From Azospirillum brasilense (GTDB lineage: Bacteria; Pseudomonadota; Alphaproteobacteria; Rickettsiales; UBA3002): a stretch of 64,000 nt of DNA. A model generated the notes under the pieces. It did no database searches. It saw only the letters and a list, made by a program, of their open reading frames with translations, and was not told where the DNA came from. The DNA lies in assembly GCA_003241645.1 (NCBI GenBank), contig QFOX01000004.1, forward strand, positions 183 to 64,182, in the 5' to 3' direction. Numbering within the stretch: position 1 is the stretch's first letter; each line of letters opens with the position of its first letter. Positions 1 through 64,000 of this stretch are shown here, piece by piece. Both the position numbers and the translations under genes were made by a program.

Positions 1-1298
1 GCCACTTCCGGTGCTTCGCCCTGCGCATTCGCGTAGTAACGGCCCATGATGCCCTGAAGCTCAGGGAATTCACCCACCATGCCGGAGGTTAAGTCGGCTT
101 TGCAGAGATGCGCTGCACGACGCACGAAGCGTTTGTCATCCTGAGCAACGCGAAGGATCTCAGCGGATGCTTCGCTACGCTCAGCATGACAAAGCATATC
201 GACCAGCTGGACTGCCAGCTGTTCAATGCGCTGCACTTTCTCGTTCATCATGCCGACCTTGGCGTGGAACACCACGTCGGCCAGTTTTTCGCCCCAGGCT
301 TCCAGCCGGGTGCTCTTGTCCTGCTCCCAGTAGAATGCGCCGTCGCTCAGGCGGGCACGCAGCACGCGGCTGTTCCCGGCGATCACGGCTTTGCCCTCGT
401 CGGCGGTGATCATGTTCGCCACCGCGATGAACTGGTTGGTCAGCGTGCCGCTGGCGTCGCGCAGCGCGAAGTAGCGCTGGTGCACTTTCATTTCCGAAAT
501 CAGCACTTCCGGCGGCAGGCTCAGGAAGCTGGCATCGAACGTGCCGAGCAGCGGCACGGGCCATTCGACGAGGCCGGTCACTTCATCCAGCAGGGCCGGG
601 TCGTTCACCACTTCGAGATTGTGGTGCTTGGCCAGTTGGGTGATCTCGGTGGCGATCCAGTCACGGCGGGTCGCGGCATTCACCACCACATGCGCGGCTT
701 TGAGTTTGTCTTCGTATTCTTCCGCATGGCGCAGGTGGATAGCGCCGGGTGCAAGGAAACGGTGGCCATAGGTGGTGGCCGCCGCCGTCAGGTGGCCGAA
801 TTGCACGGGCACGATGGCGTCATCCAGCAGGCAGGTGATGGCGTGCAGCGGGCGCACCCAGCGCATGGGGCGGGCTTTGCTGTCGCCCCATTGCATGCTT
901 TTCGGCCAGACGAACGCGGTAAGCGCCGCTTCGGCCACTTCTTTGGCCAGCTCGGCCATGGCGCGGCCCTTCTTTTCGATGCGCGCGAAATAGTACCCGT
1001 CGCGCTGCTCGCACTGTTCGGCGGTGAGGCCCACCGCGTTCAGGAAGCCCTGCATGGCCTGCGCGGGCGCACCCACTTTGGGGCCTTTGCGTTCTTCCGA
1101 AATATCGGGCTGCACCAGCGGCAGGCCGAACAGCTGGATGGCCAGATGGCGCGGCGATACGAAGGTCCTGACCTCGCCATGGGCGATGCCTGCTTTTTCA
1201 AATCCGGCGGCAATGAGGCGCTGCAACTGTTCGCACGCGCCGCGCTGCATGCGCGAGGGGATTTCTTCGGAGAAGAGTTCGAGAAGCAGGGTAGCCAT
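1..1298 (-). CDS. glyS: Glycyl-tRNA synthetase beta subunit, N-terminal part (3' end runs off the window start)
   Basis: Not in the ORF track because there is no stop in the window. Reverse translation from the ATG at 1298-1296 reads MATLLLELFSEEIPSRMQRGACEQLQRL..., the canonical GlyS N-terminus. The + ORF 108..1505 is its antisense shadow. Confidence 0.9.
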   Translation of the reverse strand, partial: MATLLLELFSEEIPSRMQRGACEQLQRLIAAGFEKAGIAHGEVRTFVSPRHLAIQLFGLPLVQPDISEERKGPKVGAPAQAMQGFLNAVGLTAEQCEQRDGYYFARIEKKGRAMAELAKEVAEAALTAFVWPKSMQWGDSKARPMRWVRPLHAITCLLDDAIVPVQFGHLTAAATTYGHRFLAPGAIHLRHAEEYEDKLKAAHVVVNAATRRDWIATEITQLAKHHNLEVVNDPALLDEVTGLVEWPVPLLGTFDASFLSLPPEVLISEMKVHQRYFALRDASGTLTNQFIAVANMITADEGKAVIAGNSRVLRARLSDGAFYWEQDKSTRLEAWGEKLADVVFHAKVGMMNEKVQRIEQLAVQLVDMLCHAERSEASAEILRVAQDDKRFVRRAAHLCKADLTSGMVGEFPELQGIMGRYYANAQGEAPEV

Positions 1299-1309
1299 GA
1301 TTATACCTC

Positions 1310-1412
1310 GTCATTCCAGCGGAAGCTGGAATCCATGAATGGGTGTGCGCCTGCGGCGCAGTGCGCATGGATGCCGGATCGGCACGCGCTGCGCGCATTG
1401 GTCCGGCATGAC
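1310..1412. repeat. 103-bp compound hairpin repeat (GTCATYCC...ATGAC family, subtype D)
   Basis: gtcattccagcggaagctggaatccat hairpin, then gcgcagtgcgc, then ggatgccggatcggcacgcgctgcgcgcattggtccggcatgac. Its reverse complement aligns along its whole length with 54522..54628. Confidence 0.85.
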
Positions 1413-1434
1413 GGCAGTGTAAGCAGGGTAGCCA

Positions 1435-1902
1435 TTAGTTCGTTTTCGCTTTCGTCGGTTTGCGCGCGGCGGTCGTTCGCGCGGCGGGCTTTTTCTTGGC
1501 GCTGACCTGATTGGTCGTGATCTTGCCGGGGCGCGATTTGTTCTCGACCGTGGCGATCTGGTTCTTGGCGTTCACCAGCACCACTTTCGGCTGGTGCTCG
1601 CGCGCGGCTTTCGGCTTCATCTGGCAGAAGGCGCAGATGATGACGAGGTCGCCTTTCTTCACCAGATGTGCAGCGGCACCGTTGATGGTGATCTCGCCCG
1701 AGCCACGCGGCTTCTGCGATTTGATGGCATAGGTGGTGAGGCGATGGCCGTTGGTGATGTTCAGCACATCCACCTGTTCATGTTCCAGAATGCCCGCGGC
1801 TTCCAGCAGCACCGGATCGATGGTGATGGAGCCGTTATAGTCAAGGTCGGCACCCGTGCAGGTGGCACGATGGATTTTGCCTTTCATCATGGTCAGGATC
1901 AT
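1435..1902 (-). CDS. panD: Aspartate 1-decarboxylase with a Lys/Ala/Pro-rich C-terminal extension
   Basis: [29 protein letters not shown] matches the PanD N-terminus, including the Gly-Ser self-processing site. The tail is [26 protein letters not shown] overlap with the upstream gene. Confidence 0.9.
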
Positions 1903-2804
1903 TCGCTTGCTCCTTGCTCCACGGTGGGAGCGTCCGTTTTTTTCTTGGCTTTTTTACTGGGCGTGGCCGCCGGTTCGGCCGTTGCGGCGGGCGCGACCAC
2001 GGGCGGGTCCTGCATGTCCGGCGCGACGGCCGCGGGCTCGTTCACGGCGGTGGCGGGGGCTTCCACTTTCGGTGCGCAGTATTGCGCGTCGTTCGCGGCT
2101 TTTGCGTCGCGCGCGATCTGCTCGATCACCTTCCGGTCGGCGCGGATGAGGTTACTCACCGTGCGGCTGGTGGTGTAGCTGAGGATGCTGCCCATGTCGC
2201 GGCCCGTGGTGGGCTTGATGTTCACTTGCTTCGTGGCGTCCTTCGCATCGGCGATGATGAAGGAATCATCCGGCACGGCGCTCATGTCGCCACCGGCTTT
2301 CGCCACGCGGTAGAGGTCGGAGATCTGCAGGTCGGAATAATGTTCGGACAGGAACTTCGCGGTTTCGCGGTTGATGGCGGTGTTGGTCACGCGCTCGCTC
2401 ACCGCGTTGATGATGTCGGTGCGCGTTTGCTTCTCGCCGCAGGCGCTGCCCGCTTCGGGGGCGATCAGCTCGTTCGCTTCCAGCGACACGGCGACGGACG
2501 AACGCGTTAGTTTGGGGTAGGGCGTGAAGAAATGCTCGGCAATGTCGTAGCCCATGGCGAGGCGCTGGTCCTCGGTGAAATACACGTGCTTGGCCACGGT
2601 GGGCGCTTGCGGCGTGACCAGTTTGGCCGCGGCGATGCTGGTCGCTTCTTCCTTCAGCTTGGTCGGCAGGCATTCTTCGTTGCTCAACTGGGCAAGGCCA
2701 CCCGCGAGGCAGTAGGCTGGCTTATACAAAAACTCGCGGCGATCCGCCTCGCCGCAGGCGGCGAGGGTTAAAGTGCTTATTAATAGCCAGATGCGAACTT
2801 TCAT
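1899..2804 (-). CDS. Putative lipoprotein, unknown function
   Basis: The internal ATG at 2804 gives [17 protein letters not shown] (signal peptide plus lipobox). No recognisable domain. C-terminus is [14 protein letters not shown] start/stop overlaps on both sides. Confidence 0.6.
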
Positions 2805-3022
2805 TTTGTACCCTGTGTACTGGTAGCAGGGGTTGATGTCTGACGTTCTGGTAATCCAGGCGCACAATCTTTCACATTGCCACGACCCATAAAGTCAAAT
2901 GGGAAGACCGTAGCACCTAAGCAGGTGCTTTCAGGGTTCCTACGTTCATGTCCAACGTACGGGATGCACGCAGTCAGCATTACGCTTATTACGAAAACGG
3001 ATGTTATGAAGCGGAGTTCCAT
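2801..3022 (-). CDS. Small putative lipoprotein (73 aa), visibly low GC
   Basis: MELRFITSVFVISVMLTAC has a lipobox-like N-terminus. Its ATG directly abuts the glyQ TAG stop (TAGATG). Local GC is clearly below the flanks. Confidence 0.4.
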   Translation of the reverse strand: MELRFITSVFVISVMLTACIPYVGHERRNPESTCLGATVFPFDFMGRGNVKDCAPGLPERQTSTPATSTQGTK

Positions 3023-4021
3023 CTACGCCGCCTCCTGCGTTTGGCTTTGCACCCACGCTTCGCAGCAGGCTTTCGCCATGGCGCGCACGCGGCCGATATA
3101 GGCGGCGCGCTCGGTCACGCCGATAACGCCGCGCGCATCCAGCAGGTTGAAACGGTGCGATGCCTTGATGCACTGGTCGTAGGCGGGCAGGGCGAGGGTC
3201 GCGCTGCGCGCATTGCTGTGCGCCAGCAGGCGTTTGCATTCGGCCTCGGCGGCATTGAACTGCTCGAACAGCTGCGCGGTGTCAGCCGCCTCGAGGTTGT
3301 AGGCGCTGAACTCGACCTCGTTCTGCTTGAACACGTCGCCGTAGGTGAAGTGAGTGGGGAGTGGGGAGTGGGGAGTGGTGGGTGTTGATGCACTGCCTTG
3401 CGTAGCGCCATCGCTGCGCGAGCCGCTGGCGGCGGGGGGGAGCGAAGCGTGGGGGGTAAGGCCCCCCTCAGGTACAAAATTCCACCCCAGGTCGTACACA
3501 TTCTCAACACCCTGAATGTACATGGCGAGGCGCTCAAGCCCATAGGTCAGCTCGCCGGAGATGGGGCTGCATTCGATGCCGCCGACCTGCTGGAAGTAGG
3601 TGAACTGGGTGACTTCCATGCCGTCGCACCAGACTTCCCAGCCAAGGCCCCAGGCGCCCAGCGTGGGGCTTTCCCAGTCGTCTTCCACGAAGCGGATGTC
3701 GTGCTTTTTGGGGTCGATGCCCAGCTCCACCAGCGAATCGAGGTACAGCTGCTGGATGTTGTCGGGCGAGGGTTTCAGGATCACCTGGAACTGGTAGTAA
3801 TGCTGCAGGCGGTTGGGGTTCTCGCCATAGCGGCCATCTTTCGGGCGGCGCGAAGGCTGCACATAGGCGCAGTTCCACGGCTTGGGGCCCAGCGTGCGCA
3901 GGGTGGTGGCCGGGTGGAACGTGCCTGCCCCCACTTCCATGTCATAGGGTTGCAGGATCACACAGCCCTGACGCGCCCAGTAGTTCTGGAGGGTCAGGAT
4001 AATATCTTGGAACGATTTCAT
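3023..4021 (-). CDS. glyQ: Glycyl-tRNA synthetase alpha subunit carrying an in-frame repeat insertion
   Basis: [42 protein letters not shown]... is the canonical GlyQ. An extra ~40 residues lie between VYDLGWN and FTYGDVF. Confidence 0.95.
3352..3379. repeat. Tandem heptamer (gagtggg)x3 plus one imperfect copy inside glyQ
   Basis: Read directly: gagtggg gagtggg gagtggg gagtggt. It encodes part of [12 protein letters not shown] on the minus strand. Confidence 0.9.
3385..3471 (-). repeat. 87-bp GC-rich palindromic repeat, family A, copy in glyQ
   Basis: The reverse complement ctgaggggggccttaccccccacgcttcgctcccccccgccgccagcggctcgcgcagcgatggcgctacgcaaggcagtgcatcaa matches 13154..13239 at 80 of 87 positions without gaps (hand alignment). 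Confidence 0.9.
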
Positions 4022-4129
4022 GCGCGCGTGTGTAGCGCGCGGGGGGGCGGAACGCAAGCGCAACAACGCATTTCTGGTGGCGGGCGTTCGCAGAACAAGA
4101 GAGGGAGAGCCGAGGCTCTCCCAATCCCG

Positions 4130-4519
4130 TTACTTGGCATAGGCGCTCCAATAGAGTCCTACCAGCAGTAACCCCAATCCCGTCCAGCGTATGGCCTCCA
4201 GCGTGGTGGCATAGCGAAACAGGTGGGGATAGAGATGCCGGGATCGTTTTTTCACGTCCAGCTCCCGATACAGGTTCGAATGCCGCAGGCTCAGGCGTAC
4301 CTGACGGTAGCTGCTGTCATACATGCTGCCATGCTGACGGACGCGGCGCATGATCCAGTACTCGTTCTTGAGCATCAGGATCAGGAAAGCACCACCCCCT
4401 GCAACCATCGGCAGTGCAAGTGCGATGGCGTTCGGACCTAGAAAATGAAGGATAACAGCATAGAGCACCGTCAGGGTCGCGGCAATGAACATACCGGACC
4501 AAACATGCTTATACGGCAT
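4130..4519 (-). CDS. Hypothetical membrane protein (about 3 TM segments)
   Basis: The ATG at 4519 is preceded by aaggaag. The protein reads MPYKHVWSGMFIAATLTVLYAVILHFLGPNAIALALPMVAGGGAFLILML. GC is lower than the neighbours. Confidence 0.55.
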   Translation of the reverse strand: MPYKHVWSGMFIAATLTVLYAVILHFLGPNAIALALPMVAGGGAFLILMLKNEYWIMRRVRQHGSMYDSSYRQVRLSLRHSNLYRELDVKKRSRHLYPHLFRYATTLEAIRWTGLGLLLVGLYWSAYAK

Positions 4520-4673
4520 GGATTCTTCCTTTTCACACACCAACCTATCCCACAAAAGCAGGATGATTTTACGCGCTAATTACAAGGGTAAGAAGGCGAG
4601 GTTGAACGCGTGCGCCTAACAGGGCTTCGCGTCAGTTTTATGACGGAACGGACAAAAAATGCTGCGTTGCAGC

Positions 4674-5357
4674 TTACGCGTGGCCCACGGTGGTGCTGAA
4701 GAAGGCCATGTCCACCCCGAGCGATTTGCTGGCGGTGGCCCATTTCAGCTCGTTCTCGGTGCCGAACACCAGCTCCGGCGTGGCGGGCACGGTGATCCAG
4801 CTGTTCTGCTCGATCTCGGCTTCCAGCTGCCCGGCGGTCCAGCCTGCGTAGCCCACGGCCAGCATGGCGTTGCGCGGGCCGTTACCCTCGACAATGTCAT
4901 TCAGGATGGCGCTGGAGGCGGTCACCGCCAGTTCGCCCGCACGGGCGAGGGTGAAATCCCGCGTGTAGTCGGTGGAATGGATCACAAAACCGCGCGCGCG
5001 CTCCAGCGGCCCGCCGAAATATACGGGCAGTTCGCGCTCGCCCACGGCTTTGGGCAGGTCCATGCCTTCCAGCAGGGCGGAGTAATTGATCATCTCCAGC
5101 GACTGGTTGACGATGAGGCCCATGGTGCCTTCGCTGTTATGCGCGAAGATGTAGACCACGGATTTCTGGAAGCAGCCCGTGTTGATGACGGGCGTGGCCA
5201 CCAGCAGCTGTCCGGCGAGGTAGCCGGGCTTGGTGCGGCCATCAAGAATGTTGGGGCTTTGGATATTGGCGGCATTCAGCGCAATATCGGCATGCGGGGC
5301 GGAAGGCTGCGAGGTGTCGCGGGTGAACATATGATGTACCGAACGAATGAATTTCAT
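4674..5357 (-). CDS. yqgE: YqgE/AlgH family protein (UPF0301)
   Basis: GYLAGQLLVATPVINTGCFQKSVVYIFAHNSEGTMGLIVNQ is the family signature. Start chosen at MKFIRS (ATG with an upstream GGAG). Confidence 0.8.
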   Translation of the reverse strand: MKFIRSVHHMFTRDTSQPSAPHADIALNAANIQSPNILDGRTKPGYLAGQLLVATPVINTGCFQKSVVYIFAHNSEGTMGLIVNQSLEMINYSALLEGMDLPKAVGERELPVYFGGPLERARGFVIHSTDYTRDFTLARAGELAVTASSAILNDIVEGNGPRNAMLAVGYAGWTAGQLEAEIEQNSWITVPATPELVFGTENELKWATASKSLGVDMAFFSTTVGHA

Positions 5358-5458
5358 GATCCGTCTAGAGCTCCGCACGTTTCTTGTTTTATGAGTCTTA
5401 ACCTACCATGTAGGCAGCGTTGCTCCAACTACAATAGGTGCGCGCGGCGCAGATAATT

Positions 5459-6331
5459 TTATTGATTCTCGCGTGCTGCTCTGAACTGCGCGAGTTTGGG
5501 CTGCAGCCACGCCGGCAGCTTCAACATAACCGGTCGATTATCCACAGTGATGGGGGTGTTGGCGCGCAGGGCGGCTTCCACTTCTTCGAACTTCAGCAGC
5601 GCAAGCCCGCACGGCCCTTGGCTGCCGCGCAGCGTGCCCAGCGCCACGGTGCCCGCCATGACCGGCGTGCCGAAGGCAGGCAAGGCAGCATCGCCCTGCA
5701 CGCCGTAGAATCCCTTACGCGCGATGTTCTTGTAATGCATGCGCGCGGTCACTTCCTGCCCCACATAGCAGCCTTTGGTGAAGCTGATGGCGCCGAGCGC
5801 GTCGAGCCCCGCATCCATCGCCACATCGTCGAGCATGTCGGTGCTGTCGGGCACGCCAAGGCTGATGCGGTGCTGGTGGTATGCCTCCATGCTGGCGGTG
5901 TTTTTGACGCTCAGCTCCGCATCATGCAAATAGAGCCGTTCGCCAAGCTCGGCGGCGCGCGGGTCGGTCACCAGCACCACGCCCTTCTTGGCGGTGCAGT
6001 GGCCCACGGCGGGGTGTTCGGCACGGGTGCGATAGGCCACGCGCCAGTCGGCGCTGGCGTCGCGCAGCGCCACTTTGGCGCGCAATTTATACATGCTGAG
6101 TTTCTTCAGCAGCGTGTCTTTCTGGGCCGCGGCAATGTCCATGAGAATGGCGTCGCCCTGCGCGAACAGGAAGAAATCATGCTGCACCTTGCCCTGCGGC
6201 GAAAGCAGCGCCGCATAGAGCGCGCGTTCCGGCTTCAGGTGCGTGGCGTCCTGCGTGATCAGCCCCTGAAGGAAGCTGACGCGGTCTTCGCCCGTGATCT
6301 CCAGCAGCGCGCGTGTGGTGTCGGTATGCAT
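5459..6331 (-). CDS. ygfZ: Folate-binding YgfZ-type protein (aminomethyltransferase-like)
   Basis: LEITGEDRVSFLQGLITQD at the N-terminus and the KGCYVGQEVTARM motif near the C-terminus. Confidence 0.85.
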   Translation of the reverse strand: MHTDTTRALLEITGEDRVSFLQGLITQDATHLKPERALYAALLSPQGKVQHDFFLFAQGDAILMDIAAAQKDTLLKKLSMYKLRAKVALRDASADWRVAYRTRAEHPAVGHCTAKKGVVLVTDPRAAELGERLYLHDAELSVKNTASMEAYHQHRISLGVPDSTDMLDDVAMDAGLDALGAISFTKGCYVGQEVTARMHYKNIARKGFYGVQGDAALPAFGTPVMAGTVALGTLRGSQGPCGLALLKFEEVEAALRANTPITVDNRPVMLKLPAWLQPKLAQFRAARENQ

Positions 6332-6355
6332 GCGGGCAAGATAGTCCTCGCGGCG

Positions 6356-7387
6356 TTAATTTCCAGTGCGGATTGCGGCAAGCGCCACGCGCAGGCGTGC
6401 GGCCATGGCGTCGGGGCTGTAGAGGGTGCCCGCATCATGCTTGGCGGCTTCGCCCAGCGCCCGGGCGCGCTCGGGGTCGGCCAGCAGGGTGGCGATGGCA
6501 TCGGCCAGTGCGGCGGCGTCGCCCAGCGGGGTGAGCAGCCCGTTCTCGCCGGGCTGGATGATCTCGCGCGGGCCTTCCGACGCGGTGGCCACCACCGGCA
6601 AACGCTGGTCCATCGCCTCGATGAGGACGATGCCGAACGGCTCATGGTGCGAGGGCAGCACGAACACGTCCAGCGCATCGAACCATGCCTGCTTGTCGGC
6701 CACCCAGCCGGGCATGGTGAGCGTGCCTTCAAGCCCGGCGTCGCACAGCATCTGGCGCAGGGTCGGCTCTTCGTCGCCACCACCACCGAGGGTGGCCTCG
6801 AATGCAATGCCCCGTTCCTTCAGGATGGCGCAGGCGCGGATATACACGTCGAACGCTTTCTTGGGCACGAAGCGGCCCATGCTGCCAATGCGCGGCGGCG
6901 TGCGGAAGGCCGGGCGGGGCGGCACATCGGTGGGGCGCACCATGTTGGGCATCAAATGGATGCGGGCATTCGCGATGCCGTTGGCCTGCAGCGCCTGCGC
7001 GCCATGTTCGGTGATGGCAAAGCAGGCATCGGCCCGGTGGAAACGTTTGGTGTGGTAGTTATGGCCGATCGCCACGATCTTCACGCCGCGCGTGCGCGCC
7101 AGCAGCGCCAGCGCCAGTGCGCGGTTGCCGTGGCACAGCAGCACCGAGGCGCTATGCGCGCGAATATGCTTGCGCAGGCGCGCCGCGGCCAGCAGGTCCC
7201 ATCCGCCGCGCTGGCTGAGGGTGGAGAAGGGTTGCTGCGCCAGCGTGAAAGCCTCCGCCGCCCAGCTGCCCTGCGCCAGAATGCTGTGCGTGGGCTCGCC
7301 CGCGCGCTGCAGCGCCTCGGCATAGTCGAGTGCGGCCTGTTCCAGCCCGCCGCGTTTCTTGCCCAGCATAAGGTTCAATACCGTCAT
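6356..7387 (-). CDS. Glycosyltransferase family 4 (GT-B, group 1)
   Basis: Start at MTVLNLMLGKKRGGLEQAALDY. EPFGIVLIEAMDQRLPVVATASEGPREII is the E-x7-E region. Confidence 0.8.
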   Translation of the reverse strand: MTVLNLMLGKKRGGLEQAALDYAEALQRAGEPTHSILAQGSWAAEAFTLAQQPFSTLSQRGGWDLLAAARLRKHIRAHSASVLLCHGNRALALALLARTRGVKIVAIGHNYHTKRFHRADACFAITEHGAQALQANGIANARIHLMPNMVRPTDVPPRPAFRTPPRIGSMGRFVPKKAFDVYIRACAILKERGIAFEATLGGGGDEEPTLRQMLCDAGLEGTLTMPGWVADKQAWFDALDVFVLPSHHEPFGIVLIEAMDQRLPVVATASEGPREIIQPGENGLLTPLGDAAALADAIATLLADPERARALGEAAKHDAGTLYSPDAMAARLRVALAAIRTGN

Positions 7388-7436
7388 GCGTTGGCAGTAG
7401 CGCGGGGCAGCGCCCCCGCACAAGGAATATTTCGTT

Positions 7437-7712
7437 TTAGTGGATGAGTAGCGAGCCGCGGCTGAAGGTAAAGCCCGGCGGGGCGATGAATTCGGCATGG
7501 CCCACCTGCACGGAATGGATCTTGCCATCCAGCTCGCGGTTCCAGAAATCGAGGAATTTATTCAGGATCGGGAATTTGGGGGCCAGATCGAGCTGCTGCC
7601 AGACGAAGCTCTGCAGCAGTGACGGGTGGTCGGGCAGGTGGTACAGGATCTCGGCGGTGGTGAGCCGGTAATCGCGCAGCATCAGCTGCAATTCATGCGG
7701 TTCGTGCTTCAT
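7437..7712 (-). CDS. Usg-like family protein
   Basis: YRLTTAEILYHLPDHPSLLQSFVWQQLDLAPKFPILNKFLDFWNRELDGKIHSV matches the alphaproteobacterial Usg-like family as I remember it. Confidence 0.7.
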   Translation of the reverse strand: MKHEPHELQLMLRDYRLTTAEILYHLPDHPSLLQSFVWQQLDLAPKFPILNKFLDFWNRELDGKIHSVQVGHAEFIAPPGFTFSRGSLLIH

Positions 7713-7821
7713 ACATCCTCCATCCTACATGGACTGCGCCTGCCATAGCTTGGCGGGTGGGGCATGGCGCCCATCGTATGAGTATAGCCTGCCAGCGGTT
7801 AAAAAACCGTGAAGCCCGCGG

Positions 7822-8559
7822 CTACTGGTAGGTCATGACCAGCGCGCAGGCATCGCGCGTGTCGGTGATCTGGAAGGTGTCGCCAATGGGGTCGCTGTTG
7901 GTGCCGGCGTTGTTCACGCAGTTGCTGACGTTCCAGTAGGTGCGCAGGCTGCCCGTGCCGGGGTGGCCGTTATCGAATTTGGTGTCGATCTTGTTGGCTT
8001 GGCGCGGGCTCATGAAGCCGCCGATGGGCAGGGTGTTGCCGCCGCCATCCATGCCGATGGCCACGAACGTGCCATAGAACCCGTCGTAATGGCGGGCGTT
8101 GCCGCTGAAGTAACCGCCCGCATTGGCAGAGTTAATGAAAAGCCCTACGTTTTTCATGGCAAGCGCGGGAATGTTCGAGCCGATATCGCCATCCTGCGTG
8201 CCGGCGCTGCCCGCCGCGCCTGTGTAGCTGCCGGTGATGGTGCCGGCGCGTACCATGTGGTCGAAGGCGGTGAAATATTCGCTCAGCGTGCTGCCCACGA
8301 TGTTATTGGCGTCGCCATTCGTGGCGCTCGCCCAATAGCTGGTGGCGTTGCCGAGGTCGCCCGGCAGGCCCTGATAGGTGCGTTCGAACTGCTTCATGGC
8401 GTTGAGGTAATATTTGCCCTCGTTCACCACGGTGGTCAGTTCCGCATTGCGCAGGTACGACTGCGTGGCGAGGATGCCGCCCACCAGCAGCCCGATGATG
8501 GACAGCACAATGGAAAGTTCCAGCAGCGAAAATGCCGCGCGGCGGGGTGAGGGGGGCAT
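7822..8559 (-). CDS. Prepilin-type N-terminal domain protein (pilin/pseudopilin-like), paralogue A
   Basis: The ATG at 8559 gives MPPSPRRAA-FSLLELSIVLSIIGLLVGGILA (class III signal, Glu at +5, Ala instead of Gly at -1). Paralogous to 40876..41667. Confidence 0.7.
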   Translation of the reverse strand: MPPSPRRAAFSLLELSIVLSIIGLLVGGILATQSYLRNAELTTVVNEGKYYLNAMKQFERTYQGLPGDLGNATSYWASATNGDANNIVGSTLSEYFTAFDHMVRAGTITGSYTGAAGSAGTQDGDIGSNIPALAMKNVGLFINSANAGGYFSGNARHYDGFYGTFVAIGMDGGGNTLPIGGFMSPRQANKIDTKFDNGHPGTGSLRTYWNVSNCVNNAGTNSDPIGDTFQITDTRDACALVMTYQ

Positions 8560-8659
8560 GTGGGAAAGTTCAGTCACCAGCGTAGTATACACGATCCGCA
8601 ATGCAACGCAGCAGGATTTCTTTTGTTTTACGGCATGGGAATTGCTAGAATAGCCGGTG

Positions 8660-9601
8660 ATGGGATTTCGCAACACAGTGCTGCTCGGGGGAGCGGCCTT
8701 CTGCCTGCTCACCGGGGTGGCTTCGGCCGCGCCGGCGCGCGACGCCATGATCGAAGGCGCGCGGCTCTGCACGCAGCATTTCCCCATTCAGGAACGCGCG
8801 CAGGGCATTCCCAACCATTTGCTTGCCGCCATTTCCAGCACCGAATCGGGCCGCTGGCATAAGGGGCTCGACATGGCGCTGCCATGGCCGTGGACCGCCA
8901 ACGTGGAAGGCAAAGGCTATTACTTCGCCAGCAAGGCCGAGGCCGTGGCCCGCACGCAGGAATTCATGCGGCAGGGTGCCCGCTCCATCGATGTGGGCTG
9001 CATGCAGGTGAACCTGAAGCACCACAGCGCGGCCTTCCGTGACCTGAACGAAGCCTATGACCCCGGCACAAACGTGGCCTATGCCGCCAAGTTCCTGCGC
9101 ACCAATTACAACGACCTTGGCGATTGGATCAAGGCGACCGCGGCCTACCATTCGCGCACCCCGAAATATGGCAGCGCCTACCTCGCGCGCATTGAGAAAA
9201 GCTGGAACCGCATCGTCACCAAAGTAGCGGCCGCCCGCACCAACCAGGGGCTGGCACCGCAGGCGACGGAAACCCCGGATTTCGGCGCGGGCCAGCAGGC
9301 CATGGCCGCCAGCGCCCCGGTGGCGCGCAGCATGAACCGCATCGACAGCACGCGCAATGTGCGGGTCATTCAGGTGTCCGGCGCGGCGGATCGCAACCAT
9401 TCCGATGTCATGGTCGTGCGGCGCAATTCGCAGGACGGGGTGACCCCCATCCGCGTGGCGGATGCACGGGCCGCCACCGCTTCGGACATGATGGTGAAGA
9501 CCAGCGGGGCACCCCAGCCCGTAGCGGTTGACAGCAGCGCCACAAATGCCAATAGTGCGGCCAAATCGGCAAGCCAGCCGAAATTTGTGTTTGCGAACTA
9601 G
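8660..9601 (+). CDS. Secreted lytic transglycosylase (SLT domain)
   Basis: Signal peptide MGFRNTVLLGGAAFCLLTGVASA. AISSTESGRW catalytic-Glu motif. GCMQVN and AYHS motifs. Confidence 0.8.
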   Translation: MGFRNTVLLGGAAFCLLTGVASAAPARDAMIEGARLCTQHFPIQERAQGIPNHLLAAISSTESGRWHKGLDMALPWPWTANVEGKGYYFASKAEAVARTQEFMRQGARSIDVGCMQVNLKHHSAAFRDLNEAYDPGTNVAYAAKFLRTNYNDLGDWIKATAAYHSRTPKYGSAYLARIEKSWNRIVTKVAAARTNQGLAPQATETPDFGAGQQAMAASAPVARSMNRIDSTRNVRVIQVSGAADRNHSDVMVVRRNSQDGVTPIRVADARAATASDMMVKTSGAPQPVAVDSSATNANSAAKSASQPKFVFAN

Positions 9602-9611
9602 GAAGTATCCC

Positions 9612-9785
9612 ATGGCCTACGAGATCCTTGAAGTGACCACCATGACGGTGGCGTGCGATGGCGGCAACGGTGCCCTTGGCCATCCGCGCGTGTACCTGCA
9701 TATCGACCCCGAACATGACCATTCCGTCACTTGCGGTTATTGCAGCCGCACCTATGTTTACCGGGAACCCCAACAGGTAGCGTAG
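9612..9785 (+). CDS. Zinc-finger (CHCC, NDUFS6-like) domain protein
   Basis: MAYEILEVTTMTVACDGGNGALGHPRVYLHIDPEHDHSVTCGYCSRTY. C-x...HP...C-x2-C pattern. Confidence 0.7.
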   Translation: MAYEILEVTTMTVACDGGNGALGHPRVYLHIDPEHDHSVTCGYCSRTYVYREPQQVA

Positions 9786-9787
9786 CT

Positions 9788-9988
9788 ATGACCGGTCTTG
9801 CCATCCTCCTTCTTGCCCTGATGGGCGCCACCGCCGTGGTGCTGGTGGTTGGCATTGTGTTGATGGCGCGCGGTGGCGAGCCCAACCGAAAATACGGCAA
9901 TAAAATGATGGTAGCGCGCGTGACGCTGCAAGGGCTGGCGCTGGGTGCCATGGCGCTGATGCTGCTGGCGCGCCAGCAGGGCGCGTAA
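9788..9988 (+). CDS. Twin-transmembrane-helix small protein (HIG1-like)
   Basis: 66 aa with two TM helices separated by ARGGEPNRKYGNKMMVARV. Confidence 0.65.
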   Translation: MTGLAILLLALMGATAVVLVVGIVLMARGGEPNRKYGNKMMVARVTLQGLALGAMALMLLARQQGA

Positions 9989-10074
9989 CGCATTTTTCTG
10001 ATCGCTGACGCTGCAGTGCAGCTTGCGTTTTTCCTAAAAAATCCGCATGGTTAAAGAAAAAGGAGAACTGCCGT

Positions 10075-10824
10075 ATGCGCATCCTCGTGCCGGTCAAACG
10101 CGTGGTCGATTACAACGTAAAGATCCGGGTGAAAGCCGACCAGTCGGGCGTTGAACTCGCCAACGTGAAAATGAGCATGAACCCGTTCGACGAGATCGCG
10201 GTGGAAGAGGCGATCCGCCTCAAGGAAAAAGGCATCGCCACCGAGGTGGTCGCGGTGAGCATCGGCATCAAGCAATGCGAGGAAACCCTGCGCACCGCCT
10301 TGGCGGTGGGCGTGGACCGTGCCATTCACGTGCTGACCGACGCGGCCATTGAACCGCTGGTCGCGGCCAAATTGCTGAAGGCCGTGGCGCAGAAAGAATC
10401 CGCCGACCTTGTCATTGCCGGCAAACAGGCCATTGATGACGACGCCAACCAGACCGGCCAGATGTTGGCGGCCCTGCTGGGCTGGCCGCAGGCGACCTTC
10501 GCCAGCAAGGTGGAGATCGCGGGCGGCGAGGCCACCGTGACCCGCGAGGTGGATGGCGGGCTGATGACCGTGGCGGTGAAGCTGCCCGCCGTCATCACCA
10601 CGGACCTGCGCCTGAACGAACCGCGCTACGCCAAACTGCCTGACATTATGAAAGCGCGCGCCAAGCCGCTGACCGTGCTTTCGCCGGCCGAGCTGGGCGT
10701 GGAGCCTGTCACGCGCCTGCAGGTGGTGAAAGTGGAAGAGCCGCCCAAACGCAAAGGCGGCGGCAAGGTGAAGGACGTGGCCGAGCTGGTCGATAAACTG
10801 AAGAACGAAGCGAAGGTGATATGA
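10075..10824 (+). CDS. etfB: Electron transfer flavoprotein beta subunit
   Basis: [46 protein letters not shown]. Confidence 0.95.
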
Positions 10825-10835
10825 ACGACGTTCAT

Positions 10836-10984
10836 GTCATCCCGGAACATTTTTCAGGAGAAAAATTTCTCCGGGATCCAGACCTCACGGCGCTCAGCAG
10901 AGCGCCGTCGTCAAAAAAGTCTGCTGACTTTTTTACCGTGGATTCCCCTATGATTTCGCCTGCTGGCGAAATCCGGGGAATGAC
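10836..10984. repeat. 149-bp three-hairpin MITE-like element (family C) between etfB and etfA
   Basis: gtcatcccgg...ccgggatcc hairpin, a central cggcgct/agcgccg hairpin, and gattcccc...ggggaatgac. About 80% identical to 14481..14630. Same architecture as 34136..34283. Confidence 0.85.
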
Positions 10985-11004
10985 AATTGTTGAAGGAGTT
11001 TAAC

Positions 11005-11931
11005 ATGACGATCCTTGTCATCGCCGAACATGACGGCACCCAGATCACCCCGGCCACCCGCGCCACCATTGGCGCGGCGCAACAGATCGGCGGTGAAGTG
11101 CACCTCGCGCTGGCGGGGCACAATATCGCCCCCGTCATCGAGCACGCAAAACGGCTCGCGGGCATCACCAAGGTGCTGGTCGAGGATGATGCACTGTATG
11201 CGCACCCGCTGGCCGAAGCGCTTGCACCGTTCATTACCCAGCTGGCGGCGGCCTATACACACGTGCTGGCCCCGGCCACCACGCAGGGCAAGGACGTGAT
11301 GCCGCGCGTGGCCGCACTGCTCGACGTGCAGCAGATCTCGGAGATCACCAAGATCATCAGCGCCGATACGTTCGTGCGCCCCATCTATGCGGGCAACGCG
11401 CTGCAGACCGTGCAATCGAGCGACGCGATTAAGGTCATCACCGTGCGCGCCACCGCGTTCGACAAAGTGGGCGAGGGCAACGTGGCGGAAGTGGTGGATG
11501 TGCCCGCCGTGCCGGTGCAGACCACCTCGCGGTTCGTGGGCATGCAGGAAGCCAAGTCCGACCGGCCGGAGCTGACCAGCGCGCGCGTGGTCGTATCTGG
11601 TGGTCGTGGGCTGGGTTCGGCCGAGAATTTCAAACTGCTCGAGAAGCTCGCCGACAAGCTCGGCGCCGCCATGGGTGCCAGCCGCGCCGCGGTGGATGCG
11701 GGCTACGTGCCCAACGACTGGCAGGTCGGCCAGACCGGCAAGGTCGTGGCGCCCGAGCTGTACATTGCCGTGGGCATCAGCGGGGCCATCCAGCATCTTG
11801 CGGGCATGAAAGAGAGCAAGGTCATCGTCGCCATCAACAAGGACGAGAACGCCCCCATCTTCGAGATCGCCGATTACGGGCTGGTGGGTGACCTGTTCGA
11901 GCTGCTGCCGCAGCTGGAAGCCGCGCTCTAG
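11005..11931 (+). CDS. etfA: Electron transfer flavoprotein alpha subunit
   Basis: gaaggag RBS then [12 protein letters not shown]-terminal [34 protein letters not shown]-binding motif. Confidence 0.95.
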
Positions 11932-11934
11932 CGC

Positions 11935-12351
11935 TTAGCGCCCGGGCGCAGCCCCGTCGCCGCTGCGAATGCGCGACGTGGCGCTGTCCTGCGCCTGCAC
12001 CGCATCCAGCAGCGGGGCATCTTCCGTGGCGCGTTTGAAGCCTTCATGCTGCTCCAGCAGGCGTGCTTTTTCCATGCTCAGGCGCACCACGGCTTCGCCC
12101 GCATTGGTGGGCACGGCGCTGGGCATGTATTTCGGTTCGATCGCGGCAATGGCTTTTTGCAAGCCCACGGCTTCTGCCAGCGGCAGGGTCTGCGATTGCA
12201 GGTAATTCGCCGTGTCGTCGCGGCCCACATATTGCGGATAAATGGTGTAGGGGTTGCCGGACTCGTCGCGCTCGAAATCGATGCAAAGCGATGTCCACCG
12301 CCCGCCGAGGCGTTGTTCTATGAATTGGCGTGTGCGTGTGTTATCTGGCAT
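11935..12351 (-). CDS. Hypothetical protein (138 aa)
   Basis: ORF with ordinary amino-acid composition, convergent with etfA. No motif recognised. Confidence 0.45.
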   Translation of the reverse strand: MPDNTRTRQFIEQRLGGRWTSLCIDFERDESGNPYTIYPQYVGRDDTANYLQSQTLPLAEAVGLQKAIAAIEPKYMPSAVPTNAGEAVVRLSMEKARLLEQHEGFKRATEDAPLLDAVQAQDSATSRIRSGDGAAPGR

Positions 12352-12405
12352 AGCGACCTCGCGAAATCCTTGCGCCGAGCTTACACCTAAGACAATGAAG
12401 AATTC

Positions 12406-14160
12406 ATGAACACCGCCCCGGACCGCCTGAAATTAGCCCTCGCGCAGATGAACCCCACCGTGGGCGACCTTGCGGGCAACGCGCTGGCCATTGTGCGCAC
12501 GGCGCAGGAAGCCGCCGCGCATGGCGCGGATCTGGTGCTGTTCCCCGAAATGGCGCTGACCGGCTACCCGCCGGAGGATCTGATTCTGGTGCCGGCCTTC
12601 CGCCAGGCCGCGTGGGACGCGGCGCGCCAGATCGCGAAGGATACGCAATCGCTGCCGTGCGACCTCATCTTCGGCAATTTGTGGGAAGAGGGCGCGGCGA
12701 TTTACAATGCCTCGGTGCTGGCCAGCGGCGGGCGCTTAAGCCTGCTGCGCGCCAAGCACGCGCTGCCGAATTACGGCGTGTTCGACGAAATGCGCGTGTT
12801 CGCCCCCGGCCCGGAGCCGGAAGTGGTGGAGTGGCGCGGCCTGAAATTGGGCCTGCTGATTTGCGAAGAGGTCTGGCAGCCGGGTGCAGGCGTGGCGCTG
12901 GCGCAGGCGGGCGCCGAACTGCTGCTGGTGCAGAATGCCAGCCCCTACCACATTGGCAAGGCCAGTGAACGCAAAGCCGTGGTGGATGCGGTAGTGAAGG
13001 CGACCGGCCTACCGCTGGTGTACCTGAACCTCGTGGGTGGGCAGGACGAGCTGGTGTTCGATGGCCGCTCCTACGCCGTCGGGGCCGACGGGGCCGATGC
13101 CGCGCGGCTGCCCGCCTTCTGCGAAAGCCTTGCGGTGCTGGAATGGAAGAAAACTGAGGGGGGCCTTGCCCCCCACGCCTCGCTTCCCCCCGCCGCTAGC
13201 GGCTCGCGCAGCGATGGCGCTACGCAAGGGAGCGCATCACGTTGGGTATGTGTTTCTGGCCCTATGGAGCCCGTGCGCGGCGACGAAGAAACGATCTACC
13301 ACGCGCTGGTGTTGGGCCTGCGCGATTACGTGCGCAAGAATGGCTTCCCCGGGGTGGTGCTGGGGCTTTCCGGCGGCATTGATTCGGCGTTGTCGGCCGC
13401 CATCGCGGTGGATGCGCTAGGCGCGGATAAGGTGCTCGGCCTGCGGCTGCCCAGCCCCTACAGCTCGGCCGATAGTCTGGAAGACGCACAGGCGCTGGTG
13501 GAATTGCTGGGCATGCAGACCCATACCGTATCCATTGAGCCGGGCATGCAGGCGGCCAACGCTGCGCTTGCGCCGTTATTCGCCGGTCGCGCCCCCGACA
13601 CGACCGAGGAGAATATCCAAGCCCGCCTGCGCGGCCTGACGCTGATGGCGATGAGCAACAAGTTCGGCCACATGCTGCTGACCACGGGCAATAAGTCTGA
13701 GATGTCGGTGGGCTATGCCACGCTGTATGGCGATATGGCGGGTGGTTTTTCGGTGCTGAAGGACGTGTACAAAACCACCGTGACCCGGCTTTCCAGCTGG
13801 CGCAATGGCTTTGCCGACATCGCGCGGCTGGGGCTGCTGGGGCCTGCGGGCCCGGTCATGCCGGAGCGCAGCATCACCAAGCCGCCAAGTGCCGAGCTGC
13901 GGCCCGGCCAGTTGGATCAGGATTCGTTGCCGCCCTATGCCGTGCTGGATACGGTGCTGCGCGGGTTGATCGAGCGGCAGCTTTCCGTGCATGAGTTGAT
14001 CGCCGAGGGCATGGAGCCCGCCGTGGTGGAAAAGGTCGCCAAGCTGGTGTGGGCGGCGGAATATAAACGCCGCCAAAGCGCGCCGGGCGTGAAGATCACG
14101 CCCATGGCGTTCGGCCGCGACCGCCGTTGGCCCATCACCAACCGCTGGAAATTCCAGTAG
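12406..14160 (+). CDS. nadE: Glutamine-dependent NAD+ synthetase carrying an in-frame repeat insertion
   Basis: N-terminal CN-hydrolase domain (LKLALAQMNPTVGDLAGN). C-terminal PP-loop LGLSGGIDSAL. The insertion [27 protein letters not shown] sits in the inter-domain linker. Confidence 0.95.
   Translation: MNTAPDRLKLALAQMNPTVGDLAGNALAIVRTAQEAAAHGADLVLFPEMALTGYPPEDLILVPAFRQAAWDAARQIAKDTQSLPCDLIFGNLWEEGAAIYNASVLASGGRLSLLRAKHALPNYGVFDEMRVFAPGPEPEVVEWRGLKLGLLICEEVWQPGAGVALAQAGAELLLVQNASPYHIGKASERKAVVDAVVKATGLPLVYLNLVGGQDELVFDGRSYAVGADGADAARLPAFCESLAVLEWKKTEGGLAPHASLPPAASGSRSDGATQGSASRWVCVSGPMEPVRGDEETIYHALVLGLRDYVRKNGFPGVVLGLSGGIDSALSAAIAVDALGADKVLGLRLPSPYSSADSLEDAQALVELLGMQTHTVSIEPGMQAANAALAPLFAGRAPDTTEENIQARLRGLTLMAMSNKFGHMLLTTGNKSEMSVGYATLYGDMAGGFSVLKDVYKTTVTRLSSWRNGFADIARLGLLGPAGPVMPERSITKPPSAELRPGQLDQDSLPPYAVLDTVLRGLIERQLSVHELIAEGMEPAVVEKVAKLVWAAEYKRRQSAPGVKITPMAFGRDRRWPITNRWKFQ
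13154..13239 (+). repeat. GC-rich palindromic repeat, family A, copy in nadE
   Basis: ctgaggggggccttgccccccacgcctcgcttccccccgccgctagcggctcgcgcagcgatggcgctacgcaagggagcgcatca. Same frame and orientation relative to its host gene as the glyQ copy. Confidence 0.9.
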
Positions 14161-14263
14161 AAAACTCCATTGCATTTAACGCAAATCCCGCCGGTTGTTA
14201 ACCGGCTGTTCATGTTGTGCGTGTAGGGTCGGCAGGTCAGCTCATCTACAAAAAGGAGATTTC

Positions 14264-14428
14264 ATGCCCTACAACCTGCATGGCGACACGGAACGTGCGC
14301 GCGAAACCCTCTGGGCCCGCAAGGAAGACGCCAAAGCCATTGAAGCGCTGCGCCGTCGCATCGACGCGGAAACCGCCCTGGCCGAAAAACTGCAGGAAGT
14401 GAAAGCGCAGGGCAGGCCAAAGGGATAG
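14264..14428 (+). CDS. Small hypothetical protein (54 aa, helical/charged)
   Basis: aaaggag RBS 6 nt before the ATG. MPYNLHGDTERARETLWARKEDAKAIEALRRRIDAE. Confidence 0.45.
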   Translation: MPYNLHGDTERARETLWARKEDAKAIEALRRRIDAETALAEKLQEVKAQGRPKG

Positions 14429-14480
14429 TCCACTCCTGCATTGAAGTTTGAAGAAAAATCCTCTAACGCTGCGACCCGCC

Positions 14481-14630
14481 GTCATCCTCGAAAAATTTTC
14501 AGCAGAAAATTTCTTCGGGGATCCAGACCACACGATGGCCAGTAGGCCATCGTCGTCAAAAAATATCTTCTGACATTTTTTGCGTGGATTCCCCTATGAT
14601 TTTGCCTGCTGGCAAAATCCGGGGAATGAC
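14481..14630. repeat. 150-bp three-hairpin MITE-like element (family C) upstream of gltX
   Basis: gtcatcctcg...cggggatcc, a central cgatggcc/ggccatcg hairpin (compensatory changes versus the etfBA copy), and gattcccc...ggggaatgac. Confidence 0.85.
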
Positions 14631-14659
14631 GATACGGAAGAGGCCTTAGAGGATTTTTT

Positions 14660-16006
14660 ATGTCGCAAGAGCAAGTATTCGTTCGTTTCGCCCCCAGCCC
14701 CACCGGCTGGCTGCATGTGGGCAACGTGCGCACCGCCCTCATGAACTGGCTGTTCGCCCGCGCGGCGGGTGGCCGCTTCCTGCTGCGTATCGACGATACG
14801 GACACCGTGCGCAGCAAGGCCGAATACGAAGCGGGCCTGAAGACCGACCTGCAATGGCTGGGGCTGGAATGGGACGCGTTCGAGAAGCAATCGCTGCGCT
14901 TTGACCGCTACGAGCTGGCCAAGCAAAAACTCATCGCCGATGGGCGGCTCTACCCGTGCTATGAAACGGCCGAAGAGATCGACATTAAACGCAAAATGCT
15001 GGCCGGTCGCGGCCTGCCGCCGATCTATGACCGCGCCGCGCTGAACGATACGGCCGAGATGCGCGCTGAATACGAAGCGCAGGGCCGCACGCCGCACTGG
15101 CGCTTCAAGCTGGACCATAAACCCATCGTGTGGGACGACATGGTGCGTGGCCGCACCGAGTTCGACGGCGCGAAACTTTCCGACCCCGTGCTGATCCGCG
15201 AAGATGGCGGCGTGCTGTTCACCTTTGCCACCTCGGTGGATGATGGGGAAATGGGCATCACCCACATTATTCGTGGGGAGGACCATGTGTCCAACAGCGC
15301 CATCCAGATCCAGATCATGGAAGCGCTCGGCTTTGCCGCCCCCATCATGGGCCACATGGCGCTGCTGAAAATGAAGGAAGGCAAAATTTCCAAACGCGAA
15401 GGCGGCGGCGATATCAAGTCGCTGCGCGAAGAGGGCATCCTGCCGCTGGCACTGGTGAGCTACCTCGCCAAGATCGGCACGTCCGACGCGATCGATCTCG
15501 CGCCGAGCCTTGAGCAACTGGGCGCGGAATTCGCCATTACCAAGCTGGGCCGCGCCATGGCGAATTACGACCCCGCCGAGCTGGAACGCCTGAACCAGAA
15601 ATTGCTGCACCAGATGGATTTTGCGGCAGTAGAGACGTTACTTGCAGCGCGCAGCGCTGGACATATTACACCCGAATTTTGGACGATGATTCGTGGTAAC
15701 CTGACAAGCCTCGATGAGACAAAAGAATGGTGGACGCTGGTGCAAGAGCCTATCACCCCAACCATCAACGATAAGGAATTCACCGACGTTGCAGCCACCT
15801 TGCTGCCCAGCGGCGAATGGGGCGCAGGCAGCTGGGACGAGTTCGTGGCTGCGGTGAAAGAGAAGACCGGCCGCAAAGGCAAAGAGCTGTTCATGCCGCT
15901 GCGCCTGGCGCTGACCGGCATGGAGCACGGCCCGGAAATTAAGGTGCTGTTCGCCCTGCTGGGTCGTGAGCGCGCGCAAAAACGCCTGATGGGCGAGGCG
16001 GCATAA
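14660..16006 (+). CDS. gltX: Glutamyl-tRNA synthetase
   Basis: VRFAPSPTGWLHVGNVRTAL (HIGH-type) and KISKREGG (KMSKS-type). Confidence 0.95.
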   Translation: MSQEQVFVRFAPSPTGWLHVGNVRTALMNWLFARAAGGRFLLRIDDTDTVRSKAEYEAGLKTDLQWLGLEWDAFEKQSLRFDRYELAKQKLIADGRLYPCYETAEEIDIKRKMLAGRGLPPIYDRAALNDTAEMRAEYEAQGRTPHWRFKLDHKPIVWDDMVRGRTEFDGAKLSDPVLIREDGGVLFTFATSVDDGEMGITHIIRGEDHVSNSAIQIQIMEALGFAAPIMGHMALLKMKEGKISKREGGGDIKSLREEGILPLALVSYLAKIGTSDAIDLAPSLEQLGAEFAITKLGRAMANYDPAELERLNQKLLHQMDFAAVETLLAARSAGHITPEFWTMIRGNLTSLDETKEWWTLVQEPITPTINDKEFTDVAATLLPSGEWGAGSWDEFVAAVKEKTGRKGKELFMPLRLALTGMEHGPEIKVLFALLGRERAQKRLMGEAA

Positions 16007-16011
16007 TGCCC

Positions 16012-16361
16012 GTCATTCCAGCGAAAGCTGGAATCCATGAGGCATGATGCAGCACTCCTACCTGTATATCATGGCAAGCAAGCTGCATGGTACACTCTAC
16101 ATTGGGGTGACCGCCGATTTGGTAAAGCGCGTGTATGAGCATCGTACTGGGATGGTTGCAGGGTTTACCAAGAAATACCACGTGCACATGCTTGTATATT
16201 ATGAGATGCACGAAGATATAACGCAGGCCATCCAGCGCGAAACGCAAATGAAGGCGTGGAAGCGAAGGTGGAAAATTGAACTTATTGAGAAGCAGAATCC
16301 AGCATGGGAAGACCTGTATGCGTCCATTCTCTGATTGGATTCCAGCTTTCGCTGGAATGAC
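16012..16361 (+). mobile_element. Candidate minimal mobile unit: GIY-YIG gene bracketed by perfect 26-bp inverted hairpin repeats
   Basis: 16012-16037 gtcattccagcgaaagctggaatcca and 16336-16361 tggattccagctttcgctggaatgac are exact reverse complements. The unit fills the gltX-cysS gap and its interior is AT-richer. Confidence 0.5.
16044..16334 (+). CDS. GIY-YIG nuclease family protein (YhbQ/UPF0213-like, nuclease domain only)
   Basis: SYLYIMASKLHGTLYIGVTADLVKRVYEHRTG...QRETQMKAWKRRWKIELIE. GIY/YIG, Arg and Glu positions are as in the family. Confidence 0.85.
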   Translation: MMQHSYLYIMASKLHGTLYIGVTADLVKRVYEHRTGMVAGFTKKYHVHMLVYYEMHEDITQAIQRETQMKAWKRRWKIELIEKQNPAWEDLYASIL

Positions 16362-16367
16362 GGTACG

Positions 16368-17750
16368 ATGATCAAACTTTCCAACACCCTGACGCGCGGC
16401 GTGGAGCCGTTTGCCCCACTCGACCCTGCGCATGTAAAAATGTATGTGTGCGGACCGACCGTGTATGCGCGCCCGCATATCGGCAATGCGCGCTCGGTGG
16501 TGGTGTATGACGTGCTGGCGCGGCTGCTGCGCCACGACTTCCCGAAGCTCACCTTCGTGCGCAATATTACGGATGTGGACGATAAAATTAACGCGGCTGC
16601 CATCGAGCGCGGCATCTCCATTCAGGCGCTGACCGACGAGGTGACCGCGCAGTTCCACGCCGATATGGGTGCATTGAATTGCGCCAAGCCGGACGTGGAG
16701 CCCAAAGCCACCGAACACATCGCGCAGATGATCGCGATGATCGAAACGCTCATCGTGCGCGGCCATGCCTATGCAGCGCAGGGCCATGTGCTGTTCGACG
16801 TGCAGAGCAACCCGGATTATGGCGTGCTCAGCCGCCGCAACGCGCGGGACATGATCGCCGGTGCGCGCGTGGAAGTGGCGCCTTACAAAAAATACCCCGG
16901 CGATTTCGTGCTGTGGAAACCCGCCAGCGAGAAAGACGACGCGAGCAGCAAGTTCGACTCGCCATGGGGCGTGGGCCGCCCCGGCTGGCACATCGAATGC
17001 TCTGCCATGAGCGCCACGCATTTGGGCCATGATTTCGACATCCATGGCGGTGGGTCGGACCTGATGTTCCCGCATCATGAGAACGAGATTGCACAAAGCC
17101 GGTGCGCGCATGCGGGCTCGCATTACGCGAAATACTGGGTGCATAACGGCTTTCTTACCGTCAACGGCGAGAAGATGAGCAAGAGCCTCGGCAACTTCAT
17201 CACCGTGCATGATTTGTTGGAGCGCGGCGTGAAGGGCGAGGTGATCCGCTTCGCGCTGCTTTCCACGCGCTACAACGAACCGCTCGATTGGAGCGACAAG
17301 CTGCTCGCCGATGCGGGCAAGGTGATGGATAAGCTCTATCGTAAAACTACCGATGTCATTCCCGCGCAGGCGGGAATCCATGATATAGGCGTGGCAGCGG
17401 AGGCAATCATGGATCCCGGCCTTCGCCGGGATGACGTATCTAAAGAACTTATGGCTGCCTTGCGCGATAACCTGAACACGCCGAAAGCACTGGCCATCCT
17501 GCAAACGCTGGAAGGCGACGAACTGCTGGCTTCAGCCCAGTTCATGGGCCTGCTGCAACAGCCTGCCGACCAATGGTTCCAGGGCGAAGCGGGCGACGAT
17601 GCCGCCGCCATTGAAGCGCAGATCGCCCAACGCAACGCCGCCAAGAAAGCGCGTGACTTCGCCACGGCTGATGCGATCCGCGAGGCGCTGAAGGCGCAGG
17701 GCATCCTGCTCGAAGACGGGCCGCAGGGCACCAGCTGGCGCCGCGCGTAA
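16368..17750 (+). CDS. cysS: Cysteinyl-tRNA synthetase carrying an in-frame repeat insertion
   Basis: MIKLSNTLTRGVEPF..CGPTVYARPHIGNARS (HIGH) and KMSKSLGN. An 81-bp hairpin repeat is translated as VIPAQAGIHDIGVAAEAIMDPGLRRDD. Confidence 0.95.
   Translation: MIKLSNTLTRGVEPFAPLDPAHVKMYVCGPTVYARPHIGNARSVVVYDVLARLLRHDFPKLTFVRNITDVDDKINAAAIERGISIQALTDEVTAQFHADMGALNCAKPDVEPKATEHIAQMIAMIETLIVRGHAYAAQGHVLFDVQSNPDYGVLSRRNARDMIAGARVEVAPYKKYPGDFVLWKPASEKDDASSKFDSPWGVGRPGWHIECSAMSATHLGHDFDIHGGGSDLMFPHHENEIAQSRCAHAGSHYAKYWVHNGFLTVNGEKMSKSLGNFITVHDLLERGVKGEVIRFALLSTRYNEPLDWSDKLLADAGKVMDKLYRKTTDVIPAQAGIHDIGVAAEAIMDPGLRRDDVSKELMAALRDNLNTPKALAILQTLEGDELLASAQFMGLLQQPADQWFQGEAGDDAAAIEAQIAQRNAAKKARDFATADAIREALKAQGILLEDGPQGTSWRRA
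17355..17435 (+). repeat. 81-bp double-hairpin repeat (family D) inside cysS
   Basis: gtcattcccgcgcaggcgggaatccat ... ggatcccggccttcgccgggatgac. Exactly 27 codons. Confidence 0.9.
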
Positions 17751-17869
17751 CCGTCACGATTCTTTCTTGTTGCATGTATTTGCGGGCATTTTCACGAAAA
17801 TGTCACACCGCATCGGTGGGTGCTGTGCCTAGATGGCGGCTTCGTTATGGATCATGAGGAGCACGCCCA

Positions 17870-18907
17870 ATGTCGGAACATGAAGCATCGTCGCCGGAAC
17901 ATCTGCACGTCAGCCGCCGCCCCATGTATCGGGCCGATCTGAACGATCAGGTCGCCAGCAGGCTGGTGGGGCATTATTCGGCGGATGCACTTACCGTGGA
18001 AGAGTTCGCGGGCATTGCCGGTGCGATCAACGACTATTTCAACCGTGCCGATTTCCCGCCCGAATACCGCGCTGTTTTCCGTGAGCATATGCGCCGCGAA
18101 ATGTCGCTGGATTTCGTGGGCGAACCCAGCAAGCCCTACATTCTGGATATTACCGCCGTGCCCACCACGGTGCCTGCCATGCGCAGCACCATGCAGCTGA
18201 TCGCGCAGAAAGTGCGCAACTGGGTGGCCGACCAGAACGGCTTCCTCGGAGAGCAGGAACCGCTGAACGACGATGTGCGCCACAGCATGCTCGAGCAGAA
18301 CAGCCATTTCTTCCATGATGCATGCCACCATCTTTCCGGCTTGGCGAATGACCTTGAGCGCAGCAAACTCATGCGGTCGCATCAGCCGCTGAAAAGCGCC
18401 TTCCAGAAGGGGCCGGGCAAACAGGAAAAACTGACCATGGGCACGCTTGCCCATGTGGCCGACCGCTGGCGCAGCTATCAGGAACTGCTGGGTGAGCAGC
18501 CGCGTTTCCGCGCCATCATCGACACGGCGCTGGATGCCGAGCTGGGCCTGCAATTCACGCCGCCGCCTGCCGACAGTGAGGAGCTGTTTGCCACCGCTTC
18601 GCGTGGGCAGAACGAGCATCTGCGCGGGTTCGAGGCGAGCGCCCATGGCAGCGACCTGGGCCAGATGCCCAAAACCATGGCCGATCTGCAGGAAATGCAG
18701 AATGGCCTGTATGCCGTGGTGAAGCAGCGCGTGGACCTGCGCATCCGCGAGCTGGAGGGCGATGCGGGCATGGAGCCAGCGCTGCGCGACCAGCTCATCG
18801 ACGAGAACAGGCGCTTCAAGGGCGATGTGAAGATCCTTGGCACGGTTCTCGGCAAGGAAGTGGCGGCCATGCAAACCGCCGCCACCGAGCAGGGGCGCGG
18901 GCGCTAG
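17870..18907 (+). CDS. Hypothetical hydrophilic protein (345 aa)
   Basis: gaggag RBS. No TM segment, signal peptide or recognisable motif. Confidence 0.55.
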   Translation: MSEHEASSPEHLHVSRRPMYRADLNDQVASRLVGHYSADALTVEEFAGIAGAINDYFNRADFPPEYRAVFREHMRREMSLDFVGEPSKPYILDITAVPTTVPAMRSTMQLIAQKVRNWVADQNGFLGEQEPLNDDVRHSMLEQNSHFFHDACHHLSGLANDLERSKLMRSHQPLKSAFQKGPGKQEKLTMGTLAHVADRWRSYQELLGEQPRFRAIIDTALDAELGLQFTPPPADSEELFATASRGQNEHLRGFEASAHGSDLGQMPKTMADLQEMQNGLYAVVKQRVDLRIRELEGDAGMEPALRDQLIDENRRFKGDVKILGTVLGKEVAAMQTAATEQGRGR

Positions 18908-18958
18908 GCGCGCGGTTTCCCTTTCTTTTTGCCGCAAAAGCCGCTATCAGCCTTGCCC

Positions 18959-20548
18959 ATGGCTGAACGTATCTACCTCTATGATTCCACCCTGCGCGAC
19001 GGCGCGCAGGCCCGCGGCATTGATTTTACCGTGGCGGATAAACTCGCCATCGCCACCGCGCTTGATGCATTCGGCATCGACTTCGTCGAAGGCGGCTGGC
19101 CCGGTGCCAACCCGACCGACGATGCGTTCTTCGCCGCGGCCCCCACCTTCAAGCGCGCGCAGCTCACCGCCTTCGGCATGACGCGCCGCGCCGGGCGCAG
19201 CGCCAGCAACGACACTGGGCTGCAGGACGTGCTGGCCCCCGCCACGCCCGCCGTGTGCCTCGTCGGCAAAGCATGGGACTGGCAGGTGGAAACCGCCCTG
19301 AAGGTCAGCAAAAAAGAAAACCTCCGCATGATCGAGGAAAGCTTCGCGCATGCGAAAGCGAAAAAGCGCGTCGGCATGTTCGACGCCGAGCATTTCTTCG
19401 ACGGTTACAAAGCCAATCCCGACTACGCGCTCGACGTGTTGCGCGCCGCGCAGGCGGGTGGGGCGCAATGGCTGGTGCTGTGCGACACCAATGGCGGCTC
19501 GCTGCCCAGCGAGATCTCGCACATCGTGAGCGCGGTAAAAAAAGCGCTGCCGAATGCGAACCTCGGCATCCATTGCCACAACGACACCGAGCAGGCCGTG
19601 GCCAATTCGCTGGCGGCGGTGGAAGCGGGTGTGCGGCAGGTGCAGGGCACCATCAACGGTATTGGCGAGCGCTGTGGGAATGCGAACCTGATCTCCATCA
19701 TTCCCACCCTCATGCTGAAGATGGGCTACAGCACGGGCGTGAGCGAGAAGAACCTCGCCAGCATCACCAAGCTTTCGCGGCTGGTGGACGAGCGGCTGAA
19801 CCGCGCGCCCAACGCGCATGCGCCCTATGTGGGGGCGAGCGCCTTCGCCCACAAAGGCGGCCTGCATGTGAGCGCCATGAACAAGGACAGCAAATCCTAC
19901 GAACATGTCTCGCCGGATGCGGTGGGCAACCGCCGCCTTATCCTCGTGAGCGACAAGGCGGGCCGCGCCAACGTGCTCAACCGGTTGCAGCAAATGGGCC
20001 TGCAGGTGGCCGAGGACGATGCGCGCATCACCGATCTGGTGAAAGTGGTGAAGGATCGCGAAGCGCAGGGCTATGCCTATGAGGATGCCGAGGCCAGCTT
20101 CGAGCTGATGGCACGGCAGATGCTGGATGCGGTGCCGAGCTTCTACGAGCTGCAAAGTTTCCGCGTGCTGGATGAGCGGCGCATGGACGCCAAGGGCCGC
20201 CGCACCACCATGTCGGAAGCCACCGTGAAACTCACCGTGGCGGGCAAACTGAAAATGAAAGTGGCCGAAGGCAACGGCCCCGTGAACGCGCTGGATGCGG
20301 CGCTGCGCAAAGCGCTGATCGTGAAGTACCCGCAGCTGAAAGACATGTACCTGAACGACTATAAGGTGCGCATCCTTAACCCGTCGGACGCAACGGCGGC
20401 GCTGACGCGCGTGATGATCGAGAGCAAGGACAAGCAGGGCCATAGCTGGACGACCATCGGCGTGTCGCACAACGTGATCGACGCGTCGTACAACGCGCTG
20501 CACGATGCGATCAGCTACCACCTGATGCGCCGCAAGGCGAAGGCATGA
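18959..20548 (+). CDS. cimA: Citramalate synthase / LeuA-family HMGL-like enzyme
   Basis: MAERIYLYDSTLRDGAQARGIDFTVADKLAIATALDAFGIDFVEGGWPGANPTDDAFF. About 530 aa with a LeuA-dimer-like C-terminus. Confidence 0.85.
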   Translation: MAERIYLYDSTLRDGAQARGIDFTVADKLAIATALDAFGIDFVEGGWPGANPTDDAFFAAAPTFKRAQLTAFGMTRRAGRSASNDTGLQDVLAPATPAVCLVGKAWDWQVETALKVSKKENLRMIEESFAHAKAKKRVGMFDAEHFFDGYKANPDYALDVLRAAQAGGAQWLVLCDTNGGSLPSEISHIVSAVKKALPNANLGIHCHNDTEQAVANSLAAVEAGVRQVQGTINGIGERCGNANLISIIPTLMLKMGYSTGVSEKNLASITKLSRLVDERLNRAPNAHAPYVGASAFAHKGGLHVSAMNKDSKSYEHVSPDAVGNRRLILVSDKAGRANVLNRLQQMGLQVAEDDARITDLVKVVKDREAQGYAYEDAEASFELMARQMLDAVPSFYELQSFRVLDERRMDAKGRRTTMSEATVKLTVAGKLKMKVAEGNGPVNALDAALRKALIVKYPQLKDMYLNDYKVRILNPSDATAALTRVMIESKDKQGHSWTTIGVSHNVIDASYNALHDAISYHLMRRKAKA

Positions 20549-21126
20549 AACCGCTGCTGCTGAGCATGGCCGCGTGCCTGCTGGCCGGTGCCGCGCATGC
20601 GCAATCGCCGCAAGTGACGCTGGATTACAACGATGCGAAGCTGAGCGATGTTGCCGTGCCGCGTGAGGGCAACATGTTCGACCATTTCCGTGAACTGGGC
20701 GAAGACTTCAACCAACTGCGCGTGCGCGGCGCAACGCCAGATAGTTTCCGCTACCGCTTCACCACGCAGGCCGCCATTGGCGCAGAAGGCCCGTGGCAAA
20801 CGCTCGACCTTGAGGCCGATTCGCCGTGGCAGGAACTGCCCGTGACCCAGAACGGCGACGAAGTGGTTATCGTGCTGGATGATGGGGCGGGCAAAGGCCT
20901 GTTCGCCACCGAGCCGATGACGCTGGTGGGCACGCCGCGCAACTACCCCGCGGGCGAAGATGTGGTGAGTACCATGCGCCCCGAGCGCGATTGCCTGAAC
21001 GCCAGCGGTGCGTTCGATGCGCAGGCGGGCGCGTGCTACACCTACCGTTCGCAGGACCGCATCCGCTTCAACGGCACCGACGGCAAGGCTTATGAGATCA
21101 CCATCGGCCACCCCGGCGGGTGTTAG
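20545..21126 (+). CDS. Secreted hypothetical protein
   Basis: MKPLLLSMAACLLAGAAHAQS signal peptide. ATGA overlap with cimA. Confidence 0.6.
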   Translation: MKPLLLSMAACLLAGAAHAQSPQVTLDYNDAKLSDVAVPREGNMFDHFRELGEDFNQLRVRGATPDSFRYRFTTQAAIGAEGPWQTLDLEADSPWQELPVTQNGDEVVIVLDDGAGKGLFATEPMTLVGTPRNYPAGEDVVSTMRPERDCLNASGAFDAQAGACYTYRSQDRIRFNGTDGKAYEITIGHPGGC

Positions 21127-21127
21127 C

Positions 21128-21835
21128 ATGAGCATCGCCATCATCCTCGTGCGCCCGCAAATGGGTGAGAATATCGGCGCGGCAGCGCGTGCCTGCGCGA
21201 ATTTCGGCGTGACCGACCTGCGCCTCGTTGCCCCGCGCGACGGCTGGCCCAACCCCAAAGCGGTGGATATGGCGGGCCGCGCCATCGACCTGCTGGACGA
21301 AACAACCGTGTATGACACCACCGCCGAAGCCGTGGCGGATTGCCAGTTCGTGCTGGCCACCACCGGCCGTGCGCGCGCGGTGAACATTCCGGCGCACACG
21401 GCGCGCGAAGCGGCAAGCATGCTGCGCCAGCGCGTGGCGGCGGGGCAGAAGGTGGCCGTGCTGTTCGGCCCCGAGCGCACCGGGCTGGAGAACGAAGACG
21501 TGGCCACCGCCAACGGCGTGCTCTACATTCCCGTGGCGCCCGAATACCCCAGCCTGAACCTTGCACAGGCCGCCGTGGTGGTGCTTTCCGAATGGTTCGC
21601 CGCGGGCGAGCCGCCCGCGCCCGAAGGGCTGGCCCCCGCCGCCCCGCGCGAGGAACTGCAGGGCATGTTCGCCCAGCTGGAAGCAGCGCTGGATGACGTG
21701 AATTTCTGGAAGGTGCCCGCGAAAAAAGAGCTGATGTGGCGCAACATTCGCACCGGGTTGACGCGTGCCGACCTCACCAGCCAGGAAGTGGCCACGTGGC
21801 GCGGCATGATCCGCGCGCTGCGCGACGGGGCATAG
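21128..21835 (+). CDS. SpoU/TrmJ-like RNA 2'-O-methyltransferase
   Basis: MSIAIILVRPQMGENIGAAARACANFGVTDLRLVAPR...VLFGPERTGLENEDV...IPVAPEYPSLNLAQA. Confidence 0.8.
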   Translation: MSIAIILVRPQMGENIGAAARACANFGVTDLRLVAPRDGWPNPKAVDMAGRAIDLLDETTVYDTTAEAVADCQFVLATTGRARAVNIPAHTAREAASMLRQRVAAGQKVAVLFGPERTGLENEDVATANGVLYIPVAPEYPSLNLAQAAVVVLSEWFAAGEPPAPEGLAPAAPREELQGMFAQLEAALDDVNFWKVPAKKELMWRNIRTGLTRADLTSQEVATWRGMIRALRDGA

Positions 21836-21862
21836 GCATCCGGCGGCGCTCGTAAGCACTTT

Positions 21863-21968
21863 GCCCTCACCCTCCCACGCCTGACGGCGTGGTGCCCTCC
21901 CTCTCCCTCAGGGAGAGGGCGCGAGGCTTGGCGAGCAACGGCGAGCCTAGCCGCAGGGGTGAGGGTGG
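21863..21968. repeat. 106-bp nested palindromic repeat (ccctcaccc ... ggtgaggg)
   Basis: Outer arms are gccctcaccct / aggggtgagggt. Inner hairpins are cacgcctgacggcgtg, ccctctccctcagggagaggg and aggcttggcgagcaacggcgagcct. Confidence 0.8.
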
Positions 21969-22041
21969 AAGCGTCGCATTGTCACGCAATGTTCATAAAC
22001 CGCCGGGCCATCTTCCCCTATACTGCAAGGTAGGAAAAACT

Positions 22042-22623
22042 ATGGCCAATCCGACCCAACAGCCCCCGCAGCAACCGAAAGGTCCGCCGCCGCAGCCGAA
22101 AGCCCAGCATATGGGCTTCGACCCGCTGCGCCCGGTGCGCTACGGCTTCGGCTTCACCAAAGGGGCCACCGTCGGCCTGCTCGATGGCATGGCGGGCTTC
22201 GGCCGCAAAGGCGCATGGGCCGGGGCGGGGCTTGGCATTCTCATGGGCATTGCCGGCACGTTCAGCGGCGGCCTCATTCTGGGCATGGCGCTGACCGGGC
22301 TGGTCGTGGGTGCGGGCGCGGGGGCGGCCATCGGGGCCGTCACGGGCGGCACCAACGCCATTGGCCGTGCGCATCGCCGCGAGAAATACGCCGACGAACT
22401 TTCCGAGCGCCAGCAGGCACGCGCCGCGCGCGAAGCGCGCACGCAAAAGACGCACATTCCCGCGCCGGATTATCGTGACCAGCTGGAATATCGCCGCCGC
22501 GCCGCGAACTTCAACTTCGATCGCGCGCTGCAGCAGGAAATGGAAAACGACCGCGACTATGGTACCTACTGGCAGGATCGTGTAAGCCAGTCGCAAAGCA
22601 ACGGTAACGGACGAGGCTTCTAA
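22042..22623 (+). CDS. Gly/Ala-rich glycine-zipper membrane protein 1 (P/Q-rich N-terminus)
   Basis: MANPTQQPPQQPKGPPPQP...AWAGAGLGILMGIAGTFSGGLILGMALTGLVVGAGAGAAIGAVTGG. TAATG coupling to the next gene. Confidence 0.6.
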   Translation: MANPTQQPPQQPKGPPPQPKAQHMGFDPLRPVRYGFGFTKGATVGLLDGMAGFGRKGAWAGAGLGILMGIAGTFSGGLILGMALTGLVVGAGAGAAIGAVTGGTNAIGRAHRREKYADELSERQQARAAREARTQKTHIPAPDYRDQLEYRRRAANFNFDRALQQEMENDRDYGTYWQDRVSQSQSNGNGRGF

Positions 22624-23240
22624 TGGTAACGACCCCCGGCGGCCCAGAGACCCAACTCCTGCAACAAGGCGGCCAGATGCTGCAGCAGGGCGCGCAACGC
22701 GTCATGAGCGGTGGCGGCGGATTCCTCAGCGGCCTCATTTCGGCGCCGTTCAATGCGCTGGGCGGCATGGCCAAGGGCGCGTTCAATGGCATCGTTCGCA
22801 ATACACTGCTGGGTGGGGGTATCCTCTCCGGCCTGATGCTTTTTGCGCCGGATGTAATTCCCGGCGTGCTGGAATTCATTGGCAAGCCGGAATGGGGTGA
22901 GCGCCTCGCCAGCATGGTGCGCACCGGTGGTGCACCGGCGGCGCTGGGCACCGCCTTTGCCACCGCTGCGGCGGGTAGTGCCGCATGGGGTGCCGCACGC
23001 GGTGCGATCGGCGGCGTGAGTGAAGGATTCGGCGGCAGCGGTGCCACCAGCCCCGAACAGGCGCAGGGCATCGGCATGGGCACGCTGGTGGGGGGTGGCC
23101 TTGCACTGGCGGCGGTGACCGCCGTGGCCATCGGCGCCATTAAGAAAGACGGTATCAGCCACGACGCTGGCGCGGGCGACCGCGTGGAACCCCCGGCAAC
23201 CCCGGGTGGCCGAACCGGCCAGACCGCCCAGCGCGGGTAG
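22623..23240 (+). CDS. Gly/Ala-rich membrane protein 2
   Basis: GGGGFLSGLISAPFNALGGMAKGAFNGIV...GIGMGTLVGGGLALAAVTAVAIGAI. Confidence 0.55.
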   Translation: MVTTPGGPETQLLQQGGQMLQQGAQRVMSGGGGFLSGLISAPFNALGGMAKGAFNGIVRNTLLGGGILSGLMLFAPDVIPGVLEFIGKPEWGERLASMVRTGGAPAALGTAFATAAAGSAAWGAARGAIGGVSEGFGGSGATSPEQAQGIGMGTLVGGGLALAAVTAVAIGAIKKDGISHDAGAGDRVEPPATPGGRTGQTAQRG

Positions 23241-23382
23241 TAGCAAGGTTCGTGCAGATCATCGAAACTCCGATTTACGGTCGTTGAGCATGTGGGGCGG
23301 TCATCACGGCATGTGCGGCTAAGCGTTGCCCATCGCCATACGGAGATGGCTCGGGCCCCGCAAGCCTCCCATGGTTTTCGCC

Positions 23383-23409
23383 AGTTTCGACCGATTTACG
23401 GTCGAAACT
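23383..23409. repeat. Perfect 27-bp palindrome (11-bp arms) with a partial upstream copy
   Basis: agtttcgaccg attta cggtcgaaact. The core ccgatttacggtcg also occurs at 23270-23283, preceded by tcgaaact. Confidence 0.85.
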
Positions 23410-23481
23410 GTCATCAAACCTTCACGTTACTTGCATGCACGCTGTGCTATTCTGCAAGCTAGGAAATAAGCCCATTAGGGG

Positions 23482-24033
23482 ATGAACATGCGTAACGAAG
23501 TCATTGCACCCATCAACCACGGCGCACTCAGCACCGCCACCACCACCGCCGTTGAGGCGGGCAAAAGCGGCCTCGGCGGGTTGCTGAAAGGTGCGCTGGT
23601 CGGCATCGGCCTCACGGCTGGCCTTATCGGCGCGGTCGCACTTGGGTTCGGCGCAACGCTTGCCACCGCAGCAACGGTTGCCGCGCTGGGCACAGGCGTG
23701 GCCATCACGGCCGCTGCATTCGGTGCGCCGGTGGTCGGTTCGCTCATTGGCATCAGCGCGGGCCTTGGCTCGCTGGCCGGTGGCTTCAAAGGTGCGTCGC
23801 GCGGGCTTGAGCGCGTGGGGCAGGAACGTGGCGCGGCCAACATGCTTTCCGCGCAGGTGGATGCGTACAAAGCACAGAACCAGCCGCAAACGGTGGTGTA
23901 TGCCCCGAGCGCTTCGAACAGCCAATCGTTCCCCGCGCAGGGCTCGCCCATGAATCAGGCGGGCAGCACGGTGACGAACGCCCAATACATGGACCGCGTG
24001 AACGGCGCTGAACTCGCCGCCGCACGGGCATAA
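23482..24033 (+). CDS. Gly/Ala-rich glycine-zipper membrane protein 3
   Basis: GLGGLLKGALVGIGLTAGLIGAVALGFGATLATAATVAALGTGVAITAAAFGAPVVGSLIGISAGLGSLAGG. Confidence 0.6.
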   Translation: MNMRNEVIAPINHGALSTATTTAVEAGKSGLGGLLKGALVGIGLTAGLIGAVALGFGATLATAATVAALGTGVAITAAAFGAPVVGSLIGISAGLGSLAGGFKGASRGLERVGQERGAANMLSAQVDAYKAQNQPQTVVYAPSASNSQSFPAQGSPMNQAGSTVTNAQYMDRVNGAELAAARA

Positions 24034-24045
24034 GGAGTCAGGATC

Positions 24046-24537
24046 ATGGCAATCTTCCCCAAAGCCGCTGCCCAATTCGGCAAAGTCGCTGGCGACTTTA
24101 AAGGCCTTGGCAGCAATATCGGCAACGCCTTCGGCGCGCTGAAGAACAGCCTCACCAACGGCACCGGCTTCATTGGCCGCGCGGCCGACACCGCCACCAG
24201 CACCACCGTGTGGGCGGCGCGTGCGCCCGTGCGCATGGTCAAAGGTGCTTACGGTGCCTTCCCGAAACTTTCTGCTCTTGCCACTGTGGCTGGCGGTGCT
24301 GTGGTCGTGAATAACGTGGTGCGTGGCGCTGCCGAAAAACGCACGCAGGGCGAGCTGGAAGCGCAATACAACCAGCCCACCGGCCCGGTCAGCGCGAATG
24401 CCTATCAGGTATCACCGGAAGAATACGCCGCCATGCAGGCACGCATGCGCCAGGGCGGGCAGGGCCAGGGCTTTGCCGCCGCTGAAGAAGCACGCCGCGC
24501 CGCCGCGGCGCAGCAGCAAACGACCCCGGCCGTGTAG
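24046..24537 (+). CDS. Gly/Ala-rich protein 4 with a C-terminal FAAAEEAR motif
   Basis: aaggag RBS. FGKVAGDFKGLGSNIGNAFGALKNSL...GQGQGFAAAEEARRAAAAQQQTTPAV. Confidence 0.6.
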   Translation: MAIFPKAAAQFGKVAGDFKGLGSNIGNAFGALKNSLTNGTGFIGRAADTATSTTVWAARAPVRMVKGAYGAFPKLSALATVAGGAVVVNNVVRGAAEKRTQGELEAQYNQPTGPVSANAYQVSPEEYAAMQARMRQGGQGQGFAAAEEARRAAAAQQQTTPAV

Positions 24538-24561
24538 GCAAACCACGTCGGGAATCGGAAA

Positions 24562-24590
24562 AGCGGGCCCCCTCCGGCCCGCTTTTTTTA
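24562..24590 (+). terminator. Rho-independent terminator after the Gly/Ala-rich cluster
   Basis: agcgggcc / ggcccgct stem followed by ttttttt. Confidence 0.7.
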
Positions 24591-24708
24591 TGGCTGGGCG
24601 CGATCTTCTGCGCATCCATGCTTGACAGTCTGTGGAAAACCGTTAAAAGACCTGCTCCTTGGGCACCGGAGCGCATATTCCCCTCCGCCCTTGAGAGGTG
24701 AGATTTAG

Positions 24709-24790
24709 GGCGAGGCCAGTAGGCCGAGCGAGCCATCAGCCCGCGAAGCGGCGCACCATTGGGAGCGCAGGAGCGCGAGCAGGGTGCAGC
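24709..24790. repeat. Family B-related repeat in the rpsD upstream region
   Basis: The core ggccgagcgagccatcagcccgcgaagcggcgc (24722-24754) matches 42782-42814 inside rnpB. Confidence 0.75.
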
Positions 24791-24881
24791 TAAAACTCGT
24801 TTGGGAATAGTAATCATTGGTGTCGCACCGCAGCGAAGGCTGCCAAGCGGCGCTGATAACGTTGAACTGAAGGAGACTCGC

Positions 24882-25502
24882 ATGAGCAAACGTCATGCCG
24901 TGAAGTACAAAATTTCCCGCCGTATCGGTGAGAACCTCTGGGGCCGCGCCAAGGACCCCGTGAACCGTCGCAGCTACGGCCCCGGCCAGCATGGTGCTGC
25001 CGCAGCCCGCAAAAAACTGTCCGACTACGGCCAGCAGCTGCGCGCCAAGCAAAAACTGAAAGCCTACTACGGCAACCTGACCGAGAAGCAGTTCAGCAAG
25101 CTCTACAAAGAAGCGATCCGCGTGAAAGGCGATACCAGCGAGAACCTGATCGGCCTGCTGGAGCGCCGCCTCGATGCAGTGATCTACCGCATGTGCGTGG
25201 TGCCCACCGTGTTCGCGGCACGCCAGTTCGTGAACCACGGCCACATCAAAGTGAACGGCCGTCGCGTGAACATCCCGAGCTACACCGTGAAAGAAGGTGA
25301 TGTGATCGAGGTGAAGGACAAGTCGAAAGAACTCGCCATCGTGATCGAGTCGATGCAGTCGCCCGAGCGCGAAGTGCCCGAATACATCGAAATGGATGAG
25401 AAGGCCGTAAAAGCGACCTTCAAGCGCATTCCGAAACTGTCGGATGTGCCCTATCCGGTGAAGATGGAACCGAATCTGGTGGTGGAATTCTACAGCCGCT
25501 AA
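24882..25502 (+). CDS. rpsD: 30S ribosomal protein S4
   Basis: [38 protein letters not shown]. Confidence 0.97.
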
Positions 25503-25636
25503 AACGCCTTCTGGCGGGCATTGGCGGTGTCATGTCCGTGCGCGGTCGGTCATGTACTTATGGTACACTCCCTCCCTGTGCGCGGGCATTCCTAGCCACT
25601 GCCACCCCATAAGACGTTTCTTGACCAATACGAGAA

Positions 25637-25664
25637 GGGCGGCCCGAACAGGCCGCCCTTTTTG
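25637..25664 (+). terminator. Rho-independent terminator of rpsD
   Basis: gggcggcc cgaaca ggccgccc then ttttt. Confidence 0.7.
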
Positions 25665-25707
25665 CTTGCCCCTCGCAATTGCCTGCAAACCGCGCTACAT
25701 AGCTTCT

Positions 25708-26238
25708 ATGCACGACCAACATGACGATGAACGCCTGGATGCCGACGCCGTAGCGCGCCGCCTTGAAGAGCATATGGACAGCATCATGCAACTGCTTGAG
25801 GCGATCGCCGCCGAGCAGCCGGATGCCGACATGAAGCTGGCCGCGCTGCTGGAGGGCGAAGCATCCACGCAGGTGCGCGTCGCCATCATCGAGAAGCTGC
25901 AGGCGCTGCTGCGCTCCATGGCTGCGGAGAAGGAAAAAGAGCTGGATAAATTCATCGAGGCCGAAAAACGCATCGAGGTAGAACGCCAGCGCAACGTGTT
26001 CCTGCAATGGCTGCAATGGATCATGAGCGAAGAAACGCTGCGCAAGATCCGCGAGGCGTTCCTTGCCTCGCCCGCCATGCAGCAGCGGGTGCTGGACATT
26101 GGCCACGAGCTGGCCGCCCGCGGCGTGCTGAACCAGCTCACCCCCAGCGATGGGAAAAAGGCGCTGGGCGAGCTTTCGGTGAATCTGCCGCAGGTGGGGC
26201 AGGGGCAGGGCAAGGATCAGGGCAAAGGGCGGCTCTAG
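25708..26238 (+). CDS. Hypothetical acidic coiled-coil protein
   Basis: MHDQHDDERLDADAVARRLEEHMDSIMQLLEAIAAEQ...EKEKELDKFIEAEKRIEVERQ. No motif recognised. Confidence 0.5.
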   Translation: MHDQHDDERLDADAVARRLEEHMDSIMQLLEAIAAEQPDADMKLAALLEGEASTQVRVAIIEKLQALLRSMAAEKEKELDKFIEAEKRIEVERQRNVFLQWLQWIMSEETLRKIREAFLASPAMQQRVLDIGHELAARGVLNQLTPSDGKKALGELSVNLPQVGQGQGKDQGKGRL

Positions 26239-26244
26239 GCCGCG

Positions 26245-26670
26245 TTAGTCGCGGCCACGCCCACGCGCTTCGGTGCGCACGGCGCAGCGGCCATTCGCCG
26301 CACGGTAGCCGACATAGCGGTTCGGCTCATCCTGCGCGTCGTCAAAATCACGCACCTGACACAGCCGCGCCCCGGCTTCGGCGCGCGTACGGGCAAGTTC
26401 CATGATGGCGCGGTATTCGCGCGAGCCGGGCTGTGGGGCGGGCGTGTCGTAAAGCTCGGCCTTGCCGGCGATCTGGCGGCGGGCGCAGCTTTGCGTCGAT
26501 GCATCGTTGATGGAGCCAAGGCCCACCCACCCAGCCAGCGTATTGCCGATGGAGGCGAGCACGCCGTCATTGCGCGGATCGGGCAGCAGGCAACGCGTGG
26601 CCACCGCCTGCGCGGCCTCGGCCTGCTGGCGGTCGTTGAAATGGCGTTGCGATGGAGGCGTATCACCCAT
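26245..26670 (-). CDS. Hypothetical protein (141 aa)
   Basis: Most protein-like of several overlapping frames in this span. No motif recognised. Confidence 0.35.
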   Translation of the reverse strand: MGDTPPSQRHFNDRQQAEAAQAVATRCLLPDPRNDGVLASIGNTLAGWVGLGSINDASTQSCARRQIAGKAELYDTPAPQPGSREYRAIMELARTRAEAGARLCQVRDFDDAQDEPNRYVGYRAANGRCAVRTEARGRGRD

Positions 26671-26731
26671 AGCCTAGATTCTAGCGCAAATGGGCCCGGA
26701 AAGTATGACGATTCGGTGAAATATCCAGCGT

Positions 26732-27082
26732 TTAGGCCGCGTTCTCTTCGCGGAAGGCGATGCCTTTTTCTTTCAGCAGCGCCTGCAGCTCGCCGGACTG
26801 GTACATGTCGCGCACGATGTCGCAGCCGCCGATGAATTCGCCCTTCACATAGAGCTGCGGAATGGTCGGCCAGTCGGAAAAGGCCTTGATGCCCTCGCGG
26901 ATCTCCATATCGGCCAGCACGTTCACGTCGTGATACTCGCTGATGCCGAGGCGCTCCATGACCGCGGCGACGGTGGCGGAGAACCCACATTGCGGCAGCT
27001 TCTTGCTGCCCTTCATGTAGAGCACGATGTCGTGGCTTTTAATGTCGGCCTCGATGCGGGCGAAGGCGGGGTTCTCGGTCAT
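26732..27082 (-). CDS. grxD: Monothiol glutaredoxin (Grx4 family)
   Basis: [19 protein letters not shown]...[19 protein letters not shown] with the CGFS active site. Confidence 0.9.
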
Positions 27083-27090
27083 GGCGGTTC

Positions 27091-27492
27091 CTATAAATAA
27101 ATATCGACCGTGCCGTCTTCTCTCTGCACGGGCGCCGTATCCCGCGATGCTGGCTTGCCGGTCATGACCGGCTGGCAACGGCTGACCTGCAATTCCAGGT
27201 CGCGTTTCAGGTGCACAGGCAACGCGCGGGTGCGCGCCATCTCAAATAGATCAGCCTCCACCAAATGCAATCCCTCATTGATGCAGCGGCAATAATTCGC
27301 GGCGTTGCCTTCGCTGACCTGCCGCGGCACCAGCCCGCGGGCCACCATTTCGGTGGTGCATTGGTTAAGATTGTTGCTGCGCAACTTGGCGGTGGCGTAG
27401 GCCGTGAATTGCGGCAGGCCCCAGAAATACATCACCGGAAGCATGAGGAGCCAGAAAATGAACAGGCGAAGCAAAAACCGCATGCCCACCAA
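27091..27492 (-). CDS. Hypothetical membrane-anchored protein
   Basis: N-terminal TM segment [19 protein letters not shown]. Directly upstream of grxD on the same strand. Confidence 0.5.
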
Positions 27493-27600
27493 CGTAAGCG
27501 TTTTTGCATGCCGCGTCCAGTGCCTTGCAGAATTTGCACTGGCACGGGGCAGGGTTTGTCGCTAAGCACGAACCAGCCACCCTTGCACCGATGGACCCCC

Positions 27601-29823
27601 ATGACTGCGATCGCCGAAAAAGCTGCTGAAACCACCCCGCACATCACCAAAGAGATCATCGAGGCGCACGGCCTGACGCATGACGAATACGAGCGCGTGG
27701 TGCATATTCTGGGCCGCACGCCGAACCTTGTCGAGCTGGGCATTTTCAGCGTGATGTGGAGCGAGCATTGCAGCTACAAGACCACCCGCAAATGGCTGCG
27801 CAGTTTCCCCACCACCGGCCCGCAGGTGATCTGTGGCCCGGGCGAGAATGCCGGCGTCATCGACATTCAGGACGGGCAGGCGATCATCTTCAAAATGGAA
27901 TCGCACAACCACCCCAGCTTCATCGAGCCGTTCCAAGGGGCGGCCACCGGCGTGGGCGGCATTTTGCGTGACGTATTCACCATGGGCGCGCGCCCCATCG
28001 CGCTGCTGAACGCGCTGCGCTTCGGCGAACCGGCGAACCCGAAAACGCGCCACATCGTTAACGGCGTGGTCGCGGGCATCGCGCATTACGGCAACTGCGT
28101 GGGCGTGCCCACCGTGGGCGGCGAGGCCATTTTCCACGCCAGCTACAATGGCAACCCGCTGGTGAACGCCATGGCGGTGGGCCTGGCCGATATGGACAAG
28201 ATCTTCTATTCCAAAGCTTCGGGCGTGGGCAACGACGTGATCTATTTCGGTGCCAAGACCGGGCGCGACGGCATTCATGGCGCCACCATGGCCAGCGCCG
28301 AGTTCGACGAGAATTCCGAAGAAAAACGCCCCACCGTGCAGGTGGGTGACCCGTTCACCGAAAAGCTGCTCATCGAGGCCTGCCTTGAGCTGATGGCGAC
28401 CGACGCGATCATCTCCATTCAGGATATGGGCGCGGCCGGCCTGACCTGCAGCTCGCTGGAGATGGCGAGCAAAGGCGAGCTCGGCATCGAGATGCAGCTG
28501 GAGAACGTGCCCGTGCGCGAAGAGCGCATGACGCCCTACGAGATCATGCTTTCCGAATCGCAGGAGCGCATGCTGATGGTGGTCAAGCCCGGCCATGAGG
28601 ACGAGGTCTACGCCATTATGAAGAAATGGAACCTTGCCTGCGCCACCATCGGTAAACTCACCGACACGGGCCGCATGGTGCTGAAAATGCAGGGCGAGGT
28701 GGTGTGCGATATTCCCGTCGCCCCGCTTTCCGACGAAGCGCCGGTGTATGACCGGCCCTACACGCTCACCCCGCCGCGCCCCGTGCTTGCCGCGGCCGAT
28801 GTGCCGCCCCCGCGCGACCTTGGGCAGGCGCTGGCGCAGCTCATGGCGTGCCCCGACCTTGCCAGCAAGCGCTGGATCTGGACGCAGTACGACCACATGG
28901 TGATGAACGACACCGTAGCCCGCCCGGGTGGTGACGCCGCCGTGGTGCGCGTGCATGGCACGCAAAAAGCCGTGGCGCTGACCAGCGACTGCACCCCGCG
29001 CTACGTGGAAGCCGACCCGGTGGATGGCGGCAAACAGGCCGTGGCCGAAAGCTGGCGTAACCTCATTGCCACCGGCGCGGAGCCGCTCGCCATTACCGAT
29101 TGCCTGAATTTCGGCAACCCGCAGAAGCCCGAAGTGATGGGCCAGATCGTGGGCGCCATTCAGGGCATGGCGGAAGCCTGCCGCGTGCTTGGCTACCCGG
29201 TCGTGTCGGGCAACGTGTCGCTGTACAATGACACGCACGGCAAATCGGTGCAGCCCACCCCCACCGTGGGTGGCGTTGGCCTGCTGAGCGACTACAGCAA
29301 GCGCGTGGGCAATGCCTTCACCGAGGTGGGGCAGGCCATTCTGGTGCTGGGCGAAACGCATGGCCACCTTGGCAGTTCGCTGTACCTGCGCGAGCAATGC
29401 GCCCGCGAAGACGGCGCGCCGCCGCCGGTCGATCTGGCGAAGGAAAAAGCCCATGGCCGCATGGTGCAATTGTTGATCCAGAAAGGCCTGCTTGCCGCCT
29501 GCCACGACGTGAGCGATGGCGGGCTGCTGGTGGCCGTGGCGGAGATGTGCCTGCCCAAACGCATTGGTGCACAATTGCGCTTCCCGGCGCATATCCTGCC
29601 GCACGCCTATGCGTTCGGTGAGGATCAGGCGCGCTACGTGCTGGCGGTGGATGCACAGCACAAAGACGAGGTGCTGGTGATGCTGAATCAGGCAGGCCTG
29701 CCGTTCGATGATCTGGGCCACACCATTGCCGACCTGCTCATCGTGGAAGACAAAGCGCGCATGCCGGTGGAACACCTGCACGACGTGAACGAAACCTGGC
29801 TGCCCGGCTACATGGCCGCATAG
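27601..29823 (+). CDS. purL: Phosphoribosylformylglycinamidine synthase subunit PurL
   Basis: [33 protein letters not shown]...SEHCSYKTT...ESHNHPS. 740 aa. Confidence 0.97.
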
Positions 29824-29833
29824 GAGGGTGGGT

Positions 29834-31198
29834 ATGGACGCGAATGCTCCGCAGGAATTCTCCACCGAGGTGCGCGGCCATTACGAAGAGCTGCCCTACC
29901 CGTACCGCGACGTCGCGCAGGAGGGGAAGCAATTTAATGGCTCCGATGGTTTCAACCCCACCGCGTTCACGCATCATGGCTGGCAGGGCAAGCGCGACCT
30001 GCGCGACGGCGCACGCATTCTGATCGCGGGCGATGGCACGGGCGATGCCTCGATCAACTGGGCGGAAAGCATGCTCGGCAGCCGTGCCGAGATCGTGGCG
30101 ATCGATCTGTCTTCGCAATCCATTGCGCTGGCCAAAGCGCGCCTTGCCAAGCGCCAGCTCACAAACGTGACGCACCACCACATGTCCATTCTGGACCTGC
30201 CAACGGCCGGGCTTGGCAGCTTCGACGTGATCGAATGCACCGGCGTGCTGCACCATTTGCCCGACCCGGCGGCCGGCCTTGCGGCACTGGGTTCCGTGCT
30301 GAAGGATGATGGCATCATGGGGCTGATGGTCTATGCCGAATATGGCCGCGTGGCGGTCTATATGCTGCAGGACCTGTTCCGCCGCCTGAGCACCCCCGAC
30401 ATGACGCGCGCCGAGAAACTTGCGCTGGCGCGCGCGTTTCTCGATAACGTGCCCACCACGCACTGGATCACCGTGAAGAATGAGCTTTTCCTTGGCGACA
30501 TCCAGTGGCCGGATGGCAGCGGCATCTACGACCTGCTGTTGCACAGCACCGATCGCGCCTACACCGTGCCGCAGCTTTATGAATGGGTGCAGGGTGCCGG
30601 GTTGAACCTGCATGGCCTGTTCGGCGATTTCATCAGTGAGTCGCTGTATGAGCCCGGCAATTACAATCGCGATCCGCGTATCCTCGCTTCGCTGGAAGGG
30701 AAGGATAAGCCCGAGCGGCAAGCCATCGCCGAGCTGATGCATGGCAGCATGTGCAAGCACAACCTGTACGTGACCAAGCAGCCCAAAGAGCCGGCCTCTT
30801 TCGCCGATGATATGGTCATCACTTATGGGCTGATGCACACGCTGTTCGTATCGTTCGTGGCGGAGCTTTCGGCCCTGCTGGCGCAGGTGAATATCGGGGA
30901 ACGGGTGCTGTTCCGCCCACGCCCGATGGCGACGGCCGAGATGATGTACCTCACCCGCCGCCCGGCAACGATCATGCTGCTACAAGCCATCGATGGGAAG
31001 CGCAGCATCGGCGAGATCGTGGGCCTTGTCAGCAGGGAAGCCAAGCTGTCGCGCAACGATGTGCGCAAGGACCTGCACCTGCTCTACACCGAGATGTATG
31101 ATCGGTTGCTGGTGTTCCTGCGGCATGAATCGGTGCCACCCTACTTCACGGCCGTTGAAATGCTGGCGCGGTTGCGCGCGATTGGGCTGATTGCTTAG
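29834..31198 (+). CDS. Class I SAM-dependent methyltransferase with an extra C-terminal region
   Basis: aggagg RBS. ILIAGDGTGDASI (motif I) ...FDVIECTGVLHHLPDP...GIMGLMVY. The C-terminal ~60 aa resemble a PqqD-like fold (AIDGKRSIGEIVGLV). Confidence 0.8.
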   Translation: MDANAPQEFSTEVRGHYEELPYPYRDVAQEGKQFNGSDGFNPTAFTHHGWQGKRDLRDGARILIAGDGTGDASINWAESMLGSRAEIVAIDLSSQSIALAKARLAKRQLTNVTHHHMSILDLPTAGLGSFDVIECTGVLHHLPDPAAGLAALGSVLKDDGIMGLMVYAEYGRVAVYMLQDLFRRLSTPDMTRAEKLALARAFLDNVPTTHWITVKNELFLGDIQWPDGSGIYDLLLHSTDRAYTVPQLYEWVQGAGLNLHGLFGDFISESLYEPGNYNRDPRILASLEGKDKPERQAIAELMHGSMCKHNLYVTKQPKEPASFADDMVITYGLMHTLFVSFVAELSALLAQVNIGERVLFRPRPMATAEMMYLTRRPATIMLLQAIDGKRSIGEIVGLVSREAKLSRNDVRKDLHLLYTEMYDRLLVFLRHESVPPYFTAVEMLARLRAIGLIA

Positions 31199-31629
31199 TG
31201 AAGGGTGCGGGTGGCCGGCGCGTTGATGCGGGCTTCTTCCGCGGCGGCAAAGCTGCGGTCGGCCTGCTTGGCGCCTTCTTCCAGAATGGTGGACAGGCGG
31301 GGCGAATGCACCGGGCCTTCCAGCATTTCTTCCTGCTCCAGCGCGGTGGCGCGGCCTTCCAGCCGGGCCAGCTTGGCATCGTAGATCGTGTTGTGTTTCT
31401 GCTGGTGGTAATTGCTGAGCGCCTGATGGCCGCTGAACATGCCCACGGTGAGCGCGGTGGAAAGCACGCTGATGACCGCCACGGTCACCGACACGCCGGG
31501 CAGCACGCCCGCCAGCATCAGCCCGCCCACGGGCACGGCCAGCGCGGCGATGTAGCCAAAGCTGCGCACGAGACCCTTTTTGGCGCCATCCCAGAAGGCG
31601 GAAGCGGTTTCCTGTGTTGAGAGCTGCAT
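31195..31629 (-). CDS. Hypothetical membrane protein with a bilobed hydrophobic segment and FAAAEEAR tail
   Basis: FGYIAALAVPVGGLMLAGVLPGVSVTVAVISVLSTALTVGMF ... RSFAAAEEARINAPATRTLH. Confidence 0.55.
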   Translation of the reverse strand: MQLSTQETASAFWDGAKKGLVRSFGYIAALAVPVGGLMLAGVLPGVSVTVAVISVLSTALTVGMFSGHQALSNYHQQKHNTIYDAKLARLEGRATALEQEEMLEGPVHSPRLSTILEEGAKQADRSFAAAEEARINAPATRTLH

Positions 31630-31720
31630 TCCTTAGATGTAGCAAAAATCACCGGCGGCCGGTGTGAAGATTGTGTGACGGCAACGGATGCGCTATAGAG
31701 CCCCGCAGGAGAACCGCACC

Positions 31721-31951
31721 ATGCCCATGACCGCCGACGAGATCACCCGCCGCATTACTGCTGCCATTCCCGATGCGCAGGTGGAACTGACCGACCTTGC
31801 CGGTGATAACGACCATTGGCAGGCCACGGTGAAAAGTGCGCAATTTAAAGGGCTGAATCGTGTGGCGCAGCACCGCATGGTGAACGCGGCATTCGGTGCC
31901 GATTTGGGCACCACGCTGCATGCGCTGGCGGTCACGACCGTGGCGATCTAG
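31721..31951 (+). CDS. bolA: BolA family protein
   Basis: VELTDLAGDNDHWQATVKSAQFKGLNRVAQHRMVNAAF...LHALAV. Confidence 0.8.
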   Translation: MPMTADEITRRITAAIPDAQVELTDLAGDNDHWQATVKSAQFKGLNRVAQHRMVNAAFGADLGTTLHALAVTTVAI

Positions 31952-31965
31952 CGCGACGGCTCCGG

Positions 31966-32247
31966 CTATTGCGCCGGGCCAGCCTTATTCAATAGCTCGT
32001 ATTGTTGCTTCACGATCTGTAGCTGCGCCGCCTGGTATTGCAGGATCTTCTCGAGCGTTTCGATTTGCTTCTGCTGCTGTTCCTGAATGGCTTTCAGGGT
32101 TTCGTTCTGCTGCTGCAAGGCCGCAAGGCTTTCCTTCTGGAAGCCAAGCTGCTGCTGCTGGAACGGCGAATTCACATAGACCGGGTTCGACGCCGCATGG
32201 GCGCTTGCCGCGCTCAGCGTGATGAGAAGGAAAGCGAAGCGTTTCAT
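31966..32247 (-). CDS. Secreted Gln-rich coiled-coil protein (93 aa)
   Basis: MKRFAFLLITLSAASAHA signal peptide, then a QQQQLGFQKESLAALQQQNETLKAIQEQQQKQIETLEK heptad-like sequence. Confidence 0.55.
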   Translation of the reverse strand: MKRFAFLLITLSAASAHAASNPVYVNSPFQQQQLGFQKESLAALQQQNETLKAIQEQQQKQIETLEKILQYQAAQLQIVKQQYELLNKAGPAQ

Positions 32248-32355
32248 AAGGCATCATCCATGGTGCGGTGGGGAAGGCGTTCTGCCTTCATGCCACCGAC
32301 CATAGCGATGCTGCGTGGAAAAATCCACGCCAGAAGCACGGGGTGCTGCGCGGGA

Positions 32356-32505
32356 TTAATCCGCGTCGTGCACGACCACGGGTTGGGCCGCAGGCTGCTG
32401 CACGATGATGGGTTGACGCTCGATGACGGTGGTCTTCTCGTCGTCCCCGCAGGCGGTGAGGGTGAACGCGAGCGGGGCAAGGGCAAACAGATGGATAAGG
32501 CGCAT
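32356..32505 (-). CDS. Small putative lipoprotein (49 aa)
   Basis: MRLIHLFALAPLAFTLTACGDDEK has a lipobox. Confidence 0.4.
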   Translation of the reverse strand: MRLIHLFALAPLAFTLTACGDDEKTTVIERQPIIVQQPAAQPVVVHDAD

Positions 32506-33097
32506 AACAACTCCTGATGAATGGGTGTTGTCTACGATGCCTGCATTGCCATCAGCGTGCGATGTGCCGCGCCCACGCAAAGAATAAAAAAAGGGCCGGG
32601 GAAAACCCCGACCCTGCAGTTGGCAAACCACGTTAAACTCGTTCTTCCGCGCTACCTAGCCGCGGGCATTCCCTGCGTCGTGTGCCGAATACGCTACGGG
32701 GGCGGGCGGGGGTACGAAGGCCGAAGCCCCGTCCACTCGTCCGTCGCCGCGCTGTGTATCAAGGGCTTTCACCCCCTTGATCCCCAACCCTTCACCTTGC
32801 ATGTCGTAAAGACTTGCCGTGACCATGCTGAGGAAGGCTTCCCCGTCAAACCCCCGGGCACTCAGATGTGCGGCGGCAGAGCGCGCCGAATCCATCGAGA
32901 CCGTCAGGTAAGCCAGGTTCATATCACCACCATCGTTTTTTAATCGTCAGCGGTGATCCCGCCCTACAACTTGAAGGTAGCAAATAAGTGTTAATGGGGA
33001 GTTAACTTGCCCTAAACTTATCGGCAAATACGCGCATTTATCTATTGATGAAAATCAATGGCTTGATTGGTTTTGGCGCGATGGCTGTCGAAAAAAA

Positions 33098-33385
33098 TCA
33101 ACGCGCGGGCGAATTTTTTTGCTGCGATTGGAGGAACTTCAGCGTGTCGGCGCAGAGTTTCTCGGCCGGATTGGCCTCGCGCGGGTCGCTCAGGCGGGTG
33201 CGCATGGCGCTGGCCACCTGTTCGGCTTCCACCACGGCGATGTTCACGCCATTGCGGCAGAGCAGCTGGAAATCCGCCGGGGAATCGGGGTTGGGCAGCT
33301 GGTTCTCGCGCGCATCCGGCCCAAGCACGACCAGCTGGGGGCCCGTGCCGAAGGCAATCGTGGTGGGGGTGTTTTGCTTAGGCAT
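33098..33385 (-). CDS. Hypothetical protein (95 aa) downstream of purQ
   Basis: Same strand as purQ. No motif recognised. Confidence 0.35.
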   Translation of the reverse strand: MPKQNTPTTIAFGTGPQLVVLGPDARENQLPNPDSPADFQLLCRNGVNIAVVEAEQVASAMRTRLSDPREANPAEKLCADTLKFLQSQQKNSPAR

Positions 33386-33452
33386 GGCGCATTCTCCGTT
33401 TGCGCCAGCCTAGCAAGCCTGCATGACAGGTTGATGACAGCGGCCGGATTTT

Positions 33453-34124
33453 TTACGCGGCGAAGCGCTGCAGCAGCGAACGGAACATGACCGCACCATC
33501 GGTGCCGCCGAGGGCTTCGTCGGCATGGCGTTCGGGGTGGGGCATCAGCCCCAGCACATTACCGGCCTTGTTGGTGATGCCTGCAATGTTCTCCTGCGCA
33601 CCGTTGATGTCGTCCACATAGCGCAGGGCGACCTGACCGTTCGCGTTCAGTTCTTTCAGCGTGGCTTCATCGGCGAAGTAATTGCCCTCGGCATGCGCGA
33701 CGGGCAGGTTGATGACCTGCCCCTTGCTGTAGCCCTTGGTGAAGGCGGAGTCGGTGGCTTCCACGCGCAGCATCGCTTCTTTGCAATGGAACTTCAAATG
33801 GTCGTTGCGCATCAGCGTGCCGGGCAGCAGGCCCGATTCGCAGAGGATCTGGAACCCGTTGCAGATACCGAGCACATGGCCGCCTGCCTCGGCAAAGGCT
33901 TTGACGCTTTGCATAATGGGCGAACGCGCCGCCATGGCGCCGCAGCGCAGGTAATCACCGAAGCTGAACCCGCCGGGCAGCACCACCAGATCCAGCCCTT
34001 CGGGCAGGGTGGCGTCGTCGTGCCAGACTTTGGTGGGGTTCATGCCCTCGGCTTCAAGCACGCTGAACACGTCGCGATCGCAGTTGGAGCCGGGGAAAAC
34101 GATAACGGCGGATTTCATGGGCAT
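33453..34124 (-). CDS. purQ: Phosphoribosylformylglycinamidine synthase glutaminase subunit PurQ
   Basis: MKSAVIVFPGSNCDRD...GICNGFQIL...MPHPER. Confidence 0.95.
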   Translation of the reverse strand: MPMKSAVIVFPGSNCDRDVFSVLEAEGMNPTKVWHDDATLPEGLDLVVLPGGFSFGDYLRCGAMAARSPIMQSVKAFAEAGGHVLGICNGFQILCESGLLPGTLMRNDHLKFHCKEAMLRVEATDSAFTKGYSKGQVINLPVAHAEGNYFADEATLKELNANGQVALRYVDDINGAQENIAGITNKAGNVLGLMPHPERHADEALGGTDGAVMFRSLLQRFAA

Positions 34125-34135
34125 CTCTCCATTCT

Positions 34136-34283
34136 GTCATCCCGGTTTGTGAAGCCAGCAGGCGCTACAACACCGGGATCCAATCAAAAATATCAGGAGA
34201 TATTTTTGAGATGAAAAACGCCTCCTGACGTTTTTCATTGGACCCCGGAGTGACTTCGCTGCTGCTGCGTCATCCGGGGTGAC
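34136..34283. repeat. 148-bp three-hairpin MITE-like element (family C) between purQ and purS
   Basis: gtcatcccggtttgtgaagccagcaggcgctacaacaccgggatcc ... cgtcatccggggtgac. Same modular layout and length as 10836..10984. Confidence 0.8.
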
Positions 34284-34290
34284 AATGTTA

Positions 34291-34530
34291 CTATTCCGCC
34301 AGTTCGACGGCGTATTTTTCGATCACGGTATTGGCCAGCAGCTTCTCGCACATCTGTTCCACCGCGGCTTTGGCTTTGGCCTTGTCCTTCTCGGCCACGT
34401 CCAGCTCGATGAATTTACCCACGCGCGCTTTCACCCCGGCGAAACCGAGATGGTCCAGCGCCGATTCAATGGCTGCGCCCTGCGGGTCAAGCACGCCGTT
34501 CTTCAGGGTGATATGGACTTTGGCCTTCAT
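34291..34530 (-). CDS. purS: Phosphoribosylformylglycinamidine synthase subunit PurS
   Basis: MKAKVHITLKNGVLDPQGAAIESALDHLGF. Confidence 0.9.
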   Translation of the reverse strand: MKAKVHITLKNGVLDPQGAAIESALDHLGFAGVKARVGKFIELDVAEKDKAKAKAAVEQMCEKLLANTVIEKYAVELAE

Positions 34531-34532
34531 GG

Positions 34533-34826
34533 TTATTCTCCGGTAAGGTCGCGCACGTTGAACGCATAGGACTGGCTGGTGCCGAGGTTGGCGGCGAGGT
34601 TCTCGTCGCCGTTCATCAGCTCCATCAGGAAGCCGAACTCGATGTCGATGACCTCGTAGGGGAATTCCTTGCCGTCGATGGCTTCTTCAAGCAGCGCGTG
34701 CGAGGTGTAGAACGGGATCATGGGTTTGCCGTTGACGATGAAATCCTGCAGCGCGAGCTGCTCGTCGTCGGGGTTGGCGGGGGCGGCCAGCACGACCGTC
34801 ACCATATCGTCAGCGTTGAATTCCAT
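34533..34826 (-). CDS. Hypothetical acidic protein (97 aa) between purC and purS
   Basis: [55 protein letters not shown] overlap with the purC stop. The upstream part of ORF 34533..35057 is a frame overlap with purC. Confidence 0.55.
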   Translation of the reverse strand: MEFNADDMVTVVLAAPANPDDEQLALQDFIVNGKPMIPFYTSHALLEEAIDGKEFPYEVIDIEFGFLMELMNGDENLAANLGTSQSYAFNVRDLTGE

Positions 34827-35668
34827 TATTTCTTCTTCGGTGGGGTTTTCTTCGGGGCGGGTTTGGCGGCCTTGGTGGCTTTGCCGTTCTTCGCCGGTTT
34901 GGCGGGGGCGGCATCGGCGAAGCTGGCTTTCTCCACCACGTTGATGTTCGGCATCACGCCCAGGCGGCGCGCCACTTCGCGGTAGGCTTCCTCGGTCTTG
35001 CCGAGGTCGCGGCGGAAGCGGTCCTTGTCCATCTTGTCGTTGGTGTTGATGTCCCACAGGCGGCAGGTATCCGGCGAGATCTCATCCGCCAGCATGATCA
35101 TTTCGCCGTCGCCCTCATAGAAGCGGCCGAATTCCAGCTTCAGGTCGATCAGGCGAATGCCGTGGCCGTAGAACAGGCCGGAGAGGAAATCGTTCACGCG
35201 CAGCGCGTAGTGGCGGATCTCGTCGATCTCCTCGGGCATGGCCACGCCGAACGCGTAGATATGGTCTTCGCCGATGAACGGATCGCCGAGGCGGTCGTCC
35301 TTCAGGCAGAATTCAATGAGCGGGCTGCCCAGCGCTTCGCCCTCGAAGGCGCCGAAACGCTCGGCAAAGCTGCCGGCGGCGTAGTTGCGCACGATGATCT
35401 CCAGCGGAATGATCTCCACCGCGCGCACCAGCTGTTCGCGCATGTTCAGGCCGCGGATGAAATGGGTGGGAATGCCCATGTCGTTCAGGCGGGTGAACAG
35501 GAACTCCGAGATCTTGTTGTTGATGATGCCTTTGCCCTGGATGGTGCCCTTCTTCTTGTTGTTGAAGGCGGTGGCATCGTCCTTGAAATGCTGGATGAGG
35601 GTGCCCGGCTCGGGGCCCTCGAAGAGTTTCTTGGCTTTACCTTCGTAAATGGGCGTCTTCGGCGACAT
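34826..35668 (-). CDS. purC: SAICAR synthetase with a Lys/Ala/Pro-rich C-terminal tail
   Basis: [36 protein letters not shown]. The tail is [28 protein letters not shown]. Confidence 0.95.
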
Positions 35669-35748
35669 CGCAACCCCTGTGTTTGACATTTGCTGGTAGC
35701 ATCCATAAATGCATTGGCAGGAAACGTCTAGCGCAAGATAGGAATTGT

Positions 35749-36072
35749 ATGACCAGTTTTGATGATCGTGAGAAAGCCTTCGAAACCAAGTTCGCCCACG
35801 ACGAGGAAGTGCAGTTCAAAGTGAACGCCCGCCGCAACAAGCTGCTGGGCCAGTGGGTGGCCGGGAAACTGGGCAAGACCGGGGCCGATGCCGAGGCCTA
35901 CGCGAAAGACGTGGTGATGAGCGATTTCGAGGCCCCCGGCCACGAGGACGTGCTGCATAAAGTGATGAAGGACCTGAAAGCCGCCGGTGCGCCGGTGACG
36001 CGCGAAGAGGTCTGTGCCGTGTCGGAGCGCCTGCTGGGCGAAGCCCGCACGCAGGTGATGCACGAAGCGTAA
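35749..36072 (+). CDS. DUF1476 protein (F1Fo-ATPase inhibitor zeta-subunit family)
   Basis: [45 protein letters not shown] closely resembles the Paracoccus zeta subunit N-terminus as I remember it. Confidence 0.85.
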
Positions 36073-36143
36073 GGCTATTCCCTAGGGAACGATGCGAGAA
36101 CGGTTTATCCCCACCACCGAAATGGTGGGGATAAACGAACACG

Positions 36144-36584
36144 TTAGCGCGGCAGCAAATCCTTCTTCGGTAGCATGAAGAGCATGGATTTGATGATCGA
36201 TAACGTCGCTTTGCAGATCGCGGCGATGGCGAAGGCCAGCCCGATCGTAAAAATGGCGCCCAGCGTATCGACCGTGCCGGTGGCTACTCCGTAGACGAAG
36301 TAGAACAGCATGATGCCGAGATAGCTGTAGCCCATGCCGAACAGCAATGCGCGTTTTCCGGCCCGTGTTTCGGTGCGGAAAAGCCCATAGCCGATCGAAG
36401 CGCCCCCGATGAGCCAGAAAGCCCCGGAGTGCATGGTTTCGCTGATCGTGCCGAACAGGTAAGCCTGCTCGATAAGCATGAACAGCGCGGTGCCGAGGAT
36501 GAAGTAGCCCAGCCCCGGAAAGAAACGAATGGTCTCGTAATAGTTGCGCCGCAGGGTTAGTGAGAACGGTGCTTCCATGATCAT
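36144..36584 (-). CDS. Hypothetical 4-TM membrane protein
   Basis: Hydrophobic segments GLGYFILGTALFMLI, AFWLIGGASIGYGLF, ALLFGMGYSYLGIMLFYFVYGV and IFTIGLAFAIAAI. GC is lower than the flanks. Confidence 0.5.
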   Translation of the reverse strand: MIMEAPFSLTLRRNYYETIRFFPGLGYFILGTALFMLIEQAYLFGTISETMHSGAFWLIGGASIGYGLFRTETRAGKRALLFGMGYSYLGIMLFYFVYGVATGTVDTLGAIFTIGLAFAIAAICKATLSIIKSMLFMLPKKDLLPR

Positions 36585-36708
36585 TCAACTCCTACACATC
36601 ACCGAACAAGGTTCGGGGTTTAGCCTTTCAATGCGGGTGCATTGAGAAAAAAGAAGGCAAAAACAGCCGTAGGATAGCAGTCGAACATGTCGGTTTCGTG
36701 ACGGTGGG

Positions 36709-37983
36709 CTAGCGGCCCAATTGCTGGTCGGGCGCGTCGCTCAGCTTGTGTTGCGCGCGGTTGACCAACCCGCGCCAGCCGGTGCCCAGCCGCTGGTCCA
36801 GCCCGGCCTGCTGGAACTGCGTGGCCATGACCAGCGCGCCCATTTCATTTTCATTGAGCTTGTTGTCTTCCACCGCGAAGCGTTTGATGGCGCCCCACAT
36901 GCTCTTCAGCACGCCGTCTTCCGGGCGGCTGGTGGCGTGCAGCCGCGCATCGTGGGTGGCTTTCTCCAGCGATGCATCGGTGTGGTGGATGCCGCTGGGC
37001 ACGCACACCCCGCCATTGACAAAGCTGTCGCAGACGAGGCCGTTATTGGTGATGAGCTTCAGCCCGTGCTGCGGGTCGGCAGCGAGGGCGGCGGCGATCT
37101 CCTCGCGGCGCACATGGTCCGTCGGCGTGTCGATGGTGTGGCCGTTGAAGAAATGCAGGTCGGGAATCGAGGCCGGGCCCTGATACTCCAGCTCGATCAT
37201 GAATTTGGGGCGCACCTGCGGGTGGGGGCGGGCGCTCTCGCGGGCGCGGATGGCCTCATGCCGCGCGCGTTCGGCGGCCTGCTGTTCGGCCTCGCTGCGC
37301 ACCAGCCCGCCAATGGCTTCGCCAAGGCCGCTGAACGTATCGGCGATGCTGTTCTTGGTGGTTTCGGCGGCGCTGGTCACGTCCTGCGTGAAGGGCACGT
37401 CCTCGGCCTCGGGCTTGCCGAAAATGCTGATGCGCAGGAACTGTTTGCCCGCATGGTCGGTGCGCAGGGAAACGCCGAAATCGGACGCGTCCTGGAACAA
37501 ATGGTAGGGCATGTAGAGGTTGCGCGTGGTGCGCTCCAGCTTGATCTCCTGCGGGTCGTGGCGGTGCTGCAGGCTGTGCTCGTAGGCGGCCTGCCCGCGC
37601 TCACGCGAAAGCGCCTTCAGTGTCAATTCCGGGCTGACGATGAGCGATTCCAGCCCGTTGCCGGCGAGGCTGCCGGGGCTTAAGCCCTCGAGGCTGGTCT
37701 TGGCCGGCTCGATCATGCCCTCCGCGTTGCCGGTGGACATGCGGCGGTGCACCAGCCCCATTTCCTGCTGCTCGGGGTCCATTTTCAGCAGCGCGAAATC
37801 GTAATGCTCCGGCGCGTCCAGCACGTAATGTTTGAAACCATAGCCGCCAGCCGCGGCCGTGCCCGTGGCAAGCAGTGTGTTGCGGGTGCCGCGCAGGAAA
37901 TCGCGGCGCGTCAACGGCGCGCGTATGGGCTGGTCCGGGGTGGGCTGGGTGTCGTTAGGGTGCTCTAAGGCGCGGTCGTTCAT
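36709..37983 (-). CDS. Hypothetical protein with a twin-arginine (Tat) signal
   Basis: LTRRDFLRGTRNTLLATGTAAAGG Tat motif. No recognisable catalytic domain. The start could also be the TTG at 38007. Confidence 0.6.
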   Translation of the reverse strand: MNDRALEHPNDTQPTPDQPIRAPLTRRDFLRGTRNTLLATGTAAAGGYGFKHYVLDAPEHYDFALLKMDPEQQEMGLVHRRMSTGNAEGMIEPAKTSLEGLSPGSLAGNGLESLIVSPELTLKALSRERGQAAYEHSLQHRHDPQEIKLERTTRNLYMPYHLFQDASDFGVSLRTDHAGKQFLRISIFGKPEAEDVPFTQDVTSAAETTKNSIADTFSGLGEAIGGLVRSEAEQQAAERARHEAIRARESARPHPQVRPKFMIELEYQGPASIPDLHFFNGHTIDTPTDHVRREEIAAALAADPQHGLKLITNNGLVCDSFVNGGVCVPSGIHHTDASLEKATHDARLHATSRPEDGVLKSMWGAIKRFAVEDNKLNENEMGALVMATQFQQAGLDQRLGTGWRGLVNRAQHKLSDAPDQQLGR

Positions 37984-38120
37984 AGGGTGGCTGCCATTCG
38001 GGTTCAAACCTTAGGGTAGCGCCGCCGGGTTAGCGTTTCGTTAACGCCGAATGCGTCGCCCGTGCCGCCCGATCGATGCAAAAAACATCAGCATTCGATG
38101 ATGGGGTTGTGCATAAGTGA

Positions 38121-38258
38121 TGTGGATAACACACCCGGTAAAAGCATGGCTGCGGCATTGCGCAAATCAAGGGGTTAGCCACAAAATCTTGTTGCGGAGG
38201 GGGCTGCGCATCTATATATAGTGGTTAACGCTACTTCGTAACGGACAAGTTATCCACA
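38121..38258. promoter_or_regulatory. DnaA-box cluster (two perfect TTATCCACA boxes, one 8/9 box) with an AT-rich tract
   Basis: tgtggataa at 38121-38129, ttagccaca at 38175-38183, ttatccaca at 38250-38258, and tctatatatag at 38211-38221. All lie in a 257-bp intergenic region. Confidence 0.4.
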
Positions 38259-38264
38259 GGCCCG

Positions 38265-38657
38265 ATGACCAGTTTTAGTGCATTCGCCGATGCGTATTCT
38301 GCCCCTGCCGACGCCAGCCGTCGCCCGGTGGCCGATGCCCTCGCCGAAGCGGTCGCTGCACTGGCGGCCAAATTGGCCATCGCCTCGCGCCAGTCACCCT
38401 ATGCGGTGCTGGGTGTGAGCGAGCAGGTGGATGATGTGCAGCTTCGCCGTGCCTATCTGGCGCGCGTGCAGGCCCTGCACCCGGACCAGTACCATGCAGC
38501 GGGCGCCAACGCGGCGACCATTGCCATGCTGAGCCAGCAGCTCGCGGCCGTGAATGCGGCCTACACGGGCATCGTCGCGCAGCGTGCGAAGAAATTTGCG
38601 GGGTTGGGGCGCATCTTTGCCCCCAAAACGCAGCGAAGCGTCAGGCGGGCAGCCTAA
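38265..38657 (+). CDS. J-domain (DnaJ-like) protein
   Basis: PYAVLGVSEQVDDVQLRRAYLARVQALHPDQ with the HPD tripeptide. Confidence 0.7.
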   Translation: MTSFSAFADAYSAPADASRRPVADALAEAVAALAAKLAIASRQSPYAVLGVSEQVDDVQLRRAYLARVQALHPDQYHAAGANAATIAMLSQQLAAVNAAYTGIVAQRAKKFAGLGRIFAPKTQRSVRRAA

Positions 38658-38715
38658 CGCTTCGGACACGGGATTCCGGCCAGAGGCCGGTAAACAGTTG
38701 CTTGCCGAGCGACTT

Positions 38716-38750
38716 GGGGCTTGAGACTTGTTCTCAAGCCCTCTTTTTTT
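38716..38750 (+). terminator. Rho-independent terminator
   Basis: gggcttgaga cttgt tctcaagccc then tcttttttt. Confidence 0.7.
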
Positions 38751-39113
38751 GCTTTGCGCCGCATGGCGGGCTGGGGCGTTGCGGCGCGATTGCGTCACTC
38801 GGTCACGTACTAGCTGTACGCTCCCTCGTTCGCATCGCTGGCGCCTGCCATCCCATCCATGCTGCATCAAGGCAACCCACGTTCACAGCTTGGTGCTGCA
38901 ATTCCGTGGGTGCATCGGGGTGGGTAACCTACCAAAAATCCGGCAGACGTGCCAGCGCAAAGCGCCTTTTTGCCTTCCTGTGTTATAATGAAGCCAAAAC
39001 AATATCTTCAATGAAAATAACTGGCGGTATGTTCAGTGGGGTGGTGGATAAAATGCGCTGGCGTTGCGCCGGGCGAGGGGGTATGAGGCTGCCCTCACCA
39101 AGGAATCCTCGCC

Positions 39114-39998
39114 ATGCCGCCCATTGCCATTGCCGCCGCTCTACTCGTTGCCCTGTGCTGGGGCGGCAATTTCTCGGCCAGCAAATACGCGATGATGGAT
39201 TTCCCGCCGTTCCTCACGGTCATCCTGCGGTTCGTGTGCGTCAGCGTGCTGCTTGCGCCCATCGCGCTGCGCCAGCGCCCATGGCCGCGCCTGCGCGACA
39301 TGGCGTTCATTGCGCTCACGCTCATCGTGCTGCATTTCGCGCTGATCTTCGTGGCCATGCAGATGGGGCTCACCATCACCTCGGTGATCGTGGCAACACA
39401 AATGGGCGTGCCGTTCTCGTGCATGGTGTCGGCCGCGTTGTTCAAGGATTATCTCGGCCCGTGGCGCAGCATGGGGTTGATGGTGGCCTTCATGGGCGTG
39501 CTGATGGTGGCGCTGACCAAGAATGCTTCCGACCATTGGGGCGCGTTCATGCTGGCCATGTTCGGCGCGTTCGCGTGGTCGAGCGCGAACATCTACATGA
39601 AACGCATGAAGCCCACGCCCGTGGCCTCGCTGCTGTTCTGGCCGGGCGTGCTGTCGCTGCCGGTGCTGCTGGTACTTACGCTGATCTTCGAGCAGGACCA
39701 GATCGCCATCATCCGCAACGCGGCATGGACCAGCTGGGCAGGCATTGCCTACAGCACGGTGCTGTCGTCGCTGGTGGGCTATGGGCTGTGGAACTGGCTG
39801 ATCGCCAAATACCCGCTCAGCCAGGTGGTGCCGTTCTCGCTGTGCGTGCCCATCGCGGGCATTGCCGGGGGTGTGCTGCTGTTCAACGAGCCGCTGACCG
39901 GGCAGATCCTCGGTGGCGCCGCGCTGACTATCGTGGGCGTGGGCATCATCGCCATCCGCCGTCCGAAAATGGCGGAGCTGGGCAAAGATGCAAGTTAG
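39114..39998 (+). CDS. EamA/DMT family transporter
   Basis: About 10 TM helices. AAALLVALCWGGNFSASKY at the N-terminus and a duplicated EamA-like layout. Confidence 0.8.
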   Translation: MPPIAIAAALLVALCWGGNFSASKYAMMDFPPFLTVILRFVCVSVLLAPIALRQRPWPRLRDMAFIALTLIVLHFALIFVAMQMGLTITSVIVATQMGVPFSCMVSAALFKDYLGPWRSMGLMVAFMGVLMVALTKNASDHWGAFMLAMFGAFAWSSANIYMKRMKPTPVASLLFWPGVLSLPVLLVLTLIFEQDQIAIIRNAAWTSWAGIAYSTVLSSLVGYGLWNWLIAKYPLSQVVPFSLCVPIAGIAGGVLLFNEPLTGQILGGAALTIVGVGIIAIRRPKMAELGKDAS

Positions 39999-40000
39999 AT

Positions 40001-40098
40001 GGGAAGGGGGCGTGCCGCCGCCCTTCGCACCTTCGGTGCTGACCCCCTCGTTTCGCTGCGCTCACGGCTCGCGCAGCTTCGGCGCTACGCAAGGGTTC
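40001..40098 (+). repeat. Family A variant repeat (intergenic)
   Basis: gggaagggggcgtgccgccgcccttcgc...ccccctcgtttcgc...ggctcgcgcagcttcggcgctacgcaaggg. Aligns with 58276..58372 and with the 3' half of the glyQ and nadE copies. Confidence 0.8.
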
Positions 40099-40142
40099 TT
40101 TCGCTGCTGGATAAATCCTGTAACATCCTTTAGGGTCATGGC

Positions 40143-40865
40143 ATGAATATTCTCTCCCGCCCATCGCCCAACCATGACAGCCGTGGCGACCAGCCGGTCG
40201 ATACGCTGGTGCTCCACTACACCGACATGCTGAGTGCGGAGGAGGCGATTGCGCGCCTGTGCGATGCCGAGGCAAAAGTGTCGGCACATTATGTGGTGAG
40301 CGAAGCGGGCGAGGTGACGCAACTGGTGGATGAGGCGATGCGCGCATGGCACGCGGGCGAATCGCACTGGCGCGGCAACAACAACATGAACGCGCGCTCC
40401 ATCGGCATCGAGATCGCCAATCGCGGCCACAGCCACGACTACCCGGATTTTCCGCCGGCGCAGATGCAGGCGGTGATCGCGCTGGCGAAGGCCATCGTGG
40501 CGCGGCACGGCATTCCTGAGCGCAACGTGGTGGGCCATTCCGACATTGCCTTCCTGCGCAAGCAGGACCCCGGCGAGAAATTCGACTGGGCCGCGCTGGC
40601 GCAGGCGGGGGTGGGGGTGTTTCCGTTCAACACCAAACCGCTGACCGGCACGGAACTAAAAATCGGTGACACGGGCAATGTCGTCATCCGCCTGCAGACC
40701 TCGCTTTCCAACTGGGGCTATGGCCTGAAGCTGGATGGCAAGTTCGGTGAGAAAACGCATGCCTGCGTGGTCGCCTTCCAGCGCCATTACCGCCCCGCCA
40801 ACCTCGACGGTGTGTGGGACAACGAGTGCGCCGGATTGCTTGCGGCGTTGCACGGCATGGTATAA
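40143..40865 (+). CDS. N-acetylmuramoyl-L-alanine amidase (amidase_2, AmpD/AmiD type) with a C-terminal PG-binding domain
   Basis: SPNHDSRGDQPVDTLVLHYTDM...SAHYVV...AWHAGES...IGIEIAN...VVGHSDI. C-terminal LQTSLSNWGYGLKLDGKFGEKT. Confidence 0.85.
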   Translation: MNILSRPSPNHDSRGDQPVDTLVLHYTDMLSAEEAIARLCDAEAKVSAHYVVSEAGEVTQLVDEAMRAWHAGESHWRGNNNMNARSIGIEIANRGHSHDYPDFPPAQMQAVIALAKAIVARHGIPERNVVGHSDIAFLRKQDPGEKFDWAALAQAGVGVFPFNTKPLTGTELKIGDTGNVVIRLQTSLSNWGYGLKLDGKFGEKTHACVVAFQRHYRPANLDGVWDNECAGLLAALHGMV

Positions 40866-40875
40866 ACTTCTTTGC

Positions 40876-41667
40876 ATGAAGTCCTCTGCCTCTCACGCAT
40901 TCTCACTCGTTGAATTAAGCATCGTGCTGGTCATTCTCGGCCTGCTCACGGGCGGCATTCTGGCGGGGCAATCGCTGATCCACGCCGCCGAGATGCGCAG
41001 CATCTCCACCGACATCAACCGCTACACCACGGCGATGCGCAGCTTTCAGGATAAGTATTTTGCCATTCCCGGCGACATGACCAACGCCACCGCCTTCTGG
41101 GGCGCGCAGGATAGTGGCGACGGCCTGGGCGCCGATTGCACGGGTGTGGATTCGACCACGCCGCTCACCTGCAATGGCAATGGCAGCGGCAATATCTACG
41201 CCGATAACAGCGGCGCGACGGACGCGCCCGAAGCCTACCGTGCATGGCAGCATCTGGCGAATGCGGGGCTGATCGAAGGCTCCTACCGCGGCAAGCAGAC
41301 CAGCGGCAGCCTGAGCATTACGCCGGGGCAGAATATTCCCGCCTCGAAGATCGGTGCGGGCATGGGCTGGTTCTGGAATTACCGCGGTTTCGAGAACGGC
41401 ACCTCGGGCTACTTCAATGGCAATTACGGGCAGATGATCCGGCTGGGAAGCGGGCAGGCGGCGCGCACGGCGGTGATCTCGGCGCAGGACATGTGGAACC
41501 TTGATACCAAGATGGACGATGGCCGCCCGGCCTATGGCGTGATGCGCGGCAACAAGAGCGACACCTTCCCCGAATGCACCACGGCCACGGCCGTGACGGC
41601 GGATTACAAGCTGGATTCGACCAGCGGCACGGCCTGCTCGGTGCAGTTCATCGTGCAGCCGATGTAG
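40876..41667 (+). CDS. Prepilin-type N-terminal domain protein, paralogue B
   Basis: MKSSASHA-FSLVELSIVLVILGLLTGGILA. Shares PGD..NAT.FW and LDTKMDDG.P motifs with 7822..8559. Confidence 0.7.
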   Translation: MKSSASHAFSLVELSIVLVILGLLTGGILAGQSLIHAAEMRSISTDINRYTTAMRSFQDKYFAIPGDMTNATAFWGAQDSGDGLGADCTGVDSTTPLTCNGNGSGNIYADNSGATDAPEAYRAWQHLANAGLIEGSYRGKQTSGSLSITPGQNIPASKIGAGMGWFWNYRGFENGTSGYFNGNYGQMIRLGSGQAARTAVISAQDMWNLDTKMDDGRPAYGVMRGNKSDTFPECTTATAVTADYKLDSTSGTACSVQFIVQPM

Positions 41668-41676
41668 GCGGCGCGC

Positions 41677-42387
41677 TTAGCGCGTGAAGGTGATGCCGAA
41701 ATCCTGCTCAAGTTTCGCGCGGCCCTGAAGGTTGCGCTCCTGCGCTTCCTCCAGCGTGGTGCGTGGCGTGGTGGCGGCGCGGGCTTCTTCGGCCAGCTGC
41801 ATGATGCTGGTGCGGTTGGGGAATGCGTTGAAACGATCCGGCTGGGCAAGCACGCGGCGCGGGTGTTCGCGCGCGAAGGCTTCAAAGGCTTCTTCCACCA
41901 GCGGGTGAATATCGAACTGGCGGTGCGCGCTCAGGATCTGCGGCGCAAACCCCACGGCCACGGCGGGCTGTGCTTCCATCACGATCGGGGTGATGACGCG
42001 GATGGTTTCGCTGTATTGCCGGCGCTCGTCGTTGCTGAGCGTGCCCTGCTTCAGGGCGTAGCTGTATTGAATGAAGAAATCGCTGTAGCTGTGGTCGCTC
42101 AGGTGGGCGGCCAGTTTCAGCACGTCCAGCTCGTCGGCGGGCGTGAAATTCTTGTGCAGCTCCTGCATGGTGCGCATGCCGCGGCGGCAGAAATTCTGCG
42201 CCCATTCCCACTCGCGCGAGCCTTCGGCCGGGCCTTTTTCCTGCAGGCGTTCGATCAGTTCCACCAGCTCGGGGTGGGTCTGGGCGCGGGTGCGCAGCGC
42301 CTCACGCGTGTGGTCGTGAAAGGGGGAGCTGCTGGTGTCGGTCAGCCAGCGTGGCAGGGGTTTGGATGGGTGTTCGTTCTGGTTCAT
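41677..42387 (-). CDS. Hypothetical hydrophilic protein (236 aa)
   Basis: No TM segment or signal peptide. The C-terminal region contains LAEEARAATTPRTTLEEAQ. No domain recognised. Confidence 0.5.
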   Translation of the reverse strand: MNQNEHPSKPLPRWLTDTSSSPFHDHTREALRTRAQTHPELVELIERLQEKGPAEGSREWEWAQNFCRRGMRTMQELHKNFTPADELDVLKLAAHLSDHSYSDFFIQYSYALKQGTLSNDERRQYSETIRVITPIVMEAQPAVAVGFAPQILSAHRQFDIHPLVEEAFEAFAREHPRRVLAQPDRFNAFPNRTSIMQLAEEARAATTPRTTLEEAQERNLQGRAKLEQDFGITFTR

Positions 42388-42592
42388 GGCGGGGCCTTCT
42401 AACGGTAATCTGCCTTAGAAGTGTGAATATTGCGTTACAATCGCCGCACGGGGCGCTAGATTACCCTGACCAGATGGCCGGATGGCTGCGGGGAATGCTA
42501 TGTGTTGCTGAGGAGCGAAGAGCTCCAACGCAAGAAAAACGGGTTTTGTTTTTGTGCATGGACGGCCAGCAGGCCGGCCCTGCCAAGAGCAC

Positions 42593-42638
42593 GCGAAAGC
42601 GGCGCGAAGCATCGCACAGTATGTGCGATCTGCGGAGC
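42593..42638 (+). repeat. Family B hairpin repeat inside rnpB helix P3
   Basis: gcgaaagcggcgcgaagcatcgcacagtatgtgcgatctgcggagc. The stem is atcgcac/gtgcgat. Confidence 0.85.
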
Positions 42639-42765
42639 AAAAAAATCCAACATCTCCCCGAGGAAAGTCCGGGCTCCACGGAACACGGTGGCGGGTAACG
42701 CCCGCCCGGCGCAAGCCGAGAGACAGTGCCACAGAAACAAACCGCCTTTTTCGCGCGGTACTGGC

Positions 42766-42848
42766 GGCAGCGAGGGCAGCAGCCCGAGCGAGCCATCAGC
42801 CCGCGAAGCGGCGCGAAGCATCGCACAGCATGTGCGATTTGCGGAGCA
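42766..42848 (+). repeat. Family B repeat (long form) inside rnpB helix P12
   Basis: ...gcccgagcgagccatcagcccgcgaagcggcgcgaagcatcgcacagcatgtgcgatttgcggagc. The 3' part matches 42593..42638 and the 5' part matches 24722..24754. Confidence 0.85.
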
Positions 42849-43124
42849 CCAATAAGGTAAGGGTGAAAAGGTGGGGTAAGAGCCCACCGCGCCGCTGGTA
42901 ACAGCGTGTGGCCAGGCAAACCTCACCGGGAGCAAGACCAAATAGGCGTGCAGTGGTTCAATCCACGGGCCGTTCCGGGCCGCACGCGGGTAGGTTGCTT
43001 GAGCCATGCAGCAATGCATGGCCTAGATGAATAGCCATCCATCCCAGCAATGGGGGGACAGAACCCGGCTTACAGGCCATCTGGTGTTAACGCTTTGTTC
43101 ATGCGTGGCTGCTAACCTCGGCCT

Positions 43125-44075
43125 ATGAGCAGTGCCGAACAGACCCAGCGCATGAACGCCGTGCAACGCCAGATCAGCGAGCAGATGGGCCCGTGGCTGG
43201 ATTACCTCGCCACGCATGGCATCGACCGCTCTTATCCGGTCAGCCCCATTAACGAAGCGACGCGCGTCAGCTCTGGCTTCGGCCGCCGCAACGTGCGCGG
43301 CCATGGCGACGGCATGCCGCCGCCGACCCGCAAGCACGAAGCCATCGACATGGTGCCCGCCAGCGGCCGCACCGAGGATGTGGACGTGGTGGCCGTGGTA
43401 TCGGGCCGCGTATTGTATGTGGGCACGCCGGATGCGGCGTCGGGCTTCAGCATCGTCATCGGGGGCGATAACGGCAAAATTTATTCCTACGCGCACCTGG
43501 AAAATGGCAGCGCCGATGTGCGCGTGGGCCAGCGCGTGGGCCGCATGCAGCCCATTGCCACCATGGGCGATACGGGCACGGTCACCTCGGCCTGCGTGCA
43601 TGTGGTGGAGCGGCAGATCCCCTTTGATTATGCCGAAGGGAAACCGGGCGATTTCGACAAATGGTCGTGGCGCAACCGCAGCGGCACGCTGGGCGACCGC
43701 ATTGCGCCCGGTGCCGTGCGCGAAGCACTCACCGATTTCCGCCGCGACCATGACGGGCGCACCGTGAACTTCCTGGATTTCGAACGGGTGCCGCCGCGCC
43801 TGCGCTGGGAAGAGGACCCCAAGAAACACACGATCATTCCGGCCAACACCGAGCGTGACCGCGACCCGCACGCCCATGAAATGCGCCGCCGCGCGCAGGC
43901 GGCACGCCCGGCCACCCCGGCCCCCGCGAAGGCCGAGCCCGAGCAAAGCTGGGGCTCGCAGGCGCTGGAAACGCTCAACGGTGCCCTCTGCACGGTCAGC
44001 TTCGGCTGGGTCGGCAGTTGCGAGGCCCCGGCTGCCCCGGCACCCGCCCGGCCAAACCCCCCGCGCCAGCGCTAG
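43125..44075 (+). CDS. M23/LytM-like peptidase-domain protein without a signal peptide, Pro/Ala-rich C-terminus
   Basis: VSSGFGRR...HEAIDM (HxxxD)...VSGRVLYVG...YSYAHLENGSADVRVGQRVGRMQPIATMGDTG. The HxH motif reads CVH. Confidence 0.65.
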   Translation: MSSAEQTQRMNAVQRQISEQMGPWLDYLATHGIDRSYPVSPINEATRVSSGFGRRNVRGHGDGMPPPTRKHEAIDMVPASGRTEDVDVVAVVSGRVLYVGTPDAASGFSIVIGGDNGKIYSYAHLENGSADVRVGQRVGRMQPIATMGDTGTVTSACVHVVERQIPFDYAEGKPGDFDKWSWRNRSGTLGDRIAPGAVREALTDFRRDHDGRTVNFLDFERVPPRLRWEEDPKKHTIIPANTERDRDPHAHEMRRRAQAARPATPAPAKAEPEQSWGSQALETLNGALCTVSFGWVGSCEAPAAPAPARPNPPRQR

Positions 44076-44157
44076 AACCCATCATTTTCCTGCATTGATG
44101 TGACCGGAAGGCGACAGCCATCGGCCTTTTTTCGGTGCATTCCACAGGGTTGGCGAT

Positions 44158-44240
44158 TTGCCCAAAATCCCCCTTGACCGCCCCAAAATTTGCCCGTACT
44201 TTCCCAAGTGTTCCCAAGAAATTCCAAAAACGCCCAAATG
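44158..44240. promoter_or_regulatory. Eight approximately 10-bp-phased CCCAA (TTGGG on the minus strand) repeats; putative MraZ operator array / Pmra region
   Basis: CCC-led units start at 44161, 44171, 44182, 44193, 44203, 44213, 44223 and 44233. A TTGACC-N17-TACTTT promoter-like pair is embedded at 44174-44202. Confidence 0.45.
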
Positions 44241-44429
44241 GCTGTTTTTCGGGGCTTCCGCACAGAAGAACTGAAGAATTTTAATAAGCCTTTGAGTCGT
44301 AATAAATAAAAAACCTTGGGAAAGCAGACGTTCAGTTAATTTTGACTGGGCATCTGGTGGAAACGTCACATGGTCTGGGTTGCCTTTCACGGGGTGATTT
44401 GGGCTTAACCAAGGGTGAGGACGCGTGCC

Positions 44430-44897
44430 ATGGCACTGTTCCTGTCGACATTTGAAAAGCAGATCGACAAGAAGGGTCGGGTTTCCGTGCCCCCGTCGTT
44501 CCGTGCTGTCCTCGCCGCGCAGAATTTTAATGGCATGGTCGCCTACCAGTCGTTCGTGCATCCCTGCATCGAGGCCTGCGGCATGGAGCGTCTGGAAAAG
44601 CTCTATGCACGCATCGAAACGCTGGACCCGTTCTCGGAAGAGCATGATGCCTTCACCACCGCCATTCTGGCCGGTTCGGTGCAGCTGGCGTTCGACGGTG
44701 AGGGGCGCGTGGTGATTCCTGAGGCGCTGCTGAACGCCGCGGGCATTACGGGCAACGGCGTGTTCGTGGGCAAAGGTGCCACGTTCGAGATCTGGGCGCC
44801 GGAAGCCTTCGCCAAACATCAGGCCGCTGCGCGCGAGCTGGCGCTGAAAAAGCGCCTGAGCCTGAAAGCAGAATTGCCAACCGGGGGTGCCGCATGA
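44430..44897 (+). CDS. mraZ: Transcriptional regulator MraZ
   Basis: MALFLSTFEKQIDKKGRVSVPPSFRAVL... and a second SpoVT/AbrB-like half, DGEGRVVIPEALL. Confidence 0.9.
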   Translation: MALFLSTFEKQIDKKGRVSVPPSFRAVLAAQNFNGMVAYQSFVHPCIEACGMERLEKLYARIETLDPFSEEHDAFTTAILAGSVQLAFDGEGRVVIPEALLNAAGITGNGVFVGKGATFEIWAPEAFAKHQAAARELALKKRLSLKAELPTGGAA

Positions 44898-45859
44898 GCG
44901 ATGCGCGCCACATTCCGGTCATGAAGCATGAGATGGTCGCCGCCGTTGCCCCCAAGGCCGGCGAAGTGATCGTGGATGGAACATTCGGTGCCGGCGGCTA
45001 CAGCCGTGCACTGCTGCAGGAAGCCGCCTGCACGGTGATCGCGTTCGACCGCGACCCGCACGTCAAGTTACTTGCCGATGCGCTCGCCCGGGATTTTCCC
45101 GGGCATTTTTTATTCTTTGCGTCGCGCTTCGGTGCGATGCTCGAGGTGCTCCAGCAGGCTGGGGTTGATGCCGTGGATGCGGTGGTGCTGGATATTGGTG
45201 TGTCGAGCATGCAGATCGACGACGCGGAGCGCGGCTTCAGCTTCGCCAAAGAGGCGGCGCTCGACATGCGCATGAGCCAGCAGGGCGTGAGCGCGGCGGA
45301 TGTGGTGAATACCTACCCCGAGGCCGAGCTGGTGCGCATCCTGCGCGACTATGGCGAAGAGCGCGACGCGCGCCGCATCGCCCGCAGCATCGTGAATAAC
45401 CGCGTGCTGGAGCCCATTGCCACCACCAAACAACTGGCAGAGCTGGTGAAGGGTGCAGTGCGTGGCGCGGCAAAAATGAAGATCCACCCCGCCACGCGCA
45501 CCTTCCAGGCGCTGCGCATCGAAGTGAATCAGGAGCTGGCAGAGCTTGAGGCGGCGCTGGTCGCGGCCGAGCGCCTGCTGAAGCCCGGCGGCCGGCTGGT
45601 GGTGATCTCGTTCCACTCGCTGGAAGACCGCATCGTAAAGCAATTCATGGTGTCGCGCAGCGCGCATGCCACCAAAATTTCCCGCCACGACCCGGCAGCC
45701 CTGCTGCCGAACGCCACGTCGCCCACCGCGATCTTCGAACTGACCCCCAACCGTGCCATCGCCCCGACTGAACAAGAGGTGAGCATGAATCCCCGCGCCC
45801 GCTCGGCAAAGCTGCGCTGTGCAACCCGCACCGCGATCCCGCTTTCACATGCCGCGTAA
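44894..45859 (+). CDS. rsmH: 16S rRNA m4C1402 methyltransferase
   Basis: HIPVMKHEMV...VDGTFGAGGYSRALL...DIGVSSMQID...RGFSF...HPATRTFQALRIEVN. Confidence 0.95.
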   Translation: MSDARHIPVMKHEMVAAVAPKAGEVIVDGTFGAGGYSRALLQEAACTVIAFDRDPHVKLLADALARDFPGHFLFFASRFGAMLEVLQQAGVDAVDAVVLDIGVSSMQIDDAERGFSFAKEAALDMRMSQQGVSAADVVNTYPEAELVRILRDYGEERDARRIARSIVNNRVLEPIATTKQLAELVKGAVRGAAKMKIHPATRTFQALRIEVNQELAELEAALVAAERLLKPGGRLVVISFHSLEDRIVKQFMVSRSAHATKISRHDPAALLPNATSPTAIFELTPNRAIAPTEQEVSMNPRARSAKLRCATRTAIPLSHAA

Positions 45860-45870
45860 GGAGTGCGTTT

Positions 45871-46206
45871 ATGAGCTTTCGCCTTTCGACCCTGATTAGT
45901 TGGGTGTGCGTCGCCATCGCGGCGTTTGGTATCTACCTTGTAAAATACACGGTGCAGGACGTGCAGCGCGACGTGGTGGCGCTAAAGACCGAGCTGGCGC
46001 AGGAGCGCGAGTCGCTGCACCTGTTGAACGCTGAATGGGCCTACCTGAACCGCCCGGAACGCCTGCGTGAACTGTCGGACCGCCATCTGGCCCTCGCGCC
46101 GATGGATAGCCGCCAGATCCAGGATGTGGGTGTGCTGCCCGCCGCCATCGATAGCAGCGAAGCCGTGCCGGATGCGCGCGTGATCCAGACCGGGGCGCAG
46201 CAATAA
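45871..46206 (+). CDS. ftsL: Cell division protein FtsL (alphaproteobacterial type)
   Basis: Single TM segment LISWVCVAIAAFGIYLV, then a coiled coil LKTELAQERESLHLLNAEWAYLNRPERL. Positioned between rsmH and ftsI. Confidence 0.85.
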   Translation: MSFRLSTLISWVCVAIAAFGIYLVKYTVQDVQRDVVALKTELAQERESLHLLNAEWAYLNRPERLRELSDRHLALAPMDSRQIQDVGVLPAAIDSSEAVPDARVIQTGAQQ

Positions 46207-48038
46207 TGGCGCCACGTCCGAAATATAAGCGCCCCGCTTCGCGCCCGGCCAGCCGGGTGGTGCAGGGGGAAAGCTCGCAGGTGCGGCAGATGGGCGAGTC
46301 GCGCATCCGCCTGATCTGCATTGCCGCATTCTTCGGACTGAGCTTCACCATGCTGGCGACCCGCCTGCTGGAAGTGAGCCTGATGGGCGGCGGCGACCTG
46401 CCGTTCAAAAAACTGGTGAGCCACCCCGAGCTGCTGATCCAGCGCGAAGACGACGTGGACGTGAGCAAAGTGGCGGCCGATGAGCACATCATCCGCCGTG
46501 AGATCACCGACCGCAACGGCATGGTGCTGGCCACCTCCATTGAAACGGCGTCGCTGGTGGCGAACCCCACCATCATCCGCCACGAGCCGGAAGTGGCGCG
46601 CGGGCTGGCAAAAATTTTCCCTGACCAGTCGTACGATGCGCTGCTGAACAAGCTGAGCCACAAGAAATCGACCTTCCTCTACATCAAGCGGCATTTGACG
46701 CCCGCCGAGCAGGAAGCGGTGAATAACCTCGGCGTGCCCGGCCTGTTCTTTGAGCCGGATACGCGCCGCGTGTACCCCTATGGTGGGCTGTTCGCGCACA
46801 CGCTGGGCTATGTGGGCGTGGACAATCAGGGCCTCGCCGGCATCGAGAAATATTTCGATGCGCAGCTGGAAGACCCGCTGAAGCATGAGCCGCTGCAATT
46901 GTCGCTGGACCTGCGGGTGCAATCCATCGTGCGCGATGAGCTGGCCAAGGCCGTGAAGGAATTCAGCGCCATTGGCGGCACCGGCATCGTCATGGACATT
47001 AAAACCGGCGAGCTGCTGGCGGTGGCGAACCTGCCGGAATTCGACCCCCACCAGCCGGGCAAGGCCAGCGACAATGCGCGCTTCAACCGCGCCACGCTGG
47101 GGGCTTATGAAATGGGCTCCACCTTCAAAAGCTTCACCATGGCCGCCGCGCTGGACTATGGCATCAACAGCATCAGCGATGGGTATGATGCCAGCCAGCC
47201 GCTGCGCATGGCGGGCTTCACCATCACCGATTACCATGGCAAAGGCCGCTGGCTGAGCCTGCCCGAAATTTATGCCTATTCCAGCAATATCGGCACCGCC
47301 AAGGCAGCGCTCGCGATCGGCAAGGAACGCCAGCAGGAATTCCTGCGTGAGCTGGGCATGTTCGAGCCGGTGAAGATGGAAGTGCCCGAGCTGGCCAAGC
47401 CGCAATTGCCGCGCCAGTGGGGCGATCTTGCCACCATGACCGTGTCGTATGGCCATGGTATTTCGGTGTCGCCCATCCACCTTGTGCGGGGCATTGCCGC
47501 CATCGCGGGCGACGGGCGTTTGCACCCTGTCACGCTGGTGAAGGGTGGCACGGCGAACAAGAAGGCCAGCGAGCGCGTGGTCAAAGAATCCACCACCAAG
47601 GACATGCGCGACATGATGCGCCTGGTGGTGGCGCACGGCACCGCAAAGGGCGCGGAAGCGCCGGGCTACAGCGTGGGCGGCAAGACCGGCACGGCCGAGA
47701 AGATCACCGGCCGCGGCTATTCGCAGGATGCGAAGATCGCGCTGTTCACGGGCGTGTTCCCGGTGAACGACCCGAAATACGCCATGCTGGTGATGGTGGA
47801 TGAACCGCACGGCACCAAGGCCAGCTACGGCTACGCGACCGGCGGCTGGGTGAGCGCGCCCGTGGTAGGTCGCGTGGTGCAGCGCATGGCGCCGATGATG
47901 GGCATGAAGCCGAACTTCATGGAAACCAACGCGCGGGTGGACGCGATGTGGGCAAGCGCCGAAGCGCGCGCCAAGGAAGCCGAAACCCGCCGCCTGCAAC
48001 GCCTGCATCAGGGAGCGATCCGTGCCGCTTCTTTCTGA
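46206..48038 (+). CDS. ftsI: Peptidoglycan D,D-transpeptidase FtsI (PBP3)
   Basis: GSTFKSF (SxxK), YSSNIG (SxN) and GKTGTAEK (KTG) motifs. Confidence 0.95.
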   Translation: MAPRPKYKRPASRPASRVVQGESSQVRQMGESRIRLICIAAFFGLSFTMLATRLLEVSLMGGGDLPFKKLVSHPELLIQREDDVDVSKVAADEHIIRREITDRNGMVLATSIETASLVANPTIIRHEPEVARGLAKIFPDQSYDALLNKLSHKKSTFLYIKRHLTPAEQEAVNNLGVPGLFFEPDTRRVYPYGGLFAHTLGYVGVDNQGLAGIEKYFDAQLEDPLKHEPLQLSLDLRVQSIVRDELAKAVKEFSAIGGTGIVMDIKTGELLAVANLPEFDPHQPGKASDNARFNRATLGAYEMGSTFKSFTMAAALDYGINSISDGYDASQPLRMAGFTITDYHGKGRWLSLPEIYAYSSNIGTAKAALAIGKERQQEFLRELGMFEPVKMEVPELAKPQLPRQWGDLATMTVSYGHGISVSPIHLVRGIAAIAGDGRLHPVTLVKGGTANKKASERVVKESTTKDMRDMMRLVVAHGTAKGAEAPGYSVGGKTGTAEKITGRGYSQDAKIALFTGVFPVNDPKYAMLVMVDEPHGTKASYGYATGGWVSAPVVGRVVQRMAPMMGMKPNFMETNARVDAMWASAEARAKEAETRRLQRLHQGAIRAASF

Positions 48039-49497
48039 TCTGCTGAACCGCGCTGGCCTTAGCGCTGAACTTACCCCCTCGCAGGATGTGCTCATCACCG
48101 CCATCACGGCGGATTCGCGGCAGGTGAAGCCGGGTAGCATCTACGTGGCGGTGCGTGGCGTCACGGTGAACGGTGCCGATTATATTCCCGATGCGATCAG
48201 CCGTGGTGCCAGCGCCGTGGTGGCCGAGCATGGCACGGCCATGGGCGTCGCGACCACGGCACCGCTCATCGCGGTGGCGGATGTGCGCGCCAGCGTGAGC
48301 GCGCTGGCCGATGCGCTCTACCCGCAGCAGCCGGAACATCTCTACGCCGTGACCGGCACCGACGGCAAAACCAGCACCGCCGATTTCCTGCGCCAGCTGG
48401 CCACGCTGCTGGGCCACAAAGCCGCCAGCGTGGGCACGTTGGGCCTACGCTCGCCCGTCGCGCGGTTGAACGAACAGTTCCCCGCCATTAATACGTCGCC
48501 GGAGCCGGTGCTGCTGCGCCGCATTCTCTCCAGCCTCGCGGATGCGGGCGTGACCCATGCCGCCATCGAAGCAAGCTCGCACGGGCTGGACCAGAAACGG
48601 CTGGACGGGCTGCGCTTTACCGCCGCGGCCTTTACCAACCTGACGCGCGACCATCTCGACTACCACGGCACGGTGGAAGCGTATGCGCAGGCGAAAGCGC
48701 GCCTGTTCTCGGCCGTGTTGCCGGTGACGGGCCTTGCCGTGCTGAACCGCGACGATGCGCAGTTCGAGGCGCTCGCCGCCCTTTGCGCGCAGCGCGGCAT
48801 CCGCATGAAAAGCTTCGGCCTGCATGACGCGGCCGACTATCGCATTCTCTCGGTGACGCCGCATGCGGGCGGGCTGGATGCGCAGCTGAACCTGCGTGGC
48901 AAAACCATGGAGGTTTCGCTGCCGCTGTATGGCGCGTTCCAGCTATTCAACATTCTCGCCGCGCTGGCGATGCTGGATGTGAAGCCTGCCGAGCTGGAAG
49001 GCATCGTGCGCACGCACCTGCCGCGCCTGAGCGGTGTGCCGGGTCGGCTTGAGAAAATCGCGGAAGTGAATGGTGCACCGATCTTTGTGGATTACGCGCA
49101 CACCCCCGCGGCGCTCGCCAACATCCTGAAAACGCTGCGCCCGCACACGGCGGCAAAACTGCGCGTGGTGTTCGGCGCGGGCGGCGACCGCGATACGGGC
49201 AAGCGCCCCGAGATGGGCCGCGCTGCGACAGAATATGCAGATGACGTCACCATCACCGACGATAATCCGCGCAGCGAGGACCCCGCCGCCATTCGCGCCG
49301 CCATCGCGGCGGCGGCACCGGGCGCTGAAACCATAGCAGACCGTGCGGTGGCCATCCGTGCGGCGATCAAGAAACTACAGCCCGGCGACGTTCTGGTCGT
49401 GGCCGGGAAAGGCCATGAAACCACCCAGACCATCGGCAGCGACATCATTCACTTCAGCGATGCAGAACACATCAGAGAGGCAGTCGGTTCCCGATGA
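48022..49497 (+). CDS. murE: UDP-MurNAc-tripeptide synthetase (meso-DAP adding)
   Basis: ADSRQVKPGSIYVAVRG, VTGTDGKTST, DNPRSEDP. Confidence 0.95.
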   Translation: MPLLSDLLNRAGLSAELTPSQDVLITAITADSRQVKPGSIYVAVRGVTVNGADYIPDAISRGASAVVAEHGTAMGVATTAPLIAVADVRASVSALADALYPQQPEHLYAVTGTDGKTSTADFLRQLATLLGHKAASVGTLGLRSPVARLNEQFPAINTSPEPVLLRRILSSLADAGVTHAAIEASSHGLDQKRLDGLRFTAAAFTNLTRDHLDYHGTVEAYAQAKARLFSAVLPVTGLAVLNRDDAQFEALAALCAQRGIRMKSFGLHDAADYRILSVTPHAGGLDAQLNLRGKTMEVSLPLYGAFQLFNILAALAMLDVKPAELEGIVRTHLPRLSGVPGRLEKIAEVNGAPIFVDYAHTPAALANILKTLRPHTAAKLRVVFGAGGDRDTGKRPEMGRAATEYADDVTITDDNPRSEDPAAIRAAIAAAAPGAETIADRAVAIRAAIKKLQPGDVLVVAGKGHETTQTIGSDIIHFSDAEHIREAVGSR

Positions 49498-50918
49498 CAA
49501 CGAGCTGGAAAGCAGGCGAGATCGCCCGCGCGACCAAAGGTAAAACAACGGGCACGTGGGAAGCGACCAGCGTCAGCATCGACACGCGCACGCTGGAGGC
49601 TGGCGCGCTGTTCGTGGCGCTGCCCGGCACACGGGTGGATGGCCACGCACACGTGGCGGATGCCATTGCCAAAGGCGCCGCTGGCGCACTGGTCAGCCGC
49701 ATGGTGGATGGTGTGGATGCCGATAAACAAGTGCTGGTGGCCGATGTGGAAACCGCATTGCAGGATCTGGGCGTGGCCGCGCGCGCACGCAGCAGTGCCA
49801 CCTTCATTGGGGTGACGGGCAGCGTGGGCAAGACCGGTGCCAAGGAAATGCTGGCCGCCGCACTGGCGCCGCATGGCCGTGTGCATGCCACCAAAGGCAA
49901 CCTCAACAACCATCTCGGTGTGCCGCTGAACCTCGCCAACATGGCGTTGGATTGCGAATTCGCGGTCATTGAAATGGGCATGAACCACGAAGGCGAGATC
50001 GCCCGCCTGTCGCATTGGGTGCGCCCGCATGCCTCGCTGATTACGACGGTGGACGCGGTACATATCGAATATTTCAAGAGCGTGGAAGCGATTGCCGATG
50101 AGAAGGCGAGCATCTTCGATGGCATGGGCGGGCAGGGCATTGCCGTCATCAACGGCGACAACCCCCATGCCGCGCGCATTCGCGCCTATGCCGATGCGAA
50201 GGAGCTGGACCGCGTGCTCAGCTTCGGCACGGCCGATGGCAATGTGTGCCAGATGACGCATTACCAGATCGAGGATATGCATTCGGTGGTGGATGCGATC
50301 ATCGCGGGCACGCCGGTGCAATACCGCATCGGGGCCATTGGCAAGCATTGGGCGCTGATGTCGGTCGCCGTGCTCGGCATGATCGATGCGCTGGGGCTGG
50401 ACATGGCGAAATCCGCCGCCGTGCTGGAATATTTCAGCGAGCCGAAAGGCCGCGGCCAGATCAAGAAACTCGCCGTGAAGGGCGGCCACCTGAAGCTGGT
50501 GGATGATTGCTATAACGCAAGCCCCATCAGCATGAACGGCGCGTTCGAGAAACTCGCGGGCCTGCGCGACGCCGCCATGCACGACGACACGCGCACCGTG
50601 GTGGTGCTGGGCGACATGCTGGAGCTGGGCGAGCACAGCGAAGACATGCATGTGGGGCTGGTGCCGACCCTCATCAACAACCAAATGGGGCTGGTCTTCG
50701 CCGCCGGCACCTTCATGGAAAAAATGTACAACGCCCTGCCGGACGCGATGCGCGGTGCCTACCGCGCGACCAGCACCGAGCTGGCACCCGTGGTGGTGAA
50801 CGCGCTGCGCCCGCATGACCTGGTGCTGGTGAAAGGCTCGCGCGGCAGCCGCATGGATGTGGTGGTGGAAGCCATCGAGGCCAACGCCCGCGAACTGGAG
50901 AGCGCCGATGCTGTATAA
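49494..50918 (+). CDS. murF: UDP-MurNAc-pentapeptide synthetase
   Basis: [38 protein letters not shown]. Confidence 0.95.
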
Positions 50919-51996
50919 CCTGCTTGCGCCGCTGGCCGAGGATTACACCTTCTTCAACCTGTTCCGCTACCTCACCTTCCGCTCGGGCGGGGCGGTGTTC
51001 ACGGCGCTCATCATCTGCTTCATCGTTGGCCCGCGGCTGATTCGCTGGCTGCGCAAGGTGCAAAATGGCGGCCAGCCCATCCGCGATGACGGGCCGGAAT
51101 CGCACCTGCTGACCAAGAAAGGCACGCCCACCATGGGCGGCCTCATGATGCTGTTCGCAGTGACGGTTTCCACCACGCTGTGGTGCGACGTGAAGAACCC
51201 CTATGTGTGGGTGGCGCTGTTCGTGACGCTGGGCTACGGCCTTATCGGCTTCCTTGATGATTACCTGAAAGTGTCGAAGAAGAATCACAAGGGCCTGTCG
51301 GGGAAGAAGAAACTCGTGGGCCAGTTCGTCATCGCCTTCGCGGCGGCGTATTGGATCACCACCGTCACGCCGGATGGGCTGAACCACCACCTCGCGCTGC
51401 CGTTCTTCAAGAACCTGCTCATCAACCTGGGCTTCCTCTACATTCCATTCGTGATGCTGGTGCTGGTGGGCGCGAGCAACGCCGTGAACCTCACCGACGG
51501 GCTGGACGGGCTGGCCATTGTGCCCATCATGATCGCGGCAGGCTGCTTTGCGCTCATCACCTACCTTGCGGGTAATCTGGTGTTCGCGAATTACCTGCAG
51601 ATCCATTTCGTGCCGGGCACGGGCGAGCTCGCGGTGTTCTGCGCCTCGATGATCGGTGCGGGCCTCGGCTTCCTGTGGTACAACGCCCCGCCAGCGAAAG
51701 TGTTCATGGGCGATACCGGTTCGCTCGCGTTCGGTGGCGCGCTGGGTGCGGTGGCCGTGATGGTGAAGCACGAGATCGTGCTCGGCATCATCGGCGGGTT
51801 GTTCGTGATGGAGGCGCTCTCGGTCATCATTCAGGTGGCAAGCTTCAAGCTCACCGGCAAGCGCGTGTTCCGCATGGCGCCCATTCACCACCATTTCGAA
51901 AAACTCGGCTGGCAGGAATCCACCGTGGTCATCCGGTTCTGGATCATTGCGGTCATCCTTGCGCTCATCGGCCTCAGCACGCTGAAGCTGCGCTAG
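50908..51996 (+). CDS. mraY: Phospho-MurNAc-pentapeptide translocase
   Basis: [25 protein letters not shown]...KKGTPTMGG...[13 protein letters not shown]...[12 protein letters not shown]-type motifs. Confidence 0.97.
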
Positions 51997-53343
51997 ATGA
52001 AGCTGGGCTTCGCAGCGGGCAAAATATACGCCGTGGTGGGCATGGGCAAGACCGGCCGTGCCACCGCCGCGGCCCTGCGCGAAAGCGGTGCCAGTGTGGT
52101 GACGTGGGACGATAAGAACCACGAAGCCGGTGCTCCGCACTTCAGTGACTGGGATTGGGCGACGCTTGATGCCATCGTCATGAGCCCGGGCATTGCATGG
52201 TATTACCCGGCCATGCACCCCATCGCGGCGCTGGCGCAGCAGCATGGCCTGCCGCTGATCGGCGATATTGAGTTACTCTATCTGGCGCAGCCAAAGGCGA
52301 AATACATTGCCATTACCGGCACCAACGGCAAATCGACAACGACGACGCTCATTGCCCATATCCTCGCACAATGCGGCGTGCCCAGCGCGGTGGGCGGCAA
52401 CCTCGGCACCCCGGTGCTGGACCTGCCCGAGCTGGGCGAGGGCGGCACCTACGTGCTGGAGCTTTCCAGCTACCAGCTGGACCTGCTGCACAGCACGCGC
52501 TTCAACGTGGCGGTGTGGCTGAATATCTCGCCCGACCATCTCGACCATCATGGCAGCATGGAGCGCTACGTCGCGGCCAAGCAGCATATTTTCGACCGCC
52601 AGAAAAAGGCCGATGTGGCCGTGCTGGGCGTGGACGATGCGACCAGCGAGCAGGTGGCCAAGGAAATGCGTGCGGCCAAGCAGCAATGCGTGATTCCCAT
52701 TTCCACGCGCAGCAAGCTTGCCTCGGGCATCGAGGTGCGCGACGGCATCCTCACCAACCGTTTCGCGTTGACCGAACCCACCGGCGACCTTCGCAGCATC
52801 AAGGCGCTGCAGGGCGAACATAACTGGCAGAACGCCGCCGCTGCCTATGCCGCGTGCTTTGCGCACGGGCTGGCGCATGACGCCATTATGCAGGCCATGC
52901 AAAGCTACCCCGGGCTGAAGCACCGCATGCAGTGGCTGGGTGAAATTGCGGGCGTGACCTTCGTGAACGATAGCAAGGCCACCAATGCCGACGCGGCCGA
53001 GAAAGCCCTGCGCACCTACGACAATATTTACTGGATCGCCGGGGGCGTGGCGAAGGAAGGTGGCATCGAGCCGCTGCGCGCCTACTTCCCGAAGATCTGC
53101 CGCACCTACCTCATTGGCGAAGCGGCCCCGACCTTTGCGCAAACGCTGAACGGTCAGGACGTGGTGCAGGCAGGAACGCTTGCCGAGGCCTTCGCGCGCG
53201 CCGTGGCGGATGCGCCCGCGGGCAGTGCCATTGTGCTGTCGCCCGCCTGCGCCAGCTTCGACCAGTTCGCGAATTTTGAAGTGCGCGGCGATGCGTTCAT
53301 TGCGTTGGTGGACGCGCATCGTGCGAAGCGGGGGGCAGCATGA
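51997..53343 (+). CDS. murD: UDP-MurNAc-L-Ala--D-Glu ligase
   Basis: AITGTNGKSTTTTLIAHIL...DSKATNADA. Confidence 0.95.
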   Translation: MKLGFAAGKIYAVVGMGKTGRATAAALRESGASVVTWDDKNHEAGAPHFSDWDWATLDAIVMSPGIAWYYPAMHPIAALAQQHGLPLIGDIELLYLAQPKAKYIAITGTNGKSTTTTLIAHILAQCGVPSAVGGNLGTPVLDLPELGEGGTYVLELSSYQLDLLHSTRFNVAVWLNISPDHLDHHGSMERYVAAKQHIFDRQKKADVAVLGVDDATSEQVAKEMRAAKQQCVIPISTRSKLASGIEVRDGILTNRFALTEPTGDLRSIKALQGEHNWQNAAAAYAACFAHGLAHDAIMQAMQSYPGLKHRMQWLGEIAGVTFVNDSKATNADAAEKALRTYDNIYWIAGGVAKEGGIEPLRAYFPKICRTYLIGEAAPTFAQTLNGQDVVQAGTLAEAFARAVADAPAGSAIVLSPACASFDQFANFEVRGDAFIALVDAHRAKRGAA

Positions 53344-54509
53344 AATTGAACATTGACCGGCGCGATTCATCGGCCTTCGGCCGTTGGTGGATGACCATCG
53401 ACCGCCCGGCCTTCTTCGCCATGATGGCGCTCATCTGCATCGGCCTGTTCCTGGTGGCGGCGGGCAGCCCGCCGGTGGCGCGCCGCATCGGCCTGCCGGA
53501 TTTCTATTTCGTCACCCGCCACCAGATGTTCCTGGCGCTCTCCACCATCGTGATGATCGTGGTGTCGATGATGCAGCCGCAGCAGATCCGCCGCCTTGCG
53601 GTCATTGGTTTCGCGGTCACGGTGGTGCTGTTGCTGCTGCTGCCCGTCATCGGGTTCGAGAACAAAGGCTCCGTGCGCTGGATGCGCTTTATGGGCCTGT
53701 CGCTGCAACCGTCGGAATTCATGAAGCCCTGCTTTGCGGTGGTGCTGGGCTGGGTGTTCGCCGCGCGCTTCGAAGCGGCACATTTCCCGAGCTACCGGCT
53801 GGCCATCGGGCTGTATGTGCTGGTCGCGTTCCTGCTCATCATCCAGCCGGATTTCGGCATGGTGGTGACCGTGACCGGCATGTTCGGCGTGCAGTTCTTC
53901 CTCGCGGGCATGCCGTTCCTGTGGGTTGCGGGCATGATCGTGCTGGCGGTGCTGGGTGTGTATGGTGCCTACCACGCGCTGCCGCACGTGGCCGAGCGCA
54001 TCAACCGCTTCCTCGATCCGCAAAGCGGCGACAATTATCAGGTCGAACAATCGCTGCGCGCCTTCAAACAGGGCGGCTGGTTCGGCCGCGGCCCGGGCGA
54101 GGGCGTGGTGAAGCAGCACATCCCCGATGCGCATACCGACTTTATCTTCTCCGTTGCGGGCGAGGAATTCGGCATGATCGCCTGCATGCTCATCGTGCTC
54201 ATCTTTGCGTTCATTGTAGTCCGTGGCTTTTTGAAGCTGGGACGCGAAGGCGACATGTTCAGCATGATCGCCGTGGGTGGCCTGCTATCGCAGTTCGGCA
54301 TTCAGGCGCTGGTGAACATGGGCGTGGCGGTGAACCTGCTGCCCGCGAAGGGCATGACGCTGCCGTTCCTCAGCTATGGCGGTTCGTCGCTCATCGCCAT
54401 GGCGGGCGGCATGGGCATGATGCTGGCGCTGACCCGCAAGAAATATGGCAAGATGGTGGTGGATAACCGCGGCGCGAAGAAATACCGGGTAAGAGCGACA
54501 GTGAAGTAG
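53340..54509 (+). CDS. ftsW: Cell division SEDS protein FtsW
   Basis: 10-TM SEDS layout. LQPSEFMKP, HTDFIFSVAGEEFG, LPAKGMTLPFLSYGGSS. Confidence 0.95.
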   Translation: MKLNIDRRDSSAFGRWWMTIDRPAFFAMMALICIGLFLVAAGSPPVARRIGLPDFYFVTRHQMFLALSTIVMIVVSMMQPQQIRRLAVIGFAVTVVLLLLLPVIGFENKGSVRWMRFMGLSLQPSEFMKPCFAVVLGWVFAARFEAAHFPSYRLAIGLYVLVAFLLIIQPDFGMVVTVTGMFGVQFFLAGMPFLWVAGMIVLAVLGVYGAYHALPHVAERINRFLDPQSGDNYQVEQSLRAFKQGGWFGRGPGEGVVKQHIPDAHTDFIFSVAGEEFGMIACMLIVLIFAFIVVRGFLKLGREGDMFSMIAVGGLLSQFGIQALVNMGVAVNLLPAKGMTLPFLSYGGSSLIAMAGGMGMMLALTRKKYGKMVVDNRGAKKYRVRATVK

Positions 54510-54521
54510 TCAGCGACGCAC

Positions 54522-54628
54522 GTCATCCCGGACCAATGCGCGACGCGCATGCCGATCCGGGATCCATGCGAACTGTGCGCAGCACACAAATAGAGTCATT
54601 AGGAGATTCCTGCGTTCGCAGGAATGAC
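54522..54628. repeat. 107-bp compound hairpin repeat (family D) in the ftsW-murG gap
   Basis: gtcatcccggaccaatgcgcgacgcgcatgccgatccgggatccatgcg...gattcctgcgttcgcaggaatgac. It is the inverted counterpart of 1310..1412. Confidence 0.85.
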
Positions 54629-54741
54629 AAATCTGTATCGGTTCCCCCTGCCATTCTCGTTTCGTGCTACTGCTGTAGTGGCTTGCGTATTCTCCGCTTA
54701 ACAATTCTGATAAACCCCTTGCAAAGCCTCGGGCGCGTGGC

Positions 54742-55920
54742 ATGCTGCCGCGCATGAGCAAAAATCCACATTCCCGGGTGATCGTGCTGGCTGCGGGCGG
54801 CACGGGCGGGCATATCTTTCCGGCCGAAGCACTGGCCGAGGAAATGCTGCTGCGTGGCTATGAGCCGCATCTGATCACCGACCACCGTTTCCACCAATAC
54901 AACAAGAACAGCGCCGAGGGCGTGCTGGGGCGCATTCCCATTCACACCATCACGGCGGGTTCGCTGGGCGGCGGCATGCTAAGCCGCGCGAAGAACGCGC
55001 TGGGGCTGGTGCGTGGCACCGTGCAGGCGCGGGCGCATTTGAAAAAGCTCAAGCCCCTCGCGGTGGTGGGCTTTGGGGGCTACCCCTCGTTCCCCACCAT
55101 GGCAGCGGCGATTTTATCGGGGCAGACCACCATCATCCATGAACAGAATTCCGTACTTGGCCGGGTGAACCGCCTGTTCGCGGGCAAGGTAAATCTGCTG
55201 GCCACCAGTTATGCCGACATGCGCGGCATGCCCGCGAAGGTGAAGGCCAGCGAATGCACGGGCAACCCCGTGCGCGCGGCCATTCGTGTGCTGGCCAACG
55301 TGGAGTACCCTACGCTGGCCGATGGTGGCATGCTGCGCGTGATGGTCATTGGCGGCAGCCAGGGTGCCAGCGTGTTCAGCCGCGTGGTGCCCGAAGCAAT
55401 GAAGCTGCTGCCCGGCCATATCCGCGCGCGCATCCGGCTGGACCAGCAATGCCGCGCCGGTGAGATCGAACAGGTGCGTGAAGCCTATGCCGCGCTCGGC
55501 ATGCAGGTGGATCTTGCACCCTTCTTCACCGACGTGGCCGCACGCCTTGCCAGTGCGCACATCATGGTGTGCCGCGCCGGGGCTTCCACCGTGGCGGAGC
55601 TGATGGCCGCGGGCCGACCCGCCATGCTGGTGCCGCTGCCGCAGGCGACCGACAACCACCAGTATTATAACGCCCAGGCCATTGAAGATGTGGGCGCCGG
55701 CTGGGTGATGACGCAGGACGCCTTCACGCCCGAAGCGCTGGCGACCAAACTTGAAACCCTGATCCTCGCGCCGCAACGGCTGGCGGAATACGCCACCGCC
55801 ATGCGCAAGCTCGGCAAGCCCCACGCCGCCAGTGCGCTGGCCGATGGCGTGCTGCGCGCCGCCGGATCGAACGCCCCCCAGAACCAAGGCGCACCCGCGC
55901 CGCAAGGAATCGCTGCATGA
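54742..55920 (+). CDS. murG: Lipid II synthase MurG
   Basis: [23 protein letters not shown]. The start could be the second ATG at 54754. Confidence 0.95.
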
Positions 55921-57389
55921 ACCAGAAGATCAAATCCTTCCCCATTGCCAACCGCATGTCGCTGGATGTGGGCACGCTGCATTTCGTGGGCATCGGCGGC
56001 ATCGGCATGAGCGGCATTGCCGAGGTGCTGCATAACCTTGGCTACAAGGTGCAGGGCTCCGACATGGCGGAAAGCTATGTGGTGGAGCGGCTGCGCAAGA
56101 ACGGCATCACGGTGATGATCGGCGCGCACACGGCCGAGAATATCGCTGGTGCGTCGGCGGTCATTATTTCCAGCGCGGTGAAGTCCGACAATCCGGAAGT
56201 GGTGGAAGCGCGGGCGAACCGCATTCCCATCGTGCGCCGGGCAGAAATGCTGGCGGAGCTGATGCGCCTGAAATCCACCGTCAGTGTGGCGGGCACGCAC
56301 GGTAAAACGACCACCACTTCGCTGATCTCGACGCTGTTCCTCGCGGCCGACAAGAAGCCGACCGTCATCAATGGCGGCATCATCAACGCCTATGGCACCA
56401 ACGCCATCAAGGGCGAGGGCGACTGGATGGTGGTGGAGGCCGACGAGTCGGACGGCACGTTCATTCGCATTCCCAGCACCGTGGCGGTGGTCACGAACAT
56501 CGACCCCGAGCATCTCGACCATTACGGCGATTTCGACAGCCTGAAAGCCGCATTCAAACAATTCCTCGACCAGCTGCCCTTCTATGGGTTCGGCGTGCTG
56601 TGCATCGATCACCCGGAAGTGCAGGCGCTGATGGCGAAGATCGTGGATCGCCGCATCATCAGCTACGGCACCAGCCCGCAGGCCGATGTGCGCGCGGTGA
56701 ATATCCGCCAGCAGCCGGGCGGCCAGCTGTTCGACGTGGAGATCGCCGACCGCGTGAGCGGCGAGGTGGCCCTGCTGAAAGACGTGCTGCTGCCCATGTA
56801 TGGTGCGCACAACGTGAAGAACGCGCTCGCCGCCATTACCGTGGCGCGCGAAGTGGGCATTGCGGATGCGTTCATCCTGAAAGGCCTGCGTGAGTTCGGC
56901 GGGGTGAAGCGCCGCTTCACCAAAACCGGCGAAGCGCACGGCGTGACCGTCATCGACGATTACGGCCACCACCCGGTGGAAATTGCCGCCACGCTGAGCA
57001 GCGCGCGCCAAGCGGTGGAAGCCACGGGCGGGCGTGTCATCGCCGTCATCCAGCCGCACCGCTACACGCGCCTGAGCCACCTGTTCAACGAATTCTGCAC
57101 CTGCGCCACCGACGCCGACACCGTACTGGTGACCGATGTGTACAGCGCGGGTGAAGAGCCCATCGAGGGCGCGGACCGCGACCATCTCGTCGAAGGCATG
57201 CGTGCGCATGGCCACCGCCATGCCATTGCCCTGCCGGGCGAGGGCATGCTCGCCGAGATCCTTGCCGACATTGTGCAGCCCGGCGATTTTGTGGTGTGCC
57301 TTGGCGCGGGCAGCATCAGCAAATGGGCGGGGGCGCTTCCTGCGCAGCTTGAGCCATTGCTAGCTAAAAAGCTGAAAGAACGTGCGTAA
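55917..57389 (+). CDS. murC: UDP-MurNAc--L-alanine ligase
   Basis: [17 protein letters not shown]...[13 protein letters not shown]...DDYGHHP. Confidence 0.95.
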
Positions 57390-58269
57390 CGACCTTCCCG
57401 AGATCCGCGGGCAATACCGCTTCGATGCACCGTTGGCCAAGACCACCTGGTTCCAGGTGGGCGGCGCGGCGGATGTGCTGTTCAAGCCGGCCGACACGCA
57501 AGACCTTGCCCATTTCCTGAAGCATAAACCCGCCGATCTGCCCGTGACCGTGCTGGGGGTGGGCAGCAACCTCATCATTCGCGATGGCGGCATTGAAGGC
57601 GTGGTTATCAAGCTGGGGCGCGGCTTCACGCAGGCGGAGCTTCGCGATGGCGAGATCGAGGCGGGTGCCGCGCTGCTGGATGTGCATCTGGCCCGCTTCA
57701 GTGCCGATCAGGGCTGCGCCGGGCTTGAATTCTTCGCGGGCATTCCGGGCACGGTTGGCGGTGCGCTCGCCATGAACGCCGGGGCCTATGGCCGCGAAAC
57801 GAAGGATTGCCTGCTGCGCGCCGAAGCGGTGACGCTGGACGGCACCATCGTGATGCTGGAGCTGGACGAGATGCGCTACAGCTACCGCCATTATGGTGGG
57901 CCCGCGGGCCTTATTTTTACGCGCGCATGGTTCGCCACCACCCCGGATGCGCCGGAAGCCATTCACGCGCGCATCGCTGAAATTCAGGCGAGCCGCGAAG
58001 CCACCCAGCCCGTGCGCGAACGCACCGGCGGCAGCACCTTCAAAAACCCCGAGGGCCACAAAGCATGGCAACTGGTGGATGCGGCAGGCTGCCGCGGCCT
58101 GACCATGGGCGGTGCGCAAATTTCCGACCTGCACTGCAACTTCATGCTCAACACAGGTAATGCGACCGCCGCCGAGCTGGAAGCGCTGGGCGAAGCAGTG
58201 CGCACCCGCGTGAAGCAGCATGCCGGTGTGCAGCTGGAGTGGGAGATCAAGCGATTGGGGCGTTTTTAA
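57382..58269 (+). CDS. murB: UDP-N-acetylenolpyruvoylglucosamine reductase
   Basis: GTG start. [15 protein letters not shown]...VLGVGSNLI...[18 protein letters not shown]...GSTFKNP. Confidence 0.93.
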
Positions 58270-58275
58270 GCCGTG

Positions 58276-58372
58276 TGAAGGGGGCGTGCCGCCGCCCTTC
58301 GCTCGCGAAGGCTCGCTGACCCCCTCGCTTCGCGGCTCGCGCAGCGATGGCGCTACGCAGGCAATGCATCAA
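58276..58372 (+). repeat. Family A variant repeat in the murB-ddl gap
   Basis: tgaagggggcgtgccgccgcccttcgc...ccccctcgcttcgcggctcgcgcagcgatggcgctacgcaggcaatgcatcaa. The 3' 50 nt are near-identical to the glyQ and nadE copies. Confidence 0.85.
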
Positions 58373-58474
58373 GGGAGTTGCAAGGGCATAAGGCTTGCGC
58401 TAACTTCAGCGTAACAACAAAAAACCCCCTGCATCGGTAGCAATCACTTTTAAACGCGAGAAGGATCGCGCGCG

Positions 58475-59374
58475 ATGCATGTTGCCGTATTGAAGGGCGG
58501 GTTCTCCGCCGAACGAGATGTTTCCCTGACCAGCGGTGCCGCGGTGGCCAAGGCCTGCCGCGAACTCGGCCATCAGGTCACCGAGGTGGATGTGGGCCAC
58601 GACGTGGTCGAGAAACTCAAAGCCGCTAAGCCGGATGTGGCCTTCAATGCGCTGCATGGGCGCTTCGGCGAAGATGGTGGCATGCAGGGCGTGCTGGAAC
58701 TGCTGAAAATCCCCTACACCCATTCGGGCGTGCTGGCCTCAGCACTCGCCATGGACAAGCCCATGGCGAAGAACGTATTCGCCAGCGTGGGCCTGCGTTG
58801 CGCGCAGGGCCGCGTGCTGACCAAGCACGAGATGTTCGAGGCCGAGCCCATGCCGCGCCCCTTCGTGGTGAAGCCGTTGAACGAAGGCTCCAGCGTGGGC
58901 GTGACCATCGTGCATGACGGCGAGGATTTCAGCTTCAACGAGGATAACTGGAAATTCGGTGAGTCGGTGCTGGTGGAAACCTTCATCGCCGGCCGCGAAG
59001 TGCAGGTGGCCGTGCTGAACGGCAAAGCGCTGGGCGCCATCGAGATCCGCCCCAAGGGCAAGTTCTACGACTACGAAGCAAAATACACCGACGGCGGTGC
59101 CGAGCATCTGATGCCTGCGCCCATTCCCGCCGATAAATACGAGGAGGTCTGCCGCCTCGCCGAGCGTGCGCACACTGCGCTGGGTTGCCGCGGGCTGACG
59201 CGCAGCGACTTCCGCTACAACGAAGGCGGCGACGGGCAGTTCTACATCCTGGAAGTGAACAGCCAGCCGGGCATGACGCCGCTGTCGCTGTCGCCGGAGA
59301 TCGCCGCACACGCGGGCATTGGCTTCAACCAACTGGTACAGACCCTGATCGAGGGAGCGCAGCTGGATGCCTAA
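58475..59374 (+). CDS. ddl: D-alanine--D-alanine ligase
   Basis: MHVAVLKGGFSAERDVSL...FNALHGRFGEDGGMQG...EVNSQPGMT. Confidence 0.95.
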   Translation: MHVAVLKGGFSAERDVSLTSGAAVAKACRELGHQVTEVDVGHDVVEKLKAAKPDVAFNALHGRFGEDGGMQGVLELLKIPYTHSGVLASALAMDKPMAKNVFASVGLRCAQGRVLTKHEMFEAEPMPRPFVVKPLNEGSSVGVTIVHDGEDFSFNEDNWKFGESVLVETFIAGREVQVAVLNGKALGAIEIRPKGKFYDYEAKYTDGGAEHLMPAPIPADKYEEVCRLAERAHTALGCRGLTRSDFRYNEGGDGQFYILEVNSQPGMTPLSLSPEIAAHAGIGFNQLVQTLIEGAQLDA

Positions 59375-60251
59375 ACGCGCCAGAGTGAAAGTGACCTCAC
59401 GCGGGCCCACACGGGCGCAGCAGGCGGCCGAGTTCAGCCGCAAGAAGCAGAAGCTGCGCTCGCGCCAGTTGAAGCGCCGCGGGCTGATGGTCGCGGGCGT
59501 TGCTTTCGTGGCGTATGTGGGCGTGGGCGGCTGGTGGCTGAGCCACACCGGCAAGATCGAGCGCGCGGTGAACGTGACCAGCGATGCGTTCTGGGAAATG
59601 ACCGCGGATGCGGGCTTCCGCCTTGACCAGATCTACCTTACGGGGCGCGAACATGCCGACGTGAACGTGGTGAAAGCCGCCATCGGTATGGAGTCCGGCT
59701 CGCCGATCCTTGCCGTGCCGCTGAAAGAATTGCAGGCGCGCCTGCAGGAAATTCCCGAAGTGAAATCCGCCACCATTGCGCGCCAGCTGCCGAACAAACT
59801 CAGCATCGTGCTGGCCGAGCGCCAGCCCGCGGCCGTGTGGCAGCGCGAAGGCAAACACATGCTGGTGGATGCCGAAGGCGTGGTGCTTGCCAGCGACAAA
59901 TACAAAACCCGCGAATCGCTGCCGGTGATCGTGGGCAACGACGCCCCGCAACATGTGCGCGAATTGCTGGCGCTGCTGAACGCGGCGCCAAGTGTGAAGC
60001 CGCAAGTGGCGGCTGCCGTGCGTGTGGGCGACCGCCGCTGGAATGTGCGGCTGGCGAACAACGTCACCGTGATGCTGCCCGAGGAGAACCCACAAGCGGC
60101 ATGGACGCGCTTTTCGCGGTTAGTAGATCGCGAAGGGTTGTTGACCAAAGCGATCCGCAGCGTAGATATGCGCATGGAAGACCGCGTGTTCATCATGCCG
60201 TTGGAACAACAACAAAATCCCATCACGCTGACCACCGCGCGTGATACCTAA
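59367..60251 (+). CDS. ftsQ: Cell division protein FtsQ
   Basis: Basic N-terminus, one TM segment (LMVAGVAFVAYVGVGGWWL), then POTRA-like YLTGREHADVNVV. Positioned between ddl and ftsA. Confidence 0.88.
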   Translation: MPKRARVKVTSRGPTRAQQAAEFSRKKQKLRSRQLKRRGLMVAGVAFVAYVGVGGWWLSHTGKIERAVNVTSDAFWEMTADAGFRLDQIYLTGREHADVNVVKAAIGMESGSPILAVPLKELQARLQEIPEVKSATIARQLPNKLSIVLAERQPAAVWQREGKHMLVDAEGVVLASDKYKTRESLPVIVGNDAPQHVRELLALLNAAPSVKPQVAAAVRVGDRRWNVRLANNVTVMLPEENPQAAWTRFSRLVDREGLLTKAIRSVDMRMEDRVFIMPLEQQQNPITLTTARDT

Positions 60252-60268
60252 GGAGCGACGAGAATAGC

Positions 60269-61522
60269 ATGCGTAATGTCACCCCGCACCGCCATGGGCC
60301 CATCGCGACGTTGGATATCGGCACCACAAAGATCGTCTGCATGATCGCCACGCCCGACGAACAGGGCGAGTTCACGGTCATCGGCGTGGGCCACCAGCTG
60401 GCGCGCGGCATCAAATCCGGCGTCATCACCGAGATCAACGAAGCCTGCACCAGCATCACCGCGGCCGTGCACGCCGCCGAGCAGATGGCCGGTGTGACGA
60501 TCGAAGATGTGATCGTGAGCGTGAACGGCACCAACCTGAAATCGCGCAACGTGGCGGTGGAGCTGGATGTGCTGGCCGACGGCGTGAGCGACCAGGACAT
60601 TGCCGACATCATCCAGGAAGGCTGCGCCTCGCTGGAATCGCACGAAGCGTCGGTGCTGCATTATTTCCCCACGCAATACACGCTCGACAGCGCGCGCAGC
60701 CTGCGCGACCCACGCGGCATGATCGGCAAGAAACTGGGTGCCGACCTGCAGATCATCACCGCGCGCGAACAGTACCTGCGCAACCTGAGCCAGTGCATCG
60801 CGCGGGCACACCTGAACATCGCGGAATACGTGATGGTCAGCCATGCCAGCGCGCTTGCCGTGCTGGAAAAAGACGAAATGGACCTTGGCTGCACGGTCAT
60901 CGATATGGGCGGCGGCGTGACCAGCTTCTCGGTCTATGTGGGCGGGCGCAATATCTATTCCGACAGCATTCCCGTGGGCGGCAACCATGTGACGAGCGAC
61001 ATCGCGCAGGGGCTTTCCACCTCGCTGCACCATGCGGAACGCCTGAAGACGCTGCATGGCAGCGCCATCAATTCCGCGCGCGATGCCGACGTGATGATCG
61101 ACGTGCCGCAACTGGGCGAGCGCGAGGACGAGGACGAACCCACCACCATGCCGCGCGCCATGCTGGTCGGCGTCATCCGCCCGCGCATGGAAGAGATTTT
61201 CGAACTCATCCGCGGCAAGCTGGAACAGGCCGGCGTGGATAAGATCGCCGGTCGCCGTTGCGTCATCACCGGCGGGGCGAGCCAGATGCTGGGCGTGAGC
61301 GACCTCGCCGCGCGCATGCTGGGCAAACAGGTGCGCAAAGGCAAGCCGCTGCCCATTCCCGGGCTGGCGGATGCGGTGTCCGGCCCGGCCTTCTCGGGCG
61401 TCATCGGCATGCTGCGTTACGTGCAGCACCCGCTATGGGAGAATGAAATTTTCATGGCCGACCAGACGCGCCGCAAATGGCTGCCCGAGCGCATCGTCAA
61501 CTGGTTCCGCGAGAATTTCTAA
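60269..61522 (+). CDS. ftsA: Cell division protein FtsA
   Basis: ATLDIGTTKIVCMIA...VIDMGGGVTSFSVY...ITGGASQMLG. Actin-fold phosphate motifs. Confidence 0.95.
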   Translation: MRNVTPHRHGPIATLDIGTTKIVCMIATPDEQGEFTVIGVGHQLARGIKSGVITEINEACTSITAAVHAAEQMAGVTIEDVIVSVNGTNLKSRNVAVELDVLADGVSDQDIADIIQEGCASLESHEASVLHYFPTQYTLDSARSLRDPRGMIGKKLGADLQIITAREQYLRNLSQCIARAHLNIAEYVMVSHASALAVLEKDEMDLGCTVIDMGGGVTSFSVYVGGRNIYSDSIPVGGNHVTSDIAQGLSTSLHHAERLKTLHGSAINSARDADVMIDVPQLGEREDEDEPTTMPRAMLVGVIRPRMEEIFELIRGKLEQAGVDKIAGRRCVITGGASQMLGVSDLAARMLGKQVRKGKPLPIPGLADAVSGPAFSGVIGMLRYVQHPLWENEIFMADQTRRKWLPERIVNWFRENF

Positions 61523-61717
61523 CCGCGCATTCCGCGTTCTAAAAATTCCTGTGAATATTTTTTCGAAATCGATGCATTTCGATGTAACTAGCGCTAGACA
61601 GGTTTTCGAACACTACATATAGTGGTGTCACAAAAATGCGGCACACCGCAGAAAAAATATCGCATCCGGCAACATCCTAACCTTTGTTGAAACCGTGCCC
61701 CGCACGAGGAGAGCCGC

Positions 61718-63364
61718 ATGACTATCAATCTTCACCTGCCGTCCGAAATGGAAACCCTTCGCCCCAAGATCACCGTTGTTGGTGTGGGTGGCGCGGGTGG
61801 CAACGCCGTGAACAACATGATCGCGGCGAGCCTTGAAGGCATTGATTTCGTGATCGCCAACACCGATGCGCAGGCGCTTGATTCCGCCCGCACGGACCGC
61901 GTGATCCAGCTGGGCGTGAACGTCACGCGCGGCCTCGGCGCGGGCGCCAAGCCGGAAGTCGGCTACGCTGCCGCCGAAGAAGCGGTGGATGAGATCGCCG
62001 ATTCGATCGCGGGCAGCAACATGGTGTTCATCACCGCGGGCATGGGCGGCGGCACCGGCACCGGTGCAGCGCCGGTGGTAGCGCGCCTCGCGAAAGAGCA
62101 GGGCATGCTCACCGTGGGCGTGGTGACCAAGCCGTTCCAGTTCGAAGGCGCGCACCGCATGCGCATGGCCGAAGCGGGCATTCGCGAACTGCAACAATAC
62201 GTGGACACCCTCATCGTGGTGCCGAACCAGAACCTGTTCCGCATCGCCAACGAAAAAACCACCTTTGCCGAAGCCTTCCGCCTGGCAGATGAAGTGCTGC
62301 ATAGCGGCGTGCGCGGCGTGACCGATTTGATCGTGAAGCCCGGCATGGTGAACCTCGATTTCGCCGACATCCGCGCCGTGATGAGCGAGATGGGCAAAGC
62401 CATGATGGGCACCGGCGAAGCCACCGGCGACAGCCGTGCGCTGCAGGCCGCTGAAGCCGCCATCAGCAACCCGCTGCTGGACGATGTGTCGCTGAAAGGC
62501 GCGCGTGCCGTGCTGGTGAACATCACCGGCGGCATGGACCTGTCGCTCTACGAAGTGGACGAAGCCGTCAACCGCATCCGCGACGAGGTGGATGCCGACG
62601 CGAACATCATCTTCGGTTCCACCTTCAGCGATTCCATGGAAGGCAAAATGCGCGTCAGCGTGGTGGCCACCGGTATCGATGCGGCCGAACTGCAGAACCG
62701 CCCGACCCAGCCGGAATTCACGCAGGCCCCGCGTCCGCAAAGCCGTGCGCCGTTCAGCATCGGTGCGGCGGCCCAGCAAGCTCCCGTGCGTAAGGAAGCG
62801 CCCGTGGCCGCAGCGCCGCGCGCGGTGGCTCCCCAGCCGGTTGCCGCCCCCCGTGCGGCTGCCCCGCAAGCCCCGGTGATCCGTATCATCGATGAAGCCG
62901 CGCAAGCGCAGGAAGATGCGGCCCGTGCCGCTGCCCACCAGCAGCAAGTGGCCGCCATGAACGCGCAGGCTGCGCAGCTGGAGCAGGCCATGCGCCTGGC
63001 CGCCGCCCCGCAGCAGGCGCGCCCCGTAGCAGCCGCTGCCGCGGCCCCCGCACAAGCCGCCATGGCGGAAGCAGGCCCGCTGTTCGTCAGCCCGCGTGCT
63101 GAGCAGCCCGTGCAACGCACGCTGTTCGCGGCCCAGTCGCCGGAAATGGAAGAGGAAGAATACGACGACGCCAGCGCGGGCGGTAAGAACATCTTCGGTC
63201 GCCTTGCCAACGTGGGCAAGGCACTGGCTTCCGGCCGGGTCGAGCCGCGTGGCCGCGAAGAGCTTTCGCCGCGCAAGGCCGAGGTGCGTGAAGTCGCCGC
63301 CCAAGGGCAGGATGAGGAAGAGTTCTACGACATTCCCGCTTTCCTGCGCCGTCAGGCCAACTAA
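61718..63364 (+). CDS. ftsZ: Cell division GTPase FtsZ with a long P/A/Q-rich linker
   Basis: [30 protein letters not shown] (tubulin signature). C-terminal peptide [12 protein letters not shown]. Confidence 0.97.
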
Positions 63365-63394
63365 AGTTTCTAGCTGTCCTTTTTAAGGCTAAAA

Positions 63395-63425
63395 GGTGTG
63401 GTGAGCGATCACCGCACCTTTTTCT
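63395..63425 (+). terminator. Rho-independent terminator after ftsZ
   Basis: ggtgtggtga gcga tcaccgcacc (one G-T pair) followed by ttttt. Confidence 0.65.
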
Positions 63426-63565
63426 TATTCGCCTTAAGCATTTGTAACGAAGCGCGAATTATCTGTAACAATCGGTTACAAAGCGTGAATTGCGCGGCTG
63501 CGTGCATCGCCGTATTTTCCGACCATAGGCCACAGAGCCGAAGCATTTCTAGAAACGGACATACG

Positions 63566-64000
63566 ATGGAAACCACGCATATCACCGAAGAATTCTTCCA
63601 ACACACTGTTGCGGCCGAAGTCAGCTGCGTGGGCGTGGCGCTGCACACCGGCGACATGGTGAACATGACCATTCGCCCCGCCGCGGTGAACACCGGCATC
63701 GTGTTCGTGCGCAAGGACGTGGAAGCGAACAACGTGGTTCCCGCGCGCTACGACGCGGTGGTGGAAACCACCCTCGGCACCACCATTTGCAACAAGCACG
63801 GCGTAACCGTTTCGACCATCGAACATGTGATGGCGGCGCTGTGGGGCGCCGGCATCGATAACGCCCGCGTGGAGCTGGACGGTGCGGAAGTGCCGATCAT
63901 GGATGGCTCGAGCGAGCCGTTCGTGTTCCTGCTGGATTGTGCCGGCCGCGTGCAGCAGCGCGCCACCCGCCGCACCATCGAGATCCTGCAGGAAGTCAGC
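63566..64000 (+). CDS. lpxC: UDP-3-O-acyl-GlcNAc deacetylase, N-terminal part (runs off the window end)
   Basis: Not in the ORF track because there is no stop. My translation from the ATG at 63566 is METTHITEEFFQHTVAAEVSCVGVALHTGDMVNMTIRPAAVNTGIVFVR...TIEHVMAALWGAGIDNARVELDGAEVPIMDGSSEPF. Confidence 0.9.
   Translation, partial: METTHITEEFFQHTVAAEVSCVGVALHTGDMVNMTIRPAAVNTGIVFVRKDVEANNVVPARYDAVVETTLGTTICNKHGVTVSTIEHVMAALWGAGIDNARVELDGAEVPIMDGSSEPFVFLLDCAGRVQQRATRRTIEILQEVS

What the first reader, a model, noticed from the sequence alone, without database searches (positions are those of the whole stretch)
17355..17435. 81-bp double-hairpin repeat (exactly 27 codons) translated inside cysS
CysS reads ...LYRKTTD[VIPAQAGIHDIGVAAEAIMDPGLRRDD]VSKELMAALRDNLNTPKAL. 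The bracketed part is gtcattcccgcgcaggcgggaatccat...ggatcccggccttcgccgggatgac, a member of the GTCATYCC...GGRATGAC hairpin family. That family otherwise lies between genes at 1310, 10836, 14481, 16012, 34136 and 54522. The insertion falls in the variable region before the anticodon-binding domain. Peptides such as VIPAKAGIQ, DSRLRGND and IPAFAGMT also appear in the antisense ORF 15939..17504. I recognise them from memory as recurrent hypothetical-protein artefacts generated by a widespread hairpin repeat. Here one is part of a real, essential protein.
Basis: partly seen in the sequence, partly recalled or inferred. Interest (0 to 1): 0.7.

Follow-up and report, generated by a model that had tools for sequence, protein, structure and literature searches.

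The report
Translated palindromic repeat inside cysS
An 81-base selfish DNA palindrome of an already described, widespread repeat family sits in frame inside the essential cysteinyl-tRNA synthetase gene and adds 27 amino acids to a flexible surface loop; this is real, but it is a new example of a known phenomenon.

Summary
Window 17355-17435 is an 81-bp element made of two inverted 8-bp-stem hairpins. It lies in frame, without stops, in an intact cysS (16368-17750, 460 aa). About 100 of 120 orthologues are 433-446 aa long and lack the 27 residues.

The hairpin is a known repeat. It corresponds to the CGTC-1 REP of Di Nocera et al. 2013, which equals dRS3 in Neisseria and RPE-4/-6 in Rickettsia. 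It is also the NTS/SRM motif of Chenal et al. 2025, which is bound and cut in single-stranded DNA by the small GIY-YIG nuclease Ssn.

A 96-aa Ssn-like gene flanked by two perfect copies of the motif lies 1 kb upstream (16012-16361).

In-frame REP dimers encoding 20-30 aa in real proteins, tRNA synthetases included, were catalogued in 2013. The kind is therefore known, and cysS is a new host gene.

New here:
- The same CysS loop was hit independently in at least three lineages by this family, and in at least three or four by another palindrome family.
- A second translated element sits in glyS (135-194) in the same window.

The insert is predicted to be disordered and is most likely neutral selfish DNA. 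Mobilisation by Ssn is inferred, not shown.

The parts
17355..17435 (+). 81-bp inverted dimer of CGTC-1/SRM hairpins (a heterodimer). It is translated in frame as CysRS residues 330-356.
17354..17381 (+). Left SRM/NTS unit TGTCATTCCCGCGCAGGCGGGAATCCAT: tag TGTC, 8-bp stem ATTCCCGC, loop GCAG, tail CCA. It contains an exact dRS3 match (17358-17377).
17409..17436 (-). Right SRM unit CGTCATCCCGGCGAAGGCCGGGATCCAT. Its stem ATCCCGGC differs from the left stem by two compensated pairs.
17382..17408 (+). Spacer of the dimer. Its complementary ends (GAT...ATC) extend the terminal inverted repeat.
16368..17750 (+). cysS, 460 aa, an intact host gene. It is identical to P0001, the NCBI MAG protein labelled 'Azospirillum brasilense'.
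16012..16361 (+). SRM-ssnA-SRM cassette filling the gltX-cysS spacer. The first 24 nt of each terminal arm are 100% complementary.
16044..16334 (+). 96-aa single-domain GIY-YIG nuclease gene, Ssn-like (P0121).
135..194 (-). Second translated element: a 56-bp GTCAT...ATGAC palindrome (135-190) inside glyS. The 135-194 stretch around it encodes residues 369-388, LCHAERSEASAEILRVAQDD.
1..1298 (-). glyS (glycyl-tRNA synthetase beta subunit), N-terminal 432 codons. The gene runs off the left edge of the window.
1310..1412 (+). Intergenic 103-bp family member directly upstream of glyS. It is flanked by the 15-bp direct repeat AAGCAGGGTAGCCAT (1284-1298 and 1421-1435).
10836..10984 (+). Intergenic 149-bp family member with long-stem hairpins.
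14481..14630 (+). Intergenic 150-bp family member upstream of gltX. It splits the inverted repeat at 14454-14466 / 14646-14658.
34136..34283 (+). Intergenic 148-bp family member.
54522..54628 (+). Intergenic 107-bp family member.

Best explanation
The 81 bp are a non-autonomous palindromic repeat. The element is an inverted dimer of two CGTC-1 REP / SRM (NTS, dRS3-like) hairpins separated by a short spacer.

It entered cysS at the loop joining the last helix of the catalytic body to the helical region that precedes the anticodon-binding domain. The copy is a multiple of three, and the frame it occupies is the only stop-free frame of the three on the coding strand. The gene therefore stayed open, and the element is translated as a 27-residue, probably disordered, surface loop.

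The insert is most likely neutral selfish DNA that survived because this loop tolerates almost anything. It is probably not an adaptation.

The family is the one that Ssn, a ~95-aa GIY-YIG nuclease, binds and cuts in single-stranded DNA. A motif-flanked ssn-like gene lies 1 kb upstream. The likeliest route of spread is a single-strand, hairpin-dependent process without target-site duplication, in which Ssn takes part.

What is shown: the identity of the repeat, the insertion status, the intact frame, the loop position and the recurrence. What is inferred: translation, neutrality, and any role of Ssn in mobility.
For: Repeat identity:
- Both arms match the published SRM search pattern, with 3 hits in the window against 0.38 expected.
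- The left arm has 2 mismatches to the Neisseria NTS consensus and is an exact dRS3.
- Tag, 8-bp AT-initiated stem, 4-nt loop and CCA tail fit the CGTC-1 definition read.

Insertion status:
- In the 120-orthologue alignment the nearest relatives lack it (P0003/P0004) or carry a different palindrome (P0002).

Recurrence:
- P0023 has an 81-bp homodimer at the same point, and P0034 has a 30-bp remnant.
- Both sit in separate clades whose closest members lack any insert.

Permissive loop:
- Nearly all internal length variation in CysRS falls at this one position.
- In the AlphaFold2 model, residues 326-353 are coil and residues 332-348 have pLDDT below 50. They lie between helices 310-325 and 359-367.

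Intact enzyme:
- All catalytic and zinc residues are present, and Pfam and PDB matches cover the full length.

Association with Ssn:
- A GIY-YIG ORF is flanked by SRM units whose first 24 nt are perfectly complementary.
- The same gene lies directly upstream of cysS in four other lineages, inside mosaic SRM arrays in the three for which DNA was held.

Mobility without target-site duplication:
- The orthologous gltX-cysS spacer shows presence or absence of elements.
- Two 70-bp copies differing by 1 nt sit in different flanks in L128.
- 121 metagenomic dimers show no flanking direct repeats, only C at position -1.

Precedent:
- Intragenic CGTC-1 dimers of 20-30 aa occur in glyS, ileS, dnaE2 and truB.
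Against: - No expression or proteomic data show that the 27 residues are actually made.
- A second cysS elsewhere in the genome cannot be excluded from a 64-kb window.
- The event was not a clean 81-bp addition. In both filled alleles the native 7-8-residue linker is reduced to 2-3 residues. The two alleles also share flanks (GAT before, GTMTCTAAAGA after) that their close relatives lack. A simple cut-and-paste insertion does not explain this.
- Ssn is shown in the literature only to bind and cut single-stranded DNA and to modulate transformation. Transposition has never been shown.
- Only 1 of 120 metagenomic dimer loci had an ssn gene nearby. This is expected for a trans-acting enzyme and gives no support.
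Confidence: 0.85

Rival explanations
1. The insert has been co-opted. Either the 27-residue loop gives CysRS a new interaction or regulatory surface, or the -47 kcal/mol mRNA hairpin tunes cysS translation or mRNA stability.
For: - The hairpins are kept perfect by two compensated stem differences between the arms.
- The RNA fold is strong.
- The same loop carries inserts in many lineages.
Against: - The spacer differs almost completely between the two 81-bp alleles, and the third allele has decayed to 30 bp. There is therefore no protein-level conservation.
- Unrelated palindrome families occupy the same loop, which fits tolerance rather than function.
- The model gives no structure for the insert.
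- Perfect stems are equally explained by the arms coming from different source copies. Such heterodimers are described.
Confidence: 0.07
2. This cysS is a decaying or non-functional copy, and another cysS does the work.
For: Only 64 kb of the genome is visible. Repeats often accumulate in dispensable DNA.
Against: - The 460-codon ORF is open, with every conserved catalytic and zinc residue.
- It is 88% identical to its nearest relative (92% over the gap-trimmed core), and the gltX-cysS neighbourhood is conserved.
- Equivalent inserts occur in the only visible glyS and in single-copy genes of other species.
Confidence: 0.04
3. The loop allele, meaning the element plus a few flanking codons, was acquired by short-patch recombination with foreign cysS DNA rather than by transposition into the resident gene.
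For: - The window and L002 alleles share GAT|element|GTMTCTAAAGA. Both have the same 81-bp length and the unique residues D...VSK, which their close relatives lack.
- dRS3/NIME arrays are proposed recombination substrates in Neisseria.
- NTS/Ssn acts on transforming DNA.
Against: - No wider tract of raised identity surrounds the element (sliding comparison).
- The 25-nt spacers are unrelated.
- 10 matches in 12 flanking bases is not significant on its own, given 73% overall DNA identity.
Confidence: 0.12
4. Assembly artefact: a repeat wrongly joined into cysS in a metagenome-assembled genome.
For: The contig comes from a metagenome-assembled genome.
Against: - 81 bp is shorter than a sequencing read, and the frame and flanks are seamless.
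- Independent samples give equivalent in-frame alleles in L002 and L003.
Confidence: 0.02

Closest known systems
CGTC-1 REP dimers, including intragenic ones (Di Nocera, De Gregorio & Rocco 2013, PMC3733652)
   Same: - The unit anatomy is the same: CGTC/TGTC tag, 8-bp stem beginning AT, 4-nt loop, CCA tail.
- The hosts are mainly alphaproteobacteria.
- The units form inverted dimers whose spacers have complementary ends, and heterodimers occur.
- Intragenic dimers encode 20-30 aa in real proteins such as glyS beta, ileS, dnaE2 and truB.
   Different: - cysS is not in their list of host genes.
- They found insertion sites to differ between species, except in Xanthomonas recB. Here one CysRS loop is hit repeatedly.
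- They found no dedicated enzyme for the family.
NTS / SRM repeats and the Ssn GIY-YIG single-strand nuclease (Chenal et al. 2025, PMC11893778)
   Same: - The motif is the same: 26 of 28 positions of the Neisseria NTS consensus.
- The SRM-ssn-SRM gene architecture is the same.
- The nuclease is a small single-domain GIY-YIG protein.
   Different: - In N. meningitidis only 2% of NTS lie inside genes, and in-frame translation is not discussed.
- The demonstrated role is restriction of transforming single-stranded DNA, not mobility.
- The host here is an uncultured alphaproteobacterium with 62% G+C.
Rickettsia palindromic elements (RPE; Ogata et al. 2000, 2002, as summarised in PMC10969869)
   Same: - Palindromic selfish DNA is inserted in frame into unrelated housekeeping genes, at positions judged compatible with the protein fold.
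- RPE-4 and RPE-6 are CGTC REPs.
   Different: - Classical RPE-1 is about 150 bp long and has its own conserved peptide.
- The host here is not Rickettsia.
- Homology to the numbered RPE consensus sequences was not tested.
Neisserial intergenic mosaic elements (dRS3-RS-dRS3; Bentley et al. 2007, PMC1797815)
   Same: - Two inverted 20-bp dRS3-type palindromes flank a short spacer.
- Mosaic arrays of such units surround ssn upstream of cysS in relatives.
   Different: NIMEs are defined as intergenic and were described as specific to Neisseria. This unit is intragenic and translated.
REP/BIME with RAYT, and IS200/IS605 'peel and paste' elements
   Same: - Hairpin repeats are recognised as single-stranded DNA.
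- There is no target-site duplication.
- One enzyme gene flanked by its own repeats coexists with many orphan repeats.
   Different: - The enzyme fold is unrelated (GIY-YIG, not an HUH tyrosine transposase).
- Transposition has not been demonstrated for Ssn.

Membership tests
CGTC-1 REP (Di Nocera 2013) | Unpaired terminal tag CGTC (or TGTC) | tested here: met
   The left arm has TGTC at 17354-17357. The right arm has CGTC on the minus strand at 17436-17433. The definition was read.
CGTC-1 REP (Di Nocera 2013) | 8-bp stem beginning with A-T, 4-nt loop, CCA tail | tested here: met
   The left unit is ATTCCCGC-GCAG-GCGGGAAT-CCA and the right unit is ATCCCGGC-GAAG-GCCGGGAT-CCA.
CGTC-1 REP (Di Nocera 2013) | Repeated family in the genome, mostly as inverted dimers | tested here: met
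   The 64-kb window holds eight GTCAT...ATGAC-bounded elements.
SRM / NTS (Chenal 2025) | Match to the published degenerate SRM search sequence | tested here: met
   Both arms match. The window has 3 hits against 0.38 expected.
SRM / NTS (Chenal 2025) | Genome also carries an ssn homologue flanked by the motif | tested here: met
   The GIY-YIG ORF at 16044-16334 has NTS-like units at 16011-16038 (+) and 16335-16362 (-).
SRM / NTS (Chenal 2025) | Bound and cut by the cognate Ssn as single-stranded DNA, in one orientation only | not testable with these tools
   This needs purified protein and oligonucleotides.
Ssn nuclease family (cd10448), for ORF 16044-16334 | Single GIY-YIG domain, about 94 aa, with no extra DNA-binding domain | tested here: met
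   The protein is 96 aa. Pfam GIY-YIG covers residues 5-78 (E 1.6e-14) and nothing else matches. Homologues are 93-113 aa.
Ssn nuclease family (cd10448), for ORF 16044-16334 | Assignment to CDD cd10448, or blastp E<1e-10 to N. meningitidis SsnA | not testable with these tools
   Neither CDD nor the Neisseria sequence was available. NCBIfam gave nothing above threshold. PDB gave only the distant UPF0213 proteins.
Rickettsia palindromic elements | Palindromic repeat inserted in frame in a housekeeping gene without breaking it | tested here: met
Rickettsia palindromic elements | Sequence homology to one of the numbered RPE families, in a Rickettsia genome | not tested
   No RPE consensus sequences were held. 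The link is indirect: the paper states RPE-4/-6 = CGTC-4/-1. The host is not Rickettsia (62% G+C).
Neisserial intergenic mosaic element | dRS3 (ATTCCCN8GGGAAT) inverted repeats flanking a 19-214-bp RS | tested here: inconclusive
   The left arm is an exact dRS3. The right arm is the variant ATCCCGGC...GCCGGGAT. The spacer between the palindromes is 35 bp.
Neisserial intergenic mosaic element | Intergenic location | tested here: not met
   The element lies inside cysS, in frame.
Classical IS-derived MITE | Target-site duplication flanking terminal inverted repeats | tested here: not met
   No direct repeat flanks the cysS copy. None flanks the 121 metagenomic dimers either, which show only C at position -1 in 74% of ends.
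Classical IS-derived MITE | Ends shared with an IS that encodes a DDE, serine or tyrosine transposase | tested here: not met
   The only gene with the same ends is a GIY-YIG nuclease.

The most novel reading that the evidence does not exclude
The CysRS loop (and the GlyRS-beta loop) may be a true insertion target rather than merely the one tolerant place. On this reading, hairpin repeats of at least two unrelated families home to the same few nucleotides through a single-strand, structure-directed mechanism. For the CGTC/SRM family, Ssn would be the long-missing mobilising enzyme, making SRM-ssn-SRM the first bacterial transposon-like element driven by a GIY-YIG nuclease.
Probability: 0.15. 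Interest if true: 0.65.

Novelty: new member of a known kind. Interest (0 to 1): 0.3.

Why it matters
**What this locus adds**
- It adds cysS to the list of essential genes that carry translated palindromic repeats.
- Two tRNA-synthetase genes in one 64-kb stretch are affected in a free-living-type, high-G+C alphaproteobacterium. The 'Rickettsia' phenomenon is therefore general for this repeat family.
- It places side by side two literatures that the paper search found unconnected: protein-coding palindromes (RPE, intragenic REPs) and the Ssn nuclease with its motif. The putative enzyme gene lies 1 kb from a translated copy.

**Practical points**
- The locus is a warning for annotation. The same hairpins generate the VIPAKAGIQ, DSRLRGND and IPAFAGMT 'hypothetical proteins' and a 521-codon antisense ORF.
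- The repeatedly hit CysRS loop marks a site where foreign peptide can probably be inserted without killing the enzyme.

Tried and rejected
- **First pattern search.** It used a fixed 11-nt spacer and missed most copies. A regex scan replaced it.
- **Scan of one genome per species with CysRS.** It gave neither the taxonomy nor a test for a second cysS. Almost none of those 80 loci held SRM units.
- **Exact look-up of the window's own CysRS.** It found no record, so no called-gene table exists for the contig.
- **Protein search with the insert peptide.** It needed at least 40 aa, so the two alleles were joined into one query. It returned only 33-94-aa domain-less hypothetical proteins. This supports the 'artefact ORF' memory but says nothing about how many real proteins carry such inserts. 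It did not even return P0001 or P0023.
- **In-frame bias among metagenomic copies.** None was found (lengths mod 3 = 44/60/17 for 0/1/2). Of 22 long ORFs spanning an element, the 12 with in-frame element lengths were read. Only one, a DnaE2-type polymerase in L118, was a real gene.
- **A conserved target or hidden longer element ends.** Flanks of 235 ends show only C at -1 and a weaker C at -2. The TCTAAAGA flank shared by the two cysS alleles is not a family feature.
- **A recombination tract around the element.** None was seen.
- **Rfam.** No RNA family matches the element. The only hit in the window is RNase P.
- **DNA for two further insert-bearing CysRS genes, P0044 and P0071.** It was not available.
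- **Literature.** No paper in the library holds both 'Rickettsia palindromic' and 'GIY-YIG'.
Full report
**Observation**

GTCATTCCCGCGCAGGCGGGAATCCATGATATAGGCGTGGCAGCGGAGGCAATCATGGATCCCGGCCTTCGCCGGGATGAC

- It is 81 bp long and lies in the frame of the long plus-strand ORF 16335-17750.
- The biological start of that ORF is the ATG at 16368, which gives a 460-aa protein.
- Pfam finds the class I CysRS catalytic domain at residues 15-316 and the CysS_C anticodon-binding domain at 413-458.
- E. coli CysRS (1li5/1u0b) aligns end to end at E 5e-128.
- The element has two 30-nt arms that are 83% complementary. Each arm contains a perfect 8-bp hairpin.
- It folds much better than shuffled sequence, both as DNA (z -3.7) and as RNA (-46.9 kcal/mol, z -4.85).
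That ORF is a mechanical product of a 62% G+C sequence.

**The 27 residues are an insertion**

A search gave 8000 CysRS relatives. The best 120 are 67-100% identical to the window protein, and most are 433-446 aa long. Three results follow from aligning them.

- The loop between ...LYR and ...ALRDNLNTP is 7-9 residues in most of the 120.
- The two nearest relatives with DNA in hand show what an unoccupied loop looks like. L004 (85% identity) has KLYRK-LGSAEEGA-VNAELL. L005 has RLYRA-SSEQAGA-VNLGVL.
- Nearly all internal length variation in the family falls at this one position. A minor second site lies near residue 186.

An AlphaFold2 model built on 60 homologues (mean pLDDT 84.6) places the insert in a coil. 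Residues 332-348 have pLDDT below 50, and the coil lies between helices 310-325 and 359-367. From memory of the E. coli structure, this is the start of the helical-bundle region that follows the stem-contact fold. I did not verify those domain names.

The enzyme looks intact. The zinc ligands C28, C211, H236 and E240 (ligand assignment from memory of E. coli CysRS) are invariant, and the HIGH and KMSKS motifs are present and mostly invariant (H37, G39, N40; K269, M270, K272, S273).

**What the repeat is**

The hairpin belongs to a published family.

- Chenal et al. 2025 define the Neisseria Transformation Sequence as CGTCATTCCCGCGMAVGCGGGAATCYRG. They also give a degenerate 'Ssn-related motif' (SRM).
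- The left arm differs from the Neisseria consensus at 2 of 28 positions.
- The left arm contains an exact dRS3, ATTCCCN8GGGAAT.
- The SRM pattern hits the window three times against 0.38 expected. Two of the hits are the arms of the cysS element, and the third is at 16011.
- Di Nocera et al. 2013 had earlier described the same units as CGTC-1 REPs. The definition is a CGTC or TGTC tag, an 8-bp stem starting A-T, a 4-nt loop and a CCA tail.
- They found these units mostly in alphaproteobacteria and mostly as inverted dimers. They equate them to dRS3 in Neisseria and to RPE-6/RPE-4 in Rickettsia conorii.
- Every one of those features is present in both arms.
- The two stems differ at two base pairs, and both differences are compensated. 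In their terms the element is a 'heterodimer' whose spacer has complementary ends.

**The neighbouring enzyme gene**

- The first 24 nt of the two arms are 100% complementary.
- Together they enclose a 96-aa ORF (16044-16334) that is a single GIY-YIG domain.
- This is the NTS-ssnA-NTS architecture that defines the Ssn family. Ssn is a small nuclease that binds the motif and cuts just upstream of it, only in single-stranded DNA and only in one orientation.
- Homologues of the window protein are 93-113 aa long and occur in many phyla at 60-79% identity.
- I could not test assignment to cd10448 or similarity to the Neisseria protein.

The cassette fills the gltX-cysS spacer. The same gene sits directly upstream of cysS in four other lineages whose CysRS is 72-77% identical. 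In the three for which DNA was held it lies within mosaic arrays of SRM-bounded modules, two of which carry an extra passenger ORF. In closer relatives the picture differs. L001 holds a different 87-bp GTCATTGCGAG... dimer at that spot, while L004 and L005 have gltX and cysS abutting.

**Recurrence**

A neighbour-joining tree of the 120 proteins, with insert columns removed, separates the three SRM-bearing alleles.

| Allele | Insert at the loop | Closest relatives |
|---|---|---|
| Window protein | 81-bp SRM heterodimer | P0002 carries a different palindrome there; P0003 and P0004 have none |
| P0023 (L002) | 81-bp SRM homodimer with an unrelated spacer | P0116 (89% identity over the trimmed core) has none |
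| P0034 (L003) | 30-bp remnant GTCATGCCAGCCGGCCTGCGCCGGGATGAC | P0094 has no insert at this loop |

The palindrome in P0002 has a different architecture. Two CCTCCCCCTYSAAGGGGGAGG hairpins sit inside a 34-nt inverted repeat. Its peptide signature (PSPRRGEDGRG...PPNLPLxGGG) recurs in P0014 and P0071, with related peptides in P0055 and P0078, spread over three or four clades.

The loop has therefore been occupied independently at least six or seven times. Di Nocera et al. reported that intragenic REPs in functionally related genes usually sit at different sites. The concentration seen here is an incremental new point.

**A second translated element in the window**

The minus-strand gene starting at 1298 is glyS, the GlyRS beta subunit (PDB 8ie2_H, E 5e-67).

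- The 56-bp GTCAT...ATGAC palindrome at 135-190 lies inside it, in frame. The stretch 135-194 around it encodes residues 369-388, LCHAERSEASAEILRVAQDD.
- Fifty representatives have about 5 residues there. The closest one, at 67% identity, is about 15 residues shorter at this point.
- One representative, P0305, carries an SRM-type peptide, VTPAKAGVQ...GLRRHDD, at the same place.
- The 2013 catalogue lists a CGTC-1 dimer in Erythrobacter litoralis glyS beta at residues 398-423. It also lists dimers in ileS, dnaE2 and truB, but none in cysS.

So 2 of the 8 bounded elements in this window are translated. In N. meningitidis, by comparison, 2% of NTS lie inside genes.

**Wider sampling**

- Lengths fall into classes of 69/70, 77/78, 82-84 and 90/91 bp, with no in-frame bias.
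- The base before GTCAT is C in 74% of ends. No target-site duplication is visible.
- Two copies differing by 1 nt lie 2.8 kb apart in different flanks in L128, which indicates recent spread.
- Only one element was clearly inside a real gene. It is an in-frame SRM array between the PHP and polymerase domains of a DnaE2-type enzyme in L118. That gene class had already been noted in 2013.
- Only one locus had an ssn gene within reach.

**Mechanism**

Shown:
- the identity of the repeat;
- that it is an insertion;
- that the host frame and catalytic residues are intact;
- that the site is a disordered, hypervariable loop;
- that insertion there is recurrent.

Inferred:
- that the 27 residues are made;
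- that they are neutral;
- that spread uses single-stranded hairpin DNA with Ssn taking part. This is suggested by the IS-like cassette, by the absence of target duplications and by analogy with REP/RAYT and IS200/IS605. The Ssn authors raise it only as a hypothesis.

The element is open in only one of the three frames on the coding strand. Its survival therefore reflects a selection filter. Its GC3 of 63%, against 76% for the rest of the gene, fits foreign origin.

**Unexplained**

In both 81-bp alleles the native 7-8-residue linker has shrunk to 2-3 residues. The alleles also share GAT before the element and GTMTCTAAAGA after it, including a lysine codon found in no relative. There is no wider recombination tract, and this flank is not a family feature. 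The possible readings are a local target, a longer mobile unit, short-patch transfer, or chance. They remain open.

**Verdict**

The phenomenon is already described: intragenic CGTC REP dimers encoding 20-30 aa in 2013, RPEs in 2000, and the Ssn/SRM association in 2025. This is a new host gene and a clear example, with a modest new point about a recurrent insertion loop. I rate interest at 0.3.

Noticed in passing
window 135-194 (minus strand), within glyS 1-1298: A second translated palindrome. A 56-bp GTCAT...ATGAC element lies in frame in the glycyl-tRNA synthetase beta gene and lengthens a loop that is about 5 residues in 50 representatives by about 15 residues. Another lineage (P0305) has an SRM-type peptide at the same loop.
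   Followed up: yes
It fills the whole gltX-cysS spacer. The same gene directly precedes cysS in at least four other lineages (L086, L087, L088/L089 and the contig of P0071).
   Followed up: yes
window 1284-1298 and 1421-1435: The 103-bp element at 1310-1412 is bracketed by a 15-bp direct repeat, AAGCAGGGTAGCCAT. This repeat is the glyS start-codon region, duplicated. The distal copy lies next to an in-strand TAA that looks like the stop of the upstream minus-strand gene. The proximal copy has a new GAGG ribosome-binding site, as if the gene start was rebuilt after insertion.
   Followed up: partly
window 14454-14466 and 14646-14658: The 150-bp element at 14481-14630 splits a terminator-like inverted repeat, AAAAATCCTCTAA / TTAGAGGATTTTT. 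Several metagenomic copies (L100, L133, L118) are likewise flanked by inverted repeats, which hints at insertion into hairpin-forming sites.
   Followed up: partly
L001 5087-5181: The sister CysRS (P0002) carries a different palindromic element at the same loop: CCTCCCCCTYSAAGGGGGAGG hairpins encoding ...GEDGRG...PPNLPLQGGG. The same peptide signature recurs in P0014 and P0071, and related peptides occur in P0055 and P0078.
   Followed up: partly
L001 4021-4105: The gltX-cysS spacer of the closest relative with context holds an 85-bp dimer of a third hairpin variant, GTCATTGCGAG...CTCGCAATGAC. The gene caller absorbed it into a 498-aa CysRS as a false N-terminal extension.
   Followed up: no
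L087 2922-3224 and L088 722-1033: A conserved ORF of about 100 aa with no Pfam hit is carried as a separate SRM-bounded module next to ssn. It may be a passenger gene of the mosaic array.
   Followed up: no
L118 1700-2100 (minus strand): A DnaE2-type polymerase carries an in-frame array of one SRM dimer plus further half-units between its PHP and polymerase domains. The array is bracketed by an 18-bp inverted repeat (GTAGAGACCCGTCTCGTA...).
   Followed up: partly
CysRS proteins P0044, P0088, P0096 and P0092, P0119, P0120: Two further kinds of insert occupy the same CysRS loop: GGVIGDLLLFGAKPSP-like peptides in three separate clades, and acidic, cysteine-rich peptides (..EEDEDG..GCCGGG..) in one clade. 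No DNA was available to tell whether these derive from repeats.
   Followed up: no
window 42616-43088: Bacterial RNase P RNA class A (Rfam RF00010, 259.8 bits). This was the only Rfam hit in the window.
   Followed up: no

Follow-up and report, generated by a model that had tools for sequence, protein, structure and literature searches.

In the 64,000-nt stretch of Azospirillum brasilense DNA analysed here (hereafter the window), four open reading frames, g1 to g4, follow one another on one strand between a gene for a SpoU-family RNA methyltransferase and rpsD. On the plus strand they occupy positions 22042–22623 (g1, 193 aa), 22623–23240 (g2, 205 aa), 23482/23488–24033 (g3, 183 aa from the first ATG) and 24046–24537 (g4, 163 aa), which reproduces the coordinates and lengths given by the initial annotation. 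For g3, the orthologues and an AGGGGA ribosome-binding site suggest that the second ATG, at 23488, is the more likely start, giving a product of 181 aa. The stop codon of g1 and the start codon of g2 overlap as TAATG (22621–22625), an overlap kept in four relatives (L001, L004, L007 and L009) and in agreement with the initial annotation, which took the two genes to be translationally coupled. The spacing between g3 and g4 is 12 nt, and an AAGGAG ribosome-binding site of g4 overlaps the g3 stop codon, both as originally described. The cluster is closed by an intrinsic terminator on the plus strand at about 24558–24590, made up of a G+C-rich stem of 13 bp and a T-run behind it; an equivalent hairpin with T-run lies 3′ of g4 in all six loci checked, which confirms the clean cluster end read from the window. 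Downstream of the terminator lies rpsD (24882–25502), preceded by a TTGACA-type promoter of its own and by a leader that is conserved. Since, in addition, a regulated promoter parts the SpoU-family gene from g1, the adjacency of the cluster to both neighbours reflects synteny, not an operon.

The cluster has the same GC content as its surroundings. Values of dN/dS between 0.17 and 0.38, GC3 of 0.72–0.78 and the presence of orthologues of all four genes in relatives show that g1 to g4 are real genes under purifying selection and not chance open reading frames.

The quartet and its synteny are kept in at least eight distinct relatives (loci L001, L004, L007, L008, L009, L013, L015 and L017), synteny being scored as the order SpoU-g1-g2-g3-g4-rpsD or as much of it as each contig carries; the set, for which the initial annotation had allowed that no relative might conserve it, is therefore conserved. 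Among 1.84 billion representatives, the g1 family accounts for no more than about 100 clusters at 50% identity, and the quartet is restricted to a single clade of uncultured alphaproteobacteria, a group for which nearly all data come from metagenomes. No g1 match was found in plasmid or phage records, nor any relative in viral contigs with the g1- and g3-family profiles; lacking relatives in either phage records or viral contigs, a phage origin is unlikely. According to gene and Pfam tables, the neighbours in the larger loci are housekeeping genes only (CimA, SpoU, S4, Grx, PurL), and no T1SS, C39 peptidase or HlyD genes lie near the cluster in any locus; the claim that it lacks T1SS, phage or pilus partners survived all tests. 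To judge from these comparisons, the quartet is not mobile and is inherited vertically at a fixed location between housekeeping genes across the clade.

The quartet evolves much faster than the neighbouring housekeeping genes: g1 identity falls to about 30% across relatives, while CimA stays at 78–95%. With such fast evolution, a surface-exposed or antagonistic role would fit as well. If the lineage were host-associated or predatory, the four proteins might, for instance, be secreted effectors whose Inc-like bilobed domains enter the membrane of the host or prey, a proposal with which their bilobed hydrophobic domains, the conserved N-terminal motifs of g2 and g3 (see below) and the label “Rickettsiales bacterium” of one relative agree. 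Labels of metagenome-assembled genomes are unreliable, however, and “Azospirillum sp.” is the label given to another relative. The metabolism encoded by the contigs is of an ordinary free-living kind (CimA, PurL, NadE, ETF), GC content is about 60%, the samples come from lake and other environmental metagenomes, and no secretion system is found nearby; we consider effectors the least probable of all the alternatives discussed here.

Glycine, alanine, serine and threonine together make up 36–50% of the residues of g1 to g4. Uncharged hydrophobic stretches of 45–74 aa (Kyte-Doolittle 19-residue maxima of 1.5–2.2) are combined with conserved polar tails of 70–90 aa. The N-termini are polar or Pro/Gln-rich and contain no signal-like segment. 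There is no cysteine in any of the four proteins, which makes a lipobox impossible and bears out its earlier reported absence.

The N-terminus of g1 is Pro/Gln-rich, with a GFDPLRPxRY motif. Residues 57–104 constitute a 48-aa uncharged glycine-zipper hairpin whose flanks, with charges of KR7/DE2 and KR17/DE14, are both basic, which suggests a resident inner-membrane topology. The tail is predicted to be helical, is conserved and highly basic (pI 9.6, 17 K+R), contains the motifs EKYADEL, NFDRALQQ and TYWQDRV and ends in a C-terminal GRGF. In the AlphaFold2 model (pLDDT 69, a modest confidence), helices span residues 30–73, 76–136 and 144–186, so that with modest confidence g1 is predicted to fold into an extended hairpin of two helices, to which a third is added. 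Alignment of the g1 family revealed invariant glycines in i+4 register (G41/45/49, G57/61/65 and G86/98/102), with G90 and G94 conserved in 90% or more of the members. The GxxxGxxxG pattern occurs seven times in g1 versus 2.0 times in shuffled sequences (p about 0.004).

The g2 protein has a conserved N-terminal ETQLLQQG motif and two hydrophobic segments (residues 61–88 and 147–175) with a Gly/Ala-rich stretch in between; small-xxx-small patterns number 26 versus 14.9 expected (p 0.003). Its single-sequence AlphaFold2 model is all-helical, at a low-confidence pLDDT of 55. The g3 protein starts with the motif M-x-NE-x-I-x-PI-xHG, which is followed by a hydrophobic Gly/Ala region of 74 aa; the motifs ERGAANML and FPAQGSxMNxAGS are found in its polar tail. 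Relative to composition its excess of zipper motifs is marginal (p 0.05). In g4, a basic amphipathic N-terminal half is combined with one moderately hydrophobic segment (residues 74–93) and a Q/A-rich tail (VTPEEYAAM..RQGGQ..GFAAA), and the zipper-motif excess over composition is weak. By the broad definition of a glycine zipper (Kim et al. 2005), (G,A,S)xxxGxxxG-type repeats conserved in register in a hydrophobic helix, the proteins qualify, with marginal enrichment in g3 and g4; the dominance of GxxxG/A repeats originally ascribed to all four is clear in g1 and g2, marginal in g3 and weak in g4. A comparison of g1 with g3 by hhalign gave a probability of 93–95% (E 7e-8 to 3e-7) against 65% still reached by the reversed-sequence control, and g3 is possibly related to g1 by distant paralogy. 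After control for composition, support for g1, g2 and g3 being paralogues is weak.

YqjD, ElaB and YgaM of E. coli are tail-anchored ribosome-binding proteins. The quartet could similarly provide membrane-anchored partners of the translation apparatus, to which the basic, helical and conserved tail of g1 and the conserved SpoU/rpsD adjacency would be suited. However, the separate promoters of rpsD and g1 described above detach the cluster from both neighbours, and a search for DUF883/ElaB similarity found none, which leaves this a very improbable reading, ranked above only that of secreted effectors.

Searches with profiles gave no above-threshold match for the quartet in Pfam, NCBIfam, PHROGs or PADLOC, PDB sequence profiles yielded nothing, and Foldseek found no match at E below 1. 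The view that the proteins belong to no recognisable family has thus withstood these searches. None of g1 to g4 matched the glycine-zipper families Rick_17kDa_Anti (PF05433), Gly-zipper_Omp (PF13488), Gly-zipper_OmpA (PF13436) or Gly-zipper_YMGG (PF13441) at E≤1, and a single one of the 97 g1-family members matched Gly-zipper_Omp (E 0.0055). Like SlyB/PCP, OsmB and YfgH, the quartet consists of small envelope proteins with a GxxxGxxxG hairpin, which in the quartet is predicted to oligomerise. Unlike proteins of the SlyB/OsmB type, it has no signal peptide, lipobox or Cys and no profile match, bears long conserved tails that are predicted to be cytoplasmic, and consists of four different proteins in two coupled pairs. 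Lacking signal peptide, lipobox and Cys, g1 to g4 are not outer-membrane lipoproteins; with N-termini that are polar or Pro/Gln-rich, a SlyB/OsmB-type lipoprotein identity is unlikely.

Mic10 and Romo1/Mgr2 are small, glycine-rich proteins that form two-helix hairpins in the inner membrane of mitochondria. As in these proteins, a glycine-packed two-helix hairpin is predicted here in an inner membrane of alphaproteobacterial ancestry, and the quartet might likewise be a membrane-shaping scaffold, Mic10- or reticulon-like, whose oligomerising glycine-rich hairpins bend or compartmentalise the inner membrane. Hydrophobic hairpins of 45–74 aa with glycines in register, the alphaproteobacterial lineage, and clade-core presence with the fixed synteny suited to a structural component all favour such a scaffold, as do weak family matches to Romo1, FUN14 and chlorosome CsmC, all of them small glycine-rich hairpin proteins. 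These matches are nevertheless far under threshold (two g1-family members reached Romo1 at E about 5e-4, under the Pfam threshold) and probably compositional. The quartet proteins are also twice as long as Mic10 or Romo1 and carry soluble tails that are conserved; neither MICOS nor TIM partners were seen, nor was a Mic60-like gene nearby, and the regulated promoters described below better suit a conditional function than a constitutive scaffold. We regard a scaffold as unlikely.

The alternative that the proteins oligomerise through their glycine zippers into an inner-membrane channel, either stress-gated or resembling a holin pore, would find an echo in weak PHROG matches to holins and to membrane segments of tape-measure proteins and in the TolQ and alpha-pore-forming-toxin hairpins that Foldseek picked at E above 1. 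Glycine zippers are characteristic of channel-lining helices according to Kim et al. 2005 as cited in PMC5380434. All these matches are, however, non-significant (E 1e-3 or worse in small libraries, and above 1 for Foldseek); the best PHROGs match (E 0.0014) was to a tape-measure profile of 1988 positions, and membership in phage holin or tape-measure families was rejected, the matches being non-significant and phage context absent. There is no lysis context either, and the large conserved cytoplasmic tails would be left unexplained, which makes a channel still less likely than a scaffold.

The composition of the quartet also recalls the contact-dependent glycine-zipper bacteriocins CdzC and CdzD of Caulobacter, proteins of 84–86 aa with RTX-like leaders encoded beside a T1SS (cdzAB) and an immunity gene (PMC5380434). 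In both cases several alphaproteobacterial proteins with extended zippers rich in G, A, V and I are encoded side by side, and a Cdz-like or class-II-like module of secreted, aggregating pore-forming peptides with their immunity proteins would accord with the glycine zippers, the Gly/Ala/hydrophobic-rich composition, the fast sequence evolution and sub-threshold matches to the RTX N-terminal domain and the PADLOC “2TM effector”. For the RTX N-terminal hydrophobic domain (PF02382), g1 scored 12.3 bits (E 0.13) and the best family member 19 bits, with 3 of the 97 members at E≤0.01; as all scores are under the gathering score of 26.8 bits, membership was rejected. Moreover, proteins of 163–205 aa with long conserved polar tails are not peptides of 5–10 kDa, no leader peptide and no nearby exporter is evident, the g1 hairpin is bordered on either side by a basic segment, and the quartet is vertically inherited at a fixed, syntenic location, unlike the patchy and island-associated Cdz systems (PMC5380434). 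A bacteriocin module is therefore quite improbable, though ranked above ribosome partners.

The main new result of this analysis is a conserved direct-repeat promoter architecture that precedes g1 as well as g3. The repeat reads TGTCAY-N6-TTCAC, with half-sites 11 bp apart. Upstream of g1 (promoter P1), the box TGTCACGCAATGTTCAT lies on the plus strand at 21980–21996; its two (G/T)TCAY half-sites, 11 bp apart, form a putative OmpR/PhoB-type site. A −10-like hexamer TATACT (22019–22024, plus strand) follows, and then a TAGGAAA ribosome-binding site. Eleven distinct loci carry a box of this type at the corresponding position upstream of g1. It is exact in L001, L004, L007, L009, L013, L015 and L017, has variant half-sites in L008, L010 and L019, and is replaced by a different repeat in L011. 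TATAnT is kept at a fixed 22-nt distance from the P1 box; the box-to-TAnnnT spacing is 21 nt in L010, and in L011 a −10 of this kind was not found. Upstream of g3 (promoter P2), a box of the same type, TGTCATCAAACCTTCAC (23409–23425, plus strand), is followed after 22 nt by an extended −10, TGcTATTCT (23445–23453, plus strand), and by a leader, some 30 nt long, that contains the AGGGGA ribosome-binding site. The P2 box is exact in all 10 distinct loci for which sequence upstream of g3 is available, L010 among them, and its distance of 22 nt to the −10-like hexamer recurs in every locus aligned. Exact chance matches to the box, a 22-nt spacer and TAnnnT were estimated at about 0.01 per 10-kb locus. 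No recognisable −35 element is present at these promoters. The direct repeat had been overlooked in the initial annotation.

The box looks like an OmpR/PhoB-type response-regulator site, either CenR-like or Pho-box-like, from which we infer the kind of regulator acting at P1 and P2. The pho box of PhoB is CTGTCAT-N4-CTGTCAT, two TGTCA-type 7-bp repeats 4 bp apart; in the phoA and pstS promoters of E. coli it replaces the −35 element and ends about 10 nt from the −10. The Streptomyces PhoP DRu is G(G/T)TCAYYYR(G/C)G. The boxes of P1 and P2 resemble CenR, PhoB and Streptomyces PhoP boxes in being tandem direct repeats of 11-bp periodicity with (G/T)TCAY half-sites, co-directional with transcription and placed directly upstream of the expected −35 position. 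Compared with the pho box, the first half-site (TGTCAY) is canonical and the second is nTTCAC, with similar variants among ChIP-mapped PhoB sites of E. coli; L011 carries CTGTCATattaTCGTCAT. The P2 box agrees with the PhoB site of E. coli yoaI at 14 of 17 positions, and TGTCATCAAACTGCCAT is an example of a PhoB site of this species (PMC10294691). The distance from box to −10 is, however, 22 nt at P1 and P2 versus 10 nt in E. coli pho boxes, so that PhoB is not a clean fit.

CenR sites of R. sphaeroides are T(G/C)A-N8-TGA direct repeats, co-directional and located just upstream of the −35, and the CenR regulon comprises mostly envelope proteins (PMC9275681). The mapped CenR sites include TCACGCAATC..., and three of them share an identical stretch of 9 nt with the P1 box (TCACGCAAT...) (PMC9275681). 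The P1 and P2 boxes read TCA-N8-TCA versus TGA in the second half of CenR sites; among 31 mapped sites, TCA is common as the first half-site and occasional as the second. Position and orientation of the boxes are compatible with CenR sites if the TAnnnT hexamer is the −10. Since the published CenR motif is very degenerate, the match is weak evidence. The ChvI motifs (TTGC-N3-GCAA and GCC-N8-GCC) do not match the box, and neither the window nor the loci of the relatives contain a gene of the OmpR family.

Two further genes of the window, both on the minus strand, are possible members of the same regulon. The first, g5 (31195–31680 with its box; open reading frame 31195–31629, 144 aa), encodes a further hydrophobic hairpin of two helices, whose polar tail has SFAAAEEAR at its end, and is preceded by the box CGTCACACAATCTTCAC (31664–31680), 22 nt and TACATC. 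It has no Pfam match and no significant similarity to g1 to g4. The second, gene y (26245–26721 with its box; open reading frame 26245–26670, 141 aa), likewise has no Pfam match. Its box is swapped (TTTCACCGAATCGTCAT, 26705–26721) and is followed after 21 nt by TAGAAT, an arrangement that also precedes the syntenic gene in L001, L008 and L009.

We tentatively favour a reading, possible if somewhat short of probable, in which the co-regulated hairpin pairs form an inner-membrane glycine-zipper complex of one alphaproteobacterial clade. Two translationally coupled pairs, g1-g2 and g3-g4, would each be expressed from the same activator-type promoter. The g1 and g3 proteins would be helical hairpins in an N-in/C-in topology, as hydropathy and the positive-inside rule suggest, with both ends cytoplasmic and the conserved basic helical tails staying in the cytoplasm. 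Their i+4 glycines would pack the g1 and g3 helices mutually and against the partners g2 and g4, and we infer that all four proteins would assemble as a hetero-oligomeric complex, made upon a two-component-system signal, that stabilises, shapes or gates the inner membrane. It would be an inner-membrane counterpart of the stress-induced glycine-zipper proteins of the SlyB/OsmB type. Those are expressed under two-component systems or stress regulons, for which the quartet offers a putative response-regulator box; SlyB belongs to the PhoPQ outer-membrane stress response (bioRxiv 10.64898/2026.06.08.730324, 10.64898/2025.12.22.696046). A bolder version, which we think rather unlikely, is that the quartet, possibly joined by g5 and further hypothetical genes nearby that carry the box, constitutes a novel, lineage-defining hetero-oligomeric glycine-zipper assembly of the inner membrane, a channel or scaffold that is switched on by an OmpR-family two-component system and has no counterpart among characterised membrane complexes of bacteria.

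If the favoured model of an inner-membrane complex is right, it describes a compact glycine-zipper system whose regulation can be traced through a sharply defined promoter box, and the idea of stress-induced glycine-zipper oligomers would extend from outer-membrane lipoproteins such as SlyB to hairpins of the cytoplasmic membrane. The promoter box is a handle for delineating a clade-wide regulon of largely unannotated proteins. The analysis has no bearing on any long-standing open question; it adds four families (g1 to g4) without a Pfam or NCBIfam model and one curatable cis-element.

The two palindromes flagged by the initial annotation both exist, as does the 241-bp gap that splits the cluster, and neither palindrome is conserved across the clade. 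The perfect palindrome in the gap, CAGTTTCGACCG-ATTTA-CGGTCGAAACTG (23382–23410, 12-nt arms), abuts the P2 box and has a partial copy at 23270–23283. It is shared only with the nearest relative, L004, where both arms carry compensatory changes, and is absent from the remaining loci; no conserved terminator lies between g2 and g3. The nested REP/MITE-like palindrome at 21860–21968 (fold z = −4.07) separates the SpoU-family gene from the g1 promoter. In the relatives, the regions upstream of g1 lack it, and it is a lineage-specific REP-like insertion outside the conserved module. Similar GGGAGAGG/GGGTGAGGG nested palindromes occur at other intergenic spots in L008, L013 and L017.

The quartet consists of four open reading frames on the forward strand, g1 (22042-22623, 193 aa), g2 (22623-23240, 205 aa), g3 (23482-24033, 183 aa) and g4 (24046-24537, 163 aa), flanked upstream by a SpoU-family RNA methyltransferase gene that ends at 21835 (SpoU_methylase Pfam match, E 7.6e-27) and downstream by rpsD (24882-25502). 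The ORF table and the sequence bear out the arrangement proposed in the initial annotation, including the TAATG in which the g1 stop overlaps the g2 start and the 12-nt gap between g3 and g4, with an AAGGAG that spans the g3 stop. The clean terminator proposed for the 3′ end of the quartet was recovered by folding as a 13-bp G+C-rich hairpin followed by a T-run (~24558-24590, +). The quartet is organized as two translationally coupled pairs. A consensus promoter/terminator scanner missed this terminator and both promoters (P1 in front of g1 and P2 in front of g3), which were recovered by comparative alignment and folding. The g3 gene probably starts at its second ATG (23488), yielding a 181-aa product, since an AGGGGA ribosome-binding site fits this codon and the orthologues begin with M-(Q/K/S)-N-E; 181-aa members are present in the 90% cluster of g3. 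The length of the g2-g3 gap ranges from about 110 to 290 nt across loci. Since no conserved terminator was found in this gap across loci, P1 transcripts possibly read through into g3-g4, in which case P2 would be an internal promoter.

The exact g1-g4 sequences belong to clusters of 3-5 members in a public protein collection, where they are nameless or called 'hypothetical protein'. A search of 5.8 billion proteins with g1 returned only 20 clusters (90% identity), and a g1 profile search of 1.84 billion representatives gave 117 matches, 100 of them below 1e-10, to full-length proteins of 160-250 aa. On contigs of relatives the gene order CimA - (variable) - SpoU - g1 - g2 - g3 - g4 - rpsD - ... 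- Grx - PurL was found at loci L001, L004, L007, L008, L009, L013, L015 and L017 as far as the contigs extend, and the quartet is conserved as a set. At the most distant loci identity of g1 is only about 30-40%. Locus L010 carries SpoU-g1-g3-like genes with g2 undetectable, and in L011 g1 is followed by a weak g2-like gene. Pairwise dN/dS values for g1-g4 are 0.17-0.38, GC3 is 0.72-0.78 and the GC content of the quartet is that of its surroundings. The four are real genes under selection, and the quartet is clade-specific and syntenic. Since identity among loci is 30-64% for g1 and 25-59% for g4, compared to 78-95% for CimA, the quartet is core to its clade yet fast-evolving. Among named genomes, the quartet was found only in two metagenome-assembled genomes, which carry the labels 'Rickettsiales bacterium' and 'Azospirillum sp.'; its lineage is an uncultured alphaproteobacterial group. 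No relatives of the quartet were found in plasmid records, phage records or viral contigs. The genome-collection and metagenome-contig scans recovered only 2 loci and 1 locus, respectively, because the search patterns were strict.

The quartet proteins have no significant match to a known family, as the initial annotation had supposed. Pfam, NCBIfam, PHROGs and PADLOC searches with the g1-g4 proteins gave nothing above threshold. Sub-threshold matches of these proteins and of family members were to RTX, Romo1, Gly-zipper_Omp, tape measure and 2TM effector models, and are probably compositional throughout. In a Pfam scan of 97 g1-family members only scattered weak matches to glycine-rich hairpin families were obtained (RTX N-terminal domain, Romo1, Gly-zipper_Omp, FUN14, CsmC and TraT). 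PDB sequence profiles gave nothing better than E 0.05 for any of the four families, the best matches being PRKRIP1 for the g1 tail (E 0.05) and the APP/Aβ zipper for g2 (E about 0.5), and Foldseek comparison of the g1 model with PDB revealed no match with E < 1. A 135-aa g1-family fragment, P0100, bears the JGI/IMG name 'gas vesicle protein', which is not supported by Pfam (only RTX, E 0.0012, and YidB, E 0.025).

Glycine, alanine, serine and threonine together make up 36-50% of residues in the quartet proteins, which confirms their Gly/Ala-rich character. All four contain no cysteine, so that a lipobox, likewise not recognized earlier, is impossible. Hydropathy analysis revealed uncharged hydrophobic stretches in g1 (48 aa), g2 (28 and 29 aa), g3 (74 aa) and g4 (~20 aa). 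The earlier statement that GxxxG-type repeats dominate all four proteins holds for g1, with seven GxxxGxxxG motifs compared to 2.0 in shuffles (p about 0.004), and for g2, where small-xxx-small motifs exceed the expectation from composition (p = 0.003, shuffles); the excess over shuffles is marginal in g3 and weak in g4. Hydrophobic glycine-zipper hairpins are present in the quartet proteins.

Alignments of g1 revealed a variable Pro/Ala/Gln-rich N-terminus followed by motifs GFDPxRPxRY and GT..G.LDG.A..GRKG, a hairpin with invariant glycines in i+4 register, the motif TGG..GV.R..R.EKYAD(D/E)LA, a variable linker, and a C-terminal part with DYRD and YNFDR..QQ.REN.RD..TYWQDRV that ends with GRG(F/Y/W). 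The g2 protein has an N-terminal ETQLLQQG and a Gly/Ala-rich stretch between two hydrophobic segments. The g3 protein starts with conserved MxNExIxPIxHG, has a hydrophobic region that is longer than that of g1 and tolerates insertions and deletions, and carries tail motifs ERGAANML..AQ..AYQAQ and (Y/S)xFPAQGSxMNxAGS. The N-terminal half of g4 is basic and amphipathic; the protein also has a single hydrophobic segment and a tail containing VTPxEYAAMEARMKQGG..GFAAA. An AlphaFold2 model of g1 built from a 20-sequence alignment contains three long helices (30-73, 76-136 and 144-186; pLDDT 69); the single-sequence model of g2 is all-helical, with low confidence, and is unreliable. In profile-profile comparison g1 matched g3 with 93-95% probability, but a reversed-sequence control also reached 65%, so that much of the g1-g3 score is due to composition; the comparison is suggestive of distant paralogy of the two. 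The g1-g2 match (83% probability) may also reflect paralogy. No relatedness of g4 to g1, g2 or g3 was detected by this comparison, and g2-g4 paralogy was rejected as unsupported.

Basic residues prevail on either side of the g1 hairpin (KR7/DE2 and KR17/DE14), and by the positive-inside rule both ends of the protein would be cytoplasmic. We infer that the quartet proteins reside in the inner membrane, with both termini of g1 and of g3 facing the cytoplasm, and that their glycine faces would mediate hetero-oligomerisation. A Cdz-type bacteriocin module is unlikely: neither topology nor size of the quartet proteins fits it, no exporter accompanies the quartet, and the genes are inherited vertically. 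The closest functional analogy to the putative inner-membrane complex is provided by the stress-induced glycine-zipper proteins SlyB, OsmB and YfgH, but the quartet differs from this group in profile match, signal peptide and lipobox.

Upstream alignments of g1 and g3 revealed a direct repeat, TGTCAY-N6-TTCAC (the box), located exactly 22 nt upstream of a TAnnnT element across loci, apart from P1 of L010 and L011; most loci have an exact box at P1 as well as at P2. In the window, the P1 box (21980-21996, +) is followed by a -10-like TATACT (22019-22024) and the P2 box (23409-23425, +) by an extended -10 element, TGcTATTCT (23445-23453). Transcription would accordingly start near 22031 and 23460. 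The exact box persists even in loci whose proteins are down to about 30% identical. Exact chance matches are estimated at ~0.01 per 10-kb locus. The -10 elements of P1 and P2 lack a -35-like hexamer at the usual spacing. Both promoters share a conserved activator-type architecture. When a strict weight matrix derived from g1 and g3 promoters was run across the window, P1 and P2 were the only sites it picked up.

The box half-sites, (G/T)TCAY, are in direct orientation and 11 bp apart, a signature of winged-helix response regulators of the OmpR/PhoB family. A regulator of the OmpR family would control P1 and P2 and drive quartet expression; neither the window nor any of the loci contains an OmpR-family gene. 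The arrangement is not that of a classical pho box, since the spacing to the -10 element is 22 nt rather than ~10 nt. Escherichia coli PhoB sites mapped by ChIP include TGTCATCAAACTGCCAT and TTTCATAAATCTGTCATA (PMC10294691), and in Streptomyces the repeat unit of PhoP reads G(G/T)TCAYYYR(G/C)G (PMC2275107). In Rhodobacter sphaeroides, CenR has T(G/C)A-N8-TGA sites that point in the direction of transcription and immediately precede the -35 element; several mapped sites start with TCACGCAATC, like the P1 box, and the CenR regulon comprises mostly envelope proteins (PMC9275681). ChvI was rejected as the regulator, since its published motifs differ from the box (PMC9731502).

We propose that the quartet would stabilise, shape or gate the membrane under a signal. 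Readings of the proteins as a membrane scaffold, as a channel, as ribosome-associated proteins or as secreted effectors have less support. The cautious view of the initial annotation, a glycine-zipper membrane cluster of unknown function, is supported overall; what is new is a four-protein, putatively inner-membrane and regulator-controlled arrangement of a known kind of membrane protein. The quartet can be traced by its promoter box but is confined to an obscure clade.

Further box-bearing sites scored below the strict weight matrix and are, therefore, only candidate regulon sites. Gene y, a small clade-specific hypothetical gene downstream of the glutaredoxin gene (ORF 26245-26670, with the promoter region to 26721, -; 141 aa), has a swapped box, TTTCAY-N4-TTGTCAY, which precedes TAnAAT by 21-22 nt and is kept in L001 (about 5704-6233), L008 (about 10949) and L009 (about 9867-10252). 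This suggests that putative regulon members are clustered locally and interspersed with housekeeping genes. The g5 gene (ORF 31195-31629, with the promoter region to 31680, -), likewise hypothetical and clade-specific, codes for a 144-aa two-helix hydrophobic hairpin with a polar tail and is preceded by box CGTCACACAATCTTCAC, 22 nt and TACATC. Its C-terminal SFAAAEEAR resembles GFAAAEEAR of g4; g5 has no Pfam match, its similarity to g1-g4 is not significant, and homology to them was rejected as unsupported. At the corresponding spot in L007, the opposite strand carries a 145-aa gene that adjoins the methyltransferase gene. A weak candidate is ORF 41677-42387 (-), which codes for a 236-aa soluble protein (N-terminus MNQNEH...) without a Pfam match and has a box-like site, TGTAACGCAATATTCAC, at 42423-42439 (-), with a poor -10 element at the expected spacing.

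Both palindromes flagged in the initial annotation exist. The nested one (21860-21968) gives a good fold (z = -4.1). It is a REP/MITE-like insertion, since it is absent upstream of g1 in relatives and nested palindromes with GGGAGAGG/CCTCTCCC and GGGTGAGGG/CCCTCACCC arms occupy different intergenic sites in different clade members. Related GGGAGAGG/GGGTGAGGG copies are present in L008 (7104-7315), L013 (about 3050-3160) and L017 (about 11600-11680), and a lone GGGTGAGGG is found at window position 8545. The g2-g3 gap contains two copies of a 14-nt direct repeat, CCGATTTACGGTCG (23270-23283 and 23391-23404), the second of which forms the core of the perfect gap palindrome. This palindrome is shared with L004, the closest relative, only, with compensatory changes in the arms, and possibly serves this lineage as an operator or an RNA hairpin. 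Neither palindrome is conserved across the clade, and both were rejected as functional parts of the module. No known RNA family was detected by Rfam in 21800-24950.

The rpsD 5′ region (24620-24881) contains its own TTGACA-type promoter and a leader conserved in L001, L007, L008, L009, L013, L015 and L017, in which the blocks GAGCGCATATTCCCCTCCGCC and TGGGAATAG are invariant and a hairpin covaries in part; the window copy is enlarged by an additional insert of about 100 nt. The leader matches no Rfam family and may be a clade-specific S4 autoregulatory leader. The sole Rfam gathering-level match in the window is bacterial class A RNase P RNA (42616-43088, +, 259.8 bits), and no tRNA genes were found in the 64 kb. 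The 310-aa product of ORF 40735-41664 (+) may be type IV pilin- or pseudopilin-like, with a sub-threshold match to the prepilin-type N-terminal methylation motif (Pfam N_methyl at residues 52-76, 20.8 bits at a cutoff of 21.2). ORF 20545-21126 (+), whose start overlaps the stop of a citramalate/isopropylmalate-synthase-like gene (ATGA), codes for a possible lipoprotein of 193 aa without a Pfam match, whose N-terminus (MKPLLLSMAAC...) resembles a signal peptide. This ORF is kept in L004, and other genes take its place in more distant relatives.

Follow-up and report, generated by a model that had tools for sequence, protein, structure and literature searches.

STRR repeats lie within P12 of the RNase P RNA of heterocyst-forming cyanobacteria (Vioque 1997, Nucleic Acids Res 25:3471, as cited in PMC2858038). 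The repeat described here is likewise a genome-wide repeat inside rnpB, lodged in the length-variable P12, but where the STRRs are tandem heptamers it measures ~85 nt, is structured, contains an invariant core and forms no tandem array; it also has a second copy in P3, adds ~200 nt in total and belongs to an alphaproteobacterial host. STRR-bearing RNase P reportedly still works. A second comparison is with the Rickettsia palindromic elements (RPEs), of which R. bellii has 526, including 53 within protein genes and one within that of tmRNA (PMC1458961). Both are dispersed hairpin repeats found between genes, in frame within proteins and in a structural RNA gene, the proteins here being ArgC, HemF and HemB and the RNA gene being rnpB, with two copies, rather than that of tmRNA. 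The element behaves like the RPEs, a likeness of behaviour and not of membership in their family, as it is set apart by composition, being GC-rich with a 24-nt invariant core, and by host, its carriers being aquatic MAGs with biosynthetic genes.

Pneumococcal BOX, enterobacterial BIME/REP and rhizobial RIME are modular intergenic repeats that are essentially extragenic. They share with the present element the mosaic of short hairpin modules, the location mostly beside gene ends and the preference for convergent over divergent genes, but the present element also enters coding and RNA genes. The intervening sequences of 23S rRNA, which are excised by RNase III at long stems, are similarly extra stem-loops in peripheral helices of an essential RNA and vary among close relatives, whereas the stems of the rnpB inserts are short. 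In the literature we found no description of this element or of a repeat-expanded alphaproteobacterial rnpB, and the family appears to be undescribed. In effect nature has run an insertion experiment on an essential ribozyme. Cores that are nearly identical occur with zero, one or two added domains of ~100 nt and supply matched constructs for establishing which sites on RNase P accept peripheral RNA, and in what amount. It further places RPE-style gene invasion, of proteins, leaders and structural RNA, outside Rickettsia, in uncultured aquatic alphaproteobacteria.

An rnpB gene of unusual length with an intact core

A scan of the window (the whole 64-kb stretch of DNA that was analysed) with Rfam gave RF00010, bacterial type A RNase P RNA, as the sole family at gathering threshold, at 42616-43088 on the forward strand with 259.8 bits against a gathering score of 100 (model positions 1-367). 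The 5' end of this match is wrong, the true start of rnpB being 42469, where a perfect 11-bp inverted repeat forms P1 and is followed by a perfect 8-bp P2 and a perfect 6-bp P3a, cgggga (42489-94) with tccccg (42655-60) (Table 1). The same P1/P2 5' sequence opens rnpB in the 15 relatives considered below, in which the closing segments of P1, P2 and P3 are also present; these were placed manually, as the Rfam model misplaces them. A first-pass annotation of the window had proposed an RNase P RNA of ~616 nt at 42470-43085, which the RF00010 match and the P1 inverted repeat bear out; the P3 stem that it placed at 42492-42660 is real, with a small offset in its start, which is 42489. Most RNase P RNAs are quoted at 250-550 nt (PMC2996960), a range that the window gene exceeds.

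The type A core segments and the P1, P2 and P4 pairing, also claimed at first pass, are all in place. Both P4 strands, J11/12-J12/13, L15, J18/2 and the type A helices match the consensus in the RF00010 alignment, and 97 of 100 base pairs are standard (model pairs downstream of P3 together with manual pairs). Without its inserts the core measures 415 nt. An unconstrained fold of the whole RNA was uninformative. The setting of the gene is shared with relatives, in which the order amidase, rnpB, M23 peptidase, mraZ, rsmH, ftsI, murE is also found. Upstream of the gene, cttaga and tacaat separated by 16 nt (42414-42441) are conserved in relative L001 and constitute a candidate rnpB promoter ~20-30 nt before P1; a simple scan called no promoter- or terminator-like sites, this stretch included.

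Table 1. Coordinates and properties of rnpB features and element copies in the window and in related loci
Feature	Sequence	Coordinates	Strand	Evidence or remarks
rnpB, bacterial type A RNase P RNA	window	42469..43085	+	about 616 nt; RF00010 259.8 bits; ends from P1 inverted repeat (42469-42479 / 43075-43085)
5' strands of P1 (42469-79) and P2 (42480-87)	window	42469..42487	+	complementarity to 43075-85 and 43033-40
Native P3	window	42489..42536	+	P3a 5' strand 42489-94; P3b 42505-08 / 42530-33; P3c hairpin 42512-16 / 42522-26; aligns with P3 of compact relatives
P3 insert	window	42537..42647	+	111 nt; in the P3 internal loop, 3' side; missing in the six compact relatives (MAFFT, 16 rnpB genes)
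Element copy 1 (P3)	window	42562..42643	+	diverged, full length; nhmmer E 8.4e-6, model positions 8-89; hairpin 1 ~42561-79, core-like GCCAAGAGCACGCGAAAGCGGCGC 42582-605, hairpin 3 42606-39
P11/P12 arm	window	42742..42862	+	base stem CCGCCUUUUUC (42742-52) paired with 42850-62; tip 42753-42849 is insert
Element copy 2 (P12)	window	42770..42852	+	nhmmer E 1.4e-14, model positions 6-89; exact core-pattern match; hairpin 1 42770-90, invariant core 42791-814, hairpin 3 42815-48, tail CCAATAA
43-nt direct repeat	window	42597..42639 and 42806..42848	+	95% identity, spacing 209 nt
Third element copy, other hairpin 3 type	window	24708..24793	+	~90 nt upstream of rpsD start codon (24882); nhmmer E 2.4e-16
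M23 peptidase, mraZ, rsmH, downstream of rnpB	window	43125..45859	+	Pfam PF01551; order shared with relatives
In-frame copy, ArgC	L081	~3916-4005		
In-frame copy, ArgC	L054	~2355-2444		
In-frame copy, HemF	L036	~4243-4332		
In-frame copy, HemF	L066	~179-268		
In-frame copy, HemB	L020	~2982-3071		
In-frame copy, solute-binding protein	L022	~2377-2466		
rnpB with copies in P3 and P12	L112			612 nt; core 95% identical to window
rnpB with truncated P3 copy plus P12 copy	L001			567 nt; core 91%
rnpB with P3 copy only	L104			503 nt; core 92%
rnpB with P3 copy only	L070			519 nt; core 79%

Two element copies in P3 and P12

The extra length resides in two segments. That of P3, folded alone, reaches -73.4 kcal/mol (z -4.5). 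When its 111 nt are removed in silico the window P3 folds, in single-sequence folds, in three tiers like a compact P3, indicating that the insert arises in the internal loop that separates P3b from P3a on the 3' side, not at the P3 tip. The P12 insert of about 88-97 nt (42753-42849, within which 42758-42845 are the 88 nt lacking in compact genes) rises from a base stem aligned by Rfam as GCCUUUUU / AAUAAGGU, with 93 unmodelled nt in the P12 apical loop. Insertion here was not clean: the 10-nt tip of the native helix is missing, having been replaced and not just lengthened. Alignment of filled and empty rnpB sites shows no target duplication. The claim that repeats had settled in two peripheral helices is upheld by the empty sites and by the repeat family to which the inserts belong, and needs amending in that the P3 insert occupies an internal loop and part of the P12 tip was replaced. 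Scanning with the class A model, proposed with that claim, puts the extra P12 sequence in the P12 loop, and the core pairs are intact.

The inserts have in common a 43-nt direct repeat, in which the sole variable positions are those in cacag(t/c)atg and gat(c/t)tg, the P3 copy having in addition one extra a in gcgaaagcgg. A degenerate 35-mer of this repeat has 2 exact matches against 0.00 expected from shuffles, and Tandem Repeats Finder returned 0 rows at 42400-43150. This is the hairpin repeat that the first-pass annotation had seen in both helices, with small errors in the consensus as written, but it is only a part of the inserted unit. An nhmmer profile built from 85 copies found in other genomes, with neither window nor rnpB copies included, finds exactly three full-length copies in the window, two of them in rnpB. 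As this outside-trained profile recovers both at full length, each rnpB insert is a whole three-module element that extends beyond the shared 43 nt. The near-identity of hairpin 3 in P3 and P12 was considered as proof of intragenic copying and rejected, as the same variant occurs in L079 and L024.

The placement of the copies is not what uniform scattering would give: two of the three in the window fall within 616 nt (~3e-4 for uniform placement, by our own calculation), and all eight rnpB copies, in the window and four relatives, are in sense orientation. Given this clustering, tolerance alone is no explanation and targeting, intragenic copying or function may be involved; clustering and sense-only orientation together could result from a preference for DNA that is structured or highly transcribed, from intragenic copying, from selection on orientation, or from function.

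A dispersed family of modular hairpin repeats

Aligned copies show an element of about 80-90 nt built of three modules, a variable hairpin, the invariant 24-nt core AGCCATSAGCCCGCGAAGCGGCGC and a second variable hairpin, followed by an A-rich tail. The first hairpin typically takes the form GCGAG-stem-CAGNAG loop-stem-CGAGC, with stems that vary among copies, the core forms CCGC-GAA-GCGG, and the second hairpin is of at least two types. Exact matches to the core were found in 91 stretches from about 30 MAG species, one MAG alone contributing up to ~17, though this invariance across species follows from how the copies were selected. The host MAGs bear the labels Rickettsiales bacterium, uncultured Azospirillum sp. 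or Alphaproteobacteria bacterium; to go by the record names, lakes are the source of many. In the fetched loci the profile gave 111 matches.

The hairpins pair more than chance allows and covary. Using a hand-written structure and pair counts, 76.5% of hairpin cells are paired, compared with 61.8 ± 0.7% in shuffles (0/500) and 32-41% in slid controls, and double-change cells number 319 against 119; the fold energies of the hairpins are about twice those of shuffled sequences. The base 5' of AGCCAT is always complementary to the S base 3' of it (55 C..G, 37 G..C, 0 exceptions), a covariation that represents either a closing pair around the six-base loop or the mark of two subfamilies. Plain MAFFT alignments of the element and of P3 yielded next to no consensus with RNAalifold, since hairpin registers shift between sequences, and the hand-written structure and single-sequence folds were therefore used instead.

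The third window copy lies in front of rpsD, the identity of which is confirmed by S4 domains (Pfam). The P12 side of rnpB (42770-42814) matches 24710-24754 with 93% identity over 45 nt (blastn E 1e-13); the link between the P12 copy and rpsD drawn at first pass is thus real, and longer than the 24722-24754 then claimed. Some copies, among them the rpsD copy with TTTAG...CTAAA around it, have short complementary ends. A weak profile match at 29386-29421 is inside coding sequence and was dismissed as chance. No Rfam family matched the element at 24650-24890 better than E 2, the E-value search there giving noise. The core was not found in viral contigs, the P12 copy had no match in plasmids, and none of the element copies in the fetched loci overlaps with a tRNA or tmRNA gene. 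In L016 an element (~1232-1321, +) is 34 nt from a 6S RNA gene (1354-1515, -), outside the gene.

Most copies adjoin gene ends. They point either way with respect to the adjacent genes (18 sense, 20 antisense) and are commoner between convergent than between divergent genes, as judged by crude ORF calling; mixed orientation and convergent bias together fit a DNA-level element. The element probably moves by transposition, or else copies recombine with one another via the core that they share. In related MAGs it is read through in frame within ArgC, HemF, HemB and a solute-binding protein (Table 1), adding ~27 residues, with core translations that include, by frame, AMSPRSGA, EPSAREAA and SHEPAKRR. 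In ArgC and in HemF it occupies the same site in two species each. The window itself has no copy of the rnpB element family inside a protein gene. The first-pass description of the rnpB inserts as the RNA counterpart of in-frame protein insertions holds for this family, with ArgC, HemF and HemB of related MAGs as the proteins.

The window contains three or more further families of short repeats that include hairpin motifs (10836-10987 and 14481-14633; 1309-1338, 16011-16040 and 17354-17383; 13168-13230, 40059-40095 and 58301-58363). One such family is a ~150-nt unit, 77-88% identical between copies, in which a hairpin of the GGCCAGTAGGCC type resembles hairpin 1 of the rnpB element. The source genome looks rich in modular hairpin repeats.

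Empty and filled sites among relatives

Fifteen further rnpB genes from independent metagenome assemblies were located via RsmH homologues and a clade-specific P1/P2 pattern, and aligned with that of the window to give a 16-gene alignment (MAFFT). Six of them (L004, L005, L007, L009, L111 and L113) are compact, 391-416 nt long with 83-86% core identity to the window, and lack exactly 42537-42647 and 42758-42845; elsewhere they differ from the window gene by scattered small gaps only. Their P12 tip is just 10-12 nt, their P3 is a three-tier hairpin fold, and they score 299-332 bits with RF00010 against 259.8 for the window. Comparison with the rnpB of relatives, recommended at first pass, has in this way provided empty sites for both segments in the same genes.

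Four relatives carry the element (Table 1). Their assemblies are of separate origin: L112 and L104 are from JGI, L001 is from TARA/ENA and L070 is another MAG. Standard pairs fill 93.0% of pair cells in the insert-bearing genes, compared with 92.2% in the compact ones, and 12 pairs show compensatory changes among the insert-bearing genes, for example CG/GC at 42893-42906, in which the window and L104 differ from L112 and L001. Together the five insert-bearing orthologues span lineages 79-96% identical in the core. As L070 is more distant from the window than the compact relatives are, its P3 copy reflects either a separate insertion event at this site or one ancient insertion with repeated loss. 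The eight rnpB copies may stem from as few as three events.

The two copies have fared differently between near relatives. Comparing the window with L112, the P3 element is 93-94% identical and the core 95%, against 65% for the adjacent linker; conservation of the P3 element at the level of the core hints at constraint or at conversion between copies. The P12 element is 65% identical, as both hairpin modules have been exchanged while the flank and the core stayed, and the core common to both would offer a ready patch for conversion among copies. The rnpB of L001 has the look of a mosaic: in core and P3 it is nearest to L104 (96%), the P12 of which is compact, but its P12 insert is nearly identical to that of L112, suggesting either recombination or that L104 has lost its P12 copy.

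P12 inserts of another kind, unrelated to the element and without a match to its profile, are present in L008 (2335-2428) and L105 (~865-955). One of these is a CTAG-rich inverted repeat with 17-nt arms that are 88% complementary, the other a segment of ~60 nt with GGCGAAG repeats. They identify P12 as a recurrent landing site. The P3 and P12 sites do tolerate extra RNA, as is evident from these unrelated P12 inserts and from the compact-like fold of the window P3 once its insert is removed.

Fate and role of the inserts

These findings are probably best explained by a working rnpB of an uncultured alphaproteobacterium in which two dispersed hairpin repeats of ~80-90 nt are kept as peripheral passenger arms. 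Two copies of the element would have entered the gene by DNA-level insertion or recombination. One branches from the 3'-side internal loop of P3 and the other replaces the P12 tip; both sites are peripheral and leave the P4 catalytic core, the surfaces that bind tRNA and the base of P3 untouched. Presumably co-transcribed with rnpB, each copy would most likely fold alone into short hairpins and stay in the mature RNA, and the enzyme would act as a normal type A RNase P with ~200 extra nt. What the sequences establish is the inserts themselves, their family and positions, the empty sites and the intact core pairing; retention in the mature RNA, near-neutrality and the mode of movement are inferences.

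It is rather doubtful that the inserts are instead transcribed and then cut out, so that the RNase P RNA would consist of two or three segments joined through base pairing. Both lie where a break would be tolerated, and there are precedents, in that intervening sequences are cut from rRNA with no religation, the tmRNA of alphaproteobacteria occurs naturally as two pieces and RNase P RNAs that are split in peripheral loops function in vitro. The inserted hairpins, however, are only 4-9 bp long with mismatches, not the ~20-bp duplexes that RNase III prefers, and Rfam matched no intron or other processing family in the window or in the element. Because the stems are short we judge excision less likely than retention.

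We also think it unlikely that the elements have been put to use, as arms that bind protein, stabilise the ribozyme or tie RNase P to mRNA leaders bearing the same element. Such a role would accord with the covariation of the hairpins across copies, including the perfect covariation of the bases flanking AGCCAT, with a 24-nt core that is invariant across species (though by copy selection), with the enrichment of copies in rnpB and their sense orientation in eight of eight cases, and with a P3 element as conserved as the core. Against it, close relatives exist without any insert, L104 has no P12 copy and the P3 copy of L001 is truncated, and the P12 hairpin modules have been swapped between near relatives, leaving 65% identity. 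Orientation elsewhere is mixed, as fits a DNA-level element, and the eight copies may trace to no more than three events. A more specific proposal, quite improbable in our estimation, is that the element is a structured RNA module with its own partner, the P3 and P12 copies being extra protein- or RNA-binding arms of RNase P. If true, bacteria would have a counterpart of the P3 arm that is bound by protein in eukaryotic RNase P and MRP, and RNase P could be linked to many mRNAs that have the same module in their leaders.

The recurrence of the architecture in independent assemblies together with the kept core pairs indicates that the gene is neither a pseudogene nor an assembly artefact; both readings are unlikely. 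That it is a decaying pseudogene disrupted by repeats, with a compact functional rnpB elsewhere in the genome, is very improbable. The genome is sampled here over 64 kb only, and the RF00010 score is below that of the compact relatives, but the conserved core segments match the consensus with nearly all pairs standard, compensatory changes have accumulated among the insert-bearing genes, the locus is the conserved syntenic one and five insert-bearing orthologues persist. The RF00010 scan found no second rnpB within the 64-kb window, where a compact copy was the alternative raised at first pass, and the lower score is due to insert penalties and the misplaced 5' end. Least credible of all is collapse or misjoining of repeats in a metagenome bin, for although the window is a MAG contig and repeats can mislead assemblers, the architecture recurs in the independent assemblies of L112, L001, L104 and L070 and the repeats are far shorter than a read pair.

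Annotation of insert-bearing genes

The Rfam RNase P model loses ~145 nt of the 5' end in every gene with a P3 insert (window, L001, L112, L104 and L070), the misplaced end forcing P1-P3 onto insert sequence. The practical upshot is that the standard model clips such rnpB genes and that gene callers put spurious antisense ORFs there. A public gene call in L001 places a hypothetical protein antisense over rnpB (2544-3041), and similar spurious ORFs extend across the window rnpB at 42461-42919 and 42498-43019.
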